Source: Alphaproteobacteria bacterium | GTDB taxonomy: Bacteria > Pseudomonadota > Alphaproteobacteria > JAUHZY01 | Length of the DNA: 64,000 nt | Assembly: GCA_030425825.1 (NCBI GenBank) | Contig: JAUHZY010000001.1 | Coordinates: 512,551-576,550 of the forward strand | Direction of reading: 5' to 3' | Notes under the pieces: model-generated | The model's input: only the letters and a program-made list of their open reading frames with translations | Database searches by the model: none | Told to the model about the DNA's origin: nothing | Translations under genes and position numbers: made by a program | In this document: in pieces, positions 1 to 64,000 of the stretch | How positions within the stretch are numbered: the first letter of the stretch is position 1 | Layout: the number at the start of each line of letters is the position of its first letter

Positions 1-2809
1 CGTCGGTGGATCTGGTAATGATATTATTGGCGGTGATTATGGCGATAATACGCTGATTGGTGGCGCTGGTAACGATTCGATTTACGCTGGGCGCGCAGAG
101 GGCTATGTCGGTGAAGGTGAGTACGACGCACACAGATACGGCTCAACGACAAGTAATTTTGACGGATCAAATGATTATCTTGAATTAGGTGATGTCACAT
201 ACCTGGATGGTGAAACAGACCTTACGCTTGCGGCTTGGGTTACACCAACTAATGTCACTGGCGATAACCCTATTTTTGATAAGTTCTGGGACGGCTCGCA
301 ATCGAGTTTTTATACCTGGATTCGCAATGGTGATGTTCAAGCATATGTAAAACTGACAGATGGTAGTGTACACACACTGAACGCTGGGATGAGTTTGGAT
401 GTAAACAATACCTATCATGTTGCCATGGTCCTGGATAGCAGCGCGACCCGATTTAGTTTGTATGTTGATGGCGTTGAGAAAGATTTTGCGACAACGACAG
501 GCGTAGGGCTTCAAGGAAACGCAGAGGTTTTCCACCTGGGTGAAGGATATACAGGAAATGATTATAATGGTGGTATTGCAGGCGCTGGAATCTGGTCAAA
601 AGATTTAAGTTCAGCTGAAGTAAACGCTTTAATCAGTGACCCTACAAACATCCCAACGGATAATTTAGAAGCTTTTTATGCTTTTTCTGAAGGAGAAGGA
701 CACACCGTTTTCGATCTTTCTGGAAATGGTCGTCACGGTATATTGAAAAACATAACATCATCAAGTTTTTGGGATGATGTATCACAAGGTAACTATCACC
801 ATAACGCTGACAAAGGCTTTAGTGAACTGACATGGTTTGATGAAGTAGATGATTACATTCGATTAGACGGCGGAAGCGACATCAATATTGGCAAAGTCAA
901 CACGGTGAATATGTGGTTGTCATGGGACGCAAGTGAGCATGCTGGTACGCAAGCCTATCATCTTTCAGGTGGTGCGGATCACCAATATGTTTTGTACGGC
1001 TACACAGGCGGTATTTATTACCGTCCTCAAAGTGGCGGTCCAGCAGTTGGTTTTGTTGATGCAGGTTTTGGTGTTGATAATGAATTACACATGCTTAGTT
1101 TTGTCCGTAATGGGACGAATGTCGATTATTATCGTGACGGCGTGTATATTGATACGAAGACACTTGCCAACAACACATATGATACTGCAGTTCGTTCAAT
1201 TGGAACAAGCTCAGGGTCACGTATGCATGAAGGCTTGGCGCCTGACCTTGCCTTGTTTAATACAGATCTGACAGCCGACCAAATCACAGAAATATACAAT
1301 AATGGCAAACTTTTTGATGCCACAGGACACAGCGCGAGCGCGAATCTGGTGGCTCAATTCCGTGATGGTGGTTCGGCTGGGTATAGTGATCTGACAGGAA
1401 CGTATACCAATATTGTGGCGCAAGGGTCCCCCGAAACAATTAAAGTGCCAGGTGTTTTTGTTGGTGACGATGATGTTTTAGGGTTTGATCAGCTGAATCC
1501 AAAGCAACCTTGGAGCAACGGTGCCGAAACGTCAATCGACAACCAAGACCCAAGCAGCGGTAATAACAGCCTAGTCGGTGGCGACGGCAATGACACGCTG
1601 ATTGGAAATGATGGTCGTGATACATTCGTAGCAGGTGATGGTGATGATTGGATCGAGGCTGGTGTCGGGGGCAGTAGTTATACATTAGGGGCCGAGCTTG
1701 TTACCAATGGTAGCTTTGAAACAGACCTGACGGGGTGGTCTGATGTATTGACACCTGACAAGGCTCAAGAAGCGATCGCAGGTCGCACAGCAATGCGGAT
1801 AAATGATGATGACGTCAGCAACCGTGAAGGTGTGCGTGATTCGATTACAGGTTTGTCGTCTGGGTCATCTTACCAGCTTTCAGGGTGGGTTTATAAGTCA
1901 TCCGTCAATCCAGGTGCTGGAACACTTGATAAGGCGGTTTATTTTGAACTTGGCGTGATAAATTCACCAAATTTTGAATACACTCTTAATGCTTTCGATA
2001 CATGGGAGTATTTTTCGATTCAAATGATTGCAGGGTCTTCAAATCTTGATCTTGATCTTTTTGCAACCAGATATAACAACGCGCATACAGGAACGGCTTA
2101 TTTTGACGATGTTTCTTTGAAGCTGCTGACACATGGAACGACGGCAGATAACAGCATTCTTGGTGGATCTGGCGCAGATACGATCATTGGTGATGTTGCT
2201 AATGATATAATTAGCGCTGGATCAGGTAACGACTCTATAATTTCTAATGCTGGAAATGATACGATTGATGGTGGATTAGGAAACGACTCTATTAATGTTG
2301 GTATGGGTGCTGACAGTGTTGCTGGTGGTGATGGTAACGATAGCATTGACGGTGGCGATGGTGATGATGTTATCAGGGCAGGCGCTGGAAATGATGAGCT
2401 AACAGGCGGTGCCAGCGCGGACGAGTTCCACTTTGATTATGTGTTTTCTGCTTTTGACGGCGTTTCACGCGACAAGCTAACAGCCAGCTTTAGTGGTGAT
2501 GGATTCGATATTATTACGGACTTTTCAACGGATGATTCATTGCATATCTCTGTTGATAATATTGGTGGTGCACGCGTCAACAGTGCGGGCGACTTGCAAA
2601 CTTATGGTCCATCGGCGATATTTGTATCTGTTTCCAGCTCGACCGAGATTCACATTAACCTTGATGACTTGACGGGCACAGGCACAGGAAACCACGAGAT
2701 TGTGTTACAGAACCAGTCTAACATCACAGCAGGCTGGCAAGGTACGTTGCAAGAGTTTGCGGACGAACATGGTACATATGAGATTTACTTTAATGGGGTG
2801 GCGATTTAG
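1..2809 (+). CDS. 5'-truncated RTX-type adhesin/toxin-like protein with two LamG_3 (concanavalin-like) modules, a CBM_4_9-like module and a C-terminal run of GGxGxDxxx calcium-binding repeats. The frame is open from base 2, so the gene starts upstream of the window.
   Basis: Frame-2 translation has no stop from nt 2. Nonapeptide repeats GGSGNDIIGG, GGAGNDSIY at the window start and GGSGADTIIGDVANDIISAGSGNDSII...GGDGNDSIDGGDGDD near the C-terminus. LamG_3 signature AFYAFSEGEGHTVFDLSGNGRHG. GSFETDLTGWS is typical of CBM4/9-like modules. Confidence 0.8.
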   Translation, partial: VGGSGNDIIGGDYGDNTLIGGAGNDSIYAGRAEGYVGEGEYDAHRYGSTTSNFDGSNDYLELGDVTYLDGETDLTLAAWVTPTNVTGDNPIFDKFWDGSQSSFYTWIRNGDVQAYVKLTDGSVHTLNAGMSLDVNNTYHVAMVLDSSATRFSLYVDGVEKDFATTTGVGLQGNAEVFHLGEGYTGNDYNGGIAGAGIWSKDLSSAEVNALISDPTNIPTDNLEAFYAFSEGEGHTVFDLSGNGRHGILKNITSSSFWDDVSQGNYHHNADKGFSELTWFDEVDDYIRLDGGSDINIGKVNTVNMWLSWDASEHAGTQAYHLSGGADHQYVLYGYTGGIYYRPQSGGPAVGFVDAGFGVDNELHMLSFVRNGTNVDYYRDGVYIDTKTLANNTYDTAVRSIGTSSGSRMHEGLAPDLALFNTDLTADQITEIYNNGKLFDATGHSASANLVAQFRDGGSAGYSDLTGTYTNIVAQGSPETIKVPGVFVGDDDVLGFDQLNPKQPWSNGAETSIDNQDPSSGNNSLVGGDGNDTLIGNDGRDTFVAGDGDDWIEAGVGGSSYTLGAELVTNGSFETDLTGWSDVLTPDKAQEAIAGRTAMRINDDDVSNREGVRDSITGLSSGSSYQLSGWVYKSSVNPGAGTLDKAVYFELGVINSPNFEYTLNAFDTWEYFSIQMIAGSSNLDLDLFATRYNNAHTGTAYFDDVSLKLLTHGTTADNSILGGSGADTIIGDVANDIISAGSGNDSIISNAGNDTIDGGLGNDSINVGMGADSVAGGDGNDSIDGGDGDDVIRAGAGNDELTGGASADEFHFDYVFSAFDGVSRDKLTASFSGDGFDIITDFSTDDSLHISVDNIGGARVNSAGDLQTYGPSAIFVSVSSSTEIHINLDDLTGTGTGNHEIVLQNQSNITAGWQGTLQEFADEHGTYEIYFNGVAI

Positions 2810-2997
2810 TTTCCAGCCTTTGTTTTGTTGTGCATGTCTTGTTGCATAAATGTTTTAAATCTCTCTTCTTCTTTTTATTTTACACTCTTAATGCCTTCTA
2901 AAGCTAAATCTGGCACGCGCCGTGTATGTCCTTTTATGTAAAGTTTGTGCGCCCTTATTGGTAAACAGCTTCTGTTTAAAGAAGGACTATTTGTTTT

Positions 2998-4488
2998 ATG
3001 AGTGTATTTGGTGCGATGACGACGGGTGTATCTGGGCTGAAAGGCTTTGGCGGCGCTTTGAATCATATCTCTGAGAATATATCGAATGTGACGACCTTGG
3101 GTTACAAGCGTGTTGAGACACGTTTTTCAACGCTTGTAACGACGTCGACATCACGAGTTCATAATGCAGGTGGTGCGAATATTAAGCCTTCTTTCAGGAT
3201 CAGCTCTCAGGGTCTTCAACAACAATCTGACGTATCGACACACTTATCTGTAACAGGTGAAGGGATGTTTACGGTCACAGATCAATTGCCTGTTTCTGCG
3301 ATTACATCTTATGGTCGGAACTCGTTTTATACGCGTGCGGGTGATTTTATTGTTGATCAAGATGGGTATTTGAAAAACGGTGCGGGATATTATCTGCAGG
3401 GTTGGACAACAGATTCAAGTGGTGATGTGATTAACACCTCGCAATTGGCACCATTGCGTGTCACAGATATTGTTGATGCACCAATGCAGACAACAACGAT
3501 TGATTATAATGTGAATGTGCCATCCGGGGCACCACAGCCCGCTGCAGCTGATCTTGCGGCGGCAGCAAATCCAGCAGCGATTACAGGGGATAGCACTCAC
3601 CCATCTTATGATTCTGTTTTTGGCCCGAACCAAATTTTGGTTTATGACTCACTTGGTGGCGAGCATTCGATGACGCTTGATTGGACAAAAGTTCCTGCTG
3701 CGAACGCTGTTGGCGCAGGGTCTGCTTTTGGGAACAATGCGAATCCTAATAAATGGCTTGTTTCAATGACACCTACAACAAGTTTGGCAGGTGCGACAAT
3801 TACAACACGTTTTACAACAGAGGCTAGTGGGGTGCCTGCGGACTTAGCACAGCGAGAAATCGGTGTTGAGTTTGCTGCCGATGGATCTATTGTTGGGATG
3901 TGGAAAAACGAAGATGCAAATGTATATGGCGCCGGTGGTTGGGGATCAATGATTGCATTGCCTTCAGCGGCAGTTGAATTAGATCTAACATATGGTGGCA
4001 CATATCTACCAACAAGCCCACAAACAATCACCATTGATTTTGGCACCTTGAATGCAACATCAGGCTCAACAACACAGTGGAACGAGCCAGATATTTCGAT
4101 CAGAAACTTCTTGCAGGATGGCAACCCTGCTGGTGCGGTTGAAAATATTGATATTGATGGCGAAGGTCTGATCAATCTGAATTTTGATAATGGTAATTCA
4201 ACGCCACGCTATAAAATTCCTATTGCACGTTTTGCAAACTATAATGGCCTTCAACTGATCGACGGCAATGCCTACCTTGCAACCAGCTTTTCTGGTGATG
4301 CCTTTTATGCAGCAGCAGGCGATAACGGGCTGGGAACAATTACATCAAATAATCTTGAGCTGTCGAATGTTGATTTGGCAGACGAGTTCACAAAAATGAT
4401 CGTTGTACAAAGAGCTTACAGCGGCAATGCACGTGTCGTGACAATCGCTGCGCAATTGCTGGAAGAAGTCACCGCAATTACACGATAA
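2998..4488 (+). CDS. flgE: flagellar hook protein FlgE
   Basis: N-terminus MSVFGAMTTGVSGLKGFGGALNHISENISNVTTLGYKR and C-terminus SNVDLADEFTKMIVVQRAYSGNARVVTIAAQLLEEV match the conserved rod/hook terminal segments. A 496-aa length fits a hook protein. Confidence 0.85.
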   Translation: MSVFGAMTTGVSGLKGFGGALNHISENISNVTTLGYKRVETRFSTLVTTSTSRVHNAGGANIKPSFRISSQGLQQQSDVSTHLSVTGEGMFTVTDQLPVSAITSYGRNSFYTRAGDFIVDQDGYLKNGAGYYLQGWTTDSSGDVINTSQLAPLRVTDIVDAPMQTTTIDYNVNVPSGAPQPAAADLAAAANPAAITGDSTHPSYDSVFGPNQILVYDSLGGEHSMTLDWTKVPAANAVGAGSAFGNNANPNKWLVSMTPTTSLAGATITTRFTTEASGVPADLAQREIGVEFAADGSIVGMWKNEDANVYGAGGWGSMIALPSAAVELDLTYGGTYLPTSPQTITIDFGTLNATSGSTTQWNEPDISIRNFLQDGNPAGAVENIDIDGEGLINLNFDNGNSTPRYKIPIARFANYNGLQLIDGNAYLATSFSGDAFYAAAGDNGLGTITSNNLELSNVDLADEFTKMIVVQRAYSGNARVVTIAAQLLEEVTAITR

Positions 4489-4573
4489 GTCAGATAAAAC
4501 TTACTTAAAAGACTTGTTGTTTCTCTGAATTTTTCTTACTCTTACTGTCCTATTAAAAAGGGATCATACCATC

Positions 4574-7141
4574 ATGAAAAAGAAGCTTATTACGCTTGCT
4601 TTCCTCATTGCGTTTTTAATTTCGGGAGCATTGTTTTTTGCGCCGCGTTTTTTAAACTATGAAACACTTGGGCCGAAAATCAGTTCTGCCTTAAAGCAGT
4701 CAACAGGCATGGACCTTGATGTAAAAGGCGATTTTTCTTTAAGCTTTTTTCCTTCACCGCATCTATCTTTAAGTGATGTTGTCTTAAAAAAAGAAGGTGT
4801 AGACGCGCTTTATATCAAAGATGTGTCGATACAGTTAAAGCTGTTTTCTTTACTGCGCGGTGATTACTTACTTGATCAGGTTATTGCCGACAAAGTCATT
4901 ATTACCTTGATTCGCCACAAAGACGGCACATGGAACCTGGCACATAAAAGTAAAAAAGTGACAGGCGATACAGCACAAAATTTTAAGCTGAATTGGTTAA
5001 GCCTGACCAATGCAGAAGTTTTGTTTATTGACGAAATGAATAATAAAAAAGAGAAGTTTGAAAATATTGAACTGGGCTTAGCCTTGGGGTCTTTATCAGG
5101 GCCATTTAAATTACAAGGCAAAACTTACTTTCATAAAACACCTTATACGTTCAGGGTAGAAAGCGGCGTTTTAAGTTTTTCAACACCTTCAGAGTTTAGC
5201 GTGTTGTTAACATCTGATAAAACAGGGCTGAACGCGCAATATGTTGGTCAGTTGCACCGCAAACCAACACATACAGAACATCAAGGCGCCTTTAAGTTTT
5301 ATGTCAATAATACGACGGATCTAGATGATCTTTCCCAACTGTTATTGAATAAAGCGATGTCTTTACCCGCACCGCTTTCAAAAGGTGTGGCATTAGACGC
5401 TAATATAAAAGATGACGGCGTTATGACGACGGTCAAAGATATCTCAATGAATTTATCGGACGTTGTTCGCGTGACAGGCGATGTAGCTGTATCAAATCAA
5501 GAAGTCACTGTGAATGAGTTGAAAACAAAATGGGTTGGGGATACGTCTTTGCATTACAGCGGCACCTTTTCGCAAGGTGATATGAAAGGCAAAGTCGAGT
5601 TGTCTAGTAAAACACTTTGGCGGACTCTGGATGCTTTTGGTTTGCCACGTATAACGCCAGACAGGTTAAGTCTGAAGGCCAATATAAAAAAAGAAGCCGA
5701 TAAAATCGTCTTAGATCAAATAAATGGTATTTCAGATGAAGGAAAAGTGTTAGGGGCTCTTGACTTTCAGTTGGGAGAGCGACCTGCGGTTAAATATGAC
5801 TTAAGTTTTGGTAAATTAGATATGCGCCATATCTCAGAAGGCCAGAAAGGTGTCAAAAAAACATTAGAACAAAAGTTAAAATCTCTGGTGGCAGTAGATG
5901 CTTCTGGAAAGTTGGCTGCAGAAAAATTCTTTTATGATGGTGGGCAAGTGAAAGGCCTGGCAACAGACCTGGTTTTAGATAAAGGCGCTTTGACGTTAGG
6001 CGTTGATATTCGCGAAATGCATAAGCGTCCGTTTAATGCAAATATTGATCTTATCATGGTCAATGATGACGTTGCAGGCATGATGGATGTTGCAACAACA
6101 GTTCTACAAAAGCCTTTTATTATGTCTTCTAAGTTCAATGTAAATGCAGATGACTTTTCTTTTAGTCAGGCCGCCTTAACATGGGATGGCATTGCTTTTA
6201 ACGGGCAGGGTAGGTTGTTGCGCGGTGGACAGCGCCCTATTATCGACGCATCAGCAAGCGCCTACACATTGCCGTTATCTCTCTTCAAAAATAACAAGAA
6301 GAAAGTATCTGCCGATAAATCTGTGCCTGGGGATAAATGGTCTTCTGAACCGTTCGACTTTTCTCTTTTTAAGGCTGTGGATTTGGCTCTTTCTGTGAAG
6401 GCAAAAAAGTTCATTTTGGGTGATGACTTTAAAATAGAAGACAGCGACATATATGTTCAAATTATAGATCAATATCTAAAAGAGTTTATAATTGAAGGGC
6501 GTTATGGTGGAGGAAGTTTACGCAATACCCTGTCGATTGATCCACGAGAAGGCAGCCCAAAATGGCACGCGACTGTGGCTGCCGAAAAGGTTAACTTAAG
6601 TAAAACGGCATTACAAAAGCATCTTAATGATGGACAAGCTGCGATGACGCTTAATGTTAAAAGTAAGGGATCTTCGGTGCGCGAAGTGATCTCGAACCTT
6701 GAAGGCATGGGAAGATTGCAAGCAGAAAATGCTTTGATCAAAGGGTTTGACCTGAATGTTCTAAGAGATGGCATGAAAAACATTGGATCTACAGAAGATG
6801 TCTCAAAGCTTTTTTCAACGGCCTTTAAAAAAGGAAATACCAGTATTAAGAAGTTAGAAATACCCTTCGAAGTTAAGCGAGGTATTATTAATGCGACGAG
6901 TGGTATTACAGCAGGGGCGGATGTTTGGCGGCTTGAAAATGGCTTGGCATTTATTAATTTGCTGCAAAAAGAAATGGATGTACGTGGTGATATCAAGCTG
7001 AACACAAAGCAAGACTTACCCGCCATTGGCATTCGTTGGTACGGCAAGCTGAACAAGCCCAGTTATACATTACGGATTCGCAGCCTAGAAAACTTTATTA
7101 AAAAGAAGCTGTGGGACTTGATCAAAGAAAAGCTTGAGTAA
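4574..7141 (+). CDS. AsmA-family outer-membrane biogenesis protein
   Basis: N-terminal TM helix followed by LDVKGDFSLSFFPSPHLSLSDVVL (AsmA N-terminal motif). The C-terminal region resembles the AsmA C-terminal domain. 855 aa. Confidence 0.55.
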   Translation: MKKKLITLAFLIAFLISGALFFAPRFLNYETLGPKISSALKQSTGMDLDVKGDFSLSFFPSPHLSLSDVVLKKEGVDALYIKDVSIQLKLFSLLRGDYLLDQVIADKVIITLIRHKDGTWNLAHKSKKVTGDTAQNFKLNWLSLTNAEVLFIDEMNNKKEKFENIELGLALGSLSGPFKLQGKTYFHKTPYTFRVESGVLSFSTPSEFSVLLTSDKTGLNAQYVGQLHRKPTHTEHQGAFKFYVNNTTDLDDLSQLLLNKAMSLPAPLSKGVALDANIKDDGVMTTVKDISMNLSDVVRVTGDVAVSNQEVTVNELKTKWVGDTSLHYSGTFSQGDMKGKVELSSKTLWRTLDAFGLPRITPDRLSLKANIKKEADKIVLDQINGISDEGKVLGALDFQLGERPAVKYDLSFGKLDMRHISEGQKGVKKTLEQKLKSLVAVDASGKLAAEKFFYDGGQVKGLATDLVLDKGALTLGVDIREMHKRPFNANIDLIMVNDDVAGMMDVATTVLQKPFIMSSKFNVNADDFSFSQAALTWDGIAFNGQGRLLRGGQRPIIDASASAYTLPLSLFKNNKKKVSADKSVPGDKWSSEPFDFSLFKAVDLALSVKAKKFILGDDFKIEDSDIYVQIIDQYLKEFIIEGRYGGGSLRNTLSIDPREGSPKWHATVAAEKVNLSKTALQKHLNDGQAAMTLNVKSKGSSVREVISNLEGMGRLQAENALIKGFDLNVLRDGMKNIGSTEDVSKLFSTAFKKGNTSIKKLEIPFEVKRGIINATSGITAGADVWRLENGLAFINLLQKEMDVRGDIKLNTKQDLPAIGIRWYGKLNKPSYTLRIRSLENFIKKKLWDLIKEKLE

Positions 7142-7143
7142 AC

Positions 7144-8364
7144 CTAGCCTTTTTGATTTTCATGTGGGCGTTGTGGGCCAGCTGTTTTGTTTGTGTCCCT
7201 ACCATCTTTTTTGATTTCTGCAAGAAGGGGGACGCTTGGATCAATTGCGCTGCTTTGGTTTTGTGTCGTTTTTTCTAGATCAGATGATATGTTATATTCT
7301 TGTATAAATGGAATGTCTTTAAAGACGCCAATACTTCTTTCAACAACAGTTTTTGCACCTTCTAACATTTGATCAGGTGTTGCGTACTGTTTCTTAGAGG
7401 TTTTGTCTAAAATTCCTGCTCTTTTTAATTTTTCTGCATCTTTTTTAAGAAAAATTTGTCCCGAAACATCAAGCGAGCGTGTTGAAATTAGATCAATCAT
7501 GCCGTTATTCAATAAAACACTGTTACCATACAAGGCCCTTTGATTATGCTTTACAAGATAGTTTATTTCTAAGAGATTTCCTTGTATGTCATATGCAACA
7601 CGACCCTCTGTAACTTGTTTTCCAATGATGCCATTTCCTTTTTCTTCCTTGTTTAAGATGATCGCACCAATTTTACCATTGCTGTGATATCTGATCATTG
7701 CAGAAGAATGTATGAAGGGTTTTTTGCCTGTTCTTGGACCTTTCATGAAGTCAACTTTTTTATAGCTATGTCCATTTCGAAACTCAACAGAATGGTACAG
7801 CGTTCCGCCTTCATAATCACCTTTGCCTTTGATCTCAGCGATCGCATTGCTCAGGCGGAATGTGCCAAGTCCGTCAAGGTTACGAATATTTTTTTGGCCA
7901 GGCTTGTTATCCATCTCGTTATAGGAGGATGCAAAATTAAACTCGGTCTTTCCTTCTTTTGAGTAAGCACCATGAACAAAAGGATCTTCGTTGCGTACAA
8001 TAACATCAACGTAAGCGTTTCCTTTGCCGTTTGTGACCTTGATAACGCTTGAGTTTAAATGATTTACAACTGATTCAGGTTCGATAAGGATTTGAATATG
8101 GCGACCATCTGCAAGATGTGCCGTTCCATTTTCTGGAATATTTTGAACTTGTTTATTTCTCAAGTTTCCGCTTTTGGTCTGTTTTTGTAATAAGATTGTT
8201 TTTTGTGAGGCATCATACGTAATAACATAGTCATGGAAATTGATCTTCAGTAAGCGTTGGTTTTTACGCTGAGGAACTTTCACGAATGCGAAGTCGATTT
8301 TGGAATCTAGCTCTGGAAAGAAAGCTTGTTTGATGCTTTTCGTTGACGTGTATCCTTGATCCAT
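7144..8364 (-). CDS. hypothetical protein (406 aa)
   Basis: Long ORF converging on the asmA-like gene. No recognisable domain. Confidence 0.45.
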   Translation of the reverse strand: MDQGYTSTKSIKQAFFPELDSKIDFAFVKVPQRKNQRLLKINFHDYVITYDASQKTILLQKQTKSGNLRNKQVQNIPENGTAHLADGRHIQILIEPESVVNHLNSSVIKVTNGKGNAYVDVIVRNEDPFVHGAYSKEGKTEFNFASSYNEMDNKPGQKNIRNLDGLGTFRLSNAIAEIKGKGDYEGGTLYHSVEFRNGHSYKKVDFMKGPRTGKKPFIHSSAMIRYHSNGKIGAIILNKEEKGNGIIGKQVTEGRVAYDIQGNLLEINYLVKHNQRALYGNSVLLNNGMIDLISTRSLDVSGQIFLKKDAEKLKRAGILDKTSKKQYATPDQMLEGAKTVVERSIGVFKDIPFIQEYNISSDLEKTTQNQSSAIDPSVPLLAEIKKDGRDTNKTAGPQRPHENQKG

Positions 8365-8462
8365 TTTTTTTCCTCAATTTATCTTTTAGGAAAATGATTA
8401 TAGAGAATATTTGATATAAATCAATTAAAATATCCTTAAAAGATACGGTCATTCCCTTTTTG

Positions 8463-8478
8463 TAGAAAATATGGTATA
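8463..8478 (+). promoter_or_regulatory. extended -10 promoter (TGgTATAAT) upstream of the 8512 CDS
   Basis: Sequence aaatatGGTATAATacag lies about 35 bp upstream of an AAGGGGG Shine-Dalgarno sequence and the ATG. Confidence 0.4.
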
Positions 8479-8511
8479 ATACAGAAGGATTTTTACAAAA
8501 AAGGGGGTTTA

Positions 8512-9459
8512 ATGAAGGAGGACGTGAATATGCAGACATCACATCACTTTAAACAGCCCTTGATTGAGCGCACTTATCACCCTGACCACATTGATATTTA
8601 TATGCCTTATTTGCGGACGCTTTCCCTTGATGAAGCGGGTATTAATGGTGGCTTACGTTCTGCTGCCTTTAACCAAGAAGTGCTGCGAGGTAATTTATTT
8701 GGCGCGCACAAAGCATTTGAAACAGACTTTGTTACCAAAGGCCGTATCAAAAGACCACAACAGAAAAAAGATAAAAAAGATGAGACTGGTTACAAAGGTG
8801 AAAACAAAAACCTTATGCAGTGGATGATGCATATTATGGCGTATTGTTATCTGGCTTGTTGTGGGATGACAGAAACGATTAAAGAAACGTTCTTTCAAAT
8901 GGTTAAAAGAACAGGAAAACAACGCCTGGCACGCAAATCTCTGGGGCTTGTTGGAAAAAAAGGGATTGCAAGAATAGGGGGGAAGCTTCTTTCACGCGGA
9001 ACACCTATTGTCAGTTTATTGTTTCATGGCGGTGCATATCTTTTCGCCAAACAATCTGGAAAACAATCCCAAATTAATGAAGCAAAAGGTGGTCTGCTGG
9101 TCGGTGCATTAAGTGCAGGATCGGTGATTGGCATCAAAGCATTACTTGCTGCATCAATAATAGCACCTGTCGCAGCCCCAATCTTGATAGGTGTTGTTGC
9201 CGTGACAAGCCTGGCTGTGACACTATTTTATGGTCAAGATATTGGAAAGTTTATGACAAAGATTGGCGATAAGCTGTTTAAAAAATCTAAAAAGAAATCA
9301 CAGTATAAGGCGCGTTCTTACGAATTAGGCATGCAAGAAGTTGAGAATACACAACAAGAAGCGGAACAAGTTTTTGCAAAGAAACCTTTTCAAAGGTCTT
9401 CAAGTGCAGCACCTGCACAACAACATCTTATCCTTCAACAGCAAGGTGCTGAAAGATAA
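8512..9459 (+). CDS. hypothetical membrane protein (315 aa)
   Basis: AAGGGGG RBS. Long hydrophobic stretch GGLLVGALSAGSVIGIKALLAASIIAPVAAPILIGVVAVTSLAVTLF. Confidence 0.5.
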   Translation: MKEDVNMQTSHHFKQPLIERTYHPDHIDIYMPYLRTLSLDEAGINGGLRSAAFNQEVLRGNLFGAHKAFETDFVTKGRIKRPQQKKDKKDETGYKGENKNLMQWMMHIMAYCYLACCGMTETIKETFFQMVKRTGKQRLARKSLGLVGKKGIARIGGKLLSRGTPIVSLLFHGGAYLFAKQSGKQSQINEAKGGLLVGALSAGSVIGIKALLAASIIAPVAAPILIGVVAVTSLAVTLFYGQDIGKFMTKIGDKLFKKSKKKSQYKARSYELGMQEVENTQQEAEQVFAKKPFQRSSSAAPAQQHLILQQQGAER

Positions 9460-9468
9460 AGTCTGGCT

Positions 9469-9681
9469 TTATAAAAGCTCATCATCGTTTTGTGGTAAAA
9501 AGTGATCGATATATTGCTGGGCATGCTCTAAGTCAACAGCGCGATCGCTAATAACATACGCATATTTTTCAGCTTTTTCTTCGATCATTTCAGCGGCCAA
9601 ATTCGGATATTTTTTCTCAAGCCTTTTATGAACTTGTACATAAAGACGTAGCTTTTCTTTTGTCGTCATTCTCTGCTGCAT
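9469..9681 (-). CDS. small hypothetical protein (70 aa)
   Basis: ORF only. Confidence 0.3.
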   Translation of the reverse strand: MQQRMTTKEKLRLYVQVHKRLEKKYPNLAAEMIEEKAEKYAYVISDRAVDLEHAQQYIDHFLPQNDDELL

Positions 9682-10038
9682 ATACTTTCCTTCCCTTAAA
9701 CCATTCCAATAATTTGGAATAATTTACACATAACAAGTCCCCAAACTGCGCTAACAATAAGGGTTGCAAAAGATAAAATGTTTTGATGTGTTTTTGAGGT
9801 TTTCGTCGAACTCGGAGGTTCGTCTTCCTCGGCCCTGCAGGATGTTATCGTCGAATCTTTTGTCGAAACCTGCTCAGGTGGCGATATTATAGACATAATA
9901 TATACTCCCTCTTCATATATTATATCCTAAAAAGATACAAATTGTCAATTTGTACAACTTTGTTGTTGATGTGAAGATATTTTTAGGGTATAAAGCGCGC
10001 AAAATAATATTATTTAGGTACATAAGGGCATTAAAGGC

Positions 10039-11241
10039 ATGAGCAAACTTGTCACATATTTAGAAAAAGTAAAAACATCAATGAGTTCAACCGTTTCTTC
10101 AAGAGAGATGATTTCAGATGATTTGTTTCAAGAAGGCTTAGAAGTCATGCCTGCCTTTTTTAAAGAGGATGACTTAACCGTTTTTGAGAATATTTACTCA
10201 AAATACATGCAGGAGATTTCTTCTTTTACAAGTATTCTTGCTGCGAAACTTTCATCCAGTCCAGAGAATAAAGATTATTATCCTTTTTTGATGACAGGCC
10301 TACAGAGCAAAAAGGATGATATGGCCTCTCAACAAGTTGCTCAAATCATGGGTGAGCTTGCATCGACTATGGTAAATAACAAGCTTAAAAAAGATCAACA
10401 AAAAGCTGTTGAGAAATTATTTGCAGATAATCTTTTGCTGCCAATGCTTTCGCGCCTTGAAAAAGGTAAGCCTTCCGTGATTGAAGATGCCATTCTTAAA
10501 GCTGCCATGAAATTGGCAGAAAATGGCTTGTTTGTTTCTGATATTAAAACAGGGTTAATGAATTTTTACCGTGTTCCTATTGCACGAAGCCAAATGACTA
10601 AAATACATAAAGATACTCAAAATTTTGTTGATAAAACATTGCAGCAAAAATTGATTGCTGGATTAACAGATCCTGATAGTTCAATTTACAAAAAATCCCA
10701 TGAAAGAATTAAGCGTGTTGTCTTGGATGAAATGAAAAGAGTGAGCACACAAAATAGTCCTTTTTTCGCAAAAAATCTTTATGAAGATTTGATGAATATC
10801 ACCTTGAAGGATGAGCCAAAAGGCGGTGCTTTTGTTGGCTTTATGAGGCGTTTCTTTGCAAAGCCAACAGCAAAAAATATGTCAGTAGAAAAGGCAAATG
10901 CGTATGACGTGATGCGCAGATTCATTGAAGAAAACCCGACACATCCTATCCTTTTAATGAAGGATGGCGCGTTGGATCGTTTACATAACGGTATCTATAT
11001 GCAAGTCGGACATCCATTGCGTCGATCAGTCGGCGTTGTGCTGGCGCCATATATCAAAAAGAAAAACCCATGGGGCCGTCGTCATGCCAGTTTCCGCGTA
11101 TACAATAATGTCTTAGGACCCAAAAGTCCTGTCGTCAGGTTAATTAATCATATGGATGACTTCGGAAAAGTAATGGGTATAAGTAGTGGTTCACACAAAG
11201 AGAAACAGTTTTCTTTGGTGAAAAATAATCGCGAAAGATGA
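10039..11241 (+). CDS. hypothetical protein (400 aa), first gene of a co-directional cluster
   Basis: ORF with helical composition. No known domain. Confidence 0.5.
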   Translation: MSKLVTYLEKVKTSMSSTVSSREMISDDLFQEGLEVMPAFFKEDDLTVFENIYSKYMQEISSFTSILAAKLSSSPENKDYYPFLMTGLQSKKDDMASQQVAQIMGELASTMVNNKLKKDQQKAVEKLFADNLLLPMLSRLEKGKPSVIEDAILKAAMKLAENGLFVSDIKTGLMNFYRVPIARSQMTKIHKDTQNFVDKTLQQKLIAGLTDPDSSIYKKSHERIKRVVLDEMKRVSTQNSPFFAKNLYEDLMNITLKDEPKGGAFVGFMRRFFAKPTAKNMSVEKANAYDVMRRFIEENPTHPILLMKDGALDRLHNGIYMQVGHPLRRSVGVVLAPYIKKKNPWGRRHASFRVYNNVLGPKSPVVRLINHMDDFGKVMGISSGSHKEKQFSLVKNNRER

Positions 11242-11333
11242 AGTTTTCCAATATAAAAAATAAGTTGACAGCTTTTGTGTTTTGATCTAAAAAGGATACA
11301 AATAAGAATCATCAAAATAAATCAGGGCTGGGA

Positions 11334-11603
11334 ATGACACTAGAAATGACAAGGCAATCTGACGTAAATCAATTTTTCTCTAATATTGGTATGGGAACAC
11401 GACAGGATGGTTTTGATAAGCCTTTAGTCGACCATATGATGGATGTCGTTGGCGGTTTTTTTGCAGATGATCAAGCACAAAAAGCACAAATTCAACTGGC
11501 ACAAAATGACAATAAACCTGCAATTTTTGAAGAGCTGTCACAAACAAGAAAGCAGACAGCAGGATCAGAATTTTTTAACACAAATATAAAGTCTAACGGA
11601 TAA
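11334..11603 (+). CDS. small hypothetical protein (89 aa)
   Basis: ORF within the co-directional cluster. Confidence 0.35.
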   Translation: MTLEMTRQSDVNQFFSNIGMGTRQDGFDKPLVDHMMDVVGGFFADDQAQKAQIQLAQNDNKPAIFEELSQTRKQTAGSEFFNTNIKSNG

Positions 11604-11615
11604 AGGAAATAAAAA

Positions 11616-13511
11616 ATGGCACAACGACAAATACAAACAATGGACAGGTTTCTAGACGCAATTGGTGTGACGCTGGACGAAAAGAGCTGGGACAAGGATA
11701 TAGAGTTCCACGCGCAGCAGTTTATAGGTAAAGATTTTGTGGATGTTTTGCCGCTTAGTCCACAATCATTAGACTTTAACGAGATGGCACAATACGTAGG
11801 TTCAGAAGTAGCAACGGGTGAGAAATTATCCATTTCTTATAAAGACCAGCAAGTGGCTTTTGCACCAGAAACAATCACGCTGATATCGGGCAGTAAAACA
11901 TACAAAATGCAGCAAAGTGTCGATGATAAGGGAACTCTTGTTATTTGGGACGCCGATCTGTCAATCGAAAATGTTGATCAAAATAGATTTATTATTAAAT
12001 ACGGCAAAACAAGTAGCGCAGATGAAGCTTTCTTTGCGCCGTCTTTTCACCAAAGAAAAGGGGATGAGTATACAGAGCTGCGTACAAAGAAGCTGGCAGA
12101 TGGCTTTTATAATATTGATGCACCTGTGATTGAAAAGTACACGGTCAAAGACGGCGCCAAACAGATCACAGCAACATATCGCTTTGATGATGATGGGCTT
12201 GTCGAGTATAAAACTGATAAAGAGCATTTTGTATATGAACAAGACTTTTCTTCTATTACTAAAGATGGTTCTGAGTACAAATTACTTTATCAAGATGGTG
12301 ATTCATATATCGAAGAGAGCCATCCAGATTACACAGTCGTTTACCGCGCCAATGATGAAAAAAAGGTTGTAAGCTTTACGCAAAGTGATGATAGCGGCGT
12401 GATACGCTTTCAGGAAATTATGGCAGATTTGTCAGCGCGCGGTATTGAGTTGGAAGCTCAAGCACCAGAAAAAATAGCGTATACTTTCGCAGATGTTATC
12501 GCAGTGAATCAGTCTTATTTTGAAGACGGTCAGCAAGGTGAGTATCAACATATTGAAAAAGCAGGAACCCACTTCTTTACAACACCTCAGGTGGAAATTA
12601 CATTCAAAGATGGAGATGATTTTTACACCATTAATAATAAAGGCCTCAAAGAAATAAGACAAGTGGACCTAGAAACAAGTTATCCCAATAAAACAGTAAA
12701 AGAGTATGACTCTTTGAACGAGGCGTTGGAAAGAATGCCAAGTGATTTGACAAAAAGTGATAAGCTTTATTTAAACATGGTTGAAAAAACACCTGTTGTT
12801 GAAGGCGCTCATACGCTTCCTTACACTGTTGAAAAAGAATTTAAAGGCCAACAACTTACAAAAGCAACGCTGTCTCGTGATAGCGAAAAAGTTTTTTCTG
12901 TTGGATATGATGGTAAAAGCGAAATGCGTTACAAGGAAATGCCAGGACGTAAAGTCATTCCTATGTTTTCTTCATACAGAGAAACGTTCACGCAGACACT
13001 TCAAAATGGGCGTGTTTTAAGAGGTGAATTGACTTATGATAAGAAAAAAAATCTAGATAATCTCAGTATGACATGGGATGTTGGAAAAAGTAGTAAAGAA
13101 AAAAAATGGGACTTTGCCGTTAGTTTAGGGTTTTCTTTTGAAGACATTACACAAAAGCCAGTTGCTTTCGTCGATAAAGTTGTTCAGTTTTTAATACCAA
13201 GAAATATCAAGCGTCCTGTTTTTGGTTATGCTGATGAGATCTTAGAGTTCGCAAAATTGACAGGTGTTAAGGGGGTTCCAGAAAATAACGCAGTCGATCA
13301 ATATAAGAAGAAAAAGAAAACAGGTTTCCTTGGGAAGCTGGCATTGCTGACAGCAGCACTCAGCTTGAATGCAGCGCAGCTTCAGTCAAACAATATTGGC
13401 AATGACAATCTCGCGTTGTTGGGTGATATGGCTAAAGAAACAGGTGTCGAGGGCGTCAATAAGAACGCTGGAACACAGATATCAGCATTTAATCAAAAAA
13501 CAATGGCATAA
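11616..13511 (+). CDS. hypothetical protein with YD-like beta-hairpin repeats and a hydrophobic C-terminal tail (631 aa)
   Basis: Repeated xYxFxDDGxxEY motifs (TYRFDDDGLVEYK, LLYQDGDSYIEE, EITFKDGDDFYTI). C-terminal FLGKLALLTAALSLNAAQLQ. Confidence 0.55.
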   Translation: MAQRQIQTMDRFLDAIGVTLDEKSWDKDIEFHAQQFIGKDFVDVLPLSPQSLDFNEMAQYVGSEVATGEKLSISYKDQQVAFAPETITLISGSKTYKMQQSVDDKGTLVIWDADLSIENVDQNRFIIKYGKTSSADEAFFAPSFHQRKGDEYTELRTKKLADGFYNIDAPVIEKYTVKDGAKQITATYRFDDDGLVEYKTDKEHFVYEQDFSSITKDGSEYKLLYQDGDSYIEESHPDYTVVYRANDEKKVVSFTQSDDSGVIRFQEIMADLSARGIELEAQAPEKIAYTFADVIAVNQSYFEDGQQGEYQHIEKAGTHFFTTPQVEITFKDGDDFYTINNKGLKEIRQVDLETSYPNKTVKEYDSLNEALERMPSDLTKSDKLYLNMVEKTPVVEGAHTLPYTVEKEFKGQQLTKATLSRDSEKVFSVGYDGKSEMRYKEMPGRKVIPMFSSYRETFTQTLQNGRVLRGELTYDKKKNLDNLSMTWDVGKSSKEKKWDFAVSLGFSFEDITQKPVAFVDKVVQFLIPRNIKRPVFGYADEILEFAKLTGVKGVPENNAVDQYKKKKKTGFLGKLALLTAALSLNAAQLQSNNIGNDNLALLGDMAKETGVEGVNKNAGTQISAFNQKTMA

Positions 13512-13523
13512 AGGAGTTATAAA

Positions 13524-14039
13524 ATGCATTCAGATAACCATCAAAAGGCACAAGAATTTATCGTTGGTGTAGGGTATAAGCCCAGTGTGGATCTAACAGA
13601 AAAACTAGAACAGTTTCTAGGTGATTTACCAACAAGAAATGGAAATGAAGTTTTAGAGCGTGAAGGTGTTCGCTATATAATTCGTGAGGGCGTTGAAGAC
13701 GTTGCTGGTAACACAGTTTCAACAGTTAAAAAGTTTGATAAAGGAAGCCTCACTGAAGAGTATCGTTTTACTAATCAGAAATTGGCTGAATACAAGATCT
13801 ATGAAAATGAAAACACGCTAGAATCTTTTAAAATTGATGCTGATGGAAATTGTCAGTTTGCTCAAAATGGTCAAAAACTGATCTTTAAAACATCAGGGGA
13901 CTACGTTATTTCCAATCGTGTTGTTGCACACAATGAACCATCGACTCTGTTTGAAGAAATCAAAGAAACAGGTGCCCGTTATGGTCTTGATGTTGAGGCA
14001 GGTTTCATAAATCACGCTAAAGAGCAAGTTAATGGATAA
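13524..14039 (+). CDS. hypothetical protein, paralogous repeat family (171 aa)
   Basis: EEYRFTNQKLAEYKIYENENTLE motif shared with neighbouring genes. Confidence 0.5.
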   Translation: MHSDNHQKAQEFIVGVGYKPSVDLTEKLEQFLGDLPTRNGNEVLEREGVRYIIREGVEDVAGNTVSTVKKFDKGSLTEEYRFTNQKLAEYKIYENENTLESFKIDADGNCQFAQNGQKLIFKTSGDYVISNRVVAHNEPSTLFEEIKETGARYGLDVEAGFINHAKEQVNG

Positions 14040-15177
14040 TCAACTGACACGAGAAGAAAAAACATTCATGCGGTTTATTAACCACCATAACCTGCGTGAG
14101 TTCCATCGTGTCGCATTAAATATGTTTGGCTTAAGAAGAGACCCAAAGATCAAACAATTTTTAATTGATTTAGCTGACAGAGGTTACAAAACGCATGCGC
14201 GTGAAGGTGAGAATGGAAAGAACACAATTACTTTCAAGCATGGAGATGAAGAAATCATGTTTGAAAAGCAAGAGCATGGCTTGCTTGCTGAATTAAAAGA
14301 AAAAAAGCCAGTGCCGCGTGTTTTCCAAAAACTATCTTATACAAAATATGACGATCAGCTTGTTGATTCATTGGACGATTTTTTATCAGCAGATGATTTA
14401 AGTATGCTCGGCGATAAAATAAGTAATGCAGAAGGATTTATCGTCAGAAAAACATATCTGCCCGAAGCATATCAAAATAAAACAGCATTTTTAACAAGAA
14501 CAAAAAAGGGCGATAAAACAGTCGTAAGAAATGTTTTTGCCCTGTATCATGATACAGGAACAAATGCTATTGTTAAAAAAGCAATGGGGTCTCGCCGTAC
14601 TTTTTTCAATGAAGACCAAAGCATTGTTGACGTTTTTTCAAAACCTATTAACAAAAAGAATGTGATCGTTCTTTTTCAATATAAAGAAATTAATGGGCAG
14701 AAACATCTTAAGTCATGCCAGATTATGATCAAGGACCCTGTTTCGGGAAAAACCTTGATGTCATTGGATGCAGTTAAAAACAAGTCTCTGGAAAGCTTGT
14801 TAAGCAGTGCAAAGCAACAAAAATGGCGTGATGAACTATTGCGCGGCGCCGCGTTTTCAAACGATGAAAAAGACAAAATTATTGCCCATGCGCAAGAGTC
14901 ATTAGAATTAGTCACTTCTCAAGGCGTTAAATTGCCTTTACCTAAGAAGGTAGAAATGCCTGCTTTTATGAAGGTAGTGGGGGTATTTGTTCTTATGTCT
15001 TTCGGCTTTGCATCTTTTGCAAAACCACAGGTGCAGAAGCTGCCTAAATCACAATCTTATGGGGTTGCTGTGAATGATAATCCTGTCGATATGAAGCTTT
15101 TAAAGGCGGCTTCTTTTGATGGCGCTCATTTCTCTACACAACAAGATAAGCCATCAAGCCAATTTAAGGCGCGATAA
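14032..15177 (+). CDS. hypothetical protein with a C-terminal hydrophobic tail (381 aa)
   Basis: C-terminal MPAFMKVVGVFVLMSFGFASFAKPQVQKLP. Start overlaps the preceding stop codon. Confidence 0.5.
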   Translation: MDNQLTREEKTFMRFINHHNLREFHRVALNMFGLRRDPKIKQFLIDLADRGYKTHAREGENGKNTITFKHGDEEIMFEKQEHGLLAELKEKKPVPRVFQKLSYTKYDDQLVDSLDDFLSADDLSMLGDKISNAEGFIVRKTYLPEAYQNKTAFLTRTKKGDKTVVRNVFALYHDTGTNAIVKKAMGSRRTFFNEDQSIVDVFSKPINKKNVIVLFQYKEINGQKHLKSCQIMIKDPVSGKTLMSLDAVKNKSLESLLSSAKQQKWRDELLRGAAFSNDEKDKIIAHAQESLELVTSQGVKLPLPKKVEMPAFMKVVGVFVLMSFGFASFAKPQVQKLPKSQSYGVAVNDNPVDMKLLKAASFDGAHFSTQQDKPSSQFKAR

Positions 15178-15178
15178 G

Positions 15179-16720
15179 ATGGACGCAAGAATTAAAAAGA
15201 TTGTTGCGATAGAAAAAGCAAACCCAAAAGCTGTTTTCTTTGATGACACGCCAGCGGAAATCACAACGGATTTTGAGAACATATTGTGGGAACACGGTAT
15301 GTTGGATGTGTTCAAAAATGCTGAAAAATACCTGGTAACTTCGCTGTTCGATCAAGAAGACGATGCAATTGCTGAATACGAATATAACAACGTGCCATTT
15401 TCTAGCATTTTCCCTGACGAAGATAACGACACAGATGCCCAAGTAGTGTCAGTACGCGACAAGAAGTGGCCAGAAGGCATGCGTGTTCTGTTGCGCTTTC
15501 AAGGAGATGATTTAGATTATATTCATTTGAAGCGTAGCGATGGAAACAAAGCCTATGCTATGCGTGATAACAAGGAAAGCGGATGGATGTTCAACGAATT
15601 CATGCGCCCAGAAACAACAGGACTAAGCGCTGTTTATCAGTTTTCTCCAGAGGGAGGCGTGACGTCTTATACTTTTTTTGATGAAAAGTCTCTTATGCTG
15701 GCGACAGAAAAATATACTTTTGATGGGGACAAGCTATCGCTGGAAGTAGATGGGAAGTCATATAGCATCGAGCATGATGCGCAAGATGCTACTTATTTCA
15801 ATGCAGATACATTGTACAAAGTTGAAGATATCAAGGCGAACAGTTATGTTTTGAAAGCGTTTGCTGATACAGCGCGAGGCCTTAATGTTCAAAGGATCGC
15901 TGCTGGCGTCCAAGAAACATATTCTTCTGTTGCGCCTTTAAAAGGCATAATCCCTGAAGATGACATTGCTTACATGGAAAAAATCAATGTTACAGGGCCG
16001 CTAAGCGTATTAAAAATCAGTGCTGCCTATTCTTTTGGCATCACGATCAAGGGAATGCAAGATGGCGCTGCGTTCACATATGAATCTCTGTTCTCGCCAG
16101 ATTTGAGGGTGGAAAGTTTTAGAGAGATAAAAGGTGAAAATGTATATCGTCTTGTTAAAAAAGGTGATTCTGGTCATATAAAAGAAGAAATTCAGCACGC
16201 TATTGTGAAGGGAAATTCAAAGCTTGATTTTTATTATAGGAAAGAAGGGACATCACAAAACTTGCGCTATGTTCTTTTTGATCTTAGCGGTATTCGTTCT
16301 CCGGTGACATTCTCTTATGATGGAAGTGACGTGACGGAAAAAATATCACAAAAAAGAGCGCAATGGCAGAAAGGTTTTGAAGCTTTTACCTCAAAAAAGG
16401 AGGCCAAAGAGCTTGGTGATGAGATGTATAAAATGCTGGTTGATAAGAAAGATCGCATGGTAAAGAAAAGGCGCAATATCATAGAGTATGTCAAAGGAGC
16501 GAATGGTTTTTTAAGGCCACTTGCCCTGTTCATCGCCATGATTCCAGCAATGGCAGCCTTCGGAAAAGCGAAAGCGCAACCTTTGCCTTATAAGCAGCCC
16601 GTTATCAAAAATGTTTTAAATGATAATACGCCACATATTATTGGTCTTGATGAAGTAGGGCGCTCAGGAGTCGCATATTTTGATGTTAAAAAAGGATATG
16701 AAAATGTTTACAGCAAATGA
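15179..16720 (+). CDS. hypothetical protein, paralogous repeat family with a C-terminal hydrophobic tail (513 aa)
   Basis: KYTFDGDKLSLEVDGKSYSIEHD motif. C-terminal FLRPLALFIAMIPAMAAFGKAKAQPLP. Start at 15179 is chosen because it abuts the upstream stop; the ORF-track start at 15116 would overlap the previous gene. Confidence 0.5.
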   Translation: MDARIKKIVAIEKANPKAVFFDDTPAEITTDFENILWEHGMLDVFKNAEKYLVTSLFDQEDDAIAEYEYNNVPFSSIFPDEDNDTDAQVVSVRDKKWPEGMRVLLRFQGDDLDYIHLKRSDGNKAYAMRDNKESGWMFNEFMRPETTGLSAVYQFSPEGGVTSYTFFDEKSLMLATEKYTFDGDKLSLEVDGKSYSIEHDAQDATYFNADTLYKVEDIKANSYVLKAFADTARGLNVQRIAAGVQETYSSVAPLKGIIPEDDIAYMEKINVTGPLSVLKISAAYSFGITIKGMQDGAAFTYESLFSPDLRVESFREIKGENVYRLVKKGDSGHIKEEIQHAIVKGNSKLDFYYRKEGTSQNLRYVLFDLSGIRSPVTFSYDGSDVTEKISQKRAQWQKGFEAFTSKKEAKELGDEMYKMLVDKKDRMVKKRRNIIEYVKGANGFLRPLALFIAMIPAMAAFGKAKAQPLPYKQPVIKNVLNDNTPHIIGLDEVGRSGVAYFDVKKGYENVYSK

Positions 16721-17645
16721 TGCAGAACAAATCTTGGTCAAAGCAGGGTTTGATATGCAAGAACCTTATTCTGAATTGAATGACTTTATTGCTTGTGAAG
16801 GCTTTAAAAAAATAACAGTTGGCGACCTTAATGGTATTGATGACATTATTTTAAAGCATCGCGCAGAAGGGTACGGTGTTGTTGTCAAATACACGCCAGA
16901 CCAAAAAGGTTTTTGCGCGATACGCAATTATGATGATGGCAGAAAGCAAGAATATCGTTTCGGACACGATGGCAAGGCATTAGGCTTTGAGTATTCTGAA
17001 AACAATAAAGTGACAGCATATTTGATTTGCTCGAATGAAGATGATGATGACTTTAGGCTTGGTCAACAGACACTGGATGACACAATCGTGCCGCCACGCG
17101 ACAATTCGTATTTGTTTGAATTTAAAAATGAAAAAAATGGAGAAGAAGCGATTTTCTTTGTTTCGGAAGGCAAAAAAGAACCAGACGTTATTTCATTAAA
17201 ACAGAAAAACTATCAAGTTGATTATGGTCCTAATGGCGAGCTGTGGAATTTTGACTTAAAGAAGAAAGACAGAACATTCCCTGTTGTTATCAAAAATGGT
17301 GAAGCTGTCAGCGTTAGGAAAGCAGGATCAAATCTTAGTGAGGCTTTGTATGATGCAGAATGCGCAGCACATCGATTAAAAGACCTAGGTATTAGAATGC
17401 CGCAGAGCTTGAATCAGAACATTTTTGCTTATGTTTTTAATGGGTTAGTAAATCTTGTGCGTCCAAAATCTGCGATGACAAGTGTGCTTGTCGTAGGAGC
17501 ATTTAACGCAAATGCCACACGCGTTGAAATGCCTGAAATATCACAAGGTATTGCTTGCCAAGCATATGATCAAACGTCACAGCAAGATAATGTTCAAGAT
17601 GCAAAATCTGTCAATTATCCCATGTCACGCGATCGTACTTTGTAA
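16698..17645 (+). CDS. hypothetical protein, paralogous repeat family (about 315 aa)
   Basis: EYRFGHDGKALGFEYSENNKVTAY motif. The start (16680, 16698 or 16704) is ambiguous. Confidence 0.45.
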   Translation: MKMFTANDAEQILVKAGFDMQEPYSELNDFIACEGFKKITVGDLNGIDDIILKHRAEGYGVVVKYTPDQKGFCAIRNYDDGRKQEYRFGHDGKALGFEYSENNKVTAYLICSNEDDDDFRLGQQTLDDTIVPPRDNSYLFEFKNEKNGEEAIFFVSEGKKEPDVISLKQKNYQVDYGPNGELWNFDLKKKDRTFPVVIKNGEAVSVRKAGSNLSEALYDAECAAHRLKDLGIRMPQSLNQNIFAYVFNGLVNLVRPKSAMTSVLVVGAFNANATRVEMPEISQGIACQAYDQTSQQDNVQDAKSVNYPMSRDRTL

Positions 17646-17673
17646 GCATATCTTTGCGTTTCTCATGCTGAAG

Positions 17674-18183
17674 TTAGATCAAGCCATAATACATTGCTAA
17701 ATGTTCAAGGGCCAGGCGCAGTGTTGTCATACCTTCGATTTGGGCTGTGCGTCCTTTGCGTCCTTTCAAAGTGGCCCAATCACCCGCAGTATCTTCTAGA
17801 CAACAAACATGTATCAAGATAGGAGACAATGCGCGCCCTATATCTCGGATTGTTGTGCGAAAGCGTTCTTGTGCTTCTAGTCGTGACTCGGTTTCTGATC
17901 CTTGGCTGCTTGCCAGGCGTCCTGTCATAAGTGTTTTATAGCTTGCCGTCATTTTGGGCGATAAGCCTGCATAAAGAAAATCAGCATGCAGTTTTTTGCC
18001 GGCTTCATATTGAAACTTTGTAATTTGGTCGCGGCGGAAATAGCGTTCTAATGGCGCAGATGTCATATTTCTTGCGCGGCTTTGACCATTTTTAGGGGTC
18101 TCTACAATCATCTCAAAATGTTGTGCCATATATGCGCTGCCGTAATCATTTGCGTGAGATTGTATATGGGGTGTATGGGACAT
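17674..18183 (-). CDS. hypothetical protein (169 aa), phage-like early region
   Basis: ORF in a minus-strand block that also contains an XRE regulator. Confidence 0.4.
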   Translation of the reverse strand: MSHTPHIQSHANDYGSAYMAQHFEMIVETPKNGQSRARNMTSAPLERYFRRDQITKFQYEAGKKLHADFLYAGLSPKMTASYKTLMTGRLASSQGSETESRLEAQERFRTTIRDIGRALSPILIHVCCLEDTAGDWATLKGRKGRTAQIEGMTTLRLALEHLAMYYGLI

Positions 18184-18241
18184 TTCATTCTCCTTTTGGT
18201 TTCGTCTTCAGATGCCAGCATGGCTTTGTTATGTGCGGGGT

Positions 18242-18835
18242 TTATGCCTTTTTAATATCAAAATCTAACTCGCGGACCATGGGGTAGTGCTTGCGAATGA
18301 TTAAAAGGAGCAAGTCCCCGTAATTTGTTTGGCACCACCGGCGGTTTAGGTCTTTATCAAATTGTAATACGGCATTTTCACCTGTGATTTTCAAATGTGC
18401 TTTTTGCAACCAGCTGCGAAACTTTGCGATTTCTAAATGCTCGAGCAAGTCGCGTTTCCATGGTTCAGAAATGCTTTCAGGTTGTATGCGGGTTTGATGG
18501 ACTTGGCAAGCTTCCACAATTTTGCCAACAGTGGGCCAGCGATACGTTGTGTTTTCTTTTACAACGTCTCGCCAACCTTGACGGAGCGCGTCATGAGGGA
18601 TATGCGAAAGGGCCTCAATATACGCGTTGGCGATAATGGCAGATTGCTGATTCAATTCTTTTTCATCAGCCATGATAGGGGGGTAATACATAATCAGCAT
18701 TTCAAGCAAAACAGTATCCCAAATTTTTTGCAGTTTTTCTTTGTCCAAGCAAAGAGATTCTAAAAGACGTTTTGTCGTCATAAGATCAGGTTTATAGCGG
18801 ACCCTATGTGATTTTGCGGTAGATTTCAAAGTCAT
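18242..18835 (-). CDS. hypothetical protein (197 aa)
   Basis: ORF only. Confidence 0.4.
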   Translation of the reverse strand: MTLKSTAKSHRVRYKPDLMTTKRLLESLCLDKEKLQKIWDTVLLEMLIMYYPPIMADEKELNQQSAIIANAYIEALSHIPHDALRQGWRDVVKENTTYRWPTVGKIVEACQVHQTRIQPESISEPWKRDLLEHLEIAKFRSWLQKAHLKITGENAVLQFDKDLNRRWCQTNYGDLLLLIIRKHYPMVRELDFDIKKA

Positions 18836-19376
18836 TGATTTCCTCCTTTACGGCATGATCTGTATTTATATTTTTATAAGTATCTTCTTTATGTATTGTG
18901 CGTTTGTTTGTGTGTGAGTTTGTGTTTGATGACGTGTTCGAGCGCCTTGCCATTGCTGTCATTGGCGCAGTTGATAATCTGTGTGAATCATTGTGTGCAG
19001 GTTTGAAAAGGTGATCCTTATAATCTGTAATTGTTAAAACCGTTCCCTGCACTTTGTGTGCGTCTAAACTTGCAAGGTTGCTTTGTTGAATGCGCTTTAA
19101 AAACATGCGTGCTTTGTGCTCGGTAATATCAAATAAAGAAGCAATAAGGCGCGATGTAATATAAAGTTGACCTGCTTTTAGCTGGATGACGCGTGTCGAA
19201 GGCTGGGTAAGAGAAATCTCAAAGTCTTCCCAAGCCGCCATTTCGCATATCCACCCCCAAATTGCAGATTCGGTCATGTCTTTGAAAATGGGATTATACC
19301 ATTTGTCTCGAAATGTCTTTGTGAAACCACGACGTGGATAATAAGGAGGTGGTAACGGCTTTTTATAATACATCAT
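18804..19376 (-). CDS. hypothetical protein with a possible winged-helix DNA-binding segment (190 aa); possible phage replication-associated protein
   Basis: GQLYITSRLIASLFDITEHKARMFLKRIQQ resembles HTH segments of phage replication initiators. The match is weak. Confidence 0.35.
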   Translation of the reverse strand: MMYYKKPLPPPYYPRRGFTKTFRDKWYNPIFKDMTESAIWGWICEMAAWEDFEISLTQPSTRVIQLKAGQLYITSRLIASLFDITEHKARMFLKRIQQSNLASLDAHKVQGTVLTITDYKDHLFKPAHNDSHRLSTAPMTAMARRSNTSSNTNSHTNKRTIHKEDTYKNINTDHAVKEEINDFEIYRKIT

Positions 19377-19382
19377 CTGCCC

Positions 19383-19625
19383 CTAGTCGTTGCGTTCGCG
19401 CAGTAATAAGTCATAACCCAGTGCATTTACGCAGGCTTCAAAGTTCATCAAATTAGGCGTGCCATTCCCGTGTTCCCAAATCAGAACGGCGTTTCTATTA
19501 AGCCCTGCATGTTTTGCCAGTCTCTCTTGAGAAACATTCTTTTTTTTGCGAAGCTCATGAAGCTTGCGTATAAGAGGGTGGTTACTTTTGCAGATACCGC
19601 GCTTTTTTGTGTTTTTTTGAGTCAT
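19383..19625 (-). CDS. XRE-family (Cro/CI-type) HTH transcriptional regulator
   Basis: KKNVSQERLAKHAGLNRNAVLIWEHGNGTPNLMNFEACVNALGYDL is a canonical HTH_XRE pattern. 80 aa. Confidence 0.65.
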   Translation of the reverse strand: MTQKNTKKRGICKSNHPLIRKLHELRKKKNVSQERLAKHAGLNRNAVLIWEHGNGTPNLMNFEACVNALGYDLLLRERND

Positions 19626-19884
19626 TTAAGACCTCCTCTGTTTGATAGGTTAAGTAGTCTCGCCAGTGGTGGCGATAGTTAAGAAAAGATTTTTTTAATC
19701 CTTCTTTTAGTAGATCTTCTTCTTCAGGAGACAAACAGCATTTCTTCAAAAAGCGTAAATTATGAATATTTTTTATGATCTCAGATTTCCACATTTTTGC
19801 CATAACTTGAGATTTATAGCCTTTGTGTTGCCCGCTTAGGTGGCGTGGAATGCGTCCGTCATATTTTAAACTTAATGTGTTCAT
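19582..19884 (-). CDS. hypothetical protein (100 aa)
   Basis: ORF overlapping the XRE gene start. Uncertain. Confidence 0.3.
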   Translation of the reverse strand: MNTLSLKYDGRIPRHLSGQHKGYKSQVMAKMWKSEIIKNIHNLRFLKKCCLSPEEEDLLKEGLKKSFLNYRHHWRDYLTYQTEEVLNDSKKHKKARYLQK

Positions 19885-20188
19885 ATCCTTCTTCCTTGAG
19901 CAACAAATTGCAATAAATGCAACCTGCGCGTCAAGAGAAAATGACTATGACCGTATAAGTTTCAAAATGTAAATAATAAAGAATATTTGTTACTTATATA
20001 TTAAATATCAACTACTTAAAGTTAAGACTTTATTGTGATGTTTAAGATGTTTTCCTATAAAAAGCAGGGGAACTTTTTTTATACAATTTCATTTTGCGCA
20101 ATTTATAATTGTATAAATTTCATAGTGAGATAAAATATTTCTTAATTTGAGAATTCATGTTCTTGGATAGGTTTGCTGGGAATAGGGG

Positions 20189-21649
20189 TTATAGACCTTG
20201 TAGTAATTGTAAAATAGCATTCTCGTGTTGCGCAGCAAATGACAGGTTATTGATTTGCAGCTGACTGCGTGTTTGAAGTGATAGGTTGTTGGCTGCTTCT
20301 TCTTCTAAATCGGCAAGAGTCAGTTTGTCACCGGCTTCCAGGTTGACGTTAGACACCTGGTCAGCAAACGAAAAGCGATTTTGCAAAATGCCATAATCAG
20401 ACACAAAATAAGCTTCTGCTGCATCAATACGGTCAAGCGCACCATTAATTTGATTCAATGTCGTTTGTATGTTTGCATCTGTAAAATCGACAGTCCGTAA
20501 AGATAAAATCACAGTGCGTAAATCAAAATTATCAATAAGGTGGTTCGTATCTTTGCTAAGTCGTATATCAATGTGATCCTCGTACTCAAGCGAAGCATCA
20601 ACAATGTCGGGGTTTCCATAGGCCGCAATATAGTTGTCAGGAACATTCCCTGCCATGTCTACATATCCATTGGGCAGATCGCCACGAAATGCTGCAACCA
20701 AGTTGTTTGCTTGTGAATGTTCTGGTGCATCAAGAATATTACCACCATTATAAAGCTCTGTAATCTCAGCAGGCGTAAGGTCGGTTGAAAACAGATCAAC
20801 TTCGGGAATTGTTCCCATATGGCGTCTTGTCGCTTGCGTCGTGCTCATGCCTGTCATTTCTGTGCTTATGCCCGCGCCGGCAGGGATAACTTGGGGCGCG
20901 CCAACCTGGACACCATTACGGTAATAAGTAACTGTGGCACCATTTCTAACAAAGCTCATCATATGTAGGTTGCCATCATCCACGCCAACATCATTGGGGA
21001 AAACAACAAAGCTTGATCCGCCGTTAGCTCTGTAATAAATATCATCGCCGGCCATATAAATAAGATAGCCGTTAGCGTTGTTGTTAGATAAAGGGTAGGA
21101 TTGGTTTGCAGCATTAGGCTCATACGACATCCACATATTGACAGTGTTTGTTGTCCCTAAGTCAATCGGATTGCCGCCATTGTTATCCACACGCACATAG
21201 TCATCAACGCCATCATATTGTGGGCCACCAACATCGTCTGTTAAAAGGTTTATGCCATCTTTGTTTGAATCAAGTAAAATATCATCATATTCACGCAGCA
21301 ATTTGTTCGCATCAGGTTCTAGCAGTACAGCATCAGCTTCGCTGAGATTAAGCGCTTGTGTTGCTAGCCCTTTTACAGCTTCCATCACAGTTCTTGCTGC
21401 GGTAATGCCATTTTGTGTGACTTGTAATGTTGAAATGCCTTGGCCGATAGCGTCTTTGCGGCTCAGCATAAAGCTGGATGTATCGTATTGTGTCTCTGAC
21501 AAAAAATAGGCAGGGGCGTTGTCTAGAACCTCTGCAACTTTTTTTCCTGTCGCAAGACGTGCATCAGTTCTGTCGATATATTGTTGTGTTCTTCGAAGGG
21601 CAATTAGTGCGTTACGAGATGCCTCACTTAATCTGATTGAATCAACCAT
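20189..21649 (-). CDS. fliC: flagellin with a LamG_3 (concanavalin-like) module replacing the hypervariable domain
   Basis: Flagellin N-terminus (NALIALRRTQ...RLATGKKV...DNAPAY) and C-terminus (LTLADLEEEAANNLSLQTRSQLQINNLSFAAQHENAILQLLQGL). The central segment YDGVDDYVRVDNNGG...NTVNMWMSY...LHMMSFVRNGATVTYYRNGV...FSTDLTPAEITELYNGGNILDAPEHSQANNLVAAFRGD is homologous to RTX residues FDEVDDYIRLDGG...AQFRDG. GAGG RBS. Confidence 0.8.
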   Translation of the reverse strand: MVDSIRLSEASRNALIALRRTQQYIDRTDARLATGKKVAEVLDNAPAYFLSETQYDTSSFMLSRKDAIGQGISTLQVTQNGITAARTVMEAVKGLATQALNLSEADAVLLEPDANKLLREYDDILLDSNKDGINLLTDDVGGPQYDGVDDYVRVDNNGGNPIDLGTTNTVNMWMSYEPNAANQSYPLSNNNANGYLIYMAGDDIYYRANGGSSFVVFPNDVGVDDGNLHMMSFVRNGATVTYYRNGVQVGAPQVIPAGAGISTEMTGMSTTQATRRHMGTIPEVDLFSTDLTPAEITELYNGGNILDAPEHSQANNLVAAFRGDLPNGYVDMAGNVPDNYIAAYGNPDIVDASLEYEDHIDIRLSKDTNHLIDNFDLRTVILSLRTVDFTDANIQTTLNQINGALDRIDAAEAYFVSDYGILQNRFSFADQVSNVNLEAGDKLTLADLEEEAANNLSLQTRSQLQINNLSFAAQHENAILQLLQGL

Positions 21650-21694
21650 TTAAACCTCGTCTAAAATAAATCAAAATATACCTTGTGTCTGTCA

Positions 21695-21710
21695 TGCATA
21701 TTTTGTGCCA
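21695..21710 (-). promoter_or_regulatory. sigma-54 type promoter (-24/-12) for fliC1
   Basis: Minus-strand sequence TTGGCACaaaatATGCA matches TGGCAC-N5-TTGCA, about 45 bp upstream of the fliC1 ATG. Confidence 0.45.
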
Positions 21711-21756
21711 AAGTTTCTTATGTGTTTTATGCGTTATCTTGTTTGGAAGAGGGCGC

Positions 21757-23238
21757 TTATGACCTGCCCCCAAACAAGATATCAATCAAGTTCTGTATTG
21801 ATCGGTTTGAGTTCGTCATTGAGAAAATGCTCAATTGCTCACGTGTCTCAAGAGCCAATCTATTCGCAGATTCTTCTTCTAAATCTGCCAGCGTCAGTTT
21901 ATCGCCTGCTTCTTCATGCGTGTTGATCAGATCTTCTGTGAACTCAAGGCGGGTTTGTAATAATGCAAAGTCTGTTGCAAAGCTGGCAGCAGTGCTGTCA
22001 ATCCTATTCAGGGCAGCGTCAAGTCCATCAAGTGTGGCGTCTAAACCTGCGGAAGAAAAATCAACACCCACAATCCCTAATGAGAAAGTTCGCATATCAA
22101 CAGAGTGAATTGTGTGTGTTGTGTTGTCACTAAAATCAACGATCAGATCTTCTGCATACTCACCTGCTGTCGGCGCATCTGTGTTGGCCCAGAAATCAGA
22201 TAAGTTTGCATTTTGAATCGTGCCATCATTTCCATTTCCTGAGCTGTCATATGCTGTCGTACCATTTCCTTCGTCTAATGGCCAATAACCTTCTAGGCTG
22301 GATCCTGGAATAGCGCCACTGGTGTAAAGTGTTGCGACTTCTGATGGTGTAAGCGCTTCATTCCAGAGGCCTGTATTGGACATAGACCCCTCAAAAAATG
22401 GCCCGCCTGGCTTCAAGGCACCAATTGTCATATCAACAGTGGGATTGTGCATTGATGTAATGGGGTCATCGTCGTTCATAACAACAGCAGCCTCTGCGCC
22501 ATCAACATACAATCTTAAGTCACCATTATCCCAAGTGAAGCCTACATGGTGCCAATTGCCGTCATTAATAGGAACGGTTGTCTCATAGTTCTTGCTTGTT
22601 CCATAAGTGCCATCACCACTAATCAAGACATTAAGCTCACCAGATGCTGTCAGGCCTAGATAAAATCCTCTTTGATTTCCACCTTGTTCATAATGGCCTG
22701 TCATATATGATGATGTGTCTGTTGTTTGTACCCAAGTAAAGTTTGATAAATCGGTTAAGCTATGGCCAATATCTCCAACGTTTATGTGATCATTTACTCC
22801 ATCAAATGTTGCGACAAAATCTTCTTCAACAAGTAAGTTTGTGCCGTTCATATGCGTATCAGCAATAAGGTTGTTATACTCACCCAGTAGTTTATTAGCT
22901 TGCGCTTCTAGGATGGTTCTCTGTGCTGCAGATGCATTGCGCGCTTCTTCAGCCAGACCCTTGACCTGCTCAATGATGGCGCGACCACTGGTCAGGCCAT
23001 GCTGCGTTGCTTTCAACGTACTGATCGCTTGATCAATATCGTCTTTGCGTTTCAGTAGGCTATCCGCCTTGTCATAAAGGCCCTTCGCTTTGAAGTACTC
23101 AACAGGACCGTCCAGAATGTCGTTGACCTTCTTACCTGTCGCCAGGCGCTTCTCAACAGTCGCTGTCAGATCCTTGATCTGTTGATGGTTCAACAAGCTG
23201 TTTCTCATCGCGGAAGTGAGCTTAATGTCATTGATCAT
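21757..23238 (-). CDS. fliC: flagellin with a LamG_3 module replacing the hypervariable domain
   Basis: Start MINDIKLTSAMRNSLLNHQQ preceded by a GGAGGTGGG RBS. The ORF-track start at 23292 lacks an RBS. Flagellin N and C termini (LTLADLEEESANRLALETREQLSI). The insert FDGVNDHINVGD...LYVDGAEA...LEGYWPLDEGNGTTAYDSSGNGNDGT is homologous to the first LamG module of the RTX protein. Confidence 0.8.
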   Translation of the reverse strand: MINDIKLTSAMRNSLLNHQQIKDLTATVEKRLATGKKVNDILDGPVEYFKAKGLYDKADSLLKRKDDIDQAISTLKATQHGLTSGRAIIEQVKGLAEEARNASAAQRTILEAQANKLLGEYNNLIADTHMNGTNLLVEEDFVATFDGVNDHINVGDIGHSLTDLSNFTWVQTTDTSSYMTGHYEQGGNQRGFYLGLTASGELNVLISGDGTYGTSKNYETTVPINDGNWHHVGFTWDNGDLRLYVDGAEAAVVMNDDDPITSMHNPTVDMTIGALKPGGPFFEGSMSNTGLWNEALTPSEVATLYTSGAIPGSSLEGYWPLDEGNGTTAYDSSGNGNDGTIQNANLSDFWANTDAPTAGEYAEDLIVDFSDNTTHTIHSVDMRTFSLGIVGVDFSSAGLDATLDGLDAALNRIDSTAASFATDFALLQTRLEFTEDLINTHEEAGDKLTLADLEEESANRLALETREQLSIFSMTNSNRSIQNLIDILFGGRS

Positions 23239-23470
23239 GACCCACCTCCATATGCTAGAGCAACATCTCGCGATGAGCTTATGATACGCCACGCGCTACG
23301 CGCTTCGGCTATGAGGGCGGAAGTGAGCTTAATGTCATTGATCATGACCCACCTCCATACGTTAGAGCAACATCTCGCGATGAGATGATGATACGCCACG
23401 CGCTACGCGCTTCGGCTATGAGGGCGGAAGTGAGTTTAATGTCATTGATCATGACCCACCTCCATATGTT
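23205..23470. repeat. tandem direct repeat of about 107 bp x3 (about 2.5 copies), spanning the fliC2 RBS, start codon and first 8 codons
   Basis: gcggaagtgagcttaatgtcattgatcatgacccacctccatatg...cgcttcggctatgagg recurs starting at 23211, 23318 and 23424 with a few substitutions. Confidence 0.85.
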
Positions 23471-23811
23471 GTGTGCAGACACAAAACAGTACGCAGGAGC
23501 AAGCCCATGGCATCTGCCATGTTCTCTTTCCTTCTAAACTGTCTTGCGCACATCTTCAGCACGTTATTCTCCAATTTTCTGCACGAGATCTACCAACTAG
23601 AACTCGATACCGAGTTCTATTCAGAAGCAGTGCCAAAATGCATTTTTGGGTGTTTTTTTTGGTGTGCAGAAAAATGGGAAAATGTATTTGTGGATTTTAA
23701 TGCAACATCACGTGTGGCTTTGATGTGCTATGTAGATTTATTTTCTGATGGTTGTTTTTCAATTGCACGCTAGTTGCGTGTGCCGCTGTAAGGGGGCGCT
23801 GCGTGTTATTT

Positions 23812-24519
23812 TTATAGATAGCTGAATTGGGCGATAATACGTCCTTTGACCTGAATATTTTCAGGTGTACAGCAGTAATCTTCATAATTTGGGTTGTTGC
23901 AAGAAACCTTAAGGGTGCTAGATGATTGGTTTGTTAGAAGTTCTAGGCGCTTTATACGATAACCAACATCATCCCAAACAAGAAAAAAACCAGGAGGGCT
24001 GGGCTGGCAGTTAAGCGTATCAACCAACACCTTTGTACCCAAGGGAAGCTGAGGCGACATGCCGTCATCTCGGACTGTCATCATAAATAAGTACTTTAGG
24101 CTTGTCTTCGTTCTATTTTCAATAAAGTTAAGAGGAAGTTGCCAGTGGTTCACAGCATTGCAAGAGGGGTCTTCTAGATCAGAAAAATCGTTGATTTCCT
24201 GGATGGTTATCATTTTCTGATAAGGGTTTTCAAAGGCAACAGCCTCTTCACGAACAGCATTGTTGTTGGCTTCAAAATAGCTGGTGCTAATATTAATGCC
24301 TGCATGATGCATGACATCTGGAATGGAGGCGTCTATAAAAGCAGCGATAGAGCCCATTTCATGTAAGCGCAATTGTCGGTTGCCTTTAAGCATTCGAGAG
24401 ACTGCAGATGGTTCTATGTTGAGGTGTTTCGCAAGGTCAGCCTGTGTTTTACCTTGGTTTTTCAGTTTTGTTTTAAACCATCTTGCGTCCATAAAAACTT
24501 CCCATGATTTGTTGCTCAT
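23812..24519 (-). CDS. cI/LexA-like repressor: N-terminal XRE HTH plus C-terminal S24 peptidase domain
   Basis: GKTQADLAKHLNIEPSAVSRMLKG (HTH). The C-terminal GMSPQLPLGTKVLVD...VGYRIKRL pattern is typical of S24 self-cleaving repressors. The start may instead be at 24492 (MDARWF). Confidence 0.7.
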   Translation of the reverse strand: MSNKSWEVFMDARWFKTKLKNQGKTQADLAKHLNIEPSAVSRMLKGNRQLRLHEMGSIAAFIDASIPDVMHHAGINISTSYFEANNNAVREEAVAFENPYQKMITIQEINDFSDLEDPSCNAVNHWQLPLNFIENRTKTSLKYLFMMTVRDDGMSPQLPLGTKVLVDTLNCQPSPPGFFLVWDDVGYRIKRLELLTNQSSSTLKVSCNNPNYEDYCCTPENIQVKGRIIAQFSYL

Positions 24520-24742
24520 TCACCATTCTGTGCCGCAAGAAAAGGCACAAAACAATCCTCTGCATTCTTATTTCGCCATGGCTAACAAAAAAAAGATTTA
24601 TACAGACTAGCAATAAAGCAAGCTGATAAACAAGAAGGAATTGTTTTTTCTGCCTTTTTAGGGGGGGGAGAGTTATTACACTTCGCTAGGACGTGATAAT
24701 AAAGGAATTTAGGCTTCGCATAAAGTCTGTGTGTAGGCAGCG

Positions 24743-26476
24743 TTAGAACTTATACGTCAAACCCATAGAAAAGACTGGGTATATATCAGCGCCAGCAATA
24801 TCTTCTTCGATTTTTGCTTCTTCAGCTGCCAAGCTTGCTTGGAAAGTTGGATCATTTGCGGCTGTTCCGTTGCTTGTGAAGGCAATATCAGCAGAGCCGC
24901 TGAACAAAACCCCAAGGCGACTGTTAAAGCTAAGCCCTGTGCCAAGAATGCCATTGTCATAAAATGTTGAGTCAAAGCCAACGCCAACATATGGCGCAAA
25001 GTCATCAAAGCTTGCTTTGCCGTTTAAGGTGCCAACTTCTGATGCTGTATAAATTGTGCCACCCAGGTCGTATGTGCTGCTTGGGTCGGATATTAAGGTT
25101 GCTTCATTGCCGTTCCAGTAAATTCCTGCAGACATGTTAAACCCTGATTTAAAGGGATGCCACTCTGCCACGACACCAAGGTTAGAAAGGTCTAGATCCA
25201 AGTCGTAATCGACATCATCATAAGATTCGCTCATTGAGTGGCTAAATGCGTTTGCACCTGCGCGTAAAACCCACCTTGGACTGATATGTGCCATCAAGTC
25301 ACCACCAGCGCCGAGCGTTCCCACTGAAAGTGCTAGGGCATAACGTGTGTCGAAGTCTTCATCGCTTTCGCCATACTCAACGAATTTAACATCTTCTGTT
25401 TCATACTCATATTTCTTAATGCTTAACTGAGCGTGCTTTGGAATATGGTCTAGGCTTTGAACCTTTTTCACACGTCCCTGTGCATCACGGTAAAACTCAT
25501 GACGACCTTGCCCTTCTTTGCTGGGCATCAAAACAGGCTGTGAAGGTAATTGGCGAGAAGGCTGCAACATGGGCGCATAAGCAGGATGCATGGCCACGGG
25601 AGGGGCATAACCTGGGCGCATTTGATGAAATTGACCGCCATACATGTCAGTTTGTGGCGGCATTTGTTGTTGTGGTTGAGATTGCCTTTGTTGATAAGGG
25701 TCTTGTCGATAACCATAATCTATCTGCGGCTGTTGGGCGCGATGCTGTGTCACATCTTGGACGATTTGTGTCGTGTTCATTGGTTGATCAGACGCACCTT
25801 GCTTTTTCCATGCAGGCTTTGCTGATTCGACATACTGATTTTGAGGTTGGTAAGAGGGCTTTTGGCGTACTTGCAGCGGTGATCCCGTATTCATTTGATG
25901 CATAGGTGGGTTTCCTGACATTGCATCTGGACGCTGTAATCTTTGGTCGCGTTGCTCAACAGCTCTGTTCATCCAGTTTTTACGCTGCGTAGGCGGCACA
26001 TAAAAAGGTTTTTGAGATGTGTTTGTGCGCTCAGAAAATCTTAAATTATTAGATGAGGATGATCTTTTAAACTCTTGAAATTCTTGTCGACTTCTCTCGA
26101 TATAGCTGTCCACTTTTCTTTGAGGTGAAGTGTTTGAAGCAAGTGCCGTATTCGCAGATGAGTACGGCACTTTATTAGGGCGCTCAGATATGGGCAGTGT
26201 GTTAGAAGCATCTGGGCGCGCCGAATATGTTTGTATGTTTTTTTGATAGCTAGGCGTTGGATAGCCTGTGTTATATCCTTGTGCTGTGGCGATATCATCA
26301 CAAACCAATAAAAGGAAAAAAGCGATAGCAACAACTCTGGAAATGCTTATTCCAGCAGAAGATATTCTTTTAAGCTGTTGAAGTTTAAGGAACAAATTGA
26401 TCTCCAAGAAATAAGAGGCATGCGATATGAAATTCTGGATGAGAAAGAAGATACTAAAAAACCGACCTTTAGGCAA
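24743..26476 (-). CDS. secreted outer-membrane beta-barrel protein with a long P/Q-rich linker
   Basis: C-terminal alternating beta pattern ending GLTYKF with a terminal Phe. The signal-peptide-like segment KRISSAGISISRVVAIAFFLLLVCDDIATAQG is internal to the ORF-track model, so the likely start is a TTG near 26395 with a GGAG RBS. Q/P-rich middle region. Confidence 0.5.
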   Translation of the reverse strand: MPKGRFFSIFFLIQNFISHASYFLEINLFLKLQQLKRISSAGISISRVVAIAFFLLLVCDDIATAQGYNTGYPTPSYQKNIQTYSARPDASNTLPISERPNKVPYSSANTALASNTSPQRKVDSYIERSRQEFQEFKRSSSSNNLRFSERTNTSQKPFYVPPTQRKNWMNRAVEQRDQRLQRPDAMSGNPPMHQMNTGSPLQVRQKPSYQPQNQYVESAKPAWKKQGASDQPMNTTQIVQDVTQHRAQQPQIDYGYRQDPYQQRQSQPQQQMPPQTDMYGGQFHQMRPGYAPPVAMHPAYAPMLQPSRQLPSQPVLMPSKEGQGRHEFYRDAQGRVKKVQSLDHIPKHAQLSIKKYEYETEDVKFVEYGESDEDFDTRYALALSVGTLGAGGDLMAHISPRWVLRAGANAFSHSMSESYDDVDYDLDLDLSNLGVVAEWHPFKSGFNMSAGIYWNGNEATLISDPSSTYDLGGTIYTASEVGTLNGKASFDDFAPYVGVGFDSTFYDNGILGTGLSFNSRLGVLFSGSADIAFTSNGTAANDPTFQASLAAEEAKIEEDIAGADIYPVFSMGLTYKF

Positions 26477-26512
26477 TCTGTTTTTCCAGACAATGCCGCA
26501 TCAAGATAACCC

Positions 26513-27085
26513 TTAACGTCCGTATTTCTGAATAAACCCCTCTGCTTGCATGATTTTATGATATTGTGAAGGGGAAAGATTATTGTAATTCAATTGTATA
26601 TCAATGTTTTCAATGCCGCTGTTAGTGTACTCGGTGTATTTTGTTGGTAGCATAGACCCAGATTCGTACTCCACTTCGATTAAACTGTCGACAGTTGATA
26701 GAAGGAGATGTCCTGAATCAAGCTCTTGAAAGTTACCAATTTCTAAACGGTAAAGCGTATAATGTTCATCAGAGCTGTTGCCTTGAATCTCAATCAGGCT
26801 TTTTCTTCGCATCACACCATTTGTTGTATCAAATTTAGAAAATCGAAAGAAATCTTCTTTCTGACCATCGCTTTCGGTAATGCTTGTCTTTGAATCTTGG
26901 CAAGAGTCTAAGAGAGATTTTTCAAAAGGGCGTATAGAGGAAGCATTGTCGCTAACGCTTTGAGAGCTTTCAGAAACAAGCTTGGAAGCATTGCAGCCCA
27001 TCATTAGAATGATGCTTGTCAGGCCACCCCATAATATTGATGTATATTTCATTTTCGCACCTTTTTTCTTTTTTAATAGCATCAA
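26513..27085 (-). CDS. putative lipoprotein
   Basis: MKYTSILWGGLTSIILMMGC has lipobox LMMGC. The likely start is the Met at 27052. Confidence 0.5.
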   Translation of the reverse strand: MMLLKKKKGAKMKYTSILWGGLTSIILMMGCNASKLVSESSQSVSDNASSIRPFEKSLLDSCQDSKTSITESDGQKEDFFRFSKFDTTNGVMRRKSLIEIQGNSSDEHYTLYRLEIGNFQELDSGHLLLSTVDSLIEVEYESGSMLPTKYTEYTNSGIENIDIQLNYNNLSPSQYHKIMQAEGFIQKYGR

Positions 27086-27317
27086 TAATCCTATATGGCA
27101 ACAATTTTGACTTGTTTTACTGCCTTATGATAGGGGTGCGCTTTGTTTAACCGCGTTAATAGATATTTCCTTGAAGGTTTATATAAAACAAGCAGACCAA
27201 AAAATCACAAAAGTTAATGTGCTTAAAAAATAGTCATATTATCTCTTTTCCTATTCCGAGAAATATGTTATAGTCCATGACCCATATTGGTTAAAAGATG
27301 TTTGAGAGAGAGTTTTT

Positions 27318-27989
27318 ATGGAACAAGACGAGCCACTAACAGAAAAAGAGATGCGTAAACTCATGCGCCTTTTAACACGCCTTAACAAACCTAAGAAAAA
27401 AGAACCGGCATTATCAAAAAAAGAGATGCGTAAGCTAAATCATCTTTTGGCATCATACCGCAGGCTTGAAACCTCTTTGGTCGCAGGTAAGTATGGGGTT
27501 GCGCCAATCAAATCTCTGCACCCAAAAGCAATTATAGGGTCTTTGGACAATGTTTTTCCTTTTTTAATTCATGGTAGGGAAAAAGCACAAGATTTACGCC
27601 AGGGTCACTTTAAGGGCGCTTTTCATGCTATAGAGGTATCCCATCCTAACCTTGTAACCGTAATGATCGATTCGCTGAAGCGTACAAACTATGAGGGGCT
27701 TGCAAGAATGTTAGCGCTGTCTTTAAATATAGATCGCCGAGGACAGCGTGAAAAAACAGTTGAGGCTTTGAAGGGAGCCTTGGCAAAGAGTGAAGGATGG
27801 AATAAAGAAAGCAAAGCGGCTGTGCAAGCAGGATTATTTCACTACCATAATAACCACAAAAAAATAAAAGTTAGAGACTTGCCGGCAGATAAGTCAGAGG
27901 TAACGATCAGCGAAGAAGCTGAAATGACAGGTGTTAAAGTTGAAGCTTCTCTTGTCGTTGGTGATAAAAAGAATACGCGTACACATTAA
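27318..27989 (+). CDS. hypothetical protein (223 aa)
   Basis: ORF only. Confidence 0.45.
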   Translation: MEQDEPLTEKEMRKLMRLLTRLNKPKKKEPALSKKEMRKLNHLLASYRRLETSLVAGKYGVAPIKSLHPKAIIGSLDNVFPFLIHGREKAQDLRQGHFKGAFHAIEVSHPNLVTVMIDSLKRTNYEGLARMLALSLNIDRRGQREKTVEALKGALAKSEGWNKESKAAVQAGLFHYHNNHKKIKVRDLPADKSEVTISEEAEMTGVKVEASLVVGDKKNTRTH

Positions 27990-28040
27990 CTGTATTGCGT
28001 AAGTAAAATAAACATAAAAACATTAAATGGCACAAAATAA

Positions 28041-31000
28041 ATGAGTAAAAAACAGATTAATTATCTAGAGGTTCTAAGAGATAATGGTTTCTCGCAAGCC
28101 TTTATCGATGCTTTTTCTAAAAACCATGATATCAAAAAAAACGACGACTTTTTTGCGGCAATGAAAGCATCTGTTCTTGAAGACAGTGCTCAAGAAAATG
28201 ATGCTTACTTGCAGCTTTTTAACAGAGCTTTTTCACAAAATGGGCGTGACTTTGAAAAGTTTCTAGGTGTTTCTTATGACGCGGTTGGCGCGCAAGATAA
28301 GGGACGTCTATTCTTGGCACTTTTAAAGCGAGAATCGCGAAAAAAGCATGTGTCGCCAATTATTCGGGATACAATTCATAAATTGGTTTCAGGTTATCAG
28401 CGTCATGTTGAAAGTCCAAGGGTTTCTGCTCATTTGCCAGAGGGCATAGCCCATGACTTGTCGAAGAAAACAGCAGAGGAGCTGCGCGATATTATAAAAA
28501 AAGTAACACAAGACCAGATCGAAAAAATAGATTTCATCGAAAATACTATCATAGCGTTTTCGGGTGATATTGTCTCAGCATATCGTGCTACTGGCCTTTC
28601 AGAAGAAGAACGCCAAGACTTTGGTACACTTATTTATTCTTTCGCGTTTTCTGAATATTCGTATATTGGTGTTGATTTTTCTGAAAACTCGTTCGTGCGT
28701 GAAAAAATCTCAGCAACACTTTTTAAGCAGCTGCCTCTTTTCCTTAAATCTGACAATAAAGTCATGGGAACTTCTCACACACGCTTTTTTATGAACTTTT
28801 TAAAAACAAAATTAAATAACACGAATGGCGATGTAGATATGGGCCTGTATCTAGAGTCTTCTGCAGAAAAAATAGGGGAAGAAGCGGCGGGCCATTTTTT
28901 AGAACAAAGCCGTAAAACAAGCGGTAATTTCTTAAGTTACCTAGACGAAATTGAAAGAGATGAAAGTGCAAAACATGAAGGCTTGCACGAAAGCTTTATT
29001 GCAGCAGTTGTAGAAACAGCGACGAAATCACTAGAATCAAGCGCGTCTTTTGTTAACTCTAGAAAAGCGTTAGGGTTTTTAGAGTTTACCTTGTCGACAA
29101 AGTATATTGATGATGAAGCAAGACTTAAGCTTGTGAATGCGATTTTTAATAACTTGTATCATGTGACAGAAGAAAAACTAAAAAGACAACCACAAGACAA
29201 TAACGGAGATCCACTAGCGCATTTGAACAATCAAAACGTTCGTATGCTAGAGCGTGCTGCTGTTTCATTTTATGGGCGCTACTTTGCAGAAGAGCTCCCT
29301 CTGTTTTTAGAAGCATTTTCGCGTCATAAAAACCCTGATACGAGAAAGCAAAATGGCTGGAAAAAGAAAGACTTTGATGAAAAGGTAGAGCTGCTTACGA
29401 CAACCCTTGAAACAGTTGATATGCTGCGCCATAACGCACGTGATAAAGACACGCGTCTTTATTTAGATTTAGAGCTCTCTTCGAATGATGGGTATTGTGA
29501 TGATGTGATGGCAATTATCGACTTCATAAGGGACAGAAATAAGGGCACAGCAAAACAACAAAAGCCTTGGAGTGCTTTAATGGGTATTAAGCATGAGGTG
29601 AAAACATCTAATATAAAAGATAATGCATTGGCAGGGCGCTTGGAAAGAGCGTTCATCATTTCGCTTGAACGGGCACATGATCACAAAGAATCTGTTGACG
29701 AGGTGATGAAACGGATTGGGCATCTTGCAAAAAAAGACAAAGACGATTTGCAATCTTATCAGAATCTGTGGGGTAAATTAAAAAAAGGTATAATAAACAA
29801 CGACTCGTACGATGATGTGCAGCGAGGGGAAATGACCTCGGTTTTGAAAAATATTGAAAAAATATACGCACGACAAAGTGCTTTTCATTATTCGCGTCGC
29901 TATGAATTGCTTGGTGATGCCATTGGCCTGCGTGTGGGTCATTTTGATAAATCATCAGCGTTTTATTTAGAGGTTTTTAGAAAATATCTACAGGCTGCAG
30001 AAAAAAACAAAAGGTCTTGGCAAGCAAAGACATTGCCTTTGGTTGCAAATGATTTTGTTAATCGTTTGCATTCTGTTTTATCAGAATCACGGACAGTGGC
30101 AGATCCGTTTTATGTAAAAAAACTATCAGGTGCTTTGAAAAAAACGATCAATTCTTTGTACGCGTTCTCAACAATAAATAATAAGAACCTAGATGAATTG
30201 CGTGATTATACCTTAGGAAAAGGATTGAGTGCCAGAAGAAGGCGTATTGAAAATGACTTTAAGATTTTGTTCACGGACAAACCTTCGACATTAGCCTTTG
30301 TGAATCATTTGGGAATAGAGCATGCTTTCAAAGCAGAGGCATCTTCTGAACAAGTACAAGAGGCTTGGGATAAAGTTTTTCAAGAGAAAGACTTTGAAGA
30401 TATGAAATCTTCTGGGGGGTTGTTTGTCAAAATGTATATGGCATCACAAATGGATGTATCACTTAAAAGCACTTTTGAGAGTATTGCTTTAGAAATAAAG
30501 AAATATCTTTTGAAGGGAAAAGAAGATTCGACGAATGATAAGTTTTTCCATATTTTTGAAAAATTCCTTATCGCAGCAATTCACAAAGATTGTTCAGACG
30601 AAGTACAGGATATTCTAGAGTCTTTAAGAGGCAACAAATATAAACATTTAACACCTTTAAAAAACATCGTTGTCAAAGTAGATGATGCGTTGCAAAACAA
30701 GGTAGAGACAAAGCAAAACGGATTAGATGTTTTAGGTAAAGCTTTTGCGCACTCTGACAAAAGCATCGCTGGTGGCTTGAGTATGGGCGGCCTGTATTTT
30801 CTGACAGAGTTATCACCACCGCGTTTTAAAGGAAACAAAGTAAGCGATATAACTCAAGCAGTACAAAGATTTGCTGCGCGCGCTTTTAACGGGGTTCTTC
30901 CAAAACCACTTCGCCTGGATGTTGCTTTTAAAAATCCGGCTGATCAGGTGGTTCACAATAAGGTATCTCTTAACACTGAAAACCCAATCGTTTTACCAGA

Positions 31001-31070
31001 AGAGGGTGCTGTAAGAACAGGGTATATTCAGTCTTTGCAAAAGCCAGCCAAAGAACGTTTTTATCGTTAG
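28041..31070 (+). CDS. large hypothetical protein (1009 aa), candidate effector
   Basis: Long helical ORF with no recognised domain. Confidence 0.5.
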   Translation: MSKKQINYLEVLRDNGFSQAFIDAFSKNHDIKKNDDFFAAMKASVLEDSAQENDAYLQLFNRAFSQNGRDFEKFLGVSYDAVGAQDKGRLFLALLKRESRKKHVSPIIRDTIHKLVSGYQRHVESPRVSAHLPEGIAHDLSKKTAEELRDIIKKVTQDQIEKIDFIENTIIAFSGDIVSAYRATGLSEEERQDFGTLIYSFAFSEYSYIGVDFSENSFVREKISATLFKQLPLFLKSDNKVMGTSHTRFFMNFLKTKLNNTNGDVDMGLYLESSAEKIGEEAAGHFLEQSRKTSGNFLSYLDEIERDESAKHEGLHESFIAAVVETATKSLESSASFVNSRKALGFLEFTLSTKYIDDEARLKLVNAIFNNLYHVTEEKLKRQPQDNNGDPLAHLNNQNVRMLERAAVSFYGRYFAEELPLFLEAFSRHKNPDTRKQNGWKKKDFDEKVELLTTTLETVDMLRHNARDKDTRLYLDLELSSNDGYCDDVMAIIDFIRDRNKGTAKQQKPWSALMGIKHEVKTSNIKDNALAGRLERAFIISLERAHDHKESVDEVMKRIGHLAKKDKDDLQSYQNLWGKLKKGIINNDSYDDVQRGEMTSVLKNIEKIYARQSAFHYSRRYELLGDAIGLRVGHFDKSSAFYLEVFRKYLQAAEKNKRSWQAKTLPLVANDFVNRLHSVLSESRTVADPFYVKKLSGALKKTINSLYAFSTINNKNLDELRDYTLGKGLSARRRRIENDFKILFTDKPSTLAFVNHLGIEHAFKAEASSEQVQEAWDKVFQEKDFEDMKSSGGLFVKMYMASQMDVSLKSTFESIALEIKKYLLKGKEDSTNDKFFHIFEKFLIAAIHKDCSDEVQDILESLRGNKYKHLTPLKNIVVKVDDALQNKVETKQNGLDVLGKAFAHSDKSIAGGLSMGGLYFLTELSPPRFKGNKVSDITQAVQRFAARAFNGVLPKPLRLDVAFKNPADQVVHNKVSLNTENPIVLPEEGAVRTGYIQSLQKPAKERFYR

Positions 31071-31074
31071 CGTG

Positions 31075-33210
31075 TTATTTTTCGCGGTTATACATTTTCA
31101 TTAAAAGCTTATCAATAATGTGATGCTTGCGCTCAATATTCTCATCATGCACCTTGCCTTTTTCAGTTTCACGGTACATGGGTTGTGCAAAAAGGTTCCC
31201 ATGTCTTAGCTTTACACGTTTGCGCGCAACTTCGTTTTGTTTATCTTTCAGGTATTCTTCAAACAAGATCGCAATCTTGCCGCTGACAAAATAAGCCAAA
31301 ATATCCGCAGGGTTGTGAACGCCAAAAACGTTAAGGTGAACATCTTTGGCAAAAGTATCTTCAATCAGTTTTGCAGCAACAAATTCAGGGTTTTCTTGTT
31401 GCGCATCCATCTCTAAAACATCCGAGCTGTGCATAATTTGTTCAATATGAAATTTGTAAATCAGTTTTGATATGATCGCGATCGTGCTAATAAAACTGTT
31501 AAAAGCGGGGTTAGAAATATTTACAAATACAATGTGTTTTTCAGGGTCGGTATAGCCAACTTCTTCGGTGTTTTTTGATTCATAAAACGTTACTCTGAAA
31601 GTTGGAAGCCCTAAAAAGCGAGAATATTTCTTCGCAAATTTATTAAGAATCTTTTGTTTTTTTGACAGCGGCCAGCGAGCTTCATTCGAGAAATTCTGCC
31701 AAGCATCCATCAGTAAGCTTGTTGAAATACCATCCTTCAAAAGGTTTAGGTTTTTAAGGCGCTGTACAAACTCTTTTGACTGGGCTTCTTGCTTTTCTAA
31801 AAATTCTTCAGGTAAATGCAAATGCTCGACAAGTAATGTGATATACATCCCATCATCAGGGTCTAGTTCACGCAAAATTGACCGCATAAGATTTGTGATG
31901 ATATGAGGTTCTAGGCGGTCAATTAACTCTGGTGATTCTTGTAAGAATTTACGTGCAATGTCTTCTGGAACACGGCCCTCCATCATCAAGATAACTTGAT
32001 AAAGGTCATAAGGTTGTGCCTGGATCAAAAAGCGGTCAACAATACGGTTGTCATAAATATTTTTTGAAAAATAATGTTCAAAAATATAGGCCATTAGAAA
32101 GTCTTGCCCAACATCCTTGCTAGACAAAGCTTTGGTCAATGTTTGAGGGTCTGTTTTATGGGCGAGGATGTCAAATAACTCAAAGTCTTCAAGGTGCCAA
32201 CGATGCGCGCGTAAGTCTTTATTTTGACGGACTTCATCAAATGCATCTTTTATTTTGTCATCAAGTCCAAGAACATAAATCCAAGATTTGCCATATGTTT
32301 TGTAAAGCTCTTCGAAGTAGCTGCCTGGTTTCTTCGAAAGGTCAAGAAGTTCTTCATTTGTCAGATTAAGACGAGAATCATGGTTGTCTCCTTGGAAAGA
32401 AAACGCATGGTTTAAATACCCAATCTTTTTCTTGCGTAACTCAAGGCGTATTTTCTTAGGCAGGTTAAGATAAAATGCCCAAAATGCAGGCTCTGTTTTT
32501 GTAAAATACGGCTCTGCATCATCCAAGAAATAGACTGTCTTTAAATCCTTTTCGTCCAATTGATCGCGGACTTCAGCAGGTAAAGAGCAATAATCCAACA
32601 TCATATCCTTGTTGACTTCTTTATGTTCGCTGTAAAATCGGCTTTTTGTCAGCTTATCAAAATCATTATGTGTTAATTTTTTGATCAATTTTAAGGGTGT
32701 TTTTTGAAATGCCTTCAGGCCATCAATACCAAAGCGTTCACGGCTACTGGCAGGAACTTGCAGGACTTTTTCACACCATTGGGGCCTGACGAATAAAACA
32801 TCACTCGCATATAAAAACTTAATGCATTTTGGTGAAAGATTGACAGATTTTTTGCGCAAATTGCCATAATGCTGCCATTTCAGCCAGCCATATTGAATGC
32901 GTCTTTTATGCCTTTTTTCATGGTTTTCACTTTTTGTATCAATACCTTGCGCATCTTCCAGATGTTTATACGCGACAGGCGAGGTCAACATCATATTGCG
33001 CAGGCCAACAATTTCATCAACTTTTTTAAGATCTTCATCGGTTATCACGGATGCAACTTGCTTGGGGAAGCCAGGTGGCAACGTTTTCATTGTAAAGCTA
33101 GAGCGCTGTATTGTGGGCGCTTCTGTTAACTTTGTTTCTTCACGCTTGCGCCGTGCAGTATCCAGCCGCTTTGAGATGGAAGAAGTTGATGATAGTGACT
33201 TTTTTTGCAT
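31075..33210 (-). CDS. large hypothetical protein (711 aa), candidate effector
   Basis: Long ORF converging on the 28041 gene. Confidence 0.5.
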   Translation of the reverse strand: MQKKSLSSTSSISKRLDTARRKREETKLTEAPTIQRSSFTMKTLPPGFPKQVASVITDEDLKKVDEIVGLRNMMLTSPVAYKHLEDAQGIDTKSENHEKRHKRRIQYGWLKWQHYGNLRKKSVNLSPKCIKFLYASDVLFVRPQWCEKVLQVPASSRERFGIDGLKAFQKTPLKLIKKLTHNDFDKLTKSRFYSEHKEVNKDMMLDYCSLPAEVRDQLDEKDLKTVYFLDDAEPYFTKTEPAFWAFYLNLPKKIRLELRKKKIGYLNHAFSFQGDNHDSRLNLTNEELLDLSKKPGSYFEELYKTYGKSWIYVLGLDDKIKDAFDEVRQNKDLRAHRWHLEDFELFDILAHKTDPQTLTKALSSKDVGQDFLMAYIFEHYFSKNIYDNRIVDRFLIQAQPYDLYQVILMMEGRVPEDIARKFLQESPELIDRLEPHIITNLMRSILRELDPDDGMYITLLVEHLHLPEEFLEKQEAQSKEFVQRLKNLNLLKDGISTSLLMDAWQNFSNEARWPLSKKQKILNKFAKKYSRFLGLPTFRVTFYESKNTEEVGYTDPEKHIVFVNISNPAFNSFISTIAIISKLIYKFHIEQIMHSSDVLEMDAQQENPEFVAAKLIEDTFAKDVHLNVFGVHNPADILAYFVSGKIAILFEEYLKDKQNEVARKRVKLRHGNLFAQPMYRETEKGKVHDENIERKHHIIDKLLMKMYNREK

Positions 33211-33318
33211 GAGGGCACTCTAACACTTTGTCTTTCAGAAGGCCAGAGGCAGGTTGCCGATAGAAATGTTGCTTTATGGATAATGTTAGGTTAAAAGGGT
33301 TTTGAAAAGGAAAATAAA

Positions 33319-33843
33319 ATGATAAAAACACAAGAAACAAATGCTTTATTGGGGATGATTTCTCCAGAGTTGCAAGAGACTCATACATCTTACCTGAAGA
33401 GCAAGAAAAAATCGCGTGCTGCAAAAATTATTTTAGGTGTCGTGGCCGTTCCTTTGATTGCTGTAGGCGCTGTTTGTGCTCTTGTAACGACAAACACACA
33501 TGATACACAAGAAGGCTTGATATCCTTTGGTGGTGCGGTCCTTAGTCTTTTAGGTCTTGGTACGGCGATTAGTTTGATTGATAAAAAGGCATTTAAATTT
33601 GATAGCGAGGTGAAAGAATCTCACCAGTCATTAAAGCGAGGGCTGGCAGAATGTTTTCAAGGTCACCAGCAAGACCTGCAAACAGCACTAGAAAATAAGC
33701 ATGGCAGTTATAACAATCAATTAATATTAACAGGTATGAAGCAACAAATTGATGCAGGAGAAGGAATTGAGCCTTCTCAGAAAAATGTTGGTGCGCTTGT
33801 TTTCTATACAAATCATGGCAAAAACAGGTCAATAACAGCCTAG
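33319..33843 (+). CDS. hypothetical membrane protein with 2 TM helices (174 aa)
   Basis: ILGVVAVPLIAVGAVCALVTT and GGAVLSLLGLGTAISLI. Confidence 0.45.
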   Translation: MIKTQETNALLGMISPELQETHTSYLKSKKKSRAAKIILGVVAVPLIAVGAVCALVTTNTHDTQEGLISFGGAVLSLLGLGTAISLIDKKAFKFDSEVKESHQSLKRGLAECFQGHQQDLQTALENKHGSYNNQLILTGMKQQIDAGEGIEPSQKNVGALVFYTNHGKNRSITA

Positions 33844-33968
33844 GTTTTTCAACAAAACAGACCTCTTATTTTGAAACCTCTTTTTGTAATAAAACACTTG
33901 CTTATTTTTAAGGCATAAAGTATCCTCTTCGGAACAATAAAAGGCATAATGTAAAAAACGAGGTAGGA

Positions 33969-35495
33969 ATGAAAAAAGATCTGGATCAAGAAAAGCAAGA
34001 AATTACCAGTATCATATCTGACTTTATGATGGAACAAGGTGTTTTGTTTGATAAGTATATCGTCAATGTTTTGACGGTTCAGCCAACAGCATCTGCATTC
34101 AGGAAAGATATAAGCTTTGAGATCGCTTTTAAAGAGCCTCAATATAATGTTGGTGAAATTGACCTTAATGAATACAAAAATCTTAGCGCAGCTTTGATCG
34201 CAACATCATCCACGCAAAAAGTAACGACTGAAAAAACCAATGTTGAAGGCAAAAAGGGTTTTAAAGTTAATGTTCAGGGCTTTAGCAAAGATGTTTTAAA
34301 GCAAGAAATGGAGCACAAAGCCCTATCAAGCTTTTTAAAAAGAATAAAATGGGAAAAAAATTCAAACCCTGGGGTTTATAAGCTTTCTTTTGAAAATGGA
34401 AAGCCAAACCATCTTAATTTAAATTTTGAGCCAGATTATAATAGAAGCTTTATTCCTGGACGCATTAAAAAAACACGACAAGCATTTCTTAGGCTTTTAA
34501 AGGGTAAAAAATCAGTCGCGAAAAGTGTTGCAAAAGTGAACGTTGAAAAGCAACAGAAAGCAGAACAATACCTGCCATTACATCCTGCTAATCTAAAGGT
34601 TGGCTCAGAAGAGTATATGAATCAGCTCAATATTTTACAGGAACTTTTGTTTTTCTTAAACAAGAAGAGTACTTCTAAAAAAACAGATTATAGCTCTTTG
34701 ATACAGGATAATATTAATGCGCAGCGAAGCTTCATAAAAGACTTTATTCGCATTACAAAAGAAGAGGGGCAAGATCAAGGGCCTCAGCGCCAAGCTTTGT
34801 TGAGAGAGGTTTTTCCTCTTAGTGCCAATAAAGACAAGCAGCTCTCTCCTTTAATGATGAAGGTTGTTAAATCATCGTTTGGAAGTAAAGAAGCGTTTAC
34901 TGAGACGTTTTTATCTACGCCATTTAAAGCATTAAAGGCGGATAAAATACTTGATATGACAAAAAGCATCGCAGCAAGAGAAGCTGCTTTAGCATTGATC
35001 AAAACAGATAAATATACCCCCCTTATTGAATCCATAGAAAACTCTGAACAAGTTCGTCGCGCAGCAAAAGAAATGCGGGATGCTGTAAAGAAAAAAGAAG
35101 AGACTTTAACTGCATCTAACACCCCATTTATCCAGAAAAGTTACCAGTCAGTTCGTGACGTTGCAGAGGGTAAGCATCATACATTTACACGCTTACAAGA
35201 GTTATCAAAAGAATACAATTCTGTGTTGAACCGTATGGCTCGTTCGATTGGCAAGGCTGCGTCGTTAAATCGTGCGATGCGACAAATTGATCAATTGCTT
35301 GCACCTGAAAAATCCTTTCCTTTGAAGTTGGCTATTTTAAAATTTGCTAATGAAAGAGGCCTTTTGGAGAAAGAAAAAGGTGCAGAACGTTATTTGCAAA
35401 AATTGACAGGCCCAATGCCTGCTAAAAATCCAGAGGAAGCTCTGGATGCTGCTGCTCAAAAACTACCCATTTTTGCGTTTACCCACACAAAGTAG
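33969..35495 (+). CDS. hypothetical lysine-rich protein (508 aa)
   Basis: ORF followed by an intrinsic terminator. Confidence 0.5.
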   Translation: MKKDLDQEKQEITSIISDFMMEQGVLFDKYIVNVLTVQPTASAFRKDISFEIAFKEPQYNVGEIDLNEYKNLSAALIATSSTQKVTTEKTNVEGKKGFKVNVQGFSKDVLKQEMEHKALSSFLKRIKWEKNSNPGVYKLSFENGKPNHLNLNFEPDYNRSFIPGRIKKTRQAFLRLLKGKKSVAKSVAKVNVEKQQKAEQYLPLHPANLKVGSEEYMNQLNILQELLFFLNKKSTSKKTDYSSLIQDNINAQRSFIKDFIRITKEEGQDQGPQRQALLREVFPLSANKDKQLSPLMMKVVKSSFGSKEAFTETFLSTPFKALKADKILDMTKSIAAREAALALIKTDKYTPLIESIENSEQVRRAAKEMRDAVKKKEETLTASNTPFIQKSYQSVRDVAEGKHHTFTRLQELSKEYNSVLNRMARSIGKAASLNRAMRQIDQLLAPEKSFPLKLAILKFANERGLLEKEKGAERYLQKLTGPMPAKNPEEALDAAAQKLPIFAFTHTK

Positions 35496-35568
35496 GGGAA
35501 GGTTTAAGCGTCTTCTACTTGCCATAAGCGTACGCTTGGATGCATACTCTTAAACATAATCGGAAAAG

Positions 35569-35602
35569 ACCCGCTTTAGAGAAATCTGGAGCGGGTTTTT
35601 TT
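35569..35602 (+). terminator. rho-independent terminator
   Basis: ACCCGCT-(14 nt loop)-AGCGGGT forms a perfect 7-bp stem, followed by TTTTTTT. Confidence 0.65.
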
Positions 35603-35636
35603 ATGTCTTTTTCCCATTCCATATCAGGAGGTTACA

Positions 35637-36185
35637 ATGGATCCTATCACGCAAATTATCACAGATGCTTATGAAAACGTAAAAGACTTTACAACATCTT
35701 TCCGTCGCGATTTTCATCCCACAAAAAATGATAATACAAGATTTCGTAAACATGATTGGAAGCCTGAAAAGCGTGGACAAGCACTGTTGGATAAGCATGA
35801 GCGTCAAGACTTGATACAGGCGCTTGCGGAAGGTGCCAAAGAAGAAGAGATGGCAGAGCTGTATGGGTTAACTGTGCGTCAAGTAAAGAAAATGAAAAAC
35901 AATTACCGTGATGATTACAAGCGTTATAAGAAGCTGTTTGAAAAAGAGATGATCGAAGTTGAAAAACAGTCGACATGCGACCCTATTATGCTTGCCTTGC
36001 GCGCTTTAAAAGGGCGTGCATTAATGCACCCAAATGGCGCTGTTTTTCTAGATGGTAAACCGTCATGCGTTAAAGAAATGATGGCCTCAGCAAATATGGC
36101 GCTGAAGAAAGATGGCAAAGATCCCATTCCATACCCTGGTGTTCACGACCTACCAGATCACGGCGCGCCTGGGTTTAATGTATAA
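35637..36185 (+). CDS. hypothetical protein with a possible HTH (182 aa); alternative small-terminase candidate
   Basis: ELYGLTVRQVKKM HTH-like segment. Position upstream of terL. Confidence 0.4.
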   Translation: MDPITQIITDAYENVKDFTTSFRRDFHPTKNDNTRFRKHDWKPEKRGQALLDKHERQDLIQALAEGAKEEEMAELYGLTVRQVKKMKNNYRDDYKRYKKLFEKEMIEVEKQSTCDPIMLALRALKGRALMHPNGAVFLDGKPSCVKEMMASANMALKKDGKDPIPYPGVHDLPDHGAPGFNV

Positions 36186-36234
36186 GGCATAAACCAAGTA
36201 AAACAAATCATCTGCAACAGCACACATATTCAGC

Positions 36235-36432
36235 ACGCGACTGCGCGACGTTGCTGGTGCAACGAAAGCCTGCGTGGGTGAGCGCTAAATATAAATAAAG
36301 AGCGCGACTGCGCGACGTTGCTGGTGCAACGAAAGCCTGCGTGGCGAACGCTAAATATAAATAAAGAGCGCGACTGCGCGACGTTGCTGGTGCAACGAAA
36401 GCCTGCGTGGCGAACGCTAAATATAAATAAAG
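36235..36432. repeat. three tandem 66-bp direct repeats (iteron-like) immediately upstream of the terS-like gene
   Basis: agcgcgactgcgcgacgttgctggtgcaacgaaagcctgcgtggcgaacgctaaatataaataaag repeated three times. Each unit contains the inverted repeat cgttgc-TGGTG-gcaacg and a TATAAAT-like box. Confidence 0.85.
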
Positions 36433-36454
36433 AGCAAGGGAGGTACTTACACTT

Positions 36455-36691
36455 ATGAAAAACAATAATGATAAAAATGAAGTGCAGTCCCTTGCTCGCC
36501 ATTTTACAGAAGATGCGCTGAAAACGCTTGTTGGTATTATGAATGACCCCGAAGCCTCTGTGTCTTCGCGCGTTTCTGCTGCACAAACAATTCTAGATCG
36601 TGGTTGGGGAAAGCTGGGCAGTGGGGCAGCTAAAGATGAGCGTACAGCAGATGTTGTTGCCGAGTTTCTAAGCTGTTTACAAAAAGGGTGA
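36455..36691 (+). CDS. putative phage terminase small subunit-like DNA-binding protein (78 aa)
   Basis: AAGGGAGG RBS. Motif RVSAAQTILDRGWGK resembles the conserved LDRGWGKP segment of many small terminases. Positioned upstream of terL. Confidence 0.4.
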   Translation: MKNNNDKNEVQSLARHFTEDALKTLVGIMNDPEASVSSRVSAAQTILDRGWGKLGSGAAKDERTADVVAEFLSCLQKG

Positions 36692-37337
36692 TACTTTCTG
36701 CAACACTCTCTTTTTTTATCGCCAAACAAAAGATCAGCTTGTTAGCATGAAAAGGTGTTTTCAGTAATAATGTTAGTCGCATTCTTAAAATCGAGGATGG
36801 AGAAGATGCTGAAAAACAAATCACTGCGTTCACTGTTTGCCCTTAACAGATCCGTTTATCAGGGCGATGTCATGAGACTGGGAAAAAACTTTACAGGGCG
36901 TAATGCGCCACCTGTAAGACCATATCGTCTGATGGCTTTTTCTGCGCAAACAACACCTGTATCAATTGTGAAGTAATTTTCCTGAACGCCTTATGGCAGT
37001 GATGTACAAAAAAGGTGGGACCCCAAACAATTTCCCTAAAGGAAGAAGGAGGAGGGAGCAGGGAAGACCATCTGAAGCCCCTTTCTGTAGGCTTAACGCG
37101 ACTCATTCATGAGGGTTTATTATTTTCATCGCTATTCAACCAACAAAGTTGTTTTTTGTACTTTTTATTTTTCCGTGGAAGTAAGAGTAAAGCCTCCCTT
37201 TCTTACCTCCCTTTTCTTTTTTTAGTGAATCGGATTATATCATAGATAAATCGGAAAAGGAAACACTTTTTTCTCTTTTTTTTATAAATTCACATTGTTT
37301 TCATATAAAACAATAAGATAATTGGAAACTTTATAGG

Positions 37338-37775
37338 TAACGTTCAAACGCCACGCAGGCTTTGCGTTGCACTGGCAACGTCGCGCGGTCGCGCTCTGGC
37401 TATGCGCGCAGTTGCAGGCAGTGGGGGTGTGTAAGTGTTACGGGGAGGTGTTTCTTTTTTCATTCCCTCTCCCCTGGCGGGAGAGGGTGAGGGGGAAGTA
37501 TGCTGTGAGGAAGAGAGATGTGTCATAAAGATTATCTCACCCTCATCCCAACCTTCTCCCATCAAGGGAGAAGGAGATTATAGGGGAGAGAGGATGTTGA
37601 TTATAAAGCACAGCAGCCACACCGCCAGATGCAGCGCGCATAGCCAGAGCGCGACCGCGCGACGTTGCCAGTGCAACGCAAGCCTGCGTGGCGTTTGAAC
37701 GTTATACATAACTCCAGAGCGCGACCGCGCGACGTTGCAGGTGCAACGTAAAGCCTATGTGGCGTCTGAACGTTA
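37338..37775. repeat. palindromic element: 72-bp terminal inverted repeats (37338-37409 and 37634-37704) flanking a hairpin-rich 220-bp core, plus one additional direct copy of the same about 55-bp repeat unit (37716-37775)
   Basis: taacgttcaaacgccacgcaggctttgcgttgcactggcaacgtcgcgcggtcgcgctctggctatgcgcgc is the near-perfect reverse complement of 37634-37704. The unit is related to the 66-bp iterons at 36235-36432. The core contains CCCTCTCCCctggcGGGAGAGGG and CCTTCTCCCatcaaGGGAGAAGG hairpins. Confidence 0.8.
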
Positions 37776-37816
37776 TCTATAATTACGCGCAGCGTATAGC
37801 GTGCGTTATAAATTAC

Positions 37817-47686: not shown

Positions 47687-48481
47687 ATGCAAAACATGAT
47701 TTTTGACATTCCAGGACAACCAAGATTAACAATCCCCAAAACAAATGGCCCTGCCATTCGCCAAGCTATGGAGGCACAGCGCAAAGCAATCCAAGCGCAG
47801 AATCAGTGGAATCACTCTGATGCAGCATATGAATTTATTAAAAGGCATGAGAAGTATCGCCCTTATCCATATTTGGATACGAGAGGAAATGTGACCATAG
47901 GTGTTGGGACGATGGTGCCTGATGAATCTGTGATGATAGATACGCCGCTTGTTGATTTGCTTGGCAACCCTGTATCAAGAAAACAGCGTGGACAAGTCTT
48001 TCGTGATATAAAGGCATTGTGGCAACAAGAGAAATATAGAAACTTACAAGCGGAATATTTCCCAAATCCACATAAGGTGACTTTACCTGAGTCAGAAGCC
48101 GATCGTATCGCAAGAAAGTATATAGAAGAGGAACTGCCTCACATTAAAAATAAATTCCAAGGATTTGATACTCTGCCTGATGCTGCAAAAACAGCTATTA
48201 TCGACATGCAGTATAACTTAGGAGATGCAGGATTTCAGCGGACGGTTCCTGAGGGATCGAACAAAACGCCGTGGCCAAATTTTTATAGTGCAATTGATGC
48301 GCGTGATTTTGAAACTGCTGCCCGTGAAGCAAGTCGTAAAGGCATTGGCCTTGGGAGGAATCAAGAAACCCAGCAATTATTGATTGACGCCGCCAAAGAA
48401 TGGCAGCAACAGCAATCACAAAAGCCTGTTGCGCCAACACCAGAAGCGCAAGAGAAAGGCGGACTGTTATCTTTTTTCTAG
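47687..48481 (+). CDS. GH24 (T4-type) lysozyme-like protein, copy 1 of 3
   Basis: FIKRHEKYRPYPYLDTRGNVTIGVGTMV matches the catalytic E...D...T...TIGxG motif of phage-type lysozymes. AAGGAG RBS. The start is set at MQNMIFDIPGQ. Confidence 0.7.
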   Translation: MQNMIFDIPGQPRLTIPKTNGPAIRQAMEAQRKAIQAQNQWNHSDAAYEFIKRHEKYRPYPYLDTRGNVTIGVGTMVPDESVMIDTPLVDLLGNPVSRKQRGQVFRDIKALWQQEKYRNLQAEYFPNPHKVTLPESEADRIARKYIEEELPHIKNKFQGFDTLPDAAKTAIIDMQYNLGDAGFQRTVPEGSNKTPWPNFYSAIDARDFETAAREASRKGIGLGRNQETQQLLIDAAKEWQQQQSQKPVAPTPEAQEKGGLLSFF

Positions 48482-48955
48482 AGGTTTATGGTGATACACT
48501 GAGAAGTGCCTGTCATAAGTCGGTTGATAATCATAGCGACTTTTAAGCCTTCTTAAAGCATCACCATAATATTTCCATGATCCAGTAGAGATTGAGACTC
48601 TTTCCCAAGGTTGGCGAAAGCTCGAGATTTCTAGTCGTTTAAGAAAGCCTTCTTTTACGCTGGGTGGCAAGTCAGTATAGTCAAAATCGTCTGGAAATAT
48701 TCTATAGCACTGCAAAACCAGAACTTTTTCACCATTGTGAATAAGGTAGGGACAATTCAGGTCGAAAACTTCATATTTATTTTCATAGGTGATTTTTGTT
48801 TGTGAGACTGTCATTTTGCCACCTGCTGCAGGGCTTGGATGCCACACGCCATAAAACTCTTTATTTTTAAAAGGTTCTGTTAAAGGCGGATCGGGTGTAT
48901 CTGCATAGATACCCAGTACAATTAAACCCACAAAGAACATCAGAAAATATTTCAT
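48467..48955 (-). CDS. secreted partner protein with signal peptide (candidate immunity protein or lysozyme inhibitor), copy 1
   Basis: MKYFLMFFVGLIVLGIYADTPDPPLTEPFKNKEFYGVW is conserved in all three copies. The 3' end overlaps the lysozyme gene by 15 bp, convergently. Confidence 0.6.
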   Translation of the reverse strand: MKYFLMFFVGLIVLGIYADTPDPPLTEPFKNKEFYGVWHPSPAAGGKMTVSQTKITYENKYEVFDLNCPYLIHNGEKVLVLQCYRIFPDDFDYTDLPPSVKEGFLKRLEISSFRQPWERVSISTGSWKYYGDALRRLKSRYDYQPTYDRHFSVYHHKPLEKR

Positions 48956-49024
48956 GGATCAAGTTTAACCACAGGTTGTGATGTGTGCAATCTGTTTGTT
49001 TTATTAACCAAGGAGAGATTTTAA
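48956..49024. promoter_or_regulatory. conserved divergent intergenic spacer (family A), copy 1
   Basis: accacaggttgtga..gcaatctgtttgttttattaaccaaggagagattttaa shared with 50243-50311 and 51548-51613. Confidence 0.6.
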
Positions 49025-49786
49025 ATGAAAAATATGATTTTCGATATTCCAGGACAGGCAAGGCGTGTTATTCCTTTGTCTGATAAGCAAGCTATTATAA
49101 ACGCACAAATTGCACATAGAGAGGCAATGGATCAACAGAAAGCACAGGGCAGCTGGAAATATTTGGACCAGGTATTTGATTTTATCAAAGAACATGAAGG
49201 AGGAATTGTTCCAGCTCCATATCTTGATACAACAGGAAATGTAACAGTTGGTATTGGTCACAGAGTGCCAAATGCGCAAGCTATGACCAAGTTGCCTTTA
49301 GTAAATCCATTAGGTCACGATGTATCTGATGAAGTAAAACGACAGGCTTTTGATGCTGTGTATGGATTGCGTGAAAAACAAGAATATCACAATAAAATTG
49401 CTAAAAAGTTTCCAAGCCCATACAAGGTTCGATTACCAGATTCAGAAGCAGTACGCATTGCCAAAGAGTATATCAACAATGAATGGCCTTTGGTTCAGCA
49501 CAAGTTTAATGGTTTTGATACATATCATCCTAAAGCACAAATGGCTGTGATGGATATTCAGTATAACATCGGGAATAAAAATTTTTCTCAAGAGAAATGG
49601 CTAAAATTTTATGATGCAATGGCACGGCGAGATTATGAGTCTGCGGCCGTAGAGTCTCATCGCAAGGATGTTGGTCAAAATCGGAATGAAGAGGTGCGAA
49701 AGCTATTGCTTGAAGCAGCAGAAGAAACACGTGCGCAAACAAAGTCGCCTTCGAATGATGTTGATTTACTTGGAGAATGGTTTTGA
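49025..49786 (+). CDS. GH24 lysozyme-like protein, copy 2
   Basis: FIKEHEGGIVPAPYLDTTGNVTVGIGHRV. The N-terminal 45 aa are identical to copy 3. Confidence 0.7.
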   Translation: MKNMIFDIPGQARRVIPLSDKQAIINAQIAHREAMDQQKAQGSWKYLDQVFDFIKEHEGGIVPAPYLDTTGNVTVGIGHRVPNAQAMTKLPLVNPLGHDVSDEVKRQAFDAVYGLREKQEYHNKIAKKFPSPYKVRLPDSEAVRIAKEYINNEWPLVQHKFNGFDTYHPKAQMAVMDIQYNIGNKNFSQEKWLKFYDAMARRDYESAAVESHRKDVGQNRNEEVRKLLLEAAEETRAQTKSPSNDVDLLGEWF

Positions 49787-50242
49787 TGTTGTTGAGGTTG
49801 GGCGATAGTAATATCCTTCAAAACATTTTGAGTAGAGCATGTCTGGTTGGTAGGAAATACCAAAGAAAGCACCCGCATATGTATCGCAATAGCTGACTGA
49901 AAGGCTAACACCTTTATCTAAGTATCGAGGTTTTTTGATTGCGAGGCGAATCAATTCATACTTTGTTTCGCCGTAAGGGTATTTGACGAGGCATTTCAAA
50001 ATAACGTCTTGTTTCCCGTTATACAAAAGATAGGGACATTCTTCATATGAATCGTTCTTTTCAAATGAGATGCCTGTCTGTGTGATGGTCATTTTCCCCG
50101 CGGCAAGAACAGACGTGCTGCTTGCTTCCCACACACCATAAAACTCTTTATTTTTAAAAGGTTCTGTCAAAGGTGGATCGGGAACATCTGCGTAGATGCC
50201 CAGCACAATAAGACCAACAAAAAACATCAGAAAATACTTCAT
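49766..50242 (-). CDS. secreted partner protein, copy 2
   Basis: Same signal peptide and N-terminal 40 aa as copies 1 and 3, with a diverged C-terminal part. 21-bp convergent overlap. Confidence 0.6.
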   Translation of the reverse strand: MKYFLMFFVGLIVLGIYADVPDPPLTEPFKNKEFYGVWEASSTSVLAAGKMTITQTGISFEKNDSYEECPYLLYNGKQDVILKCLVKYPYGETKYELIRLAIKKPRYLDKGVSLSVSYCDTYAGAFFGISYQPDMLYSKCFEGYYYRPTSTTSKPFSK

Positions 50243-50311
50243 GTAATCAGCATAACCACAGGTTGTGACTTGCGCAATCTGTTTGTTTTATTAACCAAGG
50301 AGAGATTTTAA
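50243..50311. promoter_or_regulatory. conserved divergent intergenic spacer (family A), copy 2
   Basis: taatcagcataaccacaggttgtgacttgcgcaatctgtttgttttattaaccaaggagagattttaa contains the palindrome TTGCGCAA. Confidence 0.6.
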
Positions 50312-51085
50312 ATGAAAAATATGATTTTCGATATTCCAGGACAGGCAAGGCGTGTTATTCCTTTGTCTGATAAGCAAGCTATTATAAACGCACAAATTGT
50401 ACATAGAGAGGCAATGGATCAACAGAAAGCACAGAAAAACTGGAAGCATTTAGACAATACGTTTGATTTTATTAAGATTCATGAGGGAGATATTTCACAA
50501 ACACCTTACCTTGATACGACAGGCAATGTAACAATCGGTATTGGACATAAAGTAACAGATGCCGAAGCGATGGTGAAACTGCCATTGGTTAATCCGCTGG
50601 GACATGATATTTCAGATGATATGAAGCGACAGGCTTATCATGAGATTTATGAATTGCGTAATAAGCCTGAGTATAAGAATCGTGTAAATGGTTCATTTCC
50701 TAATCCTTACAAAGTAAAATTACCAGATGCAGAAGCTGTCCGTATGGCAAAAGAATACATCAATAATGAGCTGCCTTTAGTTCAAGATAAGTTTAATGAT
50801 TTTGATACTCTTCATCCCAAGGCACAAACAGCGATTATGGATATTCAGTACAATATTGGAAATAAAAATTTTTCTAAAGAGAAGTGGCCAAAGTTTTATA
50901 CGGCAATAGATCAACGTGACTATGATACCGCAGCGGCAGAATCTCATCGTAAGGATGTTGGGATAGAGCGAAATAAAGAAGTAAAAAGGTTGCTGCTTGA
51001 GGCAGCAGAAGAAATAAAGGCGGGTGCGATCGCAGCACCAACTCAAAACAATAGCACTAGTGGATTACTTGGTGAATGGTTTTGA
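50312..51085 (+). CDS. GH24 lysozyme-like protein, copy 3
   Basis: FIKIHEGDISQTPYLDTTGNVTIGIGHKV. Confidence 0.7.
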   Translation: MKNMIFDIPGQARRVIPLSDKQAIINAQIVHREAMDQQKAQKNWKHLDNTFDFIKIHEGDISQTPYLDTTGNVTIGIGHKVTDAEAMVKLPLVNPLGHDISDDMKRQAYHEIYELRNKPEYKNRVNGSFPNPYKVKLPDAEAVRMAKEYINNELPLVQDKFNDFDTLHPKAQTAIMDIQYNIGNKNFSKEKWPKFYTAIDQRDYDTAAAESHRKDVGIERNKEVKRLLLEAAEEIKAGAIAAPTQNNSTSGLLGEWF

Positions 51086-51547
51086 AGGAGGGGATGACTC
51101 TTTGTAGTAATATCCGCCACCACAATTTGAATATTTCATATATGGTTGTGAGGTAATGCCAAAAAAAGCACCGCTATATGTTTCGCAAAACCTTACATGA
51201 AGCATAATATTTTCATTTGAGTATTTTGGCCTTTCGAGAGAAAGACGTATAAGCATCAATTCTTGTGGCGCAAAGCCATCAGGATAATATGTCTTACATT
51301 GAAGGACAATATCTTGTGAACCATTATACAAAAGATAAGGGCATTTTTCGTAGGAATTGTTCTTTTCAAACGAAATCTTCGTTTGCGCAATGGTTATTTT
51401 ACCTGCGGGTCGAACCGTATTACTTATAGGTCTCCACACGCCATAAAATTCTTTATTTTTAAAAGGCTCTGTCAAAGGTGGATCGGGAACATCTGCGTAG
51501 ATGCCCAGCACAATAAGACCAACAAAAAACATCAGAAAATACTTCAT
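51065..51547 (-). CDS. secreted partner protein, copy 3
   Basis: MKYFLMFFVGLIVLGIYADVPDPPLTEPFKNKEFYGVW. Confidence 0.6.
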   Translation of the reverse strand: MKYFLMFFVGLIVLGIYADVPDPPLTEPFKNKEFYGVWRPISNTVRPAGKITIAQTKISFEKNNSYEKCPYLLYNGSQDIVLQCKTYYPDGFAPQELMLIRLSLERPKYSNENIMLHVRFCETYSGAFFGITSQPYMKYSNCGGGYYYKESSPPSKPFTK

Positions 51548-51613
51548 GTAATCAGCATAACCACAGGTTGTGACTTGCGCAATCTGTTTATTTTATTAAC
51601 CAAGGAGGAAAAA
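51548..51613. promoter_or_regulatory. conserved divergent intergenic spacer (family A), copy 3, here driving the portal gene
   Basis: Near-identical to 50243-50311 up to the RBS (aaccaaggagg). Confidence 0.6.
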
Positions 51614-53605
51614 ATGTCTAAAAATGATATCCAAACAATTTTAAAGCAAGAAATTGATCAATCGCTGTCCTATATGGGCGGAGAATTGGCACATTCGCGT
51701 AAAAAGGCGATGGAATATTACCTAAGCAAACCATTTGGCAACGAGGTTGAAGGCCGCAGCCAGGTTGTGTCTAGCGATGTTGCTGATACAATTGAATGGA
51801 TCTTGCCATCACTGCTTAAGATCTTTACATCCAGCGACAAGGTTGTGCGCTTTGACCCTGTTGGCGCAGAAGATGAGGCCGTTGCTGATCAAGCCACAGA
51901 TTACGTTAACCATATCTTTCAGAAGGATAATCCTGGTTTTGTGATTTTGTATACGTGGTTCAAAGATGCTTTGCTGCAAAAAAACGGCTTTGTGAAGTAT
52001 TATTGGCAAAAGAAAAAAGATATTTCGAAAGAAACATTTAAAGCATTAAGTGAAGATGCGTATGCACTGTTGCTTGCCGAAGTAGAGGCCAATAGCGACC
52101 TCAAAATAAAATCAAGAAAAGCAAATAAAATTAAGGAGAAAGAAGATGAATCTAATTCAAAAGATAAAGAAAGTAAAAACATTTCTGCAACATACGATGT
52201 TGTGGTTGAGCGACATATTGAAAAGAGCCGTATCTGCGTTAAAAACGTTAGCCCAGAAGAGTTTCTTATACATCCTGACGCGAAAACGATAGATGATGCT
52301 GCTTTTGTCGCACATCGCTTGGAGCGTTCGATTTCTGACCTTATCGCATCTGGTTATGATCGTAAAACAGTTGAAGCCTTAAGTGACGATGATGGCTTAC
52401 ATTTCAATGAAGAGCGTCAAGCACGACGTTTGTTCGATGACACGCCCTTGCATGAACGCAGCGATAACACACGCAAAGTCCCTGTATATGAGTGCTATAT
52501 TCGCCTTGATGAAGATGGAGATGGTATAGCAGAGCTTCGCAAAGTCACAGTTGCAGGGGCTGAACTAGAGGTTTTAGATAACGAAGAAGTTGACTTTATT
52601 CCTTTTGCTAGCCTGTCACCTGTGTTGATTCCACATCAATTCTATGGCTTATCTATCGCAGATCTTGTGATGGACTTGCAGCTCATTAAATCTACTGTGA
52701 TGCGCCAAGTGATTGATAATATGTATCTGACAAACAATAACCGTCATGTTGTCGTAGATGGACAAGTGAATCTGGATGATTTGATGACTTCACGTCCAGG
52801 TGGTGTGGTGCGTGTGAAAAACCCTGCTGCCATTCAAGCACTAAATGCGCAAAGCATGCCTGAAAAAGCTTTTGGCTTGCTGCAATATATTGATGGTGTC
52901 CGCGAAGAACGCACAGGCGTTACCAAGAATATGCAGGGCATGGATACAAATACGCTGAACAAAACAGCGAGCGGAATAAACCAAATCATGACTGCTGCAC
53001 AGCAACGGATTGAACTGATTGCGCGTGTATTTGCAGAAACAGGCGTGAAGGATTTATTCTCGAACTTGTTAAAGCTGGTTGTTAAATACCAAGATCAACC
53101 CCGCATGATTCGTCTTCGTAATGAGTGGGTGCCGATGGATGGTTCACAGTTTGACCCTGATATGGATGTCAGCGTTTCAGTTGGTTTAGGCACAGGAAAC
53201 AAAGATCAATCTTTGGCACATTTACAGAATATTTTGAACATCCAAAAAGAAGCTATTTCTGTACAAGGAGGTGTTTTTGGACCACTTGTTACTTTGGATA
53301 ATATTCATAATACACTTGCAAAAATGGTTGAAAATGCAGGCTTGAAAAATGTTGCTGAGTTCTTCCAAAAACCTAATATGGAACAGCTTATGGCGCAAGA
53401 AAATCAAAAAGGTACGGCGCCAAATCCACAGGCACAAGCCATGCTTGAGCAATTGAGGCTGGCATCAGAGAAAATCCGCATTGATGGCATGAAAGCTGAG
53501 ACAGATCGCTTGAAGGCCGAAACTGATGCGGCAATCAAAGAGCGTGAAATTCGCTTGAAAGAAGAAGCCGCACGACAAAAAACAGAAGAAGCTTCTGATG
53601 TTTAA
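51614..53605 (+). CDS. phage portal protein
   Basis: 663 aa. The start MSKNDIQTILKQE follows an AAGGAGG RBS; the ORF-track start at 51383 runs back through the partner gene and spacer. Portal-like central region and a C-terminal coiled coil. Gene order terS-like, terL, ..., portal. Confidence 0.6.
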   Translation: MSKNDIQTILKQEIDQSLSYMGGELAHSRKKAMEYYLSKPFGNEVEGRSQVVSSDVADTIEWILPSLLKIFTSSDKVVRFDPVGAEDEAVADQATDYVNHIFQKDNPGFVILYTWFKDALLQKNGFVKYYWQKKKDISKETFKALSEDAYALLLAEVEANSDLKIKSRKANKIKEKEDESNSKDKESKNISATYDVVVERHIEKSRICVKNVSPEEFLIHPDAKTIDDAAFVAHRLERSISDLIASGYDRKTVEALSDDDGLHFNEERQARRLFDDTPLHERSDNTRKVPVYECYIRLDEDGDGIAELRKVTVAGAELEVLDNEEVDFIPFASLSPVLIPHQFYGLSIADLVMDLQLIKSTVMRQVIDNMYLTNNNRHVVVDGQVNLDDLMTSRPGGVVRVKNPAAIQALNAQSMPEKAFGLLQYIDGVREERTGVTKNMQGMDTNTLNKTASGINQIMTAAQQRIELIARVFAETGVKDLFSNLLKLVVKYQDQPRMIRLRNEWVPMDGSQFDPDMDVSVSVGLGTGNKDQSLAHLQNILNIQKEAISVQGGVFGPLVTLDNIHNTLAKMVENAGLKNVAEFFQKPNMEQLMAQENQKGTAPNPQAQAMLEQLRLASEKIRIDGMKAETDRLKAETDAAIKEREIRLKEEAARQKTEEASDV

Positions 53606-54364
53606 ACAACAAGGTGTTTTTGGCAGAACACTTGAAGTAAGAACAGGAGGTCATGCTTCTGTTTCGCCTCGTACAATGGAACGTCGTGTAACAGATCCAA
53701 GTCCTGCGCTTCAAGACTTTGCCACGAAGGAGGGCAGCCAAGAGGCTGTCCCTTCTCATGACATCACCTATGTCGAAGGCGGTGCGTTGAATGATTATCC
53801 ATCACCCTCTGTTGGTGAAGGACAAAGCAGCAGCAATAGATGGAATGACTACGCCCCAGATCCCTTCGGCTGGGACAGTTTACCGGGGTCAGAACACCTC
53901 CCTTCAAAGCGTGGCTGGACATTGCCATCAGGTAGGTCCATCACAGCGCCATTCCCAGGACAAGAAGAAAGCTATTTCCGTTGGAGTGAGAATAAAATGG
54001 CACAACATCAGCGAAATATTGATGCATTAGATGCTGCCTATACTGTGTTCATGGAGGGAGAGGCACGCCAGCATGCTTCGGAACAACGAGATACAATGAG
54101 ACGCCAAGCTTTATACAACATCAATAACGGTATGGGGGCTGTGACGGCGGGTATGATATGGCACAACAAAGAAGAGAAGCAGGCCAGGTGAGTTTTTCTA
54201 GAACGACGCGTGATGTTATCAAAAGCCAAGCTTCCATGTTTGGTGCTAATAAAATACTTGGTGATTACGCAAATCCTGTGATCCAAAATTTGGGAGAGGA
54301 TATCATCAAAGACAGAATCAATCAGATAGGAGATTATCTGAGGAATCTAGGCCCAATTTACTAG
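53598..54364 (+). pseudogene. glycine-zipper toxin-like gene, deletion/frameshift derivative (two ORF fragments, 53598-54191 and 54158-54364)
   Basis: The N-terminal part matches the 56260 and 58047 proteins (TYVEGGA...WNDY.PDPFGWDSLPGSEHLPSKRGWTLPSGRSITAPFPGQEESYFRWSENK) up to GMGAVTAGMI. The C-terminal match (SQASMFGANKILG...INQIGDYLRNL) then continues in the +1 frame. The glycine-zipper segment is missing. Confidence 0.55.
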
Positions 54365-55195
54365 CTAATAAGTTTGGTCAATTTTTTGGAAAAACACTTG
54401 AATTGGCATACCTGGACGCCAGTTTCCAGCTAAACTCTTGATCTTTTCTTTCTGCTTTAAGGAAAGTCGCTGACGAGATTTTTCACGAAGAGACAAGACT
54501 TCCTTATCATTCAAAACAGACTCTTTATATTTAGGAAAAAACAAATGAGGATACAGGTCTCTTAAAAGATCGCTTTTTTGCTTATATGCTATGTCTGCAA
54601 TATCAAGAAGAAATTGTACTTTGAGTGGTTTGTGAAGACTTTTGTACTCTTTTTCATCCATAATAAAAGCGATCAGAAAGATACCGTTTAAATCGCCTTC
54701 ATCGGCGGCTTGCACAAAGTATTTTAAAGCATCTTGTGGTGTTTCACTTTCATATAAAAAGAATAGCCCAAGGTCAATCAAAGCACCGCCATCCTTTTTC
54801 TCTGCTGCCTTCTGTGTCCATTTCCATGCTTGTTTTGGGTCTTGCTTGACGGCAATGCCTTCGCTGTAAAAACGACTTATCTTATTCATGGCTTCTGGAT
54901 CACCTGATCTTGCGGCTTCTTGATATAGTGCGAAAGCCTTGGCAGGATTCTTTGCAACGCCCAAGCCATGTTCCCAAATAAGACCCTCTAATGTCTGAAA
55001 ACGTGGATGATCAGCAGAAGATGCCAGTACAAGCACCTGGTCATATTGTTTGTTATCAAAAGCAGTGAGTGCATTATCCCACAGCTGTTGGTCAATGGGC
55101 TGATCATAAGGGCTTGATTGATGAGAGGTATAAAACACACCTGCCGCAACAAGACATAAAACAAAAACAAAGGGGAAGAGAAGTTTCTTTTTCAT
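54365..55195 (-). CDS. Sel1-repeat protein with signal peptide, copy 1
   Basis: MKKKLLFPFVFVLCLVAAGV signal. Sel1-like repeats LEGLIWEHGLGVAKNPAKAFALYQEAARSGDPEAMNKISRFYSEGIAVKQDPKQAWKWTQKAAE. Confidence 0.7.
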   Translation of the reverse strand: MKKKLLFPFVFVLCLVAAGVFYTSHQSSPYDQPIDQQLWDNALTAFDNKQYDQVLVLASSADHPRFQTLEGLIWEHGLGVAKNPAKAFALYQEAARSGDPEAMNKISRFYSEGIAVKQDPKQAWKWTQKAAEKKDGGALIDLGLFFLYESETPQDALKYFVQAADEGDLNGIFLIAFIMDEKEYKSLHKPLKVQFLLDIADIAYKQKSDLLRDLYPHLFFPKYKESVLNDKEVLSLREKSRQRLSLKQKEKIKSLAGNWRPGMPIQVFFQKIDQTY

Positions 55196-55259
55196 AAAGC
55201 AACTTTAACAACCAGCAATTGAAAAAACTATCTTTTATTTTACCAATGGAGACCACCTA
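55196..55259. promoter_or_regulatory. conserved divergent intergenic spacer (family B), copy 1
   Basis: ataaagcaactttaacaaccag.aattgaaaaaactatcttttatttta recurs at 56200, 57987 and 59727. Confidence 0.6.
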
Positions 55260-55400
55260 TGTCGAAGGCGTTGTGGTACAAAGCAGCATCACTTCCTTTT
55301 ACAAGCATATCGCCAGCTATTGGGACGACGGCAAGCCATATTATACGACCTGCTGTCAAACAAGGAGTTGATGAGATATATAATTATTTTGACTATTAGT
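55255..55400 (+). pseudogene. decayed 5' fragment of a toxin-like gene
   Basis: METTYVEGVVVQSS... matches the N-terminus NDETTYVEGGAVQSS of the 56260 and 58047 genes, then degenerates and stops. Confidence 0.4.
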
Positions 55401-55401
55401 C

Positions 55402-56199
55402 TTATTGGATGGCGGCTGGGATTCTTATAAATGTTCCAGGACGCCATCTTTGAGCTTTATATCTTAAATCGGCAAGCTCTTTATCATTTAGATATTTGGG
55501 CAGGCTCTTTTCCAGCATTTTATAGTTTTTGTTTCTTCTTTCTTTATAAGGCGCAGGAAAAAAATACGAGCGGTCTGGTCCAAATCCAGATACATCTGTA
55601 AAGGCATTATTTACCTTGAGAATGTAGTATAAATAGGCACTGCGTTTGTAATCTTGAGATTCAAATGCATCGATGGCCTCTTCAAGTAGCATTGTCGAGT
55701 TGCCTGAATAAGCAGATCTTTGACGATAGTTATTGTATTTTTCACTTCTTTTGGGAACTGTTAATGTTAAATAAAAGTACTTGTCTGCGAAGGATAAAGT
55801 TTTTGATTTCTCAAGCCAATGGATAAGCTGGGTATCTGAAAGAAGAGGGGTGTTATCAAGCATATAAGCGATAACAATAAAAAGCGCATTTTCATCGCCT
55901 TCATCGGCACTCTTTTTTAAATTCTCGATATTTTGGCCTGTTAAATCATGCGTTTTTTTTATCCATTTCTGCATTTCAATACTGTCAGGTGAAATGTTTT
56001 TGTGCTTTAAATATCCAACGACTTTCCAGGCAGCATAAACATCCCCTGATTGCGCCTGCTCTTTAAGTTGTTTCAAGTTTTTTTGGTAAGAGTACCATGG
56101 AAGAATATGGCTAAAGGTCACAAAGAAAACAATGCAAAGAATAATGCCGCGCAATCTTACTCTGGTTGGGGGTTGAAGTGGGTTCTGATATTTTTTCAT
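55402..56199 (-). CDS. Sel1/TPR-like repeat protein, divergent family member
   Basis: N-terminal TM/signal. Helical repeat composition. The C-terminal RWRPGTFI resembles the NWRPG and DWRIG tails of the other copies. Confidence 0.55.
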   Translation of the reverse strand: MKKYQNPLQPPTRVRLRGIILCIVFFVTFSHILPWYSYQKNLKQLKEQAQSGDVYAAWKVVGYLKHKNISPDSIEMQKWIKKTHDLTGQNIENLKKSADEGDENALFIVIAYMLDNTPLLSDTQLIHWLEKSKTLSFADKYFYLTLTVPKRSEKYNNYRQRSAYSGNSTMLLEEAIDAFESQDYKRSAYLYYILKVNNAFTDVSGFGPDRSYFFPAPYKERRNKNYKMLEKSLPKYLNDKELADLRYKAQRWRPGTFIRIPAAIQ

Positions 56200-56259
56200 A
56201 AAGCAACTTTAACAACCAGTAATTGAAAAAACTATCTTTTATTTTAAGGAGGAACACCC
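56200..56259. promoter_or_regulatory. conserved divergent intergenic spacer (family B), copy 2
   Basis: ataaagcaactttaacaaccagtaattgaaaaaactatcttttattttaaggaggaacaccc. Confidence 0.6.
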
Positions 56260-57147
56260 ATGAACAATGACGAGACCACCTATGTCGAAGGCGGCGCGGT
56301 ACAAAGCAGCAACAATAGCTGGAACGACTATGACCCAGATCCTTTCGGCTGGGACAGTCTGCCAGGGTCAGAACATTTACCCTCAAAGCGTGGCTGGACA
56401 TTGCCGTCAGGTAGGTCCATCACAGCACCATTCCCAGGCCAAGAAGAAAGCTATTTCCGTTGGAGTGAGAATAAGATGGCACAACATCAGCGAAATATTG
56501 ATGCATTAGATGCTGCCTATACTGTGTTCATGGAGGGAAGTCATACACAAATAGATCGTGTCAGAAGCTTACAAGGCTCATATCCACCTGCCCATATTAA
56601 CGCACCTCTTTTTGGGAAGATGCGTCAATATGTTCCGCAACAACCCAGGACTTTAACGCCAGAACAGCAAAGTGCAATGAGACGCCAAGCTTTATACAAC
56701 ATCAATAACGGTATGAGTGCTGTGACGGCGGGTATGATTGGGATGAGTCGTGGTGCGTCTTTGGGTGTTCCTGGCATGGTCGCGGGTGGATTGTTTGGGG
56801 CTTTTAACGGTTATCAGGCGAGTCATGCAATTCAAAACAATCCCATAAATGCTTTAGATTTGGCAAGTCGATACGTCCCAATAGGAAAGGCGGTTGATAT
56901 AGGAAAAGATCTAAGTATTAGTGCTTTTAATCAATATCGCGAAAATGGTCATATAGATGCGTCTCAAGTTTTACGAGATACGGCTGTCAATCAAACTGTG
57001 GGAAGGGGAGTCAAAAGTATTCTGGGAGATAATTTGTCGCCAATTTCTGCGCTTGGAACAGAGAATATTTTGGGAGACCGTATCAATCGTGGTCTTAAAA
57101 AAATAGATGAGTATCTTTACCAAAAAGGGTATATCACTGGATATTAG
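56260..57147 (+). CDS. glycine-zipper membrane toxin-like protein, copy A (295 aa)
   Basis: AAGGAGG RBS. W/P-rich N-terminal domain. Glycine zipper GMSAVTAGMIGMSRGASLGVPGMVAGGLFGAFNG. Variable C-terminus. Confidence 0.6.
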   Translation: MNNDETTYVEGGAVQSSNNSWNDYDPDPFGWDSLPGSEHLPSKRGWTLPSGRSITAPFPGQEESYFRWSENKMAQHQRNIDALDAAYTVFMEGSHTQIDRVRSLQGSYPPAHINAPLFGKMRQYVPQQPRTLTPEQQSAMRRQALYNINNGMSAVTAGMIGMSRGASLGVPGMVAGGLFGAFNGYQASHAIQNNPINALDLASRYVPIGKAVDIGKDLSISAFNQYRENGHIDASQVLRDTAVNQTVGRGVKSILGDNLSPISALGTENILGDRINRGLKKIDEYLYQKGYITGY

Positions 57148-57986
57148 TATTGAAGGTTCATTGCCTTAAACTCTTTTTCAAACCCTGAGCCAATCTTCCA
57201 GTTTTCGGCGAGACGTTTTATTTGTTCTTTTTGTTGAGTTGTAAGCTTTTTGTCTAACTCTTTTTTTAATTGATGCAATTCAGGAAATGAGCTTGAAGAG
57301 AATCCTTTTTCAATATTAAAAAACAAATCTGGATAACGTTCACGCAGCAGAAAAACGCCTCTTTTTCCTTGAACAGAATCACTTAAATGAAGAAAAAAGA
57401 AGCGAACCAAATCAATTTGTGGATAGTCTTGGAAAGCACCATAATAAAATGCTAAAGCCCCGAAAGCAGCGGCACTTCCCATTTGCGCAGCTGCGGATAT
57501 TTTTTTATTTGCGTAAACAAGATGATCTTCACGTTCTTTATTTTTTATATGGTAATAGCCTATCATAAAAAGCGCGGAATAATCCTTTTTCTCTGCTGCC
57601 TTCTGTGTCCATTTCCATGCTTGTTTTGGGTCTTGTTTGACGGCAATGCCTTCGCTGTAAAAACGACTTATCTTATTCATGGCTTCTGGATCACCTGCCT
57701 TTGCGGCTTCGTGATATAATGTGAAAGCCTTGGCAGGATTCTTTGCAACGCCCAGGCCATGCTCCCAAATAAGACCCTCTAATGTCTGAAAACGTGGATG
57801 ATCAGCAGAAGATGCCAGCACAAGCACCTGGTCATATTGTTTGTTATCAAAAGCAGTGAGTGCATTATCCCACAGCTGTTGGTCAATGGGCTGATCATAA
57901 GGGGTTGATTGATGAGAGGTATAAAACACACCTGCCGCAACAAGGCATAAAACAAAAACAAAGGGGAAGAGACGTTTCTTTTTCAT
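57144..57986 (-). CDS. Sel1-repeat protein with signal peptide, copy 3
   Basis: The N-terminal 150 aa are near-identical to copy 1 and the C-terminus is diverged. 4-bp convergent overlap with the toxin gene. Confidence 0.7.
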   Translation of the reverse strand: MKKKRLFPFVFVLCLVAAGVFYTSHQSTPYDQPIDQQLWDNALTAFDNKQYDQVLVLASSADHPRFQTLEGLIWEHGLGVAKNPAKAFTLYHEAAKAGDPEAMNKISRFYSEGIAVKQDPKQAWKWTQKAAEKKDYSALFMIGYYHIKNKEREDHLVYANKKISAAAQMGSAAAFGALAFYYGAFQDYPQIDLVRFFFLHLSDSVQGKRGVFLLRERYPDLFFNIEKGFSSSSFPELHQLKKELDKKLTTQQKEQIKRLAENWKIGSGFEKEFKAMNLQY

Positions 57987-58046
57987 AAAGCAACTTTAAC
58001 AACCAGTAATTGAAAAAACTATCTTTTATTTTAAGGAGGAACACCC
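57987..58046. promoter_or_regulatory. conserved divergent intergenic spacer (family B), copy 3
   Basis: Identical to 56200-56259. Confidence 0.6.
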
Positions 58047-58871
58047 ATGAACAATGACGAGACCACCTATGTTGAGGGCGGCGCGGTACAAAGCAGCAAC
58101 AATAGCTGGAACGACTATGATCCAGATCCTTTTGGTTGGGACAATTTACCGGGTTCAGAATACCTGCCTTCAAAGCGCGGCATGTCATTGCCATCGGGCC
58201 GGTCAATCACGGCACCATTTCCTGGACAAGAAGAAAGTTATTTTAAATGGTCAGAGAGCAAGATAGCTGAACATCAACACAATATTGAAGCGTTGGACTC
58301 TGCTTACTCAGGCTTTGTTGAAGGCGTACAAAGTCTAGTACCGCAGTCACAGACCCTAACACCACAACAACAGAGATTGATACGTCAGCAAGCCATGTAC
58401 AATATCAATAATGGTATGGGGGCGGTGACAGGTGCGATGTTTGGCGCTAGTCGTGGTGCTCCGCTGGGGGTGCCTGGCATGGTTGCTGGCGGATTACTTG
58501 GTGCAGGGGCAGGGTATTTACAAACTCAACATATCCAGCAAAATATACCAGAAATCATGCAAGATGTGCAGCAGCCAGAGAATATTGCAGGAGCCGCCAT
58601 ATCATTATTGCCGCAAGCAAGAGGGACCGCACATATTTCTCGAGCAGCTTGGGATGCGGCAGCTAGTTTTTCTCGTCAGAAGAGAGAAAACAATTTAAGT
58701 TTCACAAAAACTGCAAGGAATATTATTGAGGGACAAGCATCAATGTTTGGCGTCAACAAAATTCTTGGTGGCGCTGCTAATCCTGTAGTTCAAAACTTTG
58801 GAGAAGCTGCAATCAGGGAAAGGATAAATCAGATCGGAGAATATCTAAGAGTCTTAAAATCAAGATATTGA
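58047..58871 (+). CDS. glycine-zipper membrane toxin-like protein, copy B (274 aa)
   Basis: GMGAVTGAMFGASRGAPLGVPGMVAGGLLGAGAGY. The N-terminal 90 aa are conserved with copy A. Confidence 0.6.
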   Translation: MNNDETTYVEGGAVQSSNNSWNDYDPDPFGWDNLPGSEYLPSKRGMSLPSGRSITAPFPGQEESYFKWSESKIAEHQHNIEALDSAYSGFVEGVQSLVPQSQTLTPQQQRLIRQQAMYNINNGMGAVTGAMFGASRGAPLGVPGMVAGGLLGAGAGYLQTQHIQQNIPEIMQDVQQPENIAGAAISLLPQARGTAHISRAAWDAAASFSRQKRENNLSFTKTARNIIEGQASMFGVNKILGGAANPVVQNFGEAAIRERINQIGEYLRVLKSRY

Positions 58872-58874
58872 TTT

Positions 58875-59726
58875 TTAGTTCAAATAATCAGTTGAAACGC
58901 CCATCGCTTTAAACTCTTTTTCAAACCCAGTGCCAATACGCCAATCCTGAGCCAGTTTTTTTGCTAGCTTTTTTTGCTCAGGCGTTGTTTTTTGAGAGAG
59001 TTCTTTTAGAAAGATCGCTAACCGAGGATCTTTCTTTTCGTCTTGCACAAAAGTTTTGAGAAAAAGATGTGGATAGCGCTCACGCAAAAGATTTTTGCCT
59101 CTTTTGTCTTTAACTAAGTCGTTTAAATTAAGAAAAAACTGAGAAAGCACAAAGTGATTAGGGAAGTCCTCAAACTGTCCCATTAAAATTGAAAGCATTT
59201 TAAAAGATTCATCACTACCATAATTTGCCGCTGCACTAAAATTTTTCAAAGAATAGTGTAAATTATCTTGAATTTGATCATTGTAAATAAAAATTAAGGC
59301 ATATTCTGTTAAAGCAAAATAATCATTTTTTTCTGCTGCGCGTTGCACCCACATCCATGCTTTTTCTTTGTCTTGTTGCACGTGCGTGCCGTCATGATAA
59401 AAACGACTTATTTTATTCATGGCTTCTGGATCACCTTTTTTTGCGGCTTTGTGATAAAGGGTGAAAGCTTTGCTAAGGTCTTTTTCAACACCAAGACCAT
59501 GCTCCCACATCAGACCTTCTAATGTCTTAAAGCGAGGATGTTTGGTGGATGTAGTAAGGCCACGTACTGTCGCGTATTGCTTTTGGTCAAAGGCGTGTAA
59601 AGCAGCGCTCCATGCCTGTTGGTCAATAGGTGCATCGTAACGTTTTGATTCATAATCAATATAGGCCCATCGAGCGGCCAAAGTAGACAGTAAAATAACA
59701 AGACTGAGAAGCAGTTTCTTTTTCAT
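58875..59726 (-). CDS. Sel1-repeat protein with signal peptide, copy 4
   Basis: LEGLMWEHGLGVEKDLSKAFTLYHKAAKKGDPEAMNKISRFYHDGTHVQQDKEKAWMWVQRAAEK. Confidence 0.7.
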   Translation of the reverse strand: MKKKLLLSLVILLSTLAARWAYIDYESKRYDAPIDQQAWSAALHAFDQKQYATVRGLTTSTKHPRFKTLEGLMWEHGLGVEKDLSKAFTLYHKAAKKGDPEAMNKISRFYHDGTHVQQDKEKAWMWVQRAAEKNDYFALTEYALIFIYNDQIQDNLHYSLKNFSAAANYGSDESFKMLSILMGQFEDFPNHFVLSQFFLNLNDLVKDKRGKNLLRERYPHLFLKTFVQDEKKDPRLAIFLKELSQKTTPEQKKLAKKLAQDWRIGTGFEKEFKAMGVSTDYLN

Positions 59727-59795
59727 AAAGCAACTTTAACAACCTGCAATTGAAAAAACTATCTTTATTTTAAGGAGAACAAGAAGGCGATTTAC
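59727..59795. promoter_or_regulatory. conserved intergenic spacer (family B), copy 4, followed by a degenerate gene start
   Basis: ataaagcaactttaacaacctgcaattgaaaaaactatctttattttaaggagaac, with no intact downstream toxin ORF. Confidence 0.5.
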
Positions 59796-59894
59796 AGCTA
59801 TTATTGGTGGTAAGAGATACACCTTGGTGAACGTCAGGAAGAAGTGCTTTAGTGATATGCTTGATTCTTGTTTTAAATACTTCATACTAAACAA

Positions 59895-60362
59895 ATGAAG
59901 AAAAAAGCTTTTATTCCTGAGAATATTGATTGGATTGTTTGGCGCGGTATGTTCTGGGAGACATTGCGCAATGCGATTATCTTTTTTACTTGGGGTGCGG
60001 CCAATGTTGTAATGGACGACCCGGAACAACATTTTTACATTCCATTTGCCTATGTGTTCTTTGCGCATTGCTTTTATTTGACGCATCGCATTTGTTACGC
60101 CACGCATACACGTTTTGATAAATATGCGGAAGCTTTTTTTAAAACAAAATCAGAATACAAATACAAGCTTGCTGTCAAAACATTTTCTCAGCGCTTGCGC
60201 CTGTTTTTATCTTTTTTATCGCGTGCTTTGGTGCGGCTTTCTTTGCTTGTGCTCTTTCTGCCAATGATGGTTGGTCTTATTAATATTCTTACGCCATACA
60301 GGTGGTTGCCTTATGATTACAAGCTGTGGTTTTATCAATACTTTATTTTATGGTGGGCATAA
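59895..60362 (+). CDS. hypothetical membrane protein (155 aa)
   Basis: Several hydrophobic helices (IIFFTWGAANVV, LSLLVLFLPMMVGLINIL). Confidence 0.4.
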   Translation: MKKKAFIPENIDWIVWRGMFWETLRNAIIFFTWGAANVVMDDPEQHFYIPFAYVFFAHCFYLTHRICYATHTRFDKYAEAFFKTKSEYKYKLAVKTFSQRLRLFLSFLSRALVRLSLLVLFLPMMVGLINILTPYRWLPYDYKLWFYQYFILWWA

Positions 60363-60623
60363 TTTTTCTTGATCGCAGATAAAATCTCTGTGTACAATAA
60401 AACAATGGCTTGTACGGATTATACTCTTTTACCGTTTTATTTTTCTCCCGCAGTGATGGACTCACTTGCGATACTTGCTATCATCACAATTACGACAATT
60501 ATTATTACAGGCTCCATTACAGGGGCACGAACGATCTCCACCGGTACGCAGTAAGCTGTTTTAGGCCCAACGTATCGGGCCTTTCAGAGCTTTAAGCCGA
60601 AGGTTTTTCGTTGAATTTGATTT

Positions 60624-60929
60624 TTGAAAAACGAAAGAATGGAGATGACCTTGAAAAATTTTCCCTATGAACAACTTGCCGCGATGGCTTTCAAGCGTCC
60701 AACAGAGATGCAAGAAGATCAACTTACTGCGGCTATGGACACACATAAAAAGCATCGCTTTGTTGATGAGTTAAATGGCTATTTAAGCGAACTAGGTGAA
60801 TCAACAAAAGCGCATGGCGAATCATGTAGCTGGGGTGAATATATCGCAAATAACTATAAAGAAAAAAATGCGCAAACTTTCTTAAATGACCTGCGTATAC
60901 AGTATCTTAGAAAAGTTATTTATAAATAA
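60624..60929 (+). CDS. hypothetical protein (101 aa)
   Basis: ORF only. Confidence 0.35.
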   Translation: MKNERMEMTLKNFPYEQLAAMAFKRPTEMQEDQLTAAMDTHKKHRFVDELNGYLSELGESTKAHGESCSWGEYIANNYKEKNAQTFLNDLRIQYLRKVIYK

Positions 60930-60956
60930 AATAAACAATAAATAGAGGAGGAACAC

Positions 60957-61223
60957 ATGCAAGAAGCTGTTTTGTATGAAGAAATATCACGTGGTCAAAC
61001 TGCAAAAGACTTACTGAATAATAAATTATTAAAAGATGCATTGGAAGCTGTAGAGGCCGCCGCGTTAGAAGAATGGAAAGAAACAGATAAAGATGCTTTC
61101 TCACAGCGTGAACGCATGTGGCAAAAGCTGCAAGTTATTGAAGAGTTCCGCCAGGACCTCACGCGCCATATTGAAACAGGCGCATTGGCAAAAGCACAAA
61201 TGAAAAGAAAAAAACGCTCATAA
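60957..61223 (+). CDS. hypothetical protein (88 aa)
   Basis: GAGGAGG RBS and ORF. Confidence 0.4.
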   Translation: MQEAVLYEEISRGQTAKDLLNNKLLKDALEAVEAAALEEWKETDKDAFSQRERMWQKLQVIEEFRQDLTRHIETGALAKAQMKRKKRS

Positions 61224-61284
61224 TGTTTCCTTTACAAAGAAATGTCTCCATTGTATAAAGCTGTAAAATAGAGAATGGATCAGT

Positions 61285-61788
61285 ATGTTTTACAGTAGGA
61301 AATACAGCTTTTATTGGAGTGAGAGACAGCAAAAACAGGCTGCTTTGAAAAAGATCAGTAAGCCTGCATATAAGAAATATAAGAAACAAAGATGGGCTTT
61401 AACTTATCAAGAGATCTCACTGTTAACAACTTTTTCACTTATTATCTCTTCGGCTATGTTAAGTCTTTCATCAAAAGTTTTTGCATCGAGAGTAACAGCT
61501 GTTACCGCTTTAACAAGTATGGCGACACTCTATCGCAACGGAAAAAACCTTGACCAGTTTGACAAGTTGGTGGGTAAAGATGTTCAAAATAGCTTTAAAA
61601 AGTCTTTGAAAAAAAGCGAAAGAAAAGCAGGAAAAAGAGCAAACCTAGCTGTCTTTATGTTAGAAGAAAAAAACGCAAAAATGCTCTCATACCTTACGAA
61701 GCAAATAGATGAAAACAAACCAGGCGCCTTCACGAAGACAGAAAACGTTCTGTTTATCGCAAAATTTAAAGCAGCACTTGAGAAATAA
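61285..61788 (+). CDS. hypothetical protein (167 aa)
   Basis: ORF only. Confidence 0.4.
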   Translation: MFYSRKYSFYWSERQQKQAALKKISKPAYKKYKKQRWALTYQEISLLTTFSLIISSAMLSLSSKVFASRVTAVTALTSMATLYRNGKNLDQFDKLVGKDVQNSFKKSLKKSERKAGKRANLAVFMLEEKNAKMLSYLTKQIDENKPGAFTKTENVLFIAKFKAALEK

Positions 61789-61794
61789 GAAAAT

Positions 61795-62361
61795 ATGATG
61801 AAACCTTTAACTTTTTTAAAACAAGAAGTCTTTCAACGTGTCTTTATGCCTTATCAGTATAAAAAGACATTGTTACGTCAACTTGCGCCAGATGGCCACT
61901 TGGAAAAATCATACCAAAAGTATCGCAAAACATATATGGCTGCTGAAGATAAAATATTGATGGCTGGAACCGCTGCATTAGGCACCGTTGTTTCGATGGC
62001 TGCGACCTTTATTTTGCCTGTTTCTTTTGTCGGTACCATTGCCTCGTTTACAGCCATTGTTTTCACCGCAAATGCTGCATTAACGCTCAAAAAACAAGTG
62101 AAAGAGCCGGCAAAATGGGCAAGAAGTTTAAAAGCACAACTGGCTATGCAAACGAAAGAACATATAAAAGAACAACTTCTTACACCTGAAGCATTGTCGC
62201 GCTTGACGATGATTGCACAAGAAAAGCAGTTAGAGGAAAAACCGTCTTCTCTACAAAAAGATCTTATTCAATCACTTGAAGACCAAAACTCGCAAAAGTT
62301 CTTAAAGGTCAGAAACATTAAACTATTAATCAACATGAATGAGAAATTAATGCGTTCTTAG
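61795..62361 (+). CDS. hypothetical membrane protein (188 aa)
   Basis: Two predicted TM helices (LMAGTAALGTVVSMAATFILPVSFVGTIASFTAIVF). Confidence 0.4.
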   Translation: MMKPLTFLKQEVFQRVFMPYQYKKTLLRQLAPDGHLEKSYQKYRKTYMAAEDKILMAGTAALGTVVSMAATFILPVSFVGTIASFTAIVFTANAALTLKKQVKEPAKWARSLKAQLAMQTKEHIKEQLLTPEALSRLTMIAQEKQLEEKPSSLQKDLIQSLEDQNSQKFLKVRNIKLLINMNEKLMRS

Positions 62362-63227
62362 GGTTTGTAAACACGCTGGAAAGGGCGGCGTTTAAAGATA
62401 ACCACTCCAACACCTGTCATTGTAAATATACCACCAATCGCTGTCATTGTTGATAATGATTCTCCCAAAAATACAACGGCAATCCAAATACCAAAAACAG
62501 GCTCTAACATCGAGAGTGGCATAACCTGATTGATTTCATAATTTTGTAGAAGAAAATACCAAACACTATAACAAAAAATTGATCCCACAATAAGTGAGCT
62601 TGTCAGCCAAAAAATATGACGATGTGAAAAAATTTCTAGCATCTCCATGCTGGGACTTTCAAAAATGAATGAGAGAATTAAGATAGGAATTGCTGCAAAA
62701 ACATTCATCCACGCATTCAGCGTAAAACCACTTATATGCTTTAAACGCTTAGCATATAAAGACCCTGCTGGAAAACAAATCGCAGCACCTAATGTGAACA
62801 AAACACCACTAAAAGTTCCATCCAGATGTGGGTTTCCAACGATAAAAATAATACCAATAAATGCTAAGGAAATGCCAATAGCACGCTGCTTGCCAAGCAT
62901 CTCAGAAAAGAAGATAGCTGCCATCAGTGAAGCAATAGGGACCTGTGTTTGAACAAGAAGAACACTGGCAGAGGCAGAAAGGTTTTGCAGGCCAAAGTAA
63001 AAAAGTGGCGTCATTAAAACACCCATGAAAAGGGTAAACACCAAAACGTCTTTAATATCTTTTCTAGGGAATTTAGTGAAGGGTGCCACCAAAGCACCTG
63101 TAATTAAGAAACGAACAGCGACCAAGAAAAGAGGGCTTATTTCACCAAGAATAACTTTGCTGATCGGGAAGCTGGCACCCCAAAATAAAATACACAACAG
63201 CGCAAGAAAAAGATGAAACGGTGTCAT
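62358..63227 (-). CDS. EamA/DMT-family transporter
   Basis: 10-TM hydrophobic profile. LFWGASFPISKV and the duplicated EamA-like halves. Confidence 0.7.
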   Translation of the reverse strand: MTPFHLFLALLCILFWGASFPISKVILGEISPLFLVAVRFLITGALVAPFTKFPRKDIKDVLVFTLFMGVLMTPLFYFGLQNLSASASVLLVQTQVPIASLMAAIFFSEMLGKQRAIGISLAFIGIIFIVGNPHLDGTFSGVLFTLGAAICFPAGSLYAKRLKHISGFTLNAWMNVFAAIPILILSFIFESPSMEMLEIFSHRHIFWLTSSLIVGSIFCYSVWYFLLQNYEINQVMPLSMLEPVFGIWIAVVFLGESLSTMTAIGGIFTMTGVGVVIFKRRPFQRVYKP

Positions 63228-63922
63228 CTTGTCATGACCAAAGCCAGAGATCCTTGAAGCTTTTTATCTGGCATAAAGTCTTTGCTGTCAGATTCTTTCT
63301 TTTCATTCTTTTTAAGAATGCGCATGTTCTCTGAACGGTATGACACAAAAAGATCTTCTGTTTCCTCATGAGGTTTAGAATCAGAGTAAACCATATGCAT
63401 ATTCTGAAGAACCGCCATCAGGTGTTTCTGTTGAAAATTTCTTTTTTGCGTATTCGTCATATCTGCAGTTGCTGTTTGAAACTCTGTCGAAACAAGGTGA
63501 TTATTAATGACGTTATTTGCCAGTGTTGCGGTGGTTTTAATCTCTTCCGGCGCGCATCTATATGCATGCGAGGCCAAAACATCAACATAAGCCTTAAAGT
63601 TTTCTTTTTCTAAAAGCTTTACACGCGCATGAAGCGGGTTCTTTTCATCATAATCAAGACGGCCAATCAAGTGATCACGGATTGTGACAAGCTCTTGTAT
63701 GCGTCTCTCTTCTGTCCAATAATCTTGACGATTGATAAGAATATTGGCCAAGTTTGTACCATAATGTTGCCCCATTATGTCAACAAACTGACCTAAACTG
63801 CCATCAATTTTTTTAAGACTTTTGTATAAGCCGCGACGCTTATTAAGAAGGGTCTGTGATTTTTTTGTTTTTTTCATATCACTCATATAATAATGGAGCG
63901 CTTCTGAAAACTCATTAACCAA
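63224..63922 (-). CDS. hypothetical protein (232 aa)
   Basis: ORF overlapping the EamA gene stop by 4 bp. Confidence 0.4.
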   Translation of the reverse strand: MVNEFSEALHYYMSDMKKTKKSQTLLNKRRGLYKSLKKIDGSLGQFVDIMGQHYGTNLANILINRQDYWTEERRIQELVTIRDHLIGRLDYDEKNPLHARVKLLEKENFKAYVDVLASHAYRCAPEEIKTTATLANNVINNHLVSTEFQTATADMTNTQKRNFQQKHLMAVLQNMHMVYSDSKPHEETEDLFVSYRSENMRILKKNEKKESDSKDFMPDKKLQGSLALVMTR

Positions 63923-64000
63923 AGACTCAGAAACATTGTCTATACTGTTTAGTTTATCGTCAAGATCACGTTTTATATAAATCTTGCCATTGGTGTAATA

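Follow-up and report, generated by a model that had tools for sequence, protein, structure and literature searches.

The seven plus-strand genes A–G (positions 10039–17645) of a 64,000-nucleotide stretch of DNA, hereafter the window, raise the question of what kind of proteins such a cluster encodes and where in the cell these might act. The source genome (1.66 Mb) is isolated and alphaproteobacterium-like. A preliminary description had seen in the cluster a diversified paralog family with Rhs YD-like repeats and a shared hydrophobic C-terminal tail. The reading that we tentatively prefer is that of an orphan, coupled operon in a prophage-rich, low-G+C accessory stretch, in which E, F, and perhaps C may be anchored in the inner membrane.

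Gene A (10039–11241) encodes an orphan protein of 400 residues with a net charge of +17, no hydrophobic segment, and no family or PDB match. Gene B (11334–11603, 89 residues) is acidic and soluble and shares its reading frame with C and D. The product of gene C (11616–13511, 631 residues) is acidic (−21), carries a KKKKK patch, and is a strict orphan, while that of gene D (13524–14039, 171 residues) is soluble and has no hydrophobic segment. Gene E (14032–15177, 381 residues) is basic (+15) and is followed by gene F (15179–16720), which encodes 513 residues from the ATG at 15179, and by gene G (16704–17645, 313 residues). The ORF listing starts gene F at a TTG at 15116, which gives 534 residues. 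From A to G, the genes are spaced by 92, 12, 12, −8, 1, and −17 nt. All seven start with ATG, and SD-like AAGG or AGGAG sequences precede most of these starts, usually by 6–10 nt, being weaker for A and B. The B/C junction reads TAA-AGGAAATAAAAA-ATG, with a 12-nt spacer that contains the SD sequence and with two in-frame stops, and the C/D junction reads TAA-AGGAGTTATAAA-ATG. The codon-position G+C of A–G (GC1 > GC2 ~ GC3) matches that of bona fide flanking genes. In an identical Logan contig, assembled independently from another read set, a separate gene caller placed the starts of A–G at the same positions.

To judge from the DNA itself, A–G are real genes in a tightly coupled operon, because the ORFs are long, the starts combine SD sequences with ATG, the gaps are tight, the G+C pattern is of the coding type, and the independent gene calls agree. 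The co-directional, tightly packed arrangement given in the preliminary description is thus confirmed, and all peptide strings quoted there are found in the sequence. It is very improbable that the ORFs are spurious or arose when one larger gene, or a few, decayed. Such decay would fit the single frame of B, C, and D, divided only by stops and 12-nt spacers, and there are no homologs by which selection could be proved, but the ATG starts with their SD-like sequences, the near-identical and well-formed coupling signals at the B/C and C/D junctions, and the two in-frame stops at B/C speak against it. The coding-type G+C pattern and the identical sequence in the independent assembly also count against decay, as does ORF length, which is far beyond chance: with stops expected at ~6.6% of codons, as inferred from base composition, a chance ORF of at least 400 codons has P ~1e-12.

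The proteins had been described as having no recognisable domains, and this is borne out by searches of Pfam, NCBIfam, and PHROG models, in which A–G gave no RHS/YD, RTX, or other family match. PADLOC-DB (anti-phage defence) returned noise only, the matches being DrmD in A (E = 0.002 over 57 aa) and Specificity_I in E (E = 0.005). Searched against 5.8 billion proteins, A, C, and F each returned only a self-hit, and an exhaustive HMMER phmmer search of 1.84 billion representatives gave the same outcome for C. No relatives of the cluster proteins were found in genome, metagenome, and viral scans. Because the proteins have no homologs, conservation, covariation, and a usable structure model are all lacking; single-sequence AlphaFold (AF2) models reached pLDDT values of 33 for C and 32 for G and are unusable, the C product being β-rich in its low-confidence model. 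A–G are best read as lineage-specific, taxonomically restricted orphan genes.

The neighbourhood suggests where such genes may have come from. Upstream of A, a divergent intergenic region (9897–10038) holds a candidate operon promoter on the plus strand, a plausible σ70-like TTGATG-17-TATAAA picked out by eye rather than by a tool. On the minus strand, a promoter scan found a perfect TTGACA-18-TATAAT (12/12) at 9948–9919, which would serve two small minus-strand ORFs. Further upstream lie two orphans, U2 (7144–8364, minus strand, 406 residues) and U1 (8512–9459, plus strand, 315 residues), which probably belong to the same low-G+C accessory stretch as the cluster. U1 has a Gly-zipper-like multi-TM region, resembles an ORF at 61285 (plus strand) in the window (E = 5e-4), and matches the BTH_I2691 family weakly (19 bits vs a cut-off of 150). 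Downstream, outside the operon, a convergent minus-strand module of the phage or mobile-element replication type (17674–19884) encodes a DUF6456 protein, a DnaA_N-like protein, a DnaD-like helicase loader, a Cro-type HTH protein, and a 100-aa ORF, as assigned by Pfam, PHROG (phrog_2514, E = 1.6e-10), and Pfam tags on the Logan contig. Elsewhere in the window, there are a CI-like repressor, TerL, an SU10-type portal, a GH108 lysin, and lysozyme-like toxin cassettes. The G+C content of the cluster DNA is 38% (0.37–0.39), vs 0.45 in the conserved flanks. No integrase or att repeats were found. Going by neighbourhood and composition, the cluster may have come with a mobile element.

Whether the cluster proteins are related to one another was examined by several methods. 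The preliminary description had proposed an all-vs-all alignment and named a lack of significant similarity as the result that would speak against a family, and this lack is what was found. BLASTP in a 9-sequence database gave nothing significant (best E 0.004–0.07), while as a positive control it picked out four true paralog families from other parts of the window at E = 1e-38 to 1e-140. The 36 pairs compared with hhalign also gave nothing significant (best P 0.014–0.019), and self-BLAST, run with E up to 50, found no repeats within any protein. Among shared ungapped motifs, the best that a Gibbs sampler recovered was the ‘EYRF..DG.L’ hairpin, which occurs once per protein and scores at the level of chance (79.4 vs 79.4 ± 1.4 and 103.7 vs 103.1 ± 1.7 for shuffled sequences). 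The N-terminal domains thus show no similarity above chance by any of these methods, and the idea of a diversified paralog family has to be given up. The cluster proteins are not a paralog family; as far as their sequences tell, a related C-terminal module can be demonstrated only for the neighbours E and F.

The same results bear on the proposal that the cluster is a family of Rhs/YD-repeat polymorphic toxins or shell proteins, which can hardly be right. In each of C, D, F, and G, one string is a loose fit to Y-x-F/Y-x(2,3)-D/N-G-x-L, and such isolated strings resemble a single hairpin of the YD type (PF05593 RHS_repeat; TIGR01643), with an aromatic-x-aromatic stretch, a D/N-G turn, and an aliphatic residue. 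In contrast to members of that family, the cluster proteins have no tandem repeats and no RHS core, and they carry one motif each rather than tens. Pfam RHS_repeat and NCBIfam YD models gave no match to A–G at E ≤ 1, and neither YxYDxxG nor PxxxxDPxGL was found by regular expression in A–G, U1, or U2. Rhs proteins are longer than 1000 residues, and the sizes cited for the cluster (171–631 residues) are wrong for them. The YD-like repeats of the preliminary description therefore fall away; at the sequence level, membership of a YD family is refuted.

The C-terminal tail fared better. The most hydrophobic segment of each of C, E, F, and G stops 42–52 residues short of the C-terminus, so that four of the seven proteins place it within the same 11 residues (P = 0.003), and in C, E, and F it is the one hydrophobic segment near the C-terminus. 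The segment of C is weak (aa 571–589, nt 13326–13382, plus strand) and is followed by a 42-residue tail. That of E (aa 311–329, nt 14962–15018, plus strand) precedes a tail of 52 residues, and that of F (nt 16508–16564, plus strand) one of 51. The most hydrophobic stretch of G, SAMTSVLVVGAFNANA (nt ~17445–17501, plus strand), ends 47 residues from the C-terminus and is unlikely to be a TM helix, given its polarity. The module that contains the segment in E (aa ~300–381, nt ~14929–15177) is homologous to that of F: the two tails are 28% identical over ~80 aa (z = 4.8, p = 0.001, segment-preserving shuffles) and share 21 invariant columns, with the pattern of a basic patch, 12–15 hydrophobic residues, K.K.Q.LP.K, and NDN. 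By the same shuffles, the similarity of C to F is marginal (p = 0.02), and the C–E, C–G, E–G, and F–G tails show no significant similarity; an HMM of the E/F module retrieved neither C nor G. What C and G have in common with E and F is the architecture only, namely the position of the segment. The claim of a shared hydrophobic tail thus holds for E and F as homology and for all four proteins as position, but as sequence similarity it is marginal for the pair C–F and absent for G. Likewise, the segment lies near the C-terminus as described, but it does not end the proteins, since 42–52 hydrophilic residues follow.

How likely these segments are to enter a membrane can be gauged roughly from 15-mer Hessa sums, which are position-independent and not the output of the full ΔG predictor; they are 0.1 for E, 0.4 for F, 2.3 for C, and 4.7 for G, whereas genuine TM or signal segments of the window score −0.0 to −2.8. 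The Eisenberg <H> values follow the same order (0.69, 0.64, 0.51, and 0.32), and the hydrophobic moment is low in E and F. As a membrane helix, the segment appears marginal in E and F, weak in C, and unlikely in G. The N-terminal flank is net positive in C (+4), F (+3), and G (+2). E and F carry as much positive charge after the segment as before it, so that their predicted topology is ambiguous.

An alternative, which we consider unlikely, is that the cluster proteins are soluble and cytoplasmic and have to do with neither a membrane nor secretion, the tail segments being helices or strands buried in C-terminal domains of an ordinary globular kind. On this view, the operon might specify an accessory complex of the cytoplasm, such as a defence or exclusion system of an undescribed type borne on a mobile element. 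The C and G segments are indeed too polar for TM helices by both scales, the low-confidence AF2 model of G does not make the SAMTSVLVVGAFNANA stretch helical, and the cluster adjoins phage and mobile-element genes, beside which defence islands are commonly located. However, the 12–15 consecutive apolar residues of E and F, flanked by Lys/Arg and followed by a Pro/Gln-rich stretch, would be unusual for a buried element, and a segment position conserved in four otherwise unrelated proteins is hard to square with a core helix. The noise-level PADLOC matches and the lack of any enzymatic domain also count against this reading.

The explanation that we tentatively prefer is an operon with membrane-tethered members. 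No cluster protein has an N-terminal signal peptide, and the large N-terminal domains are therefore made in the cytoplasm. E, F, and possibly C would be tethered to the inner membrane in an N-in/C-out orientation by a short signal-anchor-like segment, composed of a basic patch, 12–15 hydrophobic residues, and a small-x-small (AxA-like) motif, leaving the tail of 42–52 residues in the periplasm. Translational coupling would supply A, B, D, and G, the putative soluble partners, in stoichiometric amounts. The simplest account of the module shared by E and F would be duplication or exchange of the tail between adjacent genes, and our best guess for the role of the operon is an envelope-associated accessory function acquired via a mobile element. 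The membrane anchoring is inferred from crude hydrophobicity sums alone. Against anchoring, bona fide TM or signal segments of the window are much more hydrophobic than those of the cluster proteins, and a membrane segment may be absent altogether from C and G.

The same segments might have a different fate, in a refined form of the effector idea of the preliminary description: C, E, F, and G would leave the cell through a specialised secretion system (type IV, type III/flagellar, or type I) and end up in a host membrane. This appears quite improbable. A semi-hydrophobic segment near the C-terminus would evade bacterial SRP targeting and insert after translocation, and the export signal would sit in the C-terminal ~80 aa. 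Transmembrane effectors of T3SS and T4BSS are reported to have segments of intermediate hydrophobicity, with a ΔGapp(12–17) of roughly −1.5 to 0.5 kcal/mol (Krampen et al. 2018, PMC6110835; further papers on transmembrane-domain effectors are PMC11602083 and PMC12981334). The rough sums of E and F lie at the upper edge of this range, a comparison that is approximate. Like such effectors, the cluster proteins are orphan-like, have no Sec signal, and contain few semi-hydrophobic segments, and the variable N-terminal domains, the positionally conserved C-terminal segment, and the small, low-G+C genome, which may point to a host-associated lifestyle, would fit as well. Cys is absent from A, B, C, and F, but it is scarce throughout, at 0.3% in the cluster and 0.4% in the rest of the window. 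The genomic context also differs from that of effectors: neither a chaperone-like partner nor genes of a T4SS, T3SS injectisome, or T6SS were recognised in the 64-kb window, whose secretion-related genes are flagellar genes and one RTX protein only. The GGxGxD repeats of the RTX type are present in an ORF unrelated to the cluster (389–2809); in A–G, neither GGxGxD nor HemolysinCabind was found, so that nothing marks A–G as T1SS/RTX substrates. Pfam, NCBIfam, and motif searches of A–G turned up no known signal domain, BID and RTX included, and the extreme C-termini of C, E, F, and G (…NQKTMA, …SQFKAR, …ENVYSK, and …SRDRTL) differ and have no common charge pattern. A relationship of the C and G tails to the E/F module, moreover, could not be detected.

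Among known systems, the tethered arrangement proposed for E, F, and perhaps C would be similar to that of bitopic N-in/C-out inner-membrane proteins, of which the TssL/DotU-type anchors are examples. Such proteins and the tail-anchored inner-membrane proteins (TAMPs) resemble those of the cluster in that they lack a signal peptide, have a large N-terminal domain in the cytoplasm, and carry one hydrophobic segment near the C-terminus, after Lys/Arg. True TAMPs, such as those studied in E. coli, carry their TMD at the very C-terminus (PMC6794478), whereas in the cluster proteins 42–52 residues follow the segment, and the segment is also shorter and less hydrophobic than a normal TMD. By TMD position and hydrophobicity, C, E, F, and G are not TAMPs, and no sequence relationship of the cluster proteins to any known anchor family was found.

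It is also conceivable, though decidedly doubtful, that C, E, F, and G represent a new class of proteins in which unrelated N-terminal domains carry a common C-terminal ‘reverse signal-peptide’ module, placed ~45 residues before the end, in which a basic patch is followed by a short hydrophobic core and an AxA/Q-LP motif. If this were true, the module would be a new export, anchoring, or processing signal, from which, for example, a ~45-aa periplasmic peptide might be released or by which semi-hydrophobic effectors might be delivered to a host membrane, and many more proteins with the module would be expected in the rest of the genome. Known C-terminal sorting and secretion signals include LPXTG, PEP-CTERM, GlyGly-CTERM, the T9SS CTD, and the T1SS/RTX signal. 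They place a motif, a TM segment, and a basic cluster, in this order, at the extreme C-terminus of proteins with an N-terminal signal peptide, or else they follow RTX repeats. The cluster segments match none of them: the order is reversed (basic, hydrophobic, AxA-like/Q-LP), 42–52 residues follow, and the proteins have neither an N-terminal signal peptide nor RTX repeats. What the cluster does have in common with these systems is a shared C-terminal element on differing N-terminal domains.

The seven plus-strand genes A–G (10039–17645) form a real and translationally coupled operon. Gene A (10039–11241, 400 aa) is followed by B (11334–11603, 89 aa), C (11616–13511, 631 aa), D (13524–14039, 171 aa), E (14032–15177, 381 aa), F (from the ATG at 15179 to 16720; 513 aa, or 534 aa if an upstream TTG is the start) and G (from the ATG at 16704 to 17645, 313 aa), and the gaps between them are, in order, 92, 12, 12, −8, 1 and −17 nt. 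Each gene begins with ATG and most are preceded by an SD-like AAGG/AGGAG sequence, which is weaker for A and B. The G+C content by codon position (GC1 0.45–0.56, GC2 about 0.32, GC3 0.24–0.37) shows the same pattern as in the flanking conserved genes. Since the base composition predicts in-frame stops at about 6.6% of codons, ORFs of 400–631 codons would not be expected by chance. Taken together, the long ORFs, the starts, the spacing and the coding G+C pattern therefore argue that the genes are real and belong to one operon. The co-directional, tightly packed cluster of the preliminary description is thus upheld by the ORFs and by a second assembly, the public Logan contig ERR3428545 (17,386 bp), which is identical to window positions 4414–21799 and gives the same gene calls. 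The peptide strings cited earlier are all found in the translations. This contig is the only other public copy of 4414–21799 (100% identical); it stops exactly at 4414, where flgE has its 3' end, and at 21799, within the second flagellin paralog, probably because the assembly broke at repeats.

One reading frame is common to B, C and D, and the B/C and C/D junctions (11603–11616 and 13511–13524) are near-identical 12-nt sequences, TAA-AGGAAATAAAAA-ATG and TAA-AGGAGTTATAAA-ATG. Because these junctions are well-formed coupling signals, B, C and D are not regarded as pieces of a broken gene. Gene decay or spurious ORFs, for which one might look to the common frame, are a very improbable explanation of the locus. 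The junctions are consistent with coupling signals, yet read-through of the stop codons would fuse the B, C and D products.

By sequence comparison, the seven products are orphans. Searches of Pfam, NCBIfam, PHROGs and PADLOC with the nine island proteins (A–G and the two orphans upstream of them, U1 and U2) gave nothing above noise, in agreement with the earlier observation that A–G lack recognisable domains. A word-indexed search of A, C and F against 5.8 billion proteins returned self-matches only, as did an exhaustive phmmer (HMMER) search of C over 1.84 billion cluster representatives. At 90% identity, all proteins that were looked up form clusters of one, the FlgE of the window included. 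No match came from genome contigs scanned with C and the flanking AsmA-family protein, from metagenomes scanned with E and the alignment of the E/F tails, or from viral contigs scanned with G, F and A. Sequence searches of the PDB with C, F, E, G and A yielded none below E = 0.05, and matches to a Fab light chain and to gephyrin were dismissed as noise. Modelling C and G with AlphaFold2 from the single sequence gave mean pLDDT values of 33 and 32; because matches at these values would be meaningless, the models were not used for a fold search.

The absence of relatives is not exceptional for this genome (a 1,662,365-bp contig), since in the 64-kb window half of the ORFs are not assigned to any family. 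For a series of large ORFs at 24743–39202 (577, 1009, 711, 508 and 461 aa), neither Pfam, NCBIfam nor PHROG gives an assignment. Orphans are therefore the rule in the window and not peculiar to A–G, which add a further set of taxonomically restricted genes to an accessory region already crowded with them. What is new is limited to the orphan sequences themselves, whose general kind is familiar. The source is a poorly known alphaproteobacterial lineage, which is probably host-associated; within the window, FlgE alone offers a clue to the class.

The genes had been described as a family of paralogs with YD-like repeats. In an all-vs-all BLASTP of A–G, U1 and U2 (a nine-sequence database), no pair was better than E = 0.004. 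Among the 36 pairs, the lowest P values from single-sequence hhalign were 0.014 and 0.019, which are not significant after correction. As a positive control, BLASTP over the 51 larger ORFs of the window recovered four true paralog families (E = 1e-38 to 1e-140), and A–G were absent from all four. The proposed family falls by the yardstick that the preliminary description itself had set, significant similarity among its members. Judging from the primary structures, there is no paralogy among A–G apart from a C-terminal module of E and F.

The repeats fare no better. Given C, D, E, F and G as input, an unbiased Gibbs sampler recovers the hairpin-like motif noticed earlier (TYRFDDDGLV / EYRFTNQKLA / KYTFDGDKLS / EYRFGHDGKA). 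Its score is that of the same proteins after shuffling (79.4 vs 79.4 ± 1.4 at width 10; 103.7 vs 103.1 ± 1.7 at width 14), and the motif occurs in one copy per protein. Self-BLAST at a cut-off as loose as E ≤ 50 detected no internal repeats, the Pfam RHS_repeat and NCBIfam YD models have no match in A–G at E ≤ 1, and a string search found no YxYDxxG, PxxxxDPxGL or GGxGxD. When YD-like hairpins were counted by regular expression against shuffles, one site in G alone was informative. The proteins are somewhat rich in K, D, F and V, so that hairpin-like strings are easily found by chance. The probability that A–G are a genuine Rhs/YD family, for which the recovered motif would speak, is practically negligible. 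Single "Y-x-F-x-x-D-G-x-L" strings in K/D/F/Y-rich proteins of A+T-rich genomes are chance products, not to be taken for YD repeats.

The third feature proposed for the cluster, a shared hydrophobic C-terminal tail, stands in part. N-terminal signal peptides are absent from all seven proteins, and A, B and D are devoid of hydrophobic segments. In the other four, the 19-residue stretch with the highest hydrophobicity in the entire protein ends 42 (C), 52 (E), 51 (F) and 47 (G) residues before the C-terminus. Four of seven proteins falling inside one 11-residue window has P = 0.003 under uniform positions, and the arrangement occurs in no other ORF of the window. A segment of low to moderate hydrophobicity is thus located at a conserved position in four A–G proteins. 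Its layout resembles that of a signal peptide, here close to the C-terminus, with a Lys/Arg patch, 10–15 apolar residues and a small-x-small motif: KKKKK…LALLTAALSL-NAA in C, KK…VVGVFVLMSFGF-ASFA in E, KKRR…LALFIAMIPAMAAF-GKAKA in F and RPK…SAMTSVLVVGAF-NANA in G.

Similarity between the tails was evaluated against shuffles that keep the basic, hydrophobic and hydrophilic segments separate. The E and F tails score 52 against 25.8 ± 5.5 (z = 4.8, p = 0.001), C and F are marginal (p = 0.02), and C–E and every pair with G are at chance level. In a MAFFT alignment, the E and F tails are 28% identical, with 21 invariant columns including F..F..M....A.F.K...Q.LP..Q.....VNDN. An HMM of the two, run against the six-frame translation of the window, does not retrieve the C and G tails. 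These results lead to the conclusion that the adjacent genes E and F carry a homologous C-terminal module of ~80 aa, while C and G share, as far as can be detected, only the architecture. The shared tail therefore holds for E/F in sequence and, in position, for all four proteins, but not for the sequence of the G tail. A Met ahead of the hydrophobic segment, which might be the internal start of a nested in-frame gene for a small secreted peptide, is present in E and F and absent in C.

The 15-residue Hessa sums, which are position-independent and approximate, are 0.1 (E), 0.4 (F), 2.3 (C) and 4.7 (G), against −0.0 to −2.8 for true TM or signal segments of other window proteins. The Eisenberg mean hydrophobicities are 0.69, 0.64, 0.51 and 0.32, respectively. 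On both scales, the segments of E and F are therefore marginal as membrane segments, that of C is weak, and a membrane segment in G is improbable. An amphipathic in-plane anchor was rejected, the hydrophobic moment being low in all four tails.

Upstream of the operon are an RTX/LamG protein, FlgE (about 32% identical to alphaproteobacterial FlgE of plasmids and chromids), an AsmA-family protein, and the orphans U2 (7144–8364, minus strand, 406 aa) and U1 (8512–9459, plus strand, 315 aa). U1 has a Gly-zipper-like multi-TM region. This Gly/Ala-rich region resembles the plus-strand ORF 61285–61788 (34% over 74 aa, E = 5e-4), and a weak similarity (19 bits, cut-off 150) links U1 to the C-terminal part of the NCBIfam "T6SS effector BTH_I2691 family"; this match may reflect only a compositionally similar membrane region. 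A perfect sigma-70 promoter, TTGACA-18-TATAAT (12/12), lies on the minus strand at 9948–9919. Downstream of it, a 66-aa protein with a TM segment at its C-terminal end (9896–9696) and a 70-aa soluble protein (9681–9469) are encoded with strong SD sequences, divergent from the operon (9469–9948).

Adjoining A–G downstream, and convergent to them, are genes for a DUF6456 protein, a DnaA_N-like protein, a DnaD-like helicase loader (PHROG match, E = 1.6e-10) and a Cro-type HTH protein, a module of replication type that is typical of mobile elements. Beyond it are two Flagellin_N proteins with an inserted Laminin_G_3 domain (20189–21649 and 21757–23292; 33% identical to each other) and a CI/S24-like repressor. 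The LamG domain of the flagellin paralogs is also found in the RTX-repeat protein at 389–2809 (42% identical). G+C is 0.37–0.39 over the cluster vs 0.45 in the conserved flanks. At the island boundaries there is no tRNA, Rfam element or integrase, and a search for direct and inverted repeats gave only short chance-level matches.

Phage-type genes are found farther along the window, where many large ORFs belong to no assigned family. The terminase large subunit (TerL; Terminase_6N, 39339–40715) and an SU10-type portal (51383–53605; Pfam E = 6e-224; best phage match Pelagibacter phage HTVC106P, 44% identical) are 11 kb apart, and this spacing, with a GH108 protein and lysozyme cassettes in between, suggests a rearranged or decayed prophage. 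The GH108 lysin-like protein (42667–44730, minus strand, 687 aa) has an N-terminal muramidase domain (E = 1e-20) and a TM region about 77 aa before the C-terminus, and is without an N-terminal signal peptide. Three tandem two-gene cassettes at 47543–51547 look like a lysozyme-type toxin/immunity array. Their plus-strand genes (47543, 49025 and 50312; 253–312 aa, mutually 44–72% identical) have weak phage-lysozyme/pesticin-like matches; each overlaps the end of a convergent minus-strand partner (48467, 49766 and 51065; 158–162 aa, 46–66% identical) with an N-terminal signal peptide. At 53598–59726, two paralog families alternate: Sel1/MotX-like proteins with an N-terminal signal (minus strand, 54365, 57144 and 58875; 43–61% identical) and their partner ORFs (plus strand, 56260, 58047 and a partial copy at 53598; 52–63% identical).

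We tentatively favor a reading in which the A–G products would be made in the cytoplasm, with E and F, and perhaps C, tethered in the inner membrane in an N-in/C-out orientation, so that the short tail would be exposed to the periplasm. The remaining proteins would be soluble partners, and the operon would be accessory cargo of mobile-element origin. That the products instead form a soluble complex in the cytoplasm, detached from any membrane, we consider rather unlikely. Some weight is left for something else. Beyond the tethered arrangement, the C-proximal element is a candidate for a new targeting module, an improbable one; the layout is shared by four proteins and the sequence by two. If the E/F module were a general targeting signal here, it would give a handle for listing the lineage-specific secretome or membrane proteome.

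The tails differ from known C-terminal elements. Sorting signals such as LPXTG and PEP-CTERM require an N-terminal signal peptide, and the order of their elements is opposite to that of the C, E, F and G tails. Secretion as semi-hydrophobic effectors, as first proposed, is distinctly unlikely. The transmembrane effectors of T3SS/T4BSS occupy a niche of intermediate hydrophobicity, with deltaGapp(12–17) of about −1.5 to 0.5, and SRP substrates are at about −2 (Krampen et al., PMC6110835); E and F come near the upper edge of the effector range, the present values being only approximate. In bacterial tail-anchored proteins, the TMD is at the very C-terminus (PMC6794478), whereas in C, E, F and G 42–52 residues follow the segment.

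Follow-up and report, generated by a model that had tools for sequence, protein, structure and literature searches.

The flagellin locus at positions 17674-24519 of the alphaproteobacterial DNA analyzed here (a stretch of 64 kb, the window) is best explained, with a probability of roughly 0.58, as a mosaic that combines a domesticated, RogA-like repressor carrying a pseudo-peptidase domain, flagellin paralogues of the ordinary kind, and the relic of a prophage early operon. Comparison with related genomes suggests that these three units became neighbors through rearrangement and are not one regulatory unit.

Layout of the locus

Eight genes, from the repressor through the DUF6456 gene, are co-directional on the minus strand. 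A tight early operon spans 19884-17674, in the order orphan, XRE, DnaD-like, 197-aa orphan, and DUF6456. The junctions on either side were confirmed by two independent short-read contigs, both of which end at the first flagellin gene (fla1). The features are as follows.

23812-24492, minus strand: repressor gene (ORF extending to an ATG at 24519), predicted non-cleavable cI/LexA-fold protein with an XRE helix-turn-helix (HTH) and an S24-like pseudo-peptidase domain, RogA-like architecture
23210-23468, minus strand: tandem repeat of 107 nt, 2.4 copies, upstream of fla1
21757-23238, minus strand: flagellin 1 (fla1), 493 aa, LamG insert (Flagellin_N, 7.4e-08; Laminin_G_3, 8.4e-22)
21695-21710, minus strand: candidate sigma-54 promoter of fla2, TGGCACAAAATATGCA, 46-61 nt ahead of the start codon
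20189-21649, minus strand: flagellin 2 (fla2), 486 aa, LamG insert (Flagellin_N, 3.9e-06; Laminin_G_3, 6.5e-11)
20078-20117, no strand: AT-rich inverted repeat (I8), 20+20 nt, separating the fla2 stop codon from the early operon
19582-19884, minus strand: early-operon gene 1, 100-aa orphan with a good Shine-Dalgarno (SD) sequence
19383-19625, minus strand: Cro/cII-like XRE HTH protein, 80 aa (HTH_3, Pfam, 2.4e-08; several PHROG repressor/regulator families)
18804-19376, minus strand: DnaD-like phage replication/helicase-loader protein, 190 aa (phrog_2514, 1.6e-10; phrog_186, 6.8e-06)
18242-18835, minus strand: 197-aa orphan, C-terminal part possibly resembling DnaA domain I (DnaA_N, 5.2e-04, subthreshold)
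17674-18183, minus strand: DUF6456 protein of the GafA C-terminal/GafZ family (PF20057, 6e-16; annotated form of 151 aa starting at 18129)

An earlier note on this DNA had described much of this arrangement from the sequence alone, and its gene calls hold up. The small regulator is an XRE protein of the HTH_3 family, its early-region-like neighbors have phage-like matches (phrog_2514 for the DnaD-like protein, and DUF6456), both flagellins combine Flagellin_N with Laminin_G_3 in Pfam, and all the genes named there lie on the same strand, the minus strand.

A cI/LexA-fold repressor without the catalytic serine

The true start of the repressor is the ATG at 24492, where the N termini of its homologues place it, giving a protein of 226 aa. 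Its HTH was recognized by Pfam (HTH_3, 2.8e-06) and corresponds to helices at residues 3-63 of an AF2 model with a pLDDT of 90.1, for which the best Foldseek matches were lambda cI, 186 CI, and LexA. The matches of the C-terminal domain include the C-terminal domains of lambda cI, 186 CI, LexA, and UmuD'. At the profile level, the protein hit phrog_4 (4e-19, PHROGs) and ECH_1013_TF_S24 (1.6e-16, NCBIfam), while the S24-like domain reached 21.3 bits against Pfam PF00717, under the gathering cutoff of 23.3. The profile checks proposed in the earlier note thus found HTH_3 in both regulators but left the S24 assignment of the repressor below threshold. A PDB sequence search returned no significant match, and PADLOC reported only generic HTH matches and recognized no defense system.

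The repressor was aligned by MAFFT with 154 relatives and E. coli LexA, which marks the columns of Ser119 and Lys156. In this alignment, the Gly of the window motif RDDGMSP occupies the column of LexA Ser119 (GDSM motif), and the Lys of YRIKRLE aligns with Lys156, so that the general base is kept. Both Ser and Lys are present in 125 of the 156 aligned sequences. The linker reads IQEINDFSDLEDPS and lacks Ala-Gly; the family consensus there is VRxxxGxG, and intact members have Ala-Gly or Gly-Gly. Lacking both the nucleophilic Ser and an Ala-Gly site, this protein should be unable to undergo RecA-stimulated autocleavage, judging from its sequence. Of the self-cleaving LexA/cI-like repressor proposed earlier, the HTH_3 domain and the S24-like fold stand, but not the self-cleavage.

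Relatives of the repressor and their neighborhoods

In a neighbor-joining tree, the window repressor forms a clade with P0126 (53% identical, with Gly/Arg at the two catalytic positions) and with P0138 and P0277 (Cys/Arg). The catalytic Ser is also gone in the two closest orthologues, and Arg replaces Lys in P0126 and P0277. The genomic contexts compared are those of two related genomes only, both distant (repressors 53% and 34% identical). P0126 has secF, ftsQAZ, and a gene for an HD-domain protein as neighbors, and a tRNA-Arg gene lies immediately upstream; P0277 is surrounded by orphan genes and an MCP gene. At these two loci, tblastn detected no homologue of the flagellins, the XRE protein, the DnaD-like protein, or the DUF6456 protein; flagellin, XRE, and DUF6456 genes are absent for 10 kb around.

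Family members with intact Ser and Lys are prophage or integrative-element repressors, one of which (L088) adjoins an integrase, and relatives are encoded on 134 IMG/VR stretches. On prophage contigs with intact members, the repressor gene adjoins a divergent cro-like gene; on L150, this is an HTH_3 gene followed by replication genes. The repressor-XRE pair in the window is unlike this layout, with both genes on the same strand, 4.2 kb apart, and the flagellins between them. The suggestion that the region is a prophage immunity region survives for its gene families, which are typical (cI-fold, Cro-like XRE, DnaD-like, and DUF6456), but not for its layout. Two XRE-type HTH genes within 7 kb carry little weight alone, because XRE is a very common regulator family. 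The repressor gene itself is best read, from these sequence comparisons, as a host-domesticated phage-type gene, one of a small clade of cI-fold repressors in which catalysis has been lost.

The early operon and other phage genes in the window

The DUF6456 protein matches PF20057 with 59.2 bits (cutoff, 26.3) over profile positions 4-135 of 136. This domain belongs to the GafA C-terminal/GafZ family of late-gene activators or antiterminators of phages and gene transfer agents (GTAs) (PMC9638019, PMC11150451). No close homologue of the protein was found among 5.8 billion proteins, and a tblastn search of 50,697 phage records with the DUF6456 and DnaD-like proteins found nothing. The DnaD-like protein gave weak phmmer matches to ORFs divergent from repressor genes on three prophage contigs (L130, L095, and L154); IMG/VR scans with the DnaD-like and 197-aa proteins returned no relatives. 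The 197-aa protein reached 20.1 bits for DnaA_N, below the cutoff of 24.6, and had no Bac_DnaA_C match in Pfam; its single-sequence AF2 model (pLDDT of 42) was unusable. A GafY-like partner (DnaA domain IV), fused to the DUF6456 protein or encoded directly ahead of it, was not found. PDB sequence searches with three operon proteins gave nothing significant, and the 100-aa orphan was matched by no family of Pfam, PHROGs, NCBIfam, or PADLOC.

Phage packaging and lysis genes, including endolysins, are scattered among orphan genes elsewhere in the window. Those assigned most specifically are the following.

39339-40715: TerL, T4-like, 15 kb from the locus, with orphan genes of both strands in between
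42667-44730: GH108
51383-53605: SU10-type portal

No integrase was matched among the ORFs scanned, and the window does not have the organization of a single prophage (integrase, att site, and contiguous structural genes). No genes of RcGTA/CcGTA type were identified in the window, whose portal and terminase are SU10-type and T4-like, respectively.

Flagellin genes and their leaders

Flagellins 1 and 2 share 33% identity (tblastn). Flagellin_N is above the Pfam cutoff in both, and their C-terminal regions match NCBIfam flagellin models and the conserved ends of paralogues; the Pfam Flagellin_C match is weak (E of 0.059) and seen in fla1 only. Six or more flagellin paralogues, nearly identical at their termini but differing in their inserts (LamG or beta-propeller), are encoded in the source genome. 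Two relatives, L002 and L005, also carry tandem flagellin pairs, and there the pairs lie among housekeeping genes. Searching genome contigs with fla1 yielded LamG-domain matches only, all from unrelated phyla, and a literature search found no report of LamG flagellins. No flaF or flbT gene was present among the genes scanned in the interval of 17.7-27 kb. The sigma-54 candidate upstream of fla2 scores 10/11 against TGGCAC-N5-TTGCW, as a consensus match only, and is one of only two such sites in the 64-kb window.

Each copy of the 107-nt repeat (96% matches and a score of 483 in TRF; repeat families D1/D2) carries an SD sequence, an ATG, and the first 10 flagellin codons. The repeat creates two 35-codon upstream ORFs (uORFs; starts at 23452 and 23345), which overlap the next start through ATGA and terminate in YGGGS, resembling the GGGS ends of paralogous flagellins. 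The SD sequence and start codon of fla1 itself lie inside a predicted hairpin, GGAGGUGGGU/ACUCACUUCC. An SD-sequestering hairpin is also predicted for the L005 and L002 flagellins, recurring with different sequences; in the flagellin-leader alignment, the L002 hairpins are in a different register.

Candidate regulatory sites

The domain identities, the catalytic loss, and the unconserved neighborhood are observations, but the promoter assignments and the DNA sites at which the regulators would act are putative. Counts of sigma-70 promoter-like and terminator-like sequences were not above those in shuffled sequence. The motif TTGC-N7-GCAA was found 6 times versus 4 expected. The inverted repeat I8 is 80% complementary and is a candidate transcript end or operator; its core 10-mer shows no enrichment across the window. 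There was no Rfam match, and the window has no tRNA genes. The interval from the repressor to fla1 holds no terminator-like site on the minus strand, and co-transcription or local regulation of the co-directional genes is possible. No evidence linking the repressor to the flagellin promoters was found.

Weighing the explanations

The proposal that an SOS- or stress-cleavable LexA/cI-type repressor governs the locus through RecA-stimulated autocleavage, made in the earlier note, draws on the cI/LexA architecture and fold and on the retained general-base Lys. It is hardly credible given Gly at the position of the catalytic Ser, a loss that the note itself had named as evidence against it, the missing Ala-Gly site, and the Arg in place of Lys in orthologues. 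We regard direct control of the flagellins by the adjacent repressor, the XRE protein, or both, recruited to switch between paralogues and possibly coordinated with production of a phage-like particle, as unlikely. The genes adjoin on the same strand, three near-perfect 16-nt palindromes lie in the 573-nt region upstream of fla1, and phage-related XRE regulators reported to control surface structures in Caulobacter (PMC10688885) provide a precedent. But the adjacency is not kept in either relative examined, fla2 has its own sigma-54-like site, and the palindromes differ in spacing, N9 upstream of the repressor versus N4 upstream of fla1. A one-mismatch 12-mer, TGTTTTGTG(C/T)CT, is found beside inverted repeats in two places, upstream of the repressor gene and upstream of the first uORF, but its apparent enrichment is partly due to paralogous genes at 54-58 kb.

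A control circuit domesticated from a phage or GTA is a tentative possibility, improbable on present evidence: the repressor would repress the promoter of the operon ending in DUF6456, as RogA of Caulobacter acts on gafYZ; the DUF6456 protein, once derepressed, would turn on the phage-derived packaging and lysis genes by activation or antitermination; and the flagellins would be passengers inserted by recombination. RogA is likewise an HTH joined to an S24-like domain without catalytic residues and represses gafYZ directly (PMC9632790, PMC11150451), DUF6456 belongs to the GafA C-terminal/GafZ family by its Pfam match (PMC9638019), and TerL, portal, and lysis genes are within the window. A RogA-type and a GafZ-type gene within 7 kb of each other may be no accident, because the two are known regulatory partners in Caulobacter. 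The exact 12-mer TGAGCAACAAAT lies a short distance ahead of the repressor start codon and again ahead of operon gene 1, in opposite orientations, but this sharing is at chance level (2 matches versus 1.1 expected; equaled in 33 of 100 shuffles). Also speaking against such a circuit are the DUF6456 gene without a preceding GafY-like gene, the SU10-type portal and T4-like terminase with no RcGTA/CcGTA-type gene identified, and the repressor orthologues without a DUF6456 neighbor. A bolder version, very unlikely in our view, is a bistable switch of this small-genome alphaproteobacterium, in which a non-cleavable cI-fold repressor and a GafZ-family activator, both phage-derived, would couple the choice of flagellin paralogue (LamG or beta-propeller) to the production of phage-like particles, with the uORFs as a translational layer.

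Against the mosaic stand the palindromes upstream of fla1, the co-direction of the eight genes, the absence of a terminator-like site between the repressor gene and fla1, the proximity of RogA-type and GafZ-type genes, and the comparison with just two related genomes, both distant. Under the mosaic explanation, a repressor dimer would probably bind DNA through its XRE HTH, with the S24-like domain serving as a dimerization or partner-binding module. The flagellins would probably be under ordinary flagellar controls, with a candidate sigma-54 promoter for fla2 and the SD hairpin for fla1. Recombination between paralogues would have shuffled the flagellin genes, leaving the 107-nt repeat and the uORFs as its scar, and the early-operon relic may retain activity on the phage packaging and lysis genes dispersed elsewhere in the window.

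Implications

The main value of this analysis is corrective. A cI/LexA-like gene beside flagellins suggests SOS-linked control of motility, but here the peptidase has lost its catalytic Ser and the neighborhood is not conserved. The work also adds what appears to be a small clade of dead cI-fold repressors that an under-sampled lineage of alphaproteobacteria has retained as host genes. If the repressor and the GafZ-family gene still interact, the RogA-to-GafZ logic would reach beyond classical RcGTA-type agents. The uORF-forming scars, the recurring SD hairpin, and at least six paralogues with different inserts are relevant to flagellin diversification and translational control.

Comparison with known systems

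The closest counterpart, compared by description, is RogA (CCNA_00080) of Caulobacter crescentus, which likewise joins an HTH to a LexA/cI-like S24 domain without key catalytic residues and is a chromosomal, domesticated alphaproteobacterial gene; in the window, a DUF6456 (GafZ-family) gene is nearby. Unlike RogA, the window repressor keeps the Lys, and no GafY-like gene or RcGTA/CcGTA-type cluster was found in the window. The DUF6456 protein resembles GafA and GafZ in its full-length domain match and in the place of its gene, which closes a phage-type early operon, where a late-gene activator would be expected. It differs in being very divergent, in lacking a GafY partner, and in following replication-type genes, and its function is putative.

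Among phage repressors, CI of phage 186 is a two-domain protein that is not inactivated by self-cleavage, and 186 CI and lambda-186 hybrid chains were among the top structural matches. The 186 repressor belongs to a divergent immunity switch of canonical layout, and the antirepressor Tum controls it, whereas the window shows no antirepressor or divergent partner gene. The window repressor resembles lambda cI, LexA, and UmuD (family S24) in its fold, in the order of its domains, and in having a general-base Lys, but it has neither the Ser nucleophile nor Ala-Gly, and its Pfam S24 match is under the gathering threshold.

Some alphaproteobacterial tandem flagellin arrays are under posttranscriptional control, for example, fljK of Caulobacter with FlbT and FlaF. 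The flagellin genes of the window resemble such arrays in being multiple tandem paralogues, in having a sigma-54 promoter candidate, and in the structured 5' region over the SD sequence. They differ in their variable region, with its LamG or beta-propeller inserts, and in the duplicated leader units that form uORFs.

Gene content of the interval

The interval 17674-24519 holds eight genes, all on the minus strand.

23812-24519, minus: HTH/S24-like repressor (XRE-type HTH_3, 2.8e-06; PF00717, 21.3 bits)
21757-23292 (ORF), minus: flagellin 1 (fla1; Flagellin_N and Laminin_G_3)
20189-21649, minus: flagellin 2 (fla2; Flagellin_N and Laminin_G_3)
19582-19884, minus: orphan of 100 aa, first gene of the early operon
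19383-19625, minus: XRE protein of 80 aa (HTH_3, 2.4e-08)
18804-19376, minus: DnaD-like helicase-loader (PHROGs phrog_2514, 1.6e-10)
18242-18835, minus: protein with a sub-threshold DnaA_N match (Pfam)
17674-18183, minus: DUF6456 protein (full-length match, 6e-16, 59 bits)

The repressor start was placed at ATG 24492 by comparison with the N-termini of homologues and with P0001, its database copy of 226 aa, and that of fla1 at ATG 23238 (MINDIKLT) from sequence and homologues. A short-read contig from another data set covers the repressor-side junction, on the side facing away from the flagellins, and reaches about 270 nt beyond the repressor stop, into the fla1 spacer. A second, independent contig, from the same other data set, extends from fla2 across the operon as far as the DUF6456 gene. 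The two contigs confirm these junctions, and each of them breaks at fla1. The earlier note's picture of a LamG-flagellin pair with phage-flavoured flanks is borne out: both flagellins carry the two domains, an HTH_3 XRE protein lies on one side and a cI-fold repressor on the other, and the genes are real and share the minus strand.

Fold and catalytic residues of the repressor

An exhaustive HMMER search returned 1,644 relatives of the repressor at E ≤ 0.001, and 154 of these were aligned together with E. coli LexA and the repressor itself. Ser and Lys are both present in 125 of the 156 aligned sequences. Where LexA has Ser119, the window repressor has Gly (RDDGMSP versus the family motif GDSMxP); it has Lys in the Lys156 column (YRIKRLE), and its linker strand reads IQEINDFSDL, in contrast to the Ala-Gly or Gly-rich cleavage segments of intact members. 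The AlphaFold2 model, built from 40 sequences, is confident (pLDDT 90.1), and its top PDB matches are a lambda-186 hybrid repressor, full-length lambda cI, 186 CI, and LexA; the claims on fold and architecture therefore hold. The C-terminal domain matches an NCBIfam family named for Ehrlichia, and its PF00717 match is weak, falling below the cutoff of 23.3 bits. Of the LexA/cI-like self-cleaving repressor described earlier, the HTH, fold, and architecture stand and self-cleavage does not: the protein has a cI/LexA fold and, judged from its residues, is unable to cleave itself.

Relatives of the repressor and their surroundings

In a neighbour-joining tree, the window repressor clusters with P0126 (53% identical), which has Gly and Arg in the Ser119 and Lys156 columns, and with P0138/P0277, which have Cys and Arg. 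The neighbours of P0126 are a tRNA-Arg with a partial tRNA repeat on one side and secF, an HD-domain gene, and ftsQAZ on the other; those of P0277 are orphan genes and an MCP gene. When all window proteins were searched against these two loci by tblastn, the repressor alone matched, with no flagellin, XRE, DnaD-like, or DUF6456 homologue. These comparisons indicate that the catalytic loss is old and that the repressor gene behaves as a host gene. GapR and RP005-like genes are present in relatives; with the Ehrlichia-named family match, they suggest that the host is an alphaproteobacterium with a small genome. At the P0126 locus, the tRNA-Arg(CCG) and partial repeat (L085, 9394-9560) lie about 500 nt upstream of P0126 and resemble an integration scar left by an element that survives only as the repressor gene.

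Members of the family with intact Ser/Lys are repressors of mobile elements; one of them, P0128, adjoins an integrase and a primase, and IMG/VR has at least 134 stretches that code for relatives. On one prophage contig (L150), the repressor gene and a cro-like HTH_3 gene point away from each other, and DnaT-like and primase-helicase genes come after the latter. On another (L130), the divergent arm carries a weak relative of the window DnaD-like protein, with a small terminase subunit gene next on the same arm.

The early operon and other phage genes

Between 19884 and 17674, five genes overlap or follow one another closely and therefore form one operon. Its order, XRE, DnaD-like, a protein with a possible DnaA_N-like part, and DUF6456, resembles by analogy that of a lambdoid early operon (cro, replication genes, late activator). 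DUF6456 is the family of the GafA C terminus and GafZ; RcGTA has GafA as its direct activator, and in Caulobacter the GTA cluster is antiterminated by GafZ (PMC9638019, PMC11150451). No GafY-like (DnaA domain IV) partner was found in the operon, and searches of 5.8 billion proteins, of phage records, and of IMG/VR gave no close homologues of the operon. Elsewhere in the window, TerL, GH108 lysozyme, endolysin-like genes, and an SU10-type portal are scattered among many orphans; no integrase was found among the ORFs scanned, and no tRNA gene in the window. We read the early operon as a prophage relic.

Repeated two-gene cassettes occupy 47543-51547 and 54365-59726: three endolysin-like genes (44 to 72% identical) are each paired with a gene of about 160 aa on the opposite strand, and three phrog_8741-like genes (43 to 61% identical) alternate with two plus-strand genes of about 290 aa. 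The locus is flanked by long runs of large ORFs (7144-17645 and 24743-36185; up to 1009 aa) without a Pfam match, except for a CarO-like porin domain in 24743-26476; a few also lack a PHROG match. Their products may be secreted or effector proteins specific to the lineage.

Flagellin paralogues and the fla1 leader

The source genome, a single contig of 1,662,365 bp, encodes at least six flagellin paralogues (P0006, P0008, P0009, and P0011 to P0013) with nearly identical N and C termini and differing central inserts, either LamG or a PF10282 lactonase-type beta-propeller; the fla1 and fla2 proteins are 33% identical. The LamG domain of fla2 (20189-21649) is 41% identical to one in the RTX-repeat protein at 389-2809, which suggests that domains have been exchanged inside this genome. 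Two other assemblies have related tandem pairs with flanking housekeeping genes: ferritin, KpsF, LptCAB, and RpoN for one pair, and a Mur ligase and citrate synthase for the other. A near-consensus candidate sigma-54 site, TGGCACAAAATATGCA, one of two in the 64 kb, lies 46 to 61 nt upstream of the fla2 ATG.

In a predicted fla1 hairpin (window 23200-23262), the Shine-Dalgarno (SD) sequence and start codon pair with codons 7 to 9 (GGAGGUGGGU with ACUCACUUCC). SD hairpins of other sequence are predicted in flagellin genes of the related assemblies L005 (8673-8737, 9977-10041) and L002 (9977-10041, 11860-11924); taken with that of fla1, they pair the SD with codons about 5 to 9. Rfam gave no match for the flagellin SD hairpin, which may be a translational control element. 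Upstream of fla1 is a 107-nt tandem repeat (23210-23468, minus; 2.4 copies, 96% matches), and each copy includes an SD, a start ATG, and flagellin codons 1 to 10. It yields two 35-codon upstream ORFs (MINDIKLTSA...YGGGS-stop), with each stop overlapping the next start as ATGA. Because the paralogues terminate in ...DILFGGGS and the L005 tandem flagellins overlap by four bases, consistent with an ATGA junction, these ORFs look like flagellin-flagellin junctions left when an earlier tandem array collapsed. Such an origin points to paralogue recombination as the force moving flagellin genes around the genome.

Control and origin of the locus

Caulobacter RogA is described as an HTH regulator whose S24-like domain lacks key catalytic residues, and it represses gafYZ directly (PMC9632790). 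Since the window repressor has the same architecture and lies 4 kb from a GafZ-family gene, which is suggestive, we keep a similar link, in which it controls the DUF6456 operon, as the main rival, though a rather unlikely one. An exact 12-mer that the repressor gene and the operon share in their upstream regions is not significant, and a second common 12-mer is confounded by paralogous genes. Upstream of fla1, the spacer (23239-23811) contains three near-perfect 16-nt palindromes (CAAAAATGCATTTTGG, AACTCGGTATCGAGTT, and CATGGCAGATGCCATG); palindromes upstream of fla1 differ in spacing from those upstream of the repressor gene. Overall, the sequence evidence for shared operators is weak. Direct control of the flagellins by the repressor or XRE regulators finds no support in conservation, and we regard it as quite improbable. 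The SOS- or stress-cleavable control put forward in the earlier note, against which loss of the Ser/Lys dyad had been named beforehand, is contradicted by the repressor sequence, in which Ser is lost and Lys retained, and has hardly any likelihood left.

Our best explanation for the locus is that repressor, flagellins, and operon came to lie next to one another specifically in this lineage. Its components would be a cI-fold repressor that is domesticated and non-cleavable, flagellin paralogues that bear inserts but are otherwise ordinary, and a decayed prophage early operon, and they belong to already known kinds. The arrangement departs from the immunity region suggested earlier: in the canonical prophage layout of L150 and L130, the repressor has a divergent arm beside it, whereas in the window both regulator genes share a strand and are separated by 4.2 kb that include the flagellins.

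What the first reader, a model, noticed from the sequence alone, without database searches (positions are those of the whole stretch)
20189..23238. Two tandem flagellins whose variable domain is replaced by LamG lectin-like modules homologous to, and in the same order as, those of the neighbouring RTX adhesin
Both flagellin ORFs keep canonical flagellin N- and C-terminal polymerisation segments. Their central regions are LamG_3 (concanavalin-like) modules. The fliC2 insert (FDGVNDHINVGD...LYVDGAEA...GLWNEALTPSEVATLY...LEGYWPLDEGNGTTAYDSSGNGNDGT) aligns with LamG module 1 of the RTX protein at 1-2809 (FDGSNDYLELGD...LYVDGVEK...GIWSKDLSSAEVNALIS...LEAFYAFSEGEGHTVFDLSGNGRHG). The fliC1 insert (YDGVDDYVRVDNNGG...NTVNMWMSY...LHMMSFVRNGATVTYYRNGV...LVAAFRGD) aligns with module 2 (FDEVDDYIRLDGG...NTVNMWLSW...LHMLSFVRNGTNVDYYRDGV...LVAQFRDG). 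Gene order fliC2 then fliC1 matches module order in the RTX gene. This suggests domain transfer between an adhesin and the flagellar filament, which would give a lectin-decorated and possibly adhesive flagellum. Enzymatic flagellins such as flagellinolysin are known, but I do not recognise lectin-type flagellins paired with an adhesin donor gene.
Basis: partly seen in the sequence, partly recalled or inferred. Interest (0 to 1): 0.9.

Follow-up and report, generated by a model that had tools for sequence, protein, structure and literature searches.

The report
Flagellins displaying LamG domains shared with prophage proteins
Two adjacent flagellin genes carry a LamG jelly-roll domain as their surface-exposed part, and the closest relatives of those domains are in phage-type virion proteins and an RTX protein of the same bacterium, which shows where flagellar surface domains can be recruited from.

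Summary

- The fliC1 insert is specifically related to RTX module 2 (42% identity, 142 bits). Nothing closer was found among 1.84 billion representative proteins.
- The fliC2 insert is only generically similar to RTX module 1 (29%, 62 bits). Its true relatives are module 1 of P0131, a protein of the same genome, and of P0126 (45-46% identity, 100% bootstrap). P0126 lies in a podovirus-like contig from a sequencing run (ERR3428545) that also holds a contig identical to part of this window.
- The matching gene and module order carries no statistical weight.
- Synonymous sites are saturated, so the sharing is ancient.

The genome has at least five flagellin paralogues with swapped outer domains: three LamG and two beta-propeller. 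LamG flagellins are not unique. About 90 protein clusters occur in alphaproteobacterial MAGs, but with the LamG at a different insertion site, so they arose independently. No paper describing them was found.

Verdict: a new variant of a known kind (flagellins with co-opted outer domains). Lectin or adhesive function is untested.

The parts
20189..21649 (-). fliC1: 486-aa flagellin with a type-B LamG outer domain
21239..21649 (-). fliC1 N-terminal D0/D1 helices (aa 1-137)
   Evidence: Helices 9-34, 45-100 and 104-127, with pLDDT mostly about 83-96 across the helices.
20594..21238 (-). fliC1 LamG module (aa 138-352), type B
20192..20593 (-). fliC1 linker and hairpin segment plus C-terminal D1/D0 helices (aa 353-486)
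   Evidence: Helices 391-444 and 448-485. The segment 346-382 has low confidence.
21757..23238 (-). fliC2: 493-aa flagellin with a type-A LamG outer domain. The start is the ATG at 23238, not the upstream GTG.
   Evidence: Its N terminus is identical to paralogues P0003-P0005. The AlphaFold D0/D1 helices have pLDDT mostly above 83 (blocks 83-98), but the insert has low confidence. The C terminus hits S. meliloti FlaA (7sn9) at E 1.4e-9.
22123..22827 (-). fliC2 LamG module plus trailing linker (aa 138-372), type A
   Evidence: 46% identity and 191 bits to P0131 residues 59-265. 45% identity to P0126 residues 70-276. Only 29% identity and 62 bits to RTX module 1. NJ bootstrap 100% with P0126 and P0131 module 1.
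23210..23468 (-). 107-bp tandem repeat (2.4 copies, 96% matches) that duplicates the ribosome-binding site and the first 10 codons of fliC2. It creates two 36-codon upstream ORFs whose TGA stops overlap the next ATG.
21695..21710 (-). Sigma-54-like TGGCAC-N5-ATGCA site, 46 nt upstream of the fliC1 start. Possible promoter only.
   Evidence: There are 4 matches in the window against 3.7 expected by chance, so only the position is suggestive.
2..2809 (+). C-terminal 935 aa of an RTX-repeat exoprotein, cut by the window start. It has 2 LamG_3 modules, a CBM_4_9-like region and RTX nonapeptide repeats.
137..814 (+). RTX LamG module 1 (aa 46-271). A generic LamG, not specifically related to fliC2.
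815..1474 (+). RTX LamG module 2 (aa 272-491), type B. Closest known relative of the fliC1 insert.
2998..4488 (+). flgE hook protein. Shows that flagellar apparatus genes are present.
   Evidence: Pfam. NCBIfam FlgE at 290.8 bits.
23812..24519 (-). CI/LexA-like phage repressor immediately upstream of fliC2
   Evidence: Pfam HTH_3 plus Peptidase_S24. phrog_4 transcriptional repressor at E 4e-19.
18804..19625 (-). Small HTH protein and a DnaD-like helicase loader immediately downstream of fliC1. These are phage-type early genes.

Best explanation
fliC1 and fliC2 are genuine filament flagellins of an unnamed, deep-branching alphaproteobacterium. They belong to a family of at least five flagellin paralogues. 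The polymerising D0/D1 helices are conserved, while the surface-exposed outer domain is a swappable cassette: LamG in fliC1, fliC2 and P0003, and a beta-propeller in P0004 and P0005.

The LamG cassettes come from a lineage-specific pool of LamG_3 modules. Each module runs from an 'FDG' start through the core to a trailing strand or linker. The same pool builds multi-module phage-type virion proteins (P0126, P0131, P0133) and an RTX exoprotein.
- fliC2 carries a type-A module, sister to module 1 of the phage-type proteins.
- fliC1 carries a type-B module, nearest to RTX module 2.

The modules were recruited long ago by recombination at module boundaries, between helix ND1b and the D1 beta-hairpin segment. 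The direction of transfer is unknown.

Shown here: the identity of the genes, the domain architecture, the fold, the module relationships and the age of the sharing.

Inferred: the proteins assemble into filaments and display thousands of LamG domains on the surface. These most likely act as a binding layer for glycans or surfaces, as LamG, pentraxin and CBM40-type folds do in secreted and phage proteins. My estimate that binding is the selected function is about 0.4. Otherwise the LamG layer serves as a structural or antigenic variant coat.
- Paralogue family: P0002-P0005 have near-identical termini and different centres.
- Module types and nearest neighbours: all-against-all BLAST, NJ bootstrap, alignments A5 and A6.
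- Lineage specificity: an exhaustive phmmer search found no outside relative above 34% identity. IMG/VR relatives reach only 24-36%.
- P0131 and P0133 are on the same 1.66 Mb contig.
- P0126 lies in a podovirus-like contig with a major head protein and tail tubular proteins A and B.
- Age: synonymous positions are saturated.
- Independent origin from the MAG LamG flagellins: the ND1b motif lies after the LamG in 61 of 62 of those proteins, but before it in fliC2.
- General precedent: Fields et al. 2024 (PMC11532411) describe 682 structural clusters of flagellin outer domains and suggest co-option from other proteins.
Against: - There are no expression, assembly or binding data.
- Pfam Flagellin_C is below threshold.
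- The fliC2 insert was modelled with low confidence.
- The fliC1 plus RTX module 2 sister grouping has only 48% bootstrap.
- The window's RTX protein was absent from the exhaustive library. That library is therefore not complete for this genome, and closer relatives could be missing.
- P0131 and P0133 are called phage-type only by homology to P0126. Their own loci could not be fetched.
- The flagellin pair is flanked by phage-type regulatory and replication genes, so it may itself be prophage cargo rather than core flagellar genes.
Confidence: 0.75

Rival explanations
1. Both flagellin inserts were copied from the neighbouring RTX adhesin, module 1 into fliC2 and module 2 into fliC1, preserving order and giving an adhesive lectin flagellum.
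For: The fliC1 insert is most similar to RTX module 2. The fliC2 insert has a significant but weak match to RTX module 1.
Against: - The fliC2 insert is far closer to P0131 and P0126 module 1 (191 and 181 bits against 62 bits; 100% bootstrap).
- The best partner of RTX module 1 is P0131 module 2, not fliC2.
- RTX module 2 is as close to P0126 module 2 (143 bits) as to fliC1 (142 bits).
- Order agreement between two items has a 50% chance.
- No nucleotide-level signal remains.
Confidence: 0.12
2. The flagellin pair is prophage cargo. A temperate phage carries its own flagellin isoforms and remodels the host filament, as in the flagellin-remodelling prophages of Enterobacter. This would also explain why the outer domains resemble phage virion modules.
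For: - A CI-like repressor lies directly upstream. A small HTH protein, a DnaD-like loader and a DUF6456 protein lie directly downstream, all on the same strand.
- The window is rich in phage genes: terminase, SU10 portal and GH108.
- The type-A module is shared with a podovirus-like contig.
- Prophage-encoded flagellins exist (PMC13418256).
Against: - No integrase, tRNA or att-like boundary was found.
- No TnpB/TldR-like protein occurs among the neighbours.
- ORFs 7147-18835 have no PHROG hits.
- fliC2 shares near-identical termini with three other paralogues elsewhere in the genome.
- No sequenced phage encodes a relative.
Confidence: 0.12
3. The proteins are not filament subunits. They would be FlgL-like junction proteins, or flagellar-T3SS-secreted LamG proteins that do not polymerise.
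For: Pfam Flagellin_N is only just above threshold and Flagellin_C is below it. Some database relatives are labelled 'flagellin-like hook-associated protein FlgL'.
Against: - NCBIfam flagellin subfamilies score 72-92 bits against 21 bits for FlgL.
- Full-length D0 and D1 helices are predicted with high confidence.
- Five paralogues with hypervariable centres is flagellin behaviour.
Confidence: 0.06
4. The insert-to-RTX similarity is just the generic resemblance shared by any two LamG_3 domains, with no specific relationship.
For: This holds for fliC2 against RTX module 1: 62 bits, less than the 78.5 bits fliC2 scores against the generic Pfam model.
Against: It is false for fliC1 against RTX module 2: 142 bits and 42% identity, with shared motifs NTVNMW, LHM.SFVRNG and NLVA.FR. 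The best of 1.84 billion outside representatives reaches 113 bits and 34% identity, and that hit is P0126, from a sequencing run that also yields a contig identical to part of this window.
Confidence: 0.03

Closest known systems
Flagellins with co-opted outer domains, as surveyed by Fields et al. 2024 (PMC11532411). That survey reports 682 structural clusters, including peptidase (flagellinolysin), pectate-lyase-like and WD40 clusters.
   Same: A conserved D0/D1 core with a foreign globular domain displayed on the filament surface. The outer domain has non-flagellar homologues, which suggests co-option. The paralogues P0004 and P0005 carry a beta-propeller, comparable to the WD40 cluster.
   Different: A LamG or jelly-roll outer domain is not named in the main text of that survey. 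Here the donor-like relatives are identifiable in the same genome and sample, at 42-46% identity.
LamG-containing flagellins of alphaproteobacterial MAGs. These are about 505-535 aa, from Rhodospirillales and other Alphaproteobacteria. NCBI names some of them 'LamG-like jellyroll fold domain-containing protein'.
   Same: Flagellin_N plus Laminin_G_3 architecture in the same broad flagellin subfamily, with the 'RLATGKKVNSALD' and 'LTLADLNEE' motifs.
   Different: In the MAG family the LamG sits between ND1a and ND1b (61 of 62 scored). In fliC2 it sits after ND1b, and alignment A4 places the fliC1 insert at the same point. The LamG sequences are only 18-28% identical to the window's inserts. This indicates independent acquisition.
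Flagellinolysin, the proteolytic flagellins (Eckhard et al. 2017, PMC5595980)
   Same: A functional non-flagellar domain is inserted in the hypervariable region and displayed in thousands of copies.
   Different: No HExxH peptidase domain is present here. The insert is a non-enzymatic binding-type fold, and no activity has been shown.
Prophage-encoded flagellin FliC-P with TldR (Walker et al. 2026, PMC13418256)
   Same: Flagellin isoforms linked to temperate-phage genes. The paralogues differ in their outer domains.
   Different: No TldR/TnpB-like gene lies nearby. Prophage residence of the pair is unproven. The link to phage here is homology of the outer domain to virion proteins, which that work does not describe.
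Central-region recombination in enterobacterial H-antigen flagellins (Hu and Reeves 2020, PMC7018530)
   Same: Conserved termini with laterally exchanged hypervariable centres. Multiple alleles or paralogues share their ends.
   Different: Here whole foreign domains of different folds are exchanged among paralogues within a single genome.

Membership tests
Bacterial flagellin (FliC/Fla) | N-terminal D0/D1 helical region (PF00669) | tested here: met
   27.4 bits for fliC1 and 33.1 bits for fliC2, against a cut-off of 26.6. Helices are predicted with pLDDT mostly about 83-98.
Bacterial flagellin (FliC/Fla) | C-terminal D1/D0 helical region (PF00700) | tested here: met
Bacterial flagellin (FliC/Fla) | [quoted passage not shown] | tested here: met
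Bacterial flagellin (FliC/Fla) | Polymerises into the flagellar filament | not testable with these tools
   This needs filament proteomics or cryo-EM. The only support here is the presence of flgE in the window.
Laminin_G_3 / concanavalin A-like lectin-glucanase superfamily | Profile match above the gathering score | tested here: met
   43 bits for fliC1 and 78.5 bits for fliC2, against a cut-off of 27.6.
Laminin_G_3 / concanavalin A-like lectin-glucanase superfamily | Beta-sandwich jelly-roll fold | tested here: met
Laminin_G_3 / concanavalin A-like lectin-glucanase superfamily | Carbohydrate or Ca2+-dependent ligand binding (true lectin activity) | not testable with these tools
   The fold alone does not establish binding. 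A glycan array or binding assay is needed.
MAG LamG-flagellin family | LamG inserted in the ND1a-ND1b loop | tested here: not met
   The ND1b motif follows the LamG in 61 of 62 scored family members but precedes it in fliC2.
MAG LamG-flagellin family | LamG sequence of the family subtype | tested here: not met
   18-28% identity and 27-41 bits to P0090, P0102 and P0111. Those three are 40-45% identical to each other.
Flagellinolysin (enzymatic flagellin) | Metallopeptidase (HExxH) domain in the hypervariable region | tested here: not met
   There is no peptidase family hit at E up to 0.1.
Flagellin-remodelling prophage (FliC-P with TldR) | Adjacent TnpB-like nuclease-dead repressor with guide RNA | tested here: not met
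   No TnpB or OrfB-type hit occurs in any neighbouring ORF by Pfam or PHROGs. The guide RNA was not searched for.
Flagellin-remodelling prophage (FliC-P with TldR) | Flagellin gene located inside a prophage | tested here: inconclusive
   A CI-like repressor and a DnaD-like loader flank the pair. No integrase, tRNA or boundary was found.
   This holds for fliC1 (RTX module 2, 142 bits). It does not hold for fliC2 (P0131 module 1 at 191 bits against RTX module 1 at 62 bits).

The most novel reading that the evidence does not exclude
Phage virion proteins and the flagellar filament of this bacterium exchange binding modules. Under this reading, a two-module A-B block, as found adjacent in the phage-type protein P0126, entered an ancestral flagellin. 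Tandem duplication and differential loss then split it into fliC2 (A) and fliC1 (B). This would explain why the gene order mirrors the module order.

Alternatively, the flagellin pair is itself prophage cargo that re-coats the host flagellum with phage-type LamG domains. Either way, phage and flagellum would display the same ligand-binding modules and so target the same external ligand. That would be a functional link between virion adsorption modules and flagellar surface chemistry which has not been described.
Probability: 0.15. Interest if true: 0.8.

Novelty: new variant of a known kind. Interest (0 to 1): 0.6.

Why it matters
Flagellin outer domains are extremely diverse, and their origins are usually untraceable. 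Fields et al. 2024 could name cellular homologues for only a few clusters. Here the likely source pool can be identified. The same LamG module types build phage-type virion proteins, an RTX exoprotein and three of five flagellins in one small genome.

This gives a concrete, testable case of how a filament acquires a new surface chemistry. It also points to LamG flagellins, present in about 90 protein clusters from MAGs, as a class for which I found no description in the literature. If the LamG layer binds glycans, the flagellum would act as a multivalent adhesin. If the pair is prophage cargo, it would extend the very recent concept of prophage-driven flagellar remodelling beyond the TldR systems.

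Tried and rejected
- A word-index homologue search with the fliC1 insert alone returned nothing, not even the query itself. I treat this as a tool limitation, not evidence.
- The first genome-contig scan, with the five-paralogue alignment, found no relative. The source genome is therefore not among the species representatives.
- Exact look-ups of P0003 and P0004 found no record. Cluster look-ups returned no names or accessions. The loci of the other paralogues and of P0131 and P0133 could not be examined.
- The afdb50 fold library was unavailable.
- PHROGs gave no hits for ORFs 7147-18835 or for most ORFs 24746-39202.
- tblastn of fliC2 and P0126 against 50,697 phage genomes gave no match.
- Literature searches for LamG, lectin or jelly-roll flagellins found no description. 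The supplements of the 2024 survey are not held. The run accession ERR3428545 appears in no paper.
- The count of sigma-54 sites is not above chance. The sigma-70 and terminator scans were unremarkable.
- Rejected interpretations: FlgL, flagellinolysin, membership of the MAG LamG-flagellin family, and recent nucleotide-level transfer from the RTX gene.
Full report
**1. What is at the coordinates**

Two intact ORFs lie head-to-tail on the minus strand. fliC2 runs 21757-23238 and encodes 493 aa from the ATG at 23238. fliC1 runs 20189-21649 and encodes 486 aa. The listed GTG at 23292 is not the real start of fliC2. Three paralogues elsewhere in the genome begin with the same MINDIKLTSAMRN, and a GGAGG ribosome-binding site precedes the ATG at 23238.

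Both proteins pass Pfam Flagellin_N (27.4 and 33.1 bits, cut-off 26.6). Both pass Laminin_G_3 (43 and 78.5 bits, cut-off 27.6). Flagellin_C is below threshold.

The C-terminal D1/D0 region is nevertheless real.
- phmmer against PDB sequences hits Sinorhizobium meliloti FlaA (7sn9) at E 1.4e-9, and Caulobacter FljK, FljM and FljN at about 5e-6 to 3e-5.
- AlphaFold models place long N- and C-terminal helices with pLDDT mostly about 83-98. Mean pLDDT is 72.4 for the fliC2 model and 85.5 for the fliC1 model.

NCBIfam agrees: flagellin subfamilies score 72-92 bits and FlgL scores 21 bits. A hook gene, flgE, lies at 2998-4488. I conclude these are flagellins, not FlgL.

**2. The insert is a LamG jelly roll**

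**3. The relationship to the RTX protein**

The ORF at 2-2809 is the C-terminal 935 aa of an RTX-repeat protein. It contains two LamG_3 modules and a CBM_4_9-like region. It lies 17 kb from the flagellins.

fliC1:
- Residues 144-350 align with RTX residues 278-480 at 41% identity, E 1e-40.
- An exhaustive phmmer search of the fliC1 insert against 1.84 billion representative proteins found only the query itself below E 1e-30. The best other proteins are 26-34% identical.
- RTX module 2, at 42% identity and 142 bits, is therefore the closest known relative.
- Caveat: the RTX protein itself is missing from that library.

fliC2:
- Its match to RTX module 1 is much weaker, at 27-29% identity and 62 bits.
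- That is less than fliC2 scores against the generic Pfam LamG_3 model (78.5 bits).

**4. A better relative for fliC2, and a module pool**

Re-analysing the exhaustive-search hits locally gave three multi-LamG proteins of 1045-1121 aa: P0126, P0131 and P0133. P0131 and P0133 are encoded on the same 1,662,365-bp NCBI contig as the flagellins. P0126 comes from the Logan assembly of run ERR3428545. That run also yielded a contig 100% identical to window 10189-21799.

P0126 sits in a podovirus-like gene set, with a YqaJ exonuclease, a major head protein and tail tubular proteins A and B. P0126 and P0131 also hit a PHROG 'virion structural protein' family through their LamG region.

Delimiting all modules with a local HMM and comparing them all-against-all gives clear types.
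- Type A: P0126 module 1, P0131 module 1 and the fliC2 insert. fliC2 scores 181-191 bits at 45-46% identity over 207 aa, and the grouping has 100% NJ bootstrap.
- Type B: P0126 module 2, P0131 module 3, P0133 module 4, RTX module 2 and the fliC1 insert. fliC1 is nearest to RTX module 2, but that sister pairing has only 48% bootstrap. The type-B clade has 74%.
- RTX module 1 does not belong to type A. Its best partner is P0131 module 2.

Homology between fliC2 and P0131 starts at the 'FDG' motif. It ends after the linker 'YW.LDEG.G..AYDSSGNG..GTI.NA.LS.F', which is exactly one module unit. IMG/VR holds many LamG relatives of type A, but only at 24-36% identity, and almost none of type B. The pool is therefore lineage-specific.

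Codon-level comparison of fliC1 with RTX module 2 gives 38% third-position identity at identical residues. blastn finds only a 23-nt match, at E 0.001, 9 nt out of register with the protein alignment. The sharing is old.

**5. Order**

It also uses the wrong partner for fliC2. Types A and B are directly adjacent, in that order, in P0126, where residues 70-503 are colinear with RTX nucleotides 158-1450. A single A-B block later split between two tandem flagellins therefore cannot be excluded. I keep this as the novel case, not as a conclusion.

**6. Family context**

The homologue search found three more flagellins on the same genome contig. Their N and C termini are nearly identical to those of fliC2, but their centres differ.
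- P0003 carries a divergent LamG_3.
- P0004 and P0005 carry a Lactonase/FG-GAP-type beta-propeller.

fliC1 is the divergent member, at 33% overall identity to fliC2. This is a cassette-like multi-flagellin family.

**7. Are LamG flagellins new?**

A profile search with six LamG flagellins returned about 90 clusters (at 90% identity) of 505-535-aa proteins with PF13385 plus PF00669. They come from MAGs labelled Rhodospirillales, Alphaproteobacteria, Pseudomonadota and Alcanivorax. Some are named 'LamG-like jellyroll fold domain-containing protein' or 'flagellin'. Examples sit as single genes among housekeeping genes.

In that family the LamG lies between helices ND1a and ND1b. The ND1b motif follows the LamG in 61 of 62 scored proteins. 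In fliC2 the motif precedes the LamG, and alignment A4 places the fliC1 insert at the same point. The LamG sequences of the MAG family are also only 18-28% identical to the window's inserts. The architecture therefore arose at least twice.

I found no paper describing LamG flagellins. The 2024 structural survey (PMC11532411) lists peptidase, pectate-lyase-like and WD40 outer domains and argues for co-option from other proteins. It does not name a LamG cluster in its main text.

**8. Surroundings**

fliC2 is preceded by a CI/LexA-like phage repressor at 23812-24519. fliC1 is followed by a small HTH protein, a DnaD-like helicase loader, a protein with a weak, below-threshold DnaA_N match and a DUF6456 protein. 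All of these lie on the same strand. The window also holds a terminase, an SU10-type portal and a GH108 protein.

No integrase, tRNA or TnpB/TldR-like gene was found. Prophage-borne flagellins are now known (PMC13418256), so prophage cargo is a live rival, but it is unproven here.

The organism has no close relative among 185,579 species representatives. Its FlgE is at most 36% identical over its full length (up to about 42% over partial segments) to those of Rickettsiales, Rhodospirillales and other alphaproteobacterial MAGs. Window GC is 40%.

**9. Mechanism**

Shown:
- flagellin identity;
- a LamG outer domain;
- module relationships to phage-type and RTX proteins;
- ancient divergence;
- origin independent of the MAG family.

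Inferred:
- The proteins polymerise, with the LamG domain on the filament surface. This follows from its position between the D1 elements.
- The LamG layer acts as a multivalent binding surface, because relatives of this fold in secreted and phage proteins bind ligands. My estimate for this is about 0.4. The alternative is a structural or antigenic coat.

**10. Verdict**

The finding is best filed as a new variant of a known kind, namely flagellins with co-opted outer domains. Its unusual value is that the likely donor pool of prophage-type virion proteins and an RTX exoprotein is visible in the same genome.

Noticed in passing
window 23210-23468 (-): A 107-bp tandem repeat (2.4 copies, 96% matches) duplicates the ribosome-binding site and the first 10 codons of fliC2. 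It makes two 36-codon upstream ORFs (MINDIKLTSALIAEARSAWRII.SSRDVAL.YGGGS). Their TGA stops overlap the next ATG (ATGA), the last of which is the fliC2 start. The RBS GGAGGUGGGU can pair with codons 6-9 (ACUCACUUCC). This may be a translational control leader, or a scar of recombination among the paralogues.
   Followed up: partly
window 21695-21710 (-): A sigma-54-like TGGCAC-N5-ATGCA site lies 46 nt upstream of the fliC1 start codon, inside the 107-nt fliC2-fliC1 spacer. The number of such sites in the window is not above chance.
   Followed up: partly
outside the window (proteins P0003, P0004, P0005 on the same 1.66 Mb contig): Three further flagellin paralogues have termini almost identical to those of fliC2. 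Their outer domains are a divergent LamG (P0003) and a 7-bladed-propeller-like (Lactonase/FG-GAP) domain (P0004, P0005).
   Followed up: partly
window 47543-51547: Three tandem copies of a convergent gene pair. Each pair has a 253-312-aa protein with a weak phage-lysozyme match on the + strand and a roughly 160-aa partner on the - strand. Copies are 44-72% identical. This could be an effector-immunity array.
   Followed up: partly
window 54365-59726: A second array of paralogous genes alternating on opposite strands. Sel1-repeat proteins of about 280 aa lie on the - strand and proteins of about 275-295 aa lie on the + strand. Copies are 43-61% identical.
   Followed up: partly
window 39339-53605: Phage morphogenesis genes: a large terminase (39339-40715), a 687-aa protein with a GH108 muramidase domain (42667-44730) and an SU10-type portal (51383-53605, 745 bits). 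Most other ORFs in the window have no Pfam, NCBIfam or PHROG match.
   Followed up: partly
window 2-4488: The RTX-repeat LamG protein gene is followed, 189 nt downstream on the same strand, by the hook gene flgE and then by an AsmA-family gene (4574-7141). This is an unusual neighbour for a hook gene.
   Followed up: no
window 36729-37817: A stretch of about 1.1 kb without a long ORF coincides with a local GC rise to 45.6%, against a window mean of 40%. It was not examined for RNA genes.
   Followed up: no
L004 3167-6532 (Logan ERR3428545 contig 55115): The 1121-aa four-LamG protein P0126 lies just upstream of the major head protein gene in a podovirus-like gene order. That is roughly the position where a portal gene would be expected. 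Its role in the virion is unknown.
   Followed up: partly

Follow-up and report, generated by a model that had tools for sequence, protein, structure and literature searches.

The window (the whole stretch of 64,000 nucleotides analysed here) carries on its minus strand, at 21757..23238, a coding sequence of 493 amino acids that belongs to the flagellin family. The domain search finds Flagellin_N at its N-terminus, Laminin_G_3 in its centre and flagellin-like C-terminal helices, and the protein is 100% identical to P0001. The Flagellin_N match scores 33 bits against a cutoff of 26.6, and the termini are 35–47% identical to proteins with PF00669 and PF00700, as expected of a flagellin. In the genome from which the window comes there are six or more flagellin paralogs, nearly identical at both the N- and the C-terminus but with their central domains swapped. 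An N-terminally extended flagellin, starting from the GTG at 23292 (a 511-aa ORF), was rejected, as all paralogs and relatives begin with MINDIKL or MSDISL. Scanning genome contigs with the flagellin as query, among representatives that exclude the species of the window, returned only LamG-domain matches of 24–36% identity, and a search of metagenomes for ATGATCAATGACATTAARCT yielded six matches attributable to chance, none of them a flagellin.

At the 5' end of this gene lies a single tandem array (23210..23468, minus strand), reported by TRF with period 107, 2.4 copies, 96% matches, 0 indels and a score of 483; its copies are 95–96% identical. On the gene strand the order is leader-A-B-A-B-A-flagellin, where A is a 45-nt segment made up of the Shine-Dalgarno sequence (SD) GGAGGTGGG, the ATG and codons 1–10, and B is a segment of 62 nt. 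The repeat search places the three A segments 107 nt apart: A1, the distal initiation cassette CATATGGAGGTGGGTCATGATCAATGACATTAAACTCACTTCCGC (23424..23468, fold −15.1 kcal/mol), A2, the middle one (23317..23361, fold −15.4 kcal/mol), and A3 (23210..23254), which is the initiation cassette of the real flagellin gene. Between them lie the spacers B1 (23362..23423), with a GC content of 55% as compared with 40% for the window and no homolog found, and B2 (23255..23316), proximal to the gene and containing TGGCGTATCATAAGC. Full 107-nt units number two, and they differ at 5 of 107 positions, the B1/B2 mismatches at 23387/23280 and 23385/23278 included. The 28-mer GGAGGTGGGTCATGATCAATGACATTAA occurs three times in the window and never in 100 shuffles, and a 36-mer of the spacer twice, again with no occurrence in shuffled sequences. 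With head-to-tail copies of constant period and high identity, at counts above chance, the array is a true tandem repeat.

The preliminary description of this DNA had recognized a tandem repeat of about 107 bp upstream of the flagellin gene, which stands, but had counted three full units where there are 2.4 (A-B-A-B-A). It was right, too, that the ribosome binding site and start codon have been copied, while the copied coding part is not the first 8 codons but the ATG plus 8 codons plus 2 nt, which yields ten identical residues (MINDIKLTSA). As a separate observation, the 3' end of the flagellin gene (21755..21771, minus strand) holds a degenerate copy of the 5' part of A (GGGGGCAGGTCATAAGC versus GGAGGTGGGTCATGATC).

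Each A-B pair forms one upstream ORF (uORF) of 36 codons whose TGA overlaps the following ATG as ATGA. uORF1 (23342..23452, minus strand, MINDIKLTSALIAEARSAWRIIISSRDVALTYGGGS) corresponds to protein P0124, which the protein collection lists as a called gene, and uORF2 (23235..23345, minus strand, MINDIKLTSALIAEARSAWRIISSSRDVALAYGGGS) to protein P0121. Upstream of both is a leader ORF, ORF0 (23449..23553, minus strand), which has 34 codons if read from the ATG at 23553 or 23 codons (MADAMGLLLRTVLCLHTTYGGGS) if read from the ATG at 23520, and which ends in a TGA that overlaps the ATG of uORF1. Stop and start therefore overlap as ATGA at all three junctions, ORF0/uORF1, uORF1/uORF2 and uORF2/flagellin, the arrangement typical of coupled ORFs. 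At each of them GGAGGTGGG supplies the last sense codons of the upstream ORF, so that the SD of the next ORF lies inside the preceding one, and the same stretch of A encodes the final codons and UGA of that ORF, (Y/F)GGGS-stop. The flagellin paralogs of this genome likewise end in FGGGS-stop. The earlier observation that the two upstream copies encode short ORFs with a TGA on the next ATG is thus borne out, with two 36-codon ORFs ending in GGGS and ATGA junctions. Between uORF1 and uORF2 there are two synonymous and three non-synonymous nucleotide differences, and there is no sign of purifying selection on the peptides. In annotation, the two 36-codon ORFs should be regarded as neither independent genes nor promoters. 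A leader-peptide attenuator does not fit the locus: no terminator-like site was found on the gene strand at 23100–23850, and the predicted hairpins of B are not followed by the U-run that an attenuator terminator would have.

Segment A is predicted to fold into a hairpin that sequesters the SD, with 10–11 bp between the SD and codons 7–9 at −15 kcal/mol; in this fold GGAGGUGGGU pairs with codons 7–9 and the AUG stays in the loop. Together with computed opening energies of 12–16 kcal/mol, this prediction gives the structured initiation region that coupling would call for, with modest hairpin z-scores of −1 to −1.9. For two related metagenomic lineages, L081 and L088, folding likewise predicts analogous hairpins that sequester the SD, at four flagellin starts. 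We had considered strict covariation for the SD hairpin and dropped it, as pairing registers differ among the window, L081 and L088, and for this reason the hairpins are put forward as analogous predictions only. Likewise dropped was the idea that occlusion is stronger at the true flagellin start than at the starts of the uORFs, since the computed opening energies are alike across all five start sites (12–22 kcal/mol). Given this similarity, folding predicts no direction, up or down, for the effect of the chain on output. No known structured RNA family matched positions 19000–28000 in Rfam at E ≤ 1. In the leader, a perfect 6-bp hairpin, CAUGGC-AGAU-GCCAUG (23506..23521, minus strand), is predicted to hold the ORF0 AUG at 23520, and the L081 leader sequence has an analogous ACAUGA...UCAUGU.

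The clade has a conserved motif upstream of its flagellin genes, TTGGCAY-N5-NTGA, and alignment with the related promoters identifies its counterpart in the window as TGGCAC-tgctt-CTGA (23621..23635, minus strand), a sigma-54-like motif that we take as the putative promoter of a leader/array/flagellin transcript. The TGGCAY part is invariant in five aligned flagellin promoters and in the promoter of the neighbouring paralog. In the window the TGGCAC is perfect and the spacing right; the −12 element is TGA rather than the canonical TGC, as it is in all five related promoters, and the neighbouring paralog has the canonical TGGCAC-N5-ATGC. Directly after the motif comes a palindrome, TAGAACTCG-gtat-CGAGTTCTA (23598..23619, minus strand), which is found in both L081 promoter copies with conserved arms and a variable centre. 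No sigma-70-like site was found on the gene strand at 23100–23850. The distance from motif to flagellin ATG is 177–190 nt in L081 and L088, and in the window the motif stands 183 nt before the first A. Since the conserved motif occurs once, before the whole array and at the ancestral promoter-to-start spacing, both extra units would sit inside the transcript. By this comparison of spacings the first A would mark the ancestral start position, and transcription would begin from the upstream motif.

These results do not agree with the preliminary description in one respect. It had placed a sigma-54-like GG-N10-GC element in each unit and regarded the promoter as multiplied by the repeat. The element is intact only in the gene-proximal B2 (TGGCGTATCATAAGC) and lacks its GC in the distal B1 (TGGCGTATCATCATC), that is, it is present in one of two spacers, and it is unlike the motif of the clade. 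Its −24 box scores 4/6 in both B1 and B2, and it is not conserved, as the leaders of the relatives lack B altogether.

The overlap between leader ORF and flagellin gene recurs in both related lineages: a leader ORF ends at the flagellin start, at +4 in the window and in L081 and at +8 in the two L088 genes, as compared with a 6–9% chance of this happening in shuffled leaders (0.06–0.09 per leader). The layout with a single leader is thus found in relatives. In L081 the same ATGA junction also joins tandem flagellin genes, with the SD inside the tail of the upstream gene. As far as geometry goes, the earlier proposal of translational coupling is supported, with ATGA at every array junction, the SD inside the previous ORF and a layout conserved in L081 and L088, and it is from this geometry that coupling itself is predicted. 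Relative to translational coupling as already known, the array would be a modest novelty, and it is not a case of promoter multiplication.

Four more mini-ORFs that contain B are located on the same 1.66-Mb contig outside the window, namely P0122, P0125, P0126 and a leader-B fusion, P0123, and all of them are open through GGGS-stop. In all, the contig carries six different variants of an ORF with B, and every one keeps frame to GGGS-stop. The other B copies on the contig are all joined to flagellin-type A or to leader sequences. Outside the genome of the window, no B-like ORF was found among 5.8 billion proteins, searched with the 54-aa GTG-extended ORF as query. As for the source of B, blastn-short found nothing above shuffle expectation in the window and all 88 loci, and neither did a scan of viral contigs. 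Smith-Waterman comparison of B with the leader, the flagellin gene and the neighbouring paralog on both strands scored at or below shuffle expectation, as did six-frame B peptides against 13 flagellin paralogs. A likeness between 'AEARSA' and 'AEEARNA' of flagellin residues 96–103 was dropped, being a 10-nt match with E = 28. Neither does B behave as a dispersed repeat of REP or MITE type, with only the two array copies in the 64-kb window and none in viral contigs. B thus has no detectable source in these comparisons, which counts against the explanation favoured below.

We lean towards the hypothesis that the array is a translation-initiation cassette of the flagellin gene that has been amplified by recombination and forms a relay from ORF0 through uORF1 and uORF2 to flagellin. 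The 45-nt A would be the standard flagellin start region of the clade, and the normal route in this lineage would be for ribosomes to translate the short leader ORF0, terminate on the AUGA and so reach the flagellin start. Two extra units, each an A with a 62-nt B, would then have been inserted between the ancestral start and the body of the gene, making the transcript a relay of four ORFs with overlapping stops and starts (ORF0 with 23–34 codons, uORF1 with 36, uORF2 with 36 and flagellin with 493). The units may have arisen and spread by duplication or by unequal homologous recombination between A segments in a flagellin family that evolves concertedly, and they would persist because every unit restores a coupled ORF that is open and in frame. 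We would expect the number of ribosomes that arrive at the start codon of this paralog to change by degree, with no on/off switch and no extra promoter. Actual translation and coupling of the ORFs and a recombinational origin of the units are what we infer, along with the direction and size of any effect.

The array probably tunes translation rather than switching it. Each unit has its own ATG and TGA in a fixed register (107 = 3n+2) and the promoter is upstream of the array, which is not how a phase switch is built. As every unit is self-contained and preserves the frame, gain or loss of a unit could change the level only, and would not turn the gene on or off. A far-reaching version of this hypothesis, which we consider unlikely, would have flagellin synthesis gated by obligatory termination-reinitiation at the leader ORF through the SD hairpin, with a relay cassette of hairpin, start and 36-codon spacer ORF that varies in copy number and is spread among paralogs by recombination, so that the number of ribosome entry or relay steps ahead of each paralog sets its share in a mixed filament. 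It is also conceivable that the mini-proteins, which carry the N-terminal ten residues of flagellin, or the B boxes that face codons 9–12, feed back on export or translation.

It could also be that the array is a neutral scar, left by a tandem duplication or an unequal crossover that took place recently in a flagellin family prone to recombination, and that it is tolerated and without regulatory consequence, its ORFs being open only because the gene would fall silent if the chain were broken, or because not enough time has gone by. The absence of B-like ORFs outside this genome indeed means that the units may be recent and effectively a neutral by-product, the peptide changes are mostly non-synonymous, and concerted evolution of the paralogs implies frequent recombination. 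Moreover, a unit of 3n+2 nucleotides that is stop-free over 22 codons has, by our estimate, a joint chance of roughly 0.1. We nevertheless regard neutrality as rather unlikely: the copies have already diverged at 5 of 107 positions, all six distinct B-containing variants hold their frame to GGGS-stop, and in a coupling architecture conserved across lineages two added relay steps are unlikely to be silent. An assembly artefact, with the repeat collapsed or expanded, seems extremely improbable. Multi-copy flagellin 5' ends are difficult to assemble, but here the copies differ at five positions, the array of 259 bp is within reach of read pairs, the contig extends over 1.66 Mb and different unit variants occur elsewhere on it.

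Another explanation would make translation of the uORFs irrelevant, the SD hairpins and B boxes serving as a decoy or binding array for a regulator of the FlbT/FlaF or CsrA/FliW type, or masking the true start as a cis-antisense element. B1 contains a perfect 10-nt complement (23376–23385), and B2 a 9-nt complement (23269–23277), to CGCGAUGAGA in codons 9–12 of the real flagellin only (23203..23212, minus strand; inverted-repeat search, fold and shuffle test), and in the predicted fold of B2, A3 and the gene this complementarity lengthens the SD hairpin. A 9-nt complement (the target being cut one base short of the 10-mer) was matched by 47 of 5000 B1 shuffles, and an 8-nt match by 150 of 5000 B2 shuffles. 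With each A comes a further SD that contains GGA. FlbT and CsrA are known to target the leaders of flagellin mRNAs (for example PMC4894983). On the other hand, the complementarity was noticed after the fact and is of only modest significance, the GGA lies in the stem and not in a loop, there is no match in Rfam, and flbT, flaF, csrA and fliW are absent among the window ORFs scanned; a decoy function is therefore quite unlikely. Less probable still, and in our opinion very improbable, is the mechanism offered in the preliminary description, in which a sigma-54 promoter is present in every unit and changes in copy number cause phase-like variation of flagellin. Unequal recombination can act on direct repeats of 107 bp, transcription of the flagellin genes in this organism does seem to depend on sigma-54, and the B2 element fits GG-N10-GC. 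Yet B1 has no GC at −12, the −24 box in the unit is TGGCGT and not the invariant TGGCAY, the conserved promoter is upstream of the array at its ancestral spacing, and any integer number of units keeps the ATGA relay, leaving no on/off switch.

Coupling through ATGA stop/start overlaps is well known from trpE-trpD and trpB-trpA of E. coli. Coupling of a uORF to a main ORF is described for Sinorhizobium meliloti (PMC13285730). The relay that we favour would resemble both, in that each ORF terminates on the start of the next, whose SD lies within the coding sequence before it, and in that the upstream ribosome would open a structured initiation region. It differs from them in having tandem copies of the gene's own start region as its upstream ORFs, and in being three deep (ORF0, uORF1 and uORF2), with coupling that is predicted. 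Leader cistrons of this kind have also been engineered, in the synthetic bicistronic design (BCD) reportedly due to Mutalik et al. (2013). There, as here, a short leader cistron holds the SD of its target in its last codons, with a stop/start overlap. Initiation in the BCD layout depends on the unwinding activity of the ribosome and not on local structure. PMC5995908 presents an application of the design. In contrast to BCD, the layout in the array is natural, conserved in a flagellin clade and tandemly multiplied in this genome, and the relay would be a natural counterpart of the synthetic design.

Control at flagellin mRNA leaders is documented for FlbT/FlaF in Caulobacter, Brucella and Agrobacterium and for CsrA/FliW in Bacillus and Campylobacter (PMC6529632, PMC4894983, PMC3930126). 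The array would share with these systems the site of control, the structured 5' leader or SD of a flagellin mRNA in a bacterium with multiple flagellins, and its putative sigma-54-type transcription would resemble that of the Caulobacter flagellins. The proposed mechanism is different, a ribosome relay via leader ORFs, and no regulator gene is present among the window ORFs scanned. In the literature searched, we found no description of such a relay for flagellins. How subunit amounts are controlled in bacteria with many flagellin paralogs is only partly understood, the known means being promoter hierarchy and RNA-binding repressors (FlbT and CsrA). To these, a conserved overlap of leader ORF and flagellin gene, amplified in tandem at certain paralogs, would add control by ribosome relay.

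With respect to the repeat itself, contingency loci that are tuned by repeat number, such as the 7-bp repeats in the hmw promoters of Haemophilus influenzae, similarly place tandem repeats between promoter and gene, where recombination could alter their number and thereby expression. The unit here, however, is 107 bp long, predicted to be translated and frame-neutral. In Campylobacter, the tandem flagellin paralogs flaA and flaB undergo concerted evolution and recombine with each other. The paralogs of our genome are similar to them in having near-identical termini and divergent middles, a pattern which implies that recombination has recurred, and such recombination could duplicate the junction cassette as well. 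Unlike in flaA/flaB, the product here is not a chimeric flagellin but a set of mini-ORFs, each with a flagellin head of 10 codons, unrelated filler and a flagellin-like GGGS-stop tail. The uORFs would illustrate how recombination among concertedly evolving genes can make further copies of a translation-initiation region and yet not silence the gene.

The flagellin-family gene at 21757–23238 on the minus strand (493 aa; Flagellin_N, a central Laminin_G_3 and flagellin-type C-terminal helices) has at its 5′ end a single tandem array at 23210–23468, for which Tandem Repeats Finder gives a period of 107, 2.4 copies, 96% matches and no indels. A repeat search divides the array into three copies of a 45-nt segment, A (23210–23254, 23317–23361 and 23424–23468), and two full 107-nt units that differ from each other at five positions. 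On the minus (gene) strand the order is leader–A1–B1–A2–B2–A3–gene, A having the sequence CATATGGAGGTGGGTCATGATCAATGACATTAA(A/G)CTCACTTCCGC and B being a 62-nt spacer with 55% G+C, as against 40% for the window. A 28-mer of A is found three times in the window and in none of 100 shuffles, and a 36-mer of the spacer twice, again never after shuffling. The repeat reported upstream of this gene in the preliminary description is thus present exactly where it was said to be, as are the short ORFs: 36 codons long, they begin in both upstream copies of A (uORF1, 23342–23452; uORF2, 23235–23345), and each has a TGA stop that forms ATGA with the following start codon.

As an initiation region, segment A is self-contained: its SD stretch (GGAGGUGGGU) is predicted to pair with ACUCACUUCC in codons 7–9, at −15 kcal/mol and with the AUG in the loop; shifted by one frame, the same stretch codes for ...GGGS and a UGA stop. 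In this genome, the flagellin paralogs have the C-terminus ...ILFGGGS. At L081, a metagenomic locus from a related lineage, the SD of the second of two tandem flagellin genes is supplied by the tail of the first (...QGGGL*), the two being joined via an ATGA overlap, and an identical junction sequence precedes the first gene. The GGGS-UGA reading, the paralog tails and the L081 junctions identify A as the head/tail junction that is standard in this flagellin family. For the flagellin starts of L081 and the more distantly related L088, SD-sequestering hairpins analogous to that of A are also predicted, with z-scores that are individually modest and without a claim of pair-by-pair covariation among the three. 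A degenerate copy of the SD/ATGA junction (GGGGGCAGGTCATAAGC) lies at the 3′ end of the window flagellin gene (21755–21771), and suggests that a translationally coupled flagellin gene once followed.

The leader 5′ of the array also holds an ORF (ORF0, minus strand; MADAMGLLLRTVLCLHTTYGGGS from the ATG at 23520, or 34 codons from that at 23553), the TGA of which overlaps the uORF1 ATG. A single-step version of this geometry is conserved in relatives: the L081 leader ORF (MMAVMCLCAPIGSVCHDTFQGGGL, or 36 codons) ends on the flagellin ATG, and each of the two flagellin genes of L088 is preceded by a leader ORF of 44 codons that extends 8 nt into it. The leader peptides have diverged between the window and its relatives with the ORF geometry kept, and such a leader ORF arises in only 6–9% of shuffled leaders. 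The upstream regions of these flagellin genes also have TTGGCAY-N5-NTGA in common, 190 nt from the flagellin ATG in L081 and 177 nt in both L088 genes; in the window this sigma-54-like motif, a putative promoter, is at 23621–23635 (minus strand), 183 nt before the A1 ATG. From the conserved motif and its spacing, we infer that transcription of the array is of the sigma-54 type and would start upstream of the whole array, that A1 probably occupies the ancestral start position, and that the transcript would include both 107-nt units, placed between this position and the body of the gene. A scan of the gene strand over 23100–23850 gave neither a sigma-70-like nor a terminator-like site. In the adjacent flagellin paralog (20189–21649), which is more divergent, a canonical TGGCAC-N5-ATGC occupies 21696–21710.

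Directly 3′ of the sigma-54-like motif is a palindrome (TAGAACTC-N6-GAGTTCTA, 23598–23619) that could be an operator or a 5′-terminal RNA hairpin. Its counterparts in L081 (~2433–2455 and ~2524–2547) have conserved arms and a centre that varies relative to the window, and the promoter-plus-palindrome block is tandemly duplicated there (~2415–2550), ~91 nt apart, 5′ of the first flagellin gene. The putative flagellin promoter is also flanked by a 14-nt inverted repeat (CCAATTTTCTGCAC / GTGCAGAAAAATGG, 93% complementary; 23571–23584 and 23664–23677), a possible site for an activator or a repressor.

A search of 5.8 billion proteins with the 54-aa extended uORF2 yielded six small ORFs and nothing else, each a B-type ORF on the 1.66-Mb contig of the window. 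Two are the window uORFs themselves (P0124, P0121), three are variants outside the window (P0122, P0125, P0126; MINDIKL[T/I]SALIAEARSAWRIII[L/S]SRDVGTTYGGGS), and in P0123 a leader ORF continues directly into B (MADVMGLLLRAVLCLHTS-LIAEARSAWRIISSSRDVALTYGGGS). Flagellin loci of this genome thus contain the A-B unit recurrently, in arrays that differ in composition, and the frame to GGGS* is open in every known variant. At least six flagellins on the contig (P0001, P0003, P0004, P0006–P0008) are near-identical in their first ~60 and last ~60 residues and unrelated in their centres (LamG-like, or PF10282 beta-propeller-like), which looks like domain-swapping together with concerted evolution of the termini by recombination.

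The source organism is an uncharacterised low-GC alphaproteobacterium with multiple hook and flagellin paralogs, and its FlgE is at most 36% identical to the best named relatives, which are from Rhodospirillales- and Acetobacterales-type genera. The window copy of FlgE (2998–4488) has at least five hook-protein paralogs on the contig (P0127–P0132; 53–85% identity to it), a redundancy that is unusual for a hook gene. Adjoining flgE is an 806-aa protein (389–2809) with RTX calcium-binding repeats and Laminin_G_3 domains, the LamG fold being also inserted in the flagellins here. The surroundings of the flagellin pair are mobile-element-like. A cI/LexA-like repressor gene (23812–24519, minus strand; HTH_3 and Peptidase_S24) directly precedes the flagellin promoter; downstream of the pair come a gene for a small HTH_3 protein (19383–19625, minus strand) and then DUF6456 and DnaA_N-like genes (17674–18835). 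Phage and ORFan genes abound in an adjoining stretch. Phage-type genes, at 39339–53605, encode a large terminase (39339–40715), a GH108 lysozyme domain protein (42667–44730), two lysozyme-like paralogs (49025–49786 and 50312–51085) and an SU10-type portal (51383–53605; E = 6e-224). Besides the array, the window has just one strong tandem repeat (36236–36435; 66-nt unit, 3.0 copies, 97% identity), with a GGGAGG SD and a plus-strand ATG (36456) ~20 nt beyond its end. At 54365–59726, a run of similar-sized ORFs (265–295 aa) of alternating orientation suggests a locally amplified gene pair: those at 54365–55195, 57144–57986 and 58875–59726 (minus strand) each have a Sel1 repeat at residues 100–135, and those at 55402–56199 (minus), 56260–57147 and 58047–58871 (both plus) have no Pfam match.

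We lean modestly towards reading the array as an initiation cassette amplified by recombination, creating a relay from ORF0 through uORF1 and uORF2 to flagellin. At each step, the terminating ribosome would sit on the AUGA within the hairpin, which by itself would impede direct initiation. Transcription would run from the upstream motif, and the small ORFs are presumably translated and coupled and change the output quantitatively; in which direction is not predictable, since all five starts have similar computed opening energies. The coupling envisaged in the preliminary description thus gains support from the ATGA geometry, the predicted structure and the single-step version in relatives, while its extra promoters do not. 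That the repeat multiplies a promoter and drives phase variation, with a sigma-54-like GG-N10-GC in every unit, is very unlikely, as the element is intact in B2 only (TGGCGTATCATAAGC), broken in B1 (TGGCGTATCATCATC) and not conserved, and the unit is frame-neutral. An assembly artefact is scarcely credible, given the five differences between units, the shortness of the array and the distinct unit variants elsewhere on the contig. The units may also be a tolerated by-product of recombination, but we consider such a neutral scar rather unlikely.

Searches for the source of B found no similarity to the leader, either window flagellin gene, 13 paralog proteins (six frames), L081, L088, the other loci compared or viral contigs. 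B has no Rfam match either, and its predicted fold consists of two small hairpins that are not unusually stable. It does contain a complement (a perfect 10 nt in B1, 9 nt in B2) to CGCGAUGAGA, a sequence that spans codons 9–12 of the real flagellin and is missing after the uORF copies of A. In shuffle tests, a 9-nt complement arose for B1 in 47 of 5000 shuffles, with a target region one base short of the 10-mer, and an 8-nt complement for B2 in 150 of 5000; when B2, A3 and the gene are folded together, pairing of the B box with codons 9–12 lengthens the predicted SD hairpin. We take this complementarity, noticed post hoc, as a lead for an RNA-level decoy or antisense array directed at a flagellin regulator, a role that we consider quite improbable.

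The conserved overlap of leader ORF and flagellin, together with its amplification, makes paralog-specific translational tuning a testable idea, in which all that goes beyond sequence geometry is what we infer. The array does not fit the definition of a contingency locus, its unit being frame-neutral, or that of a transcription attenuator, no terminator-like site having been found on the gene strand; nor, on the copies seen in the window and on its contig, does it fit that of a REP/MITE-type element, and it matches no Rfam family. FlbT/FlaF and CsrA/FliW control of flagellin leaders occupies the same regulatory niche, and no gene for a regulator of either type was seen among the window ORFs scanned. 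In the literature searched, leader-ORF coupling is not described for flagellins. The proposed mechanism resembles classical ATGA translational coupling, the uORF-to-main-ORF coupling documented recently in the alphaproteobacterium Sinorhizobium meliloti (PMC13285730) and synthetic bicistronic designs. What sets it apart from all of these is that its leader cistrons repeat, in tandem, the start region of the very gene that they precede.

Follow-up and report, generated by a model that had tools for sequence, protein, structure and literature searches.

A probable SU10/LUZ24-like prophage head module, colinear, interrupted by cargo and possibly GTA-like, in an alphaproteobacterium

In the phage relatives of the locus described here, the packaging and head genes follow one another in the canonical order TerS, TerL, portal, small ORF, scaffold and MCP. 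In the window, the whole stretch of 64,000 nucleotides of alphaproteobacterial DNA that was analysed, TerL and portal stand far apart among genes of other kinds. An earlier note had read the region as a fragmented packaging module lacking capsid and tail genes, decaying or domesticated. The question is whether these phage genes are leftovers of a lost prophage or parts of a module that has been opened and kept. Our data favour the latter, and the region probably represents the genes for packaging and head morphogenesis of a long-resident SU10/LUZ24-like (short-tailed) prophage, as a module that is colinear, interrupted by cargo, maintained and possibly GTA-like. Its phage genes all lie on the plus strand, and the left end carries the following features.

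35637-36185, plus: ORF182, HTH protein of the family upstream of TerS (weak HTH_23 match)
36210-36440: three tandem 66-nt repeats between ORF182 and ORF78
36455-36691, plus: ORF78 (78 aa), C-terminal half of a LUZ24/PaP3-type TerS, no N-terminal HTH (PHROG and PDB profile matches)
36692-39338: insertion block 1 (conserved non-coding stretch, repeat copies, ORF461)
37817-39202, minus: ORF461, orphan with no Pfam or PHROG match

ORF182 had been taken as terS-like. It was rejected as TerS, as its homologue in an intact sibling prophage of the same genome (L002, 7401-7835; 39.5% identity) precedes a bona fide Terminase_2 TerS. It is 59% identical to its ortholog in a second lineage, represented by contig L003 (pN/pS 0.28). 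ORF78 may instead be a relic of TerS that lacks the DNA-binding half. The homology is weak: ORF78 matches the TerS family phrog_641 at E 7e-5 and phrog_15261 at E 2.6e-7, matches the TerS structures PDB 7joq/6w7t at E 0.03-0.06 (residues 76-112) and can be aligned with the UFV-P2 TerS over about residues 55-140 of the latter. Its pN/pS is 0.31, and the L003 ortholog, of 97 aa, is likewise without HTH. The 66-nt repeat, with further copies at 37365-37394 (inverted) and 37624-37759, occurs six times where none is expected. It is absent from the L003 ortholog, in which the ORF182 and ORF78 orthologs overlap. Of block 1, the non-coding stretch 37026-37332 is conserved with L003 and ORF461 has no counterpart there.

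The large terminase and the genes between it and the portal come next.

39339-40715, plus: large terminase TerL, full length (Terminase_6N E 2.4e-9; phrog_2 E 2.7e-51)
40744-47561, minus: insertion block 2a (ORF277, ORF297, GH108 protein, ORF214, ORF167, ORF89, ORF98)
42667-44730, minus: GH108-domain protein, 687 aa, hydrophobic C-terminus (GH108 E 1e-20)
47687-51547: insertion block 2b, three cassettes, each of a GH24-like muramidase (plus) and a convergent signal-peptide protein (minus)
47687-48481, 49025-49786 and 50312-51085, plus: GH24-like muramidases (Phage_lysozyme and Pesticin matches)
48467-48955, 49766-50242 and 51065-51547, minus: convergent signal-peptide partners
51548-51613, plus: spacer shared with cassettes 2 and 3, hairpin and T-run followed by the RBS AACCAAGGAGG
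51614-53605, plus: portal protein, SU10/LUZ24 type, full length (PF23899 SU10_portal)

Both phage genes named in the earlier note are real and complete. TerL keeps its Walker A (GHGVGKT), Walker B (LFIVDEAS), TGNPT and nuclease Asp motifs and is 75% identical to that of the sibling prophage and 86% to that of L003. The portal matches PF23899 at E 4e-224 over residues 2-591 of 593 and solved portals at E 1e-129; it is 75% identical to its L003 counterpart and 53% to that of the sibling prophage. The separation of about 11 kb proposed for them was likewise correct. The gap measures 10,898 nt, against a median of 30 and a maximum of 1,954 nt in 85 related phage loci. The GH108 protein, the sole recognised domain in block 2a, and the lysozyme cassettes were also confirmed within it. 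The cassette muramidases are paralogous at 44-72% and their partners at 46-69%, and the E/D/T catalytic motif is readable in all three muramidases. Hidden structural genes had been considered possible among the hypotheticals of 40744-46946, but no Pfam or PHROG structural match was found in 40.7-47.6 kb, nor in 53.6-62.4 kb. The 66-nt spacer before the portal hardly differs from those of cassettes 2 and 3, RBS included; it carries the hairpin and T-run at 51563-51587, and its RBS core is also found upstream of the L003 portal. The suggestion that the portal shares promoter and RBS with the cassettes thus holds for the RBS but is not shown for a promoter, promoter-like matches in the conserved spacer being only at the level of shuffled sequence.

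On the far side of the portal lie the following features, of which the last three are read from the short-read contig L001.

53598-54191, plus: ORF197 (tox197), truncated toxin copy with the orphan toxin N-domain, its start overlapping the portal stop codon
54365-59726: insertion block 3 (Sel1 and toxin-like genes, ORF265, toxin relic)
54365-55195, 57144-57986 and 58875-59726, minus: Sel1 proteins
55249-55291: 43-nt relic of a toxin 5' end
55402-56199, minus: ORF265
56260-57147 and 58047-58871, plus: full-length toxin-like genes
59895-60929, plus: two orphan ORFs of 155 aa (membrane-like) and 101 aa at the end of block 3, no Pfam or PHROG match
60957-61223, plus: small protein normally directly 3' of the portal (post-portal profile)
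61285-64000: insertion block 4 (two orphans, EamA transporter, 342-aa orphan)
61285-61788 and 61795-62361, plus: membrane-like orphans
62358-63227, minus: EamA transporter
63224 to about 64252, minus: 342-aa orphan running past the window end
about 64488-65132, plus: scaffolding-protein gene (PHROG 3927, E 1.3e-16)
between scaffold and MCP start: three orphans
about 68151, plus: start of MCP, SU10-type

The reported toxin/Sel1 array is present, with three genes of each kind. ORF197 is a truncated copy, as it stops short of the glycine-zipper region; the 3' neighbour of the L003 portal is a 408-aa protein bearing this orphan N-domain. Among 1.84 billion representatives this toxin family is limited to the source genome and L003. 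A profile of 12 post-portal ORFs has a single match in the window, the ORF at 60957-61223 (E 3.3e-14), which is also matched in tblastn by nine relatives. It now lies 7.35 kb 3' of the portal, with its canonical RBS kept, which makes the toxin/Sel1 array an insertion that separates two normally adjacent genes. Contig L001 agrees with 59715-64000 at 100% identity and reaches 4.3 kb past the window; scaffold and MCP start 0.5 and 4.2 kb past position 64000. Of the family profile, only the C-terminal two-thirds are matched by the scaffold, so that this gene may be truncated. The MCP is known from its first 63 codons, because the contig ends at a 27-nt run shared with the MCP of the sibling prophage; this N-terminus shares 86% identity with the sibling MCP and 58% with an annotated MCP, and all database relatives of the fragment carry PF17236 SU10_MCP. 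The statement that no capsid genes follow the portal is thus true inside the window, where the small post-portal gene is present, but not beyond it. Scaffold and MCP follow in the expected order and orientation, which goes part of the way to refuting the reading of the earlier note; they are not contiguous with the portal, being separated from it and from each other by cargo.

The head module is therefore colinear but split by 27 kb of cargo, and not stripped of its capsid genes. From ORF182 to the MCP start it spans 32.5 kb, of which 27.4 kb is inter-gene cargo, against about 6 kb in relatives (roughly five-fold). The portal-to-MCP gap is about 14.5 kb, compared with a median of 1.66 kb and a maximum of 6.5 kb in 76 loci; the TerL-portal and portal-MCP gaps are 5.6 and 2.2 times the largest seen in the 76-85 relatives. 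All seven phage genes retain a strong RBS. No tail, adaptor, lysis or integrase genes were seen in the window and its 4.3-kb extension.

It is very improbable that this arrangement is an artefact, a chimera in which cassette repeats led to unrelated cargo being joined in between phage genes. The cassettes do share spacers and about 190 nt of their 5' ends, the portal, imm3 and tox197 genes have no intact copy in the short-read assembly, and both junctions flanking the portal come from the source assembly alone. However, the sequence of 37661-48878 is reproduced at 100% by the Logan short-read contig L015, which rules out an assembly artefact at the TerL/cargo junction. This contig and L001, both independent, cross the TerL/cargo, cargo/post-portal-ORF and EamA/scaffold junctions. 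Moreover, L003 likewise has non-phage ORFs at its TerL/portal and portal/downstream junctions.

L003 has the same layout with different or smaller cargo at the same junctions, and the nearest IMG/VR relatives carry inserts of 1-5 kb at the same two, which points to insertion hot spots with turnover. Its synteny with the window comprises a flanking 711-aa gene, ORF182, ORF78, the non-coding stretch, TerL, portal and the portal-adjacent protein with the orphan toxin domain. Its left host flank is LptC/LptB, unlike that of the window, and strict orthology by vertical descent is thus unproven. Against L003, pN/pS is 0.16 for TerL and 0.23 for the portal (bootstrap 0.13-0.27); omega is 0.05 (NG86) and 0.11 respectively, values which are imprecise because dS is near saturation (pS 0.67-0.72). 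Out-of-frame indels in L003, a 2x contig, are confined to 1-nt changes in homopolymers. The substitution and indel patterns indicate that TerL and portal are under purifying selection, which argues for a maintained element, although part of the constraint could be a legacy of a period in which the two copies were still active phages. In their GC3, TerL and portal are nearer to host genes than the sibling prophage is.

How the module came to this state can be read in several ways. One reading offered in the earlier note is a decaying stump, its capsid and tail lost, with TerL and portal left over as a landing pad for the arrays. The only structural matches within the window are TerL, portal and the small ORF, TerS is truncated and the scaffold possibly so, the window has no integrase or tRNA, and the packaging genes of L003 have host genes 3.5 kb away. 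We nevertheless consider this reading unlikely, as scaffold and MCP stand in correct order just past the window and RBSs are kept, and with synonymous sites nearly saturated, neutral decay would have ruined ORFs of 1.4-2 kb. Thus, of "decaying or domesticated", the selection signal and the in-frame indels disfavour the former, while the intact, selected TerL and portal together with the shortened TerS keep domestication a live option. A fully active temperate phage with a heavy moron load, of which window and L003 would be two integrations and the selection that of ordinary phage life, is somewhat less doubtful. Intact genes in correct order and orientation, the differing left flanks, the inserts in the closest viral contigs and the sibling prophage, which shows the lineage active in this host, all fit it. 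It must contend with an inferred total, once the rest of the MCP and the tail and early genes are added, above about 55-60 kb against 37-46 kb in relatives, with a TerS lacking its HTH half in both lineages, with long antisense blocks that split the late genes and a terminator-like hairpin directly before the portal, and with L003, which has no early region beside its packaging genes.

On a par with the active phage is a domesticated GTA-like or toxin-releasing particle system derived from a podovirus-type prophage, with TerL, portal, scaffold, MCP and the HTH-less TerS maintained by the host. A TerS without HTH has been described as the defining trait of GTA-type TerS (PMC6854486), and ORF78 and its L003 ortholog share it. 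As in RcGTA (PMC6854486, PMC7947584), chromosomal phage-derived head and packaging genes are under purifying selection and the cluster exceeds the likely head capacity; its synteny is common to two lineages and its composition is ameliorated towards the host. On the other hand, the genes have no homology to RcGTA-type genes, the portal and MCP being of SU10/LUZ24 rather than HK97 type and of unrelated ancestry, and they are dispersed among cargo instead of forming a compact cluster. Such a system would be known from only two lineages, tail genes were not seen, and the TerS homology is weak. By comparison, a PICI-like or capsid-forming satellite with its own TerL and portal, exploiting the sibling prophage, is hardly credible. 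The related TerL and MCP of that prophage would suit it, but integrase, primase/replicase and satellite-type regulators are missing from the scanned ORFs, known satellites are far smaller than this element, and the gene order is the phage's own.

The closest parallels in gene content are the LUZ24/PaP3-like and HTVC/uvMED-like podophages and related prophages (UFV-P2 JX863101, MW202481, L002), which share the portal, MCP, TerL, TerS, small ORF and scaffold families in the same order, but contiguously from the pre-TerS ORF to MCP. The comparison with Wolbachia phage WO that had been drawn holds loosely. The WO eukaryotic association module is a single contiguous block beside the structural genes, rich in eukaryote-like domains. 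Both are prophages of apparently host-associated bacteria with large non-phage cargo, but the cargo of the present locus is scattered over every gene junction and showed no eukaryote-like domains. Moron and accessory-gene hot spots are known from P2-like phages and P4 satellites (PMC9122126), and "grounded" prophages have been described as sites of gene innovation (PMC6379469). As in such hot spots, cargo lies only between conserved core genes and differs in content at the same junction (L003, L021-L024), with many units antisense to the phage operon. In contrast, nearly every head-module junction is occupied here instead of one or two, on a scale of 27 kb, and the cargo consists of interbacterial toxin/immunity arrays and orphans, not recognised anti-phage systems. 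The MuF polymorphic toxins of temperate phages (PMC5576092) offer another likeness: in both lineages the portal is followed directly by a toxin-like gene that overlaps the portal stop codon, the N-terminal domain is conserved, the C-termini vary, and immunity-like genes lie next to it. However, no MuF domain was detected in the toxin-like genes, whose N-domain is an orphan of two lineages; the putative immunity proteins are Sel1 proteins on the opposite strand, and extra full copies form an array.

Gene identities and order, insertion sizes, the selection signal and the continuation past the window are direct observations; the following proposal builds on them. Every head-module junction would have been opened by non-phage gene blocks, moron-like units often antisense to the phage genes: muramidase/periplasmic-partner cassettes, glycine-zipper toxin-like genes with Sel1 partners, the GH108 protein, a transporter and many lineage-specific orphans. 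The arrays would have grown by local tandem duplication, the cassette spacer with the RBS of the portal being copied along, and the junctions would act as hot spots with turnover while purifying selection kept TerL, portal and the TerS relic intact. The view of the locus as a prophage-derived platform for effector/immunity cassette arrays was borne out. We infer that the element is too large for its own head; this, together with the TerS lacking its DNA-binding half, suggests that it has probably ceased to propagate itself as a phage and is instead a maintained set of particle or packaging genes that is still expressed. Such a set may be GTA-like, or may be a defective prophage kept to release its cargo.

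The region is a cargo-swollen yet probably maintained prophage head module, and the observation made from the sequence at the outset, of a phage packaging module fragmented by cargo, is largely right. The window is bacterial chromosome of low GC content (40%) and its sequence is also present in short-read assemblies of run ERR3428545. No integrase or tRNA was found in it, and tRNA and Rfam scans of the window gave zero matches. The TerL and portal genes named in the earlier note were borne out by family matches and, for TerL, by its motifs. Packaging and head genes, with the orphans among them on L001, are listed below in window coordinates; those beyond 64,000 lie on L001, a short-read contig that overlaps the right end of the window.

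39339-40715, large terminase (TerL), matching Terminase_6N and phrog_2
51614-53605, portal, covering the whole PF23899 SU10_portal profile (E 4e-224) and matching solved PDB portals (E 1e-129)
about 64488-65132, portal's strand, scaffold of 214 aa, on L001
between the scaffold and the MCP start, portal's strand, three orphans, on L001
about 68151, portal's strand, start of an SU10-type major capsid protein (MCP), first 63 codons on L001

In length TerL equals its homolog in the sibling prophage, which this genome also carries, and its Walker A/B motifs, TGNPT coupling motif and nuclease aspartates are all still in place. Two traits of an SU10/LUZ24-type head module are thus present, a PF23899 portal and a large terminase whose ATPase and nuclease motifs are intact, and strong RBSs are retained by all seven phage genes. 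An independent short-read contig is 100% identical to 37661-48878, hence the junction between TerL and the cargo is not an assembly artefact; both junctions flanking the portal have their support from the source assembly alone, and look-ups for portal, imm3 (the partner ORF just before it), tox197 (ORF197) and P0126 returned no record. The nearest relatives of portal and TerL are mostly alphaproteobacterial MAGs and marine or freshwater podophages. A scan of genome contigs gave relatives at 37-45% only, chiefly Undibacterium prophages, and the TerL query against metagenomes gave relatives at 54-56% identity only.

It had been noted that no capsid genes follow the portal within 10 kb. This stands inside the window and fails beyond it, as inspection of the flank found a scaffold and the start of an MCP 3' of the window. 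L001 is identical to 59715-64000 and runs 4.3 kb further, carrying minus-strand EamA and 342-aa genes first and then phage genes on the portal's strand. The 214-aa protein matches the scaffolds of nine relatives as well as the C-terminal two-thirds of a head scaffolding PHROG (E 1.3e-16). The 63-codon MCP fragment is 86% identical to the MCP of the sibling prophage and 58% to an annotated MCP, and its database relatives all carry PF17236; a homolog search with the 63-aa fragment returned short fragments only, none from the source genome. L001 ends at a 27-nt run that is identical in the MCP copies of the window element and the sibling prophage, which explains the break and implies that the MCP gene continues past the end of the contig. 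The absence of capsid genes is an artefact of the point at which the window ends. A profile of the small ORF that follows the portal, built from 12 relatives, matches one window ORF only (60957-61223, E 3.3e-14), and so the toxin/Sel1 array is an insertion of 7.35 kb that parts the portal from its usual neighbour.

The idea that the ORFs at 10-17.6 kb are displaced tail genes was rejected, as they are without PHROG matches, resemble a paralogous family and have C-terminal hydrophobic anchors. At 11616-17645 (+) lie paralogous orphans (631, 171, 381, 534 and 321 aa) in which beta-rich modules recur and several of which are anchored in this way; they have no Pfam or PHROG matches and are not phage tail genes. 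Phage-like early genes were seen at 17674-19884 (-) and 23812-24519 (-), with flagellin-like genes in between. They include DUF6456, a DnaA_N-like ORF, a DnaD-like helicase loader, a Cro/CII-like HTH and a CI-type HTH plus S24 repressor. Overlapping ORF fragments (23059-23770, +) that lie immediately upstream of that repressor have 51-aa segments 94% identical and point to a short tandem duplication. Two proteins that combine a flagellin N-terminus with ConA/Laminin_G-like domains are encoded, along with an RTX protein, at 389-2809, 20189-21649 (-) and 21757-23292 (-). The RTX protein has the same Laminin_G domain as the fusions (41% identity over 210 aa), and the flagellin architecture is unusual.

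The ORF that had been called terS-like (ORF182, 35637-36185, +) fails as the small terminase, as its homolog in the sibling prophage stands ahead of the genuine Terminase_2 TerS; the order there is ORF145, TerS, TerL, 117-aa ORF, portal, 96-aa ORF, 342-aa ORF and MCP. A tblastn search for a Terminase_2 homolog found none. By its matches the 78-aa ORF78 (36455-36691, +) is instead the putative relic of TerS, on weak homology: it matches a TerS PHROG (E 7e-5) and, weakly, the solved small terminases of PaP3 and NV1, and it shares the motif IMNDp...R..AAQ.ILDRgwG. It aligns with approximately residues 55-140 of the 157-aa UFV-P2 TerS (UFV-P2/PaP3-type). The N-terminal HTH half is absent from ORF78 and from its 97-aa ortholog in L003, a related metagenome locus, and so a full-length TerS of about 150 aa, with HTH and oligomerisation core, is not seen in the window.

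The sibling, Logan contig ERR3428545_113446 (L002), is another prophage of this family in the genome, compact in layout; its genes include SSB, AAA_24, Sipho_Gp157, a CI-like repressor, Terminase_2 TerS, TerL, portal, a scaffold-like ORF and MCP, and it is 75% identical to the window element in TerL and 53% in portal. Given the 27-nt identical run in the MCP genes, recombination or complementation between the two is conceivable. Near ORF78, 66-nt repeats at 36210-36440, 37365-37394 (inverted) and 37624-37759, with the core GCGCGAC.GCGCGACGTTGC.GGTGCAACG, occur in 6 copies against 0 expected and bracket a 1.2-kb stretch between ORF182 and ORF461 (37817-39202, -). A REP/MITE-like segment at about 37440-37600 would read 'PLAGEGEGE' in translation.

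In annotated relatives the arrangement is contiguous, TerS-(lysozyme)-TerL-portal-small ORF-scaffold-MCP, with tens of nucleotides between TerL and portal and about 1.7 kb between portal and MCP. The window element departs from it at both junctions.

Spacing of head genes in relatives and in the window element
TerL end to portal start: median 30 nt and maximum 1,954 nt in 85 relative loci; 10,898 nt in the window
Portal end to MCP start: median 1.66 kb and maximum 6.5 kb in 76 relative loci; about 14.5 kb in the window

ORF182 and the MCP start lie 32.5 kb apart, as against about 6 kb in the sibling prophage and in MW202481, and 27.4 kb of this distance is sequence between phage genes. Among the relatives, the gaps are largest in the closest viral contigs (L021-L024, portal identity 51-55%), where the TerL-portal and portal-MCP junctions hold 1-5 kb of unknown genes. 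These junctions therefore behave as clade-wide hot spots, of which the window is the extreme case. Cargo is confined to junctions between core genes and its content varies among relatives, as is seen for accessory-gene (moron) hot spots. One of these viral relatives, L022, which is of high GC content, has at 3594-4433 and 10574-12145 two proteins with a common N-terminal motif (FLKHGPR..E.LA.AQQ..P ... FVGPD) and differing C-termini, encoded behind the post-portal ORF and behind the MCP respectively; the pair may be a further polymorphic cargo family at head-module junctions.

The GH108 protein is present as noted earlier, and so are the three GH24-like muramidase genes, which are each paired with a convergent signal-peptide ORF, and the toxin/Sel1 array with three toxin-like and three Sel1 genes. 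Pfam and PHROG scans yield almost nothing for the window cargo or for that of the relatives L021 and L022. The functions of the cargo are accordingly putative, proposed from weak domain matches and gene arrangement. The 66-nt spacer before the portal is nearly the same as those in cassettes 2 and 3 and holds a hairpin, a T-run and the RBS. Of the promoter and RBS that portal and cassettes were said to share, the RBS does lie in the common spacer; a promoter is not claimable, as consensus matches are at the shuffled level (43 promoter-like sites against 41.9 expected). Terminator-like sites show a modest excess (29 against 19.8 expected from shuffling). The portal of L003 is also preceded by the RBS core TAACCAA..GGAGGAAAA-ATG, which argues that the cassette array probably copied the native 5' region of the portal during its duplication. 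Identical copies of the hairpin and T-run (ACAGGTTGTGA..GCAATCTGT TTxTTTTATT) stand at 48971-48995, 50258-50282 and 51563-51587, directly upstream of the RBS of lys2, lys3 and portal; they could act as a terminator or attenuator insulating each unit.

It had also been proposed that the element is decaying or domesticated. L003, a 26-kb metagenome contig, bears on this, as its order is that of the window: a homolog of the 711-aa gene that flanks the module, ORF182, ORF78, a conserved non-coding stretch, TerL, portal and a 408-aa protein. Amino acid identity to the window is 86% for TerL and 75% for portal. Its cargo between TerL and portal is one 359-aa minus-strand ORF in a 1.27-kb gap; ORF461 and the 66-nt repeats are absent from L003, and its left flank (LptC/LptB) was not found in the window.

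Divergence between the window element and L003
TerL: pS 0.72, pN 0.12, pN/pS 0.16 (bootstrap 0.13-0.21), NG86 omega 0.05
Portal: pS 0.67, pN 0.16, pN/pS 0.23 (bootstrap 0.19-0.27), NG86 omega 0.11

For the 711-aa gene, ORF78 and ORF182, pN/pS is 0.28-0.33. The reading frame is broken in L003 by 1-nt homopolymer indels only, the remaining indels being multiples of three; apparent pseudogenes in L003 were rejected as evidence of decay, as the frameshifts are all of this kind and the contig has 2x coverage. GC3 of TerL and portal in the window comes nearer to that of host genes than GC3 in the sibling prophage does. Decay is disfavoured by the low pN/pS, the in-frame indels, the RBSs and the GC3. 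These comparisons argue against neutral decay, yet dS is near saturation, the left flank of L003 differs from that of the window, and the constraint could partly date from a past as an active phage. The conserved non-coding stretch 5' of TerL (37026-37332) is about 68-78% identical to L003 5803-6109 and contains the purine-rich run AAGGAAGAAGGAGGAGGGAGC together with a pyrimidine run complementary to it. No Rfam family matches the stretch, and it folds no better than its composition predicts (z = 0.37); it may be a pac-like site or a regulatory region.

Among known systems, the closest architecture is that of prophage accessory-gene hot spots (PMC9122126, PMC6379469), from which the window differs in that every junction is occupied, by about 27 kb in all. 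The polymorphic toxins of MuF type (PMC5576092) offer a positional analogue, since a toxin gene lies directly 3' of the portal: the start of ORF197 (53598-54191) overlaps the portal stop, and in L003 the homolog of the toxin domain starts 69 nt past the portal. That homolog, the 408-aa protein, bears the orphan N-domain of the window toxin family; a search of 1.84 billion representative proteins finds this domain in no genome other than this one and L003. ORF197, the full toxin-like genes tox295 (56260-57147) and tox274 (58047-58871) and the L003 protein gave no Pfam match at E <= 0.01-0.05, to a MuF domain (PF04233/PF06152 or related) or otherwise; on the domestication reading given below, the orphan domain might be a MuF-like head-loading signal. 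A phage satellite (PICI or capsid-forming PICI) is typically 10-20 kb, against at least 32 kb here, and the scanned ORFs include no integrase, replication module or satellite regulator. The WO eukaryotic association module is a loose analogy only.

Gene transfer agents (GTAs) were also compared. A TerS lacking the HTH has been proposed as the trait that defines GTA-type small terminases (PMC6854486), and the window element, on weak homology, has a TerS lacking the N-terminal DNA-binding domain. For particles that would hold random host DNA, and less of it than encodes them, the argument is one of size, the module being at least 32.5 kb before tail and early genes against 37-46 kb for relatives. 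With regard to vertical inheritance and purifying selection on structural genes, pN/pS is 0.16-0.23 against one syntenic lineage, with dS saturated, left flanks that differ and two lineages known in all. The element is not a member of the RcGTA family, its portal and MCP being SU10-type and not HK97/RcGTA-type.

The region is a colinear head and packaging module that moron-like blocks, many of them antisense, split at each junction, and some blocks grew through tandem duplication. The latter is evidenced by the shared spacers, the near-identical 5' ends, the truncated toxin copy (ORF197) fused to the portal stop codon and a 43-nt relic. This relic, at 55249-55291 between Sel1a and ORF265, matches the 5' ends of tox295 and tox274 at 86-91% identity, indicating a deleted toxin copy and ongoing recombination inside the array. 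By inference, the element has probably lost the ability to propagate itself as a phage. Its head module takes 32.5 kb by itself; with the rest of MCP, about 10 kb of tail genes and any early genes the total would exceed approximately 55 kb, against 37-46 kb in relatives. In addition TerS lacks its DNA-binding half, and the long antisense blocks and the terminator-like hairpin before the portal break up what is normally a single late operon. Conservation of TerL, portal and the TerS relic therefore favours a maintained and putatively expressed gene set, which could be GTA-like or a defective prophage kept with competition cargo.

A further reading is that a small-genome lineage (1.66-Mb chromosome, approximately 40% GC) domesticated a podovirus-type (SU10/LUZ24-like) head as a GTA-like or cargo-releasing particle system; we hold this to be unlikely. 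It would include an HTH-less TerS, selected TerL, portal, scaffold and MCP genes scattered among toxin/immunity arrays, and a cluster unpackageably large. If true, it would be a GTA-like origin independent of every known one. The absence of capsid genes within 10 kb of a portal is insufficient to call a prophage stripped. If the anatomy holds, the region would be an extreme, datable case of a late operon colonised junction by junction by competition genes, with packaging and head genes under selection throughout that colonisation. It would also be a concrete candidate for an early or alternative route of phage domestication, in a phage lineage with no earlier link to GTAs and with an HTH-less TerS and an oversize cluster as its marks, and it would add to the MuF toxins another case in which toxin genes go with a portal.
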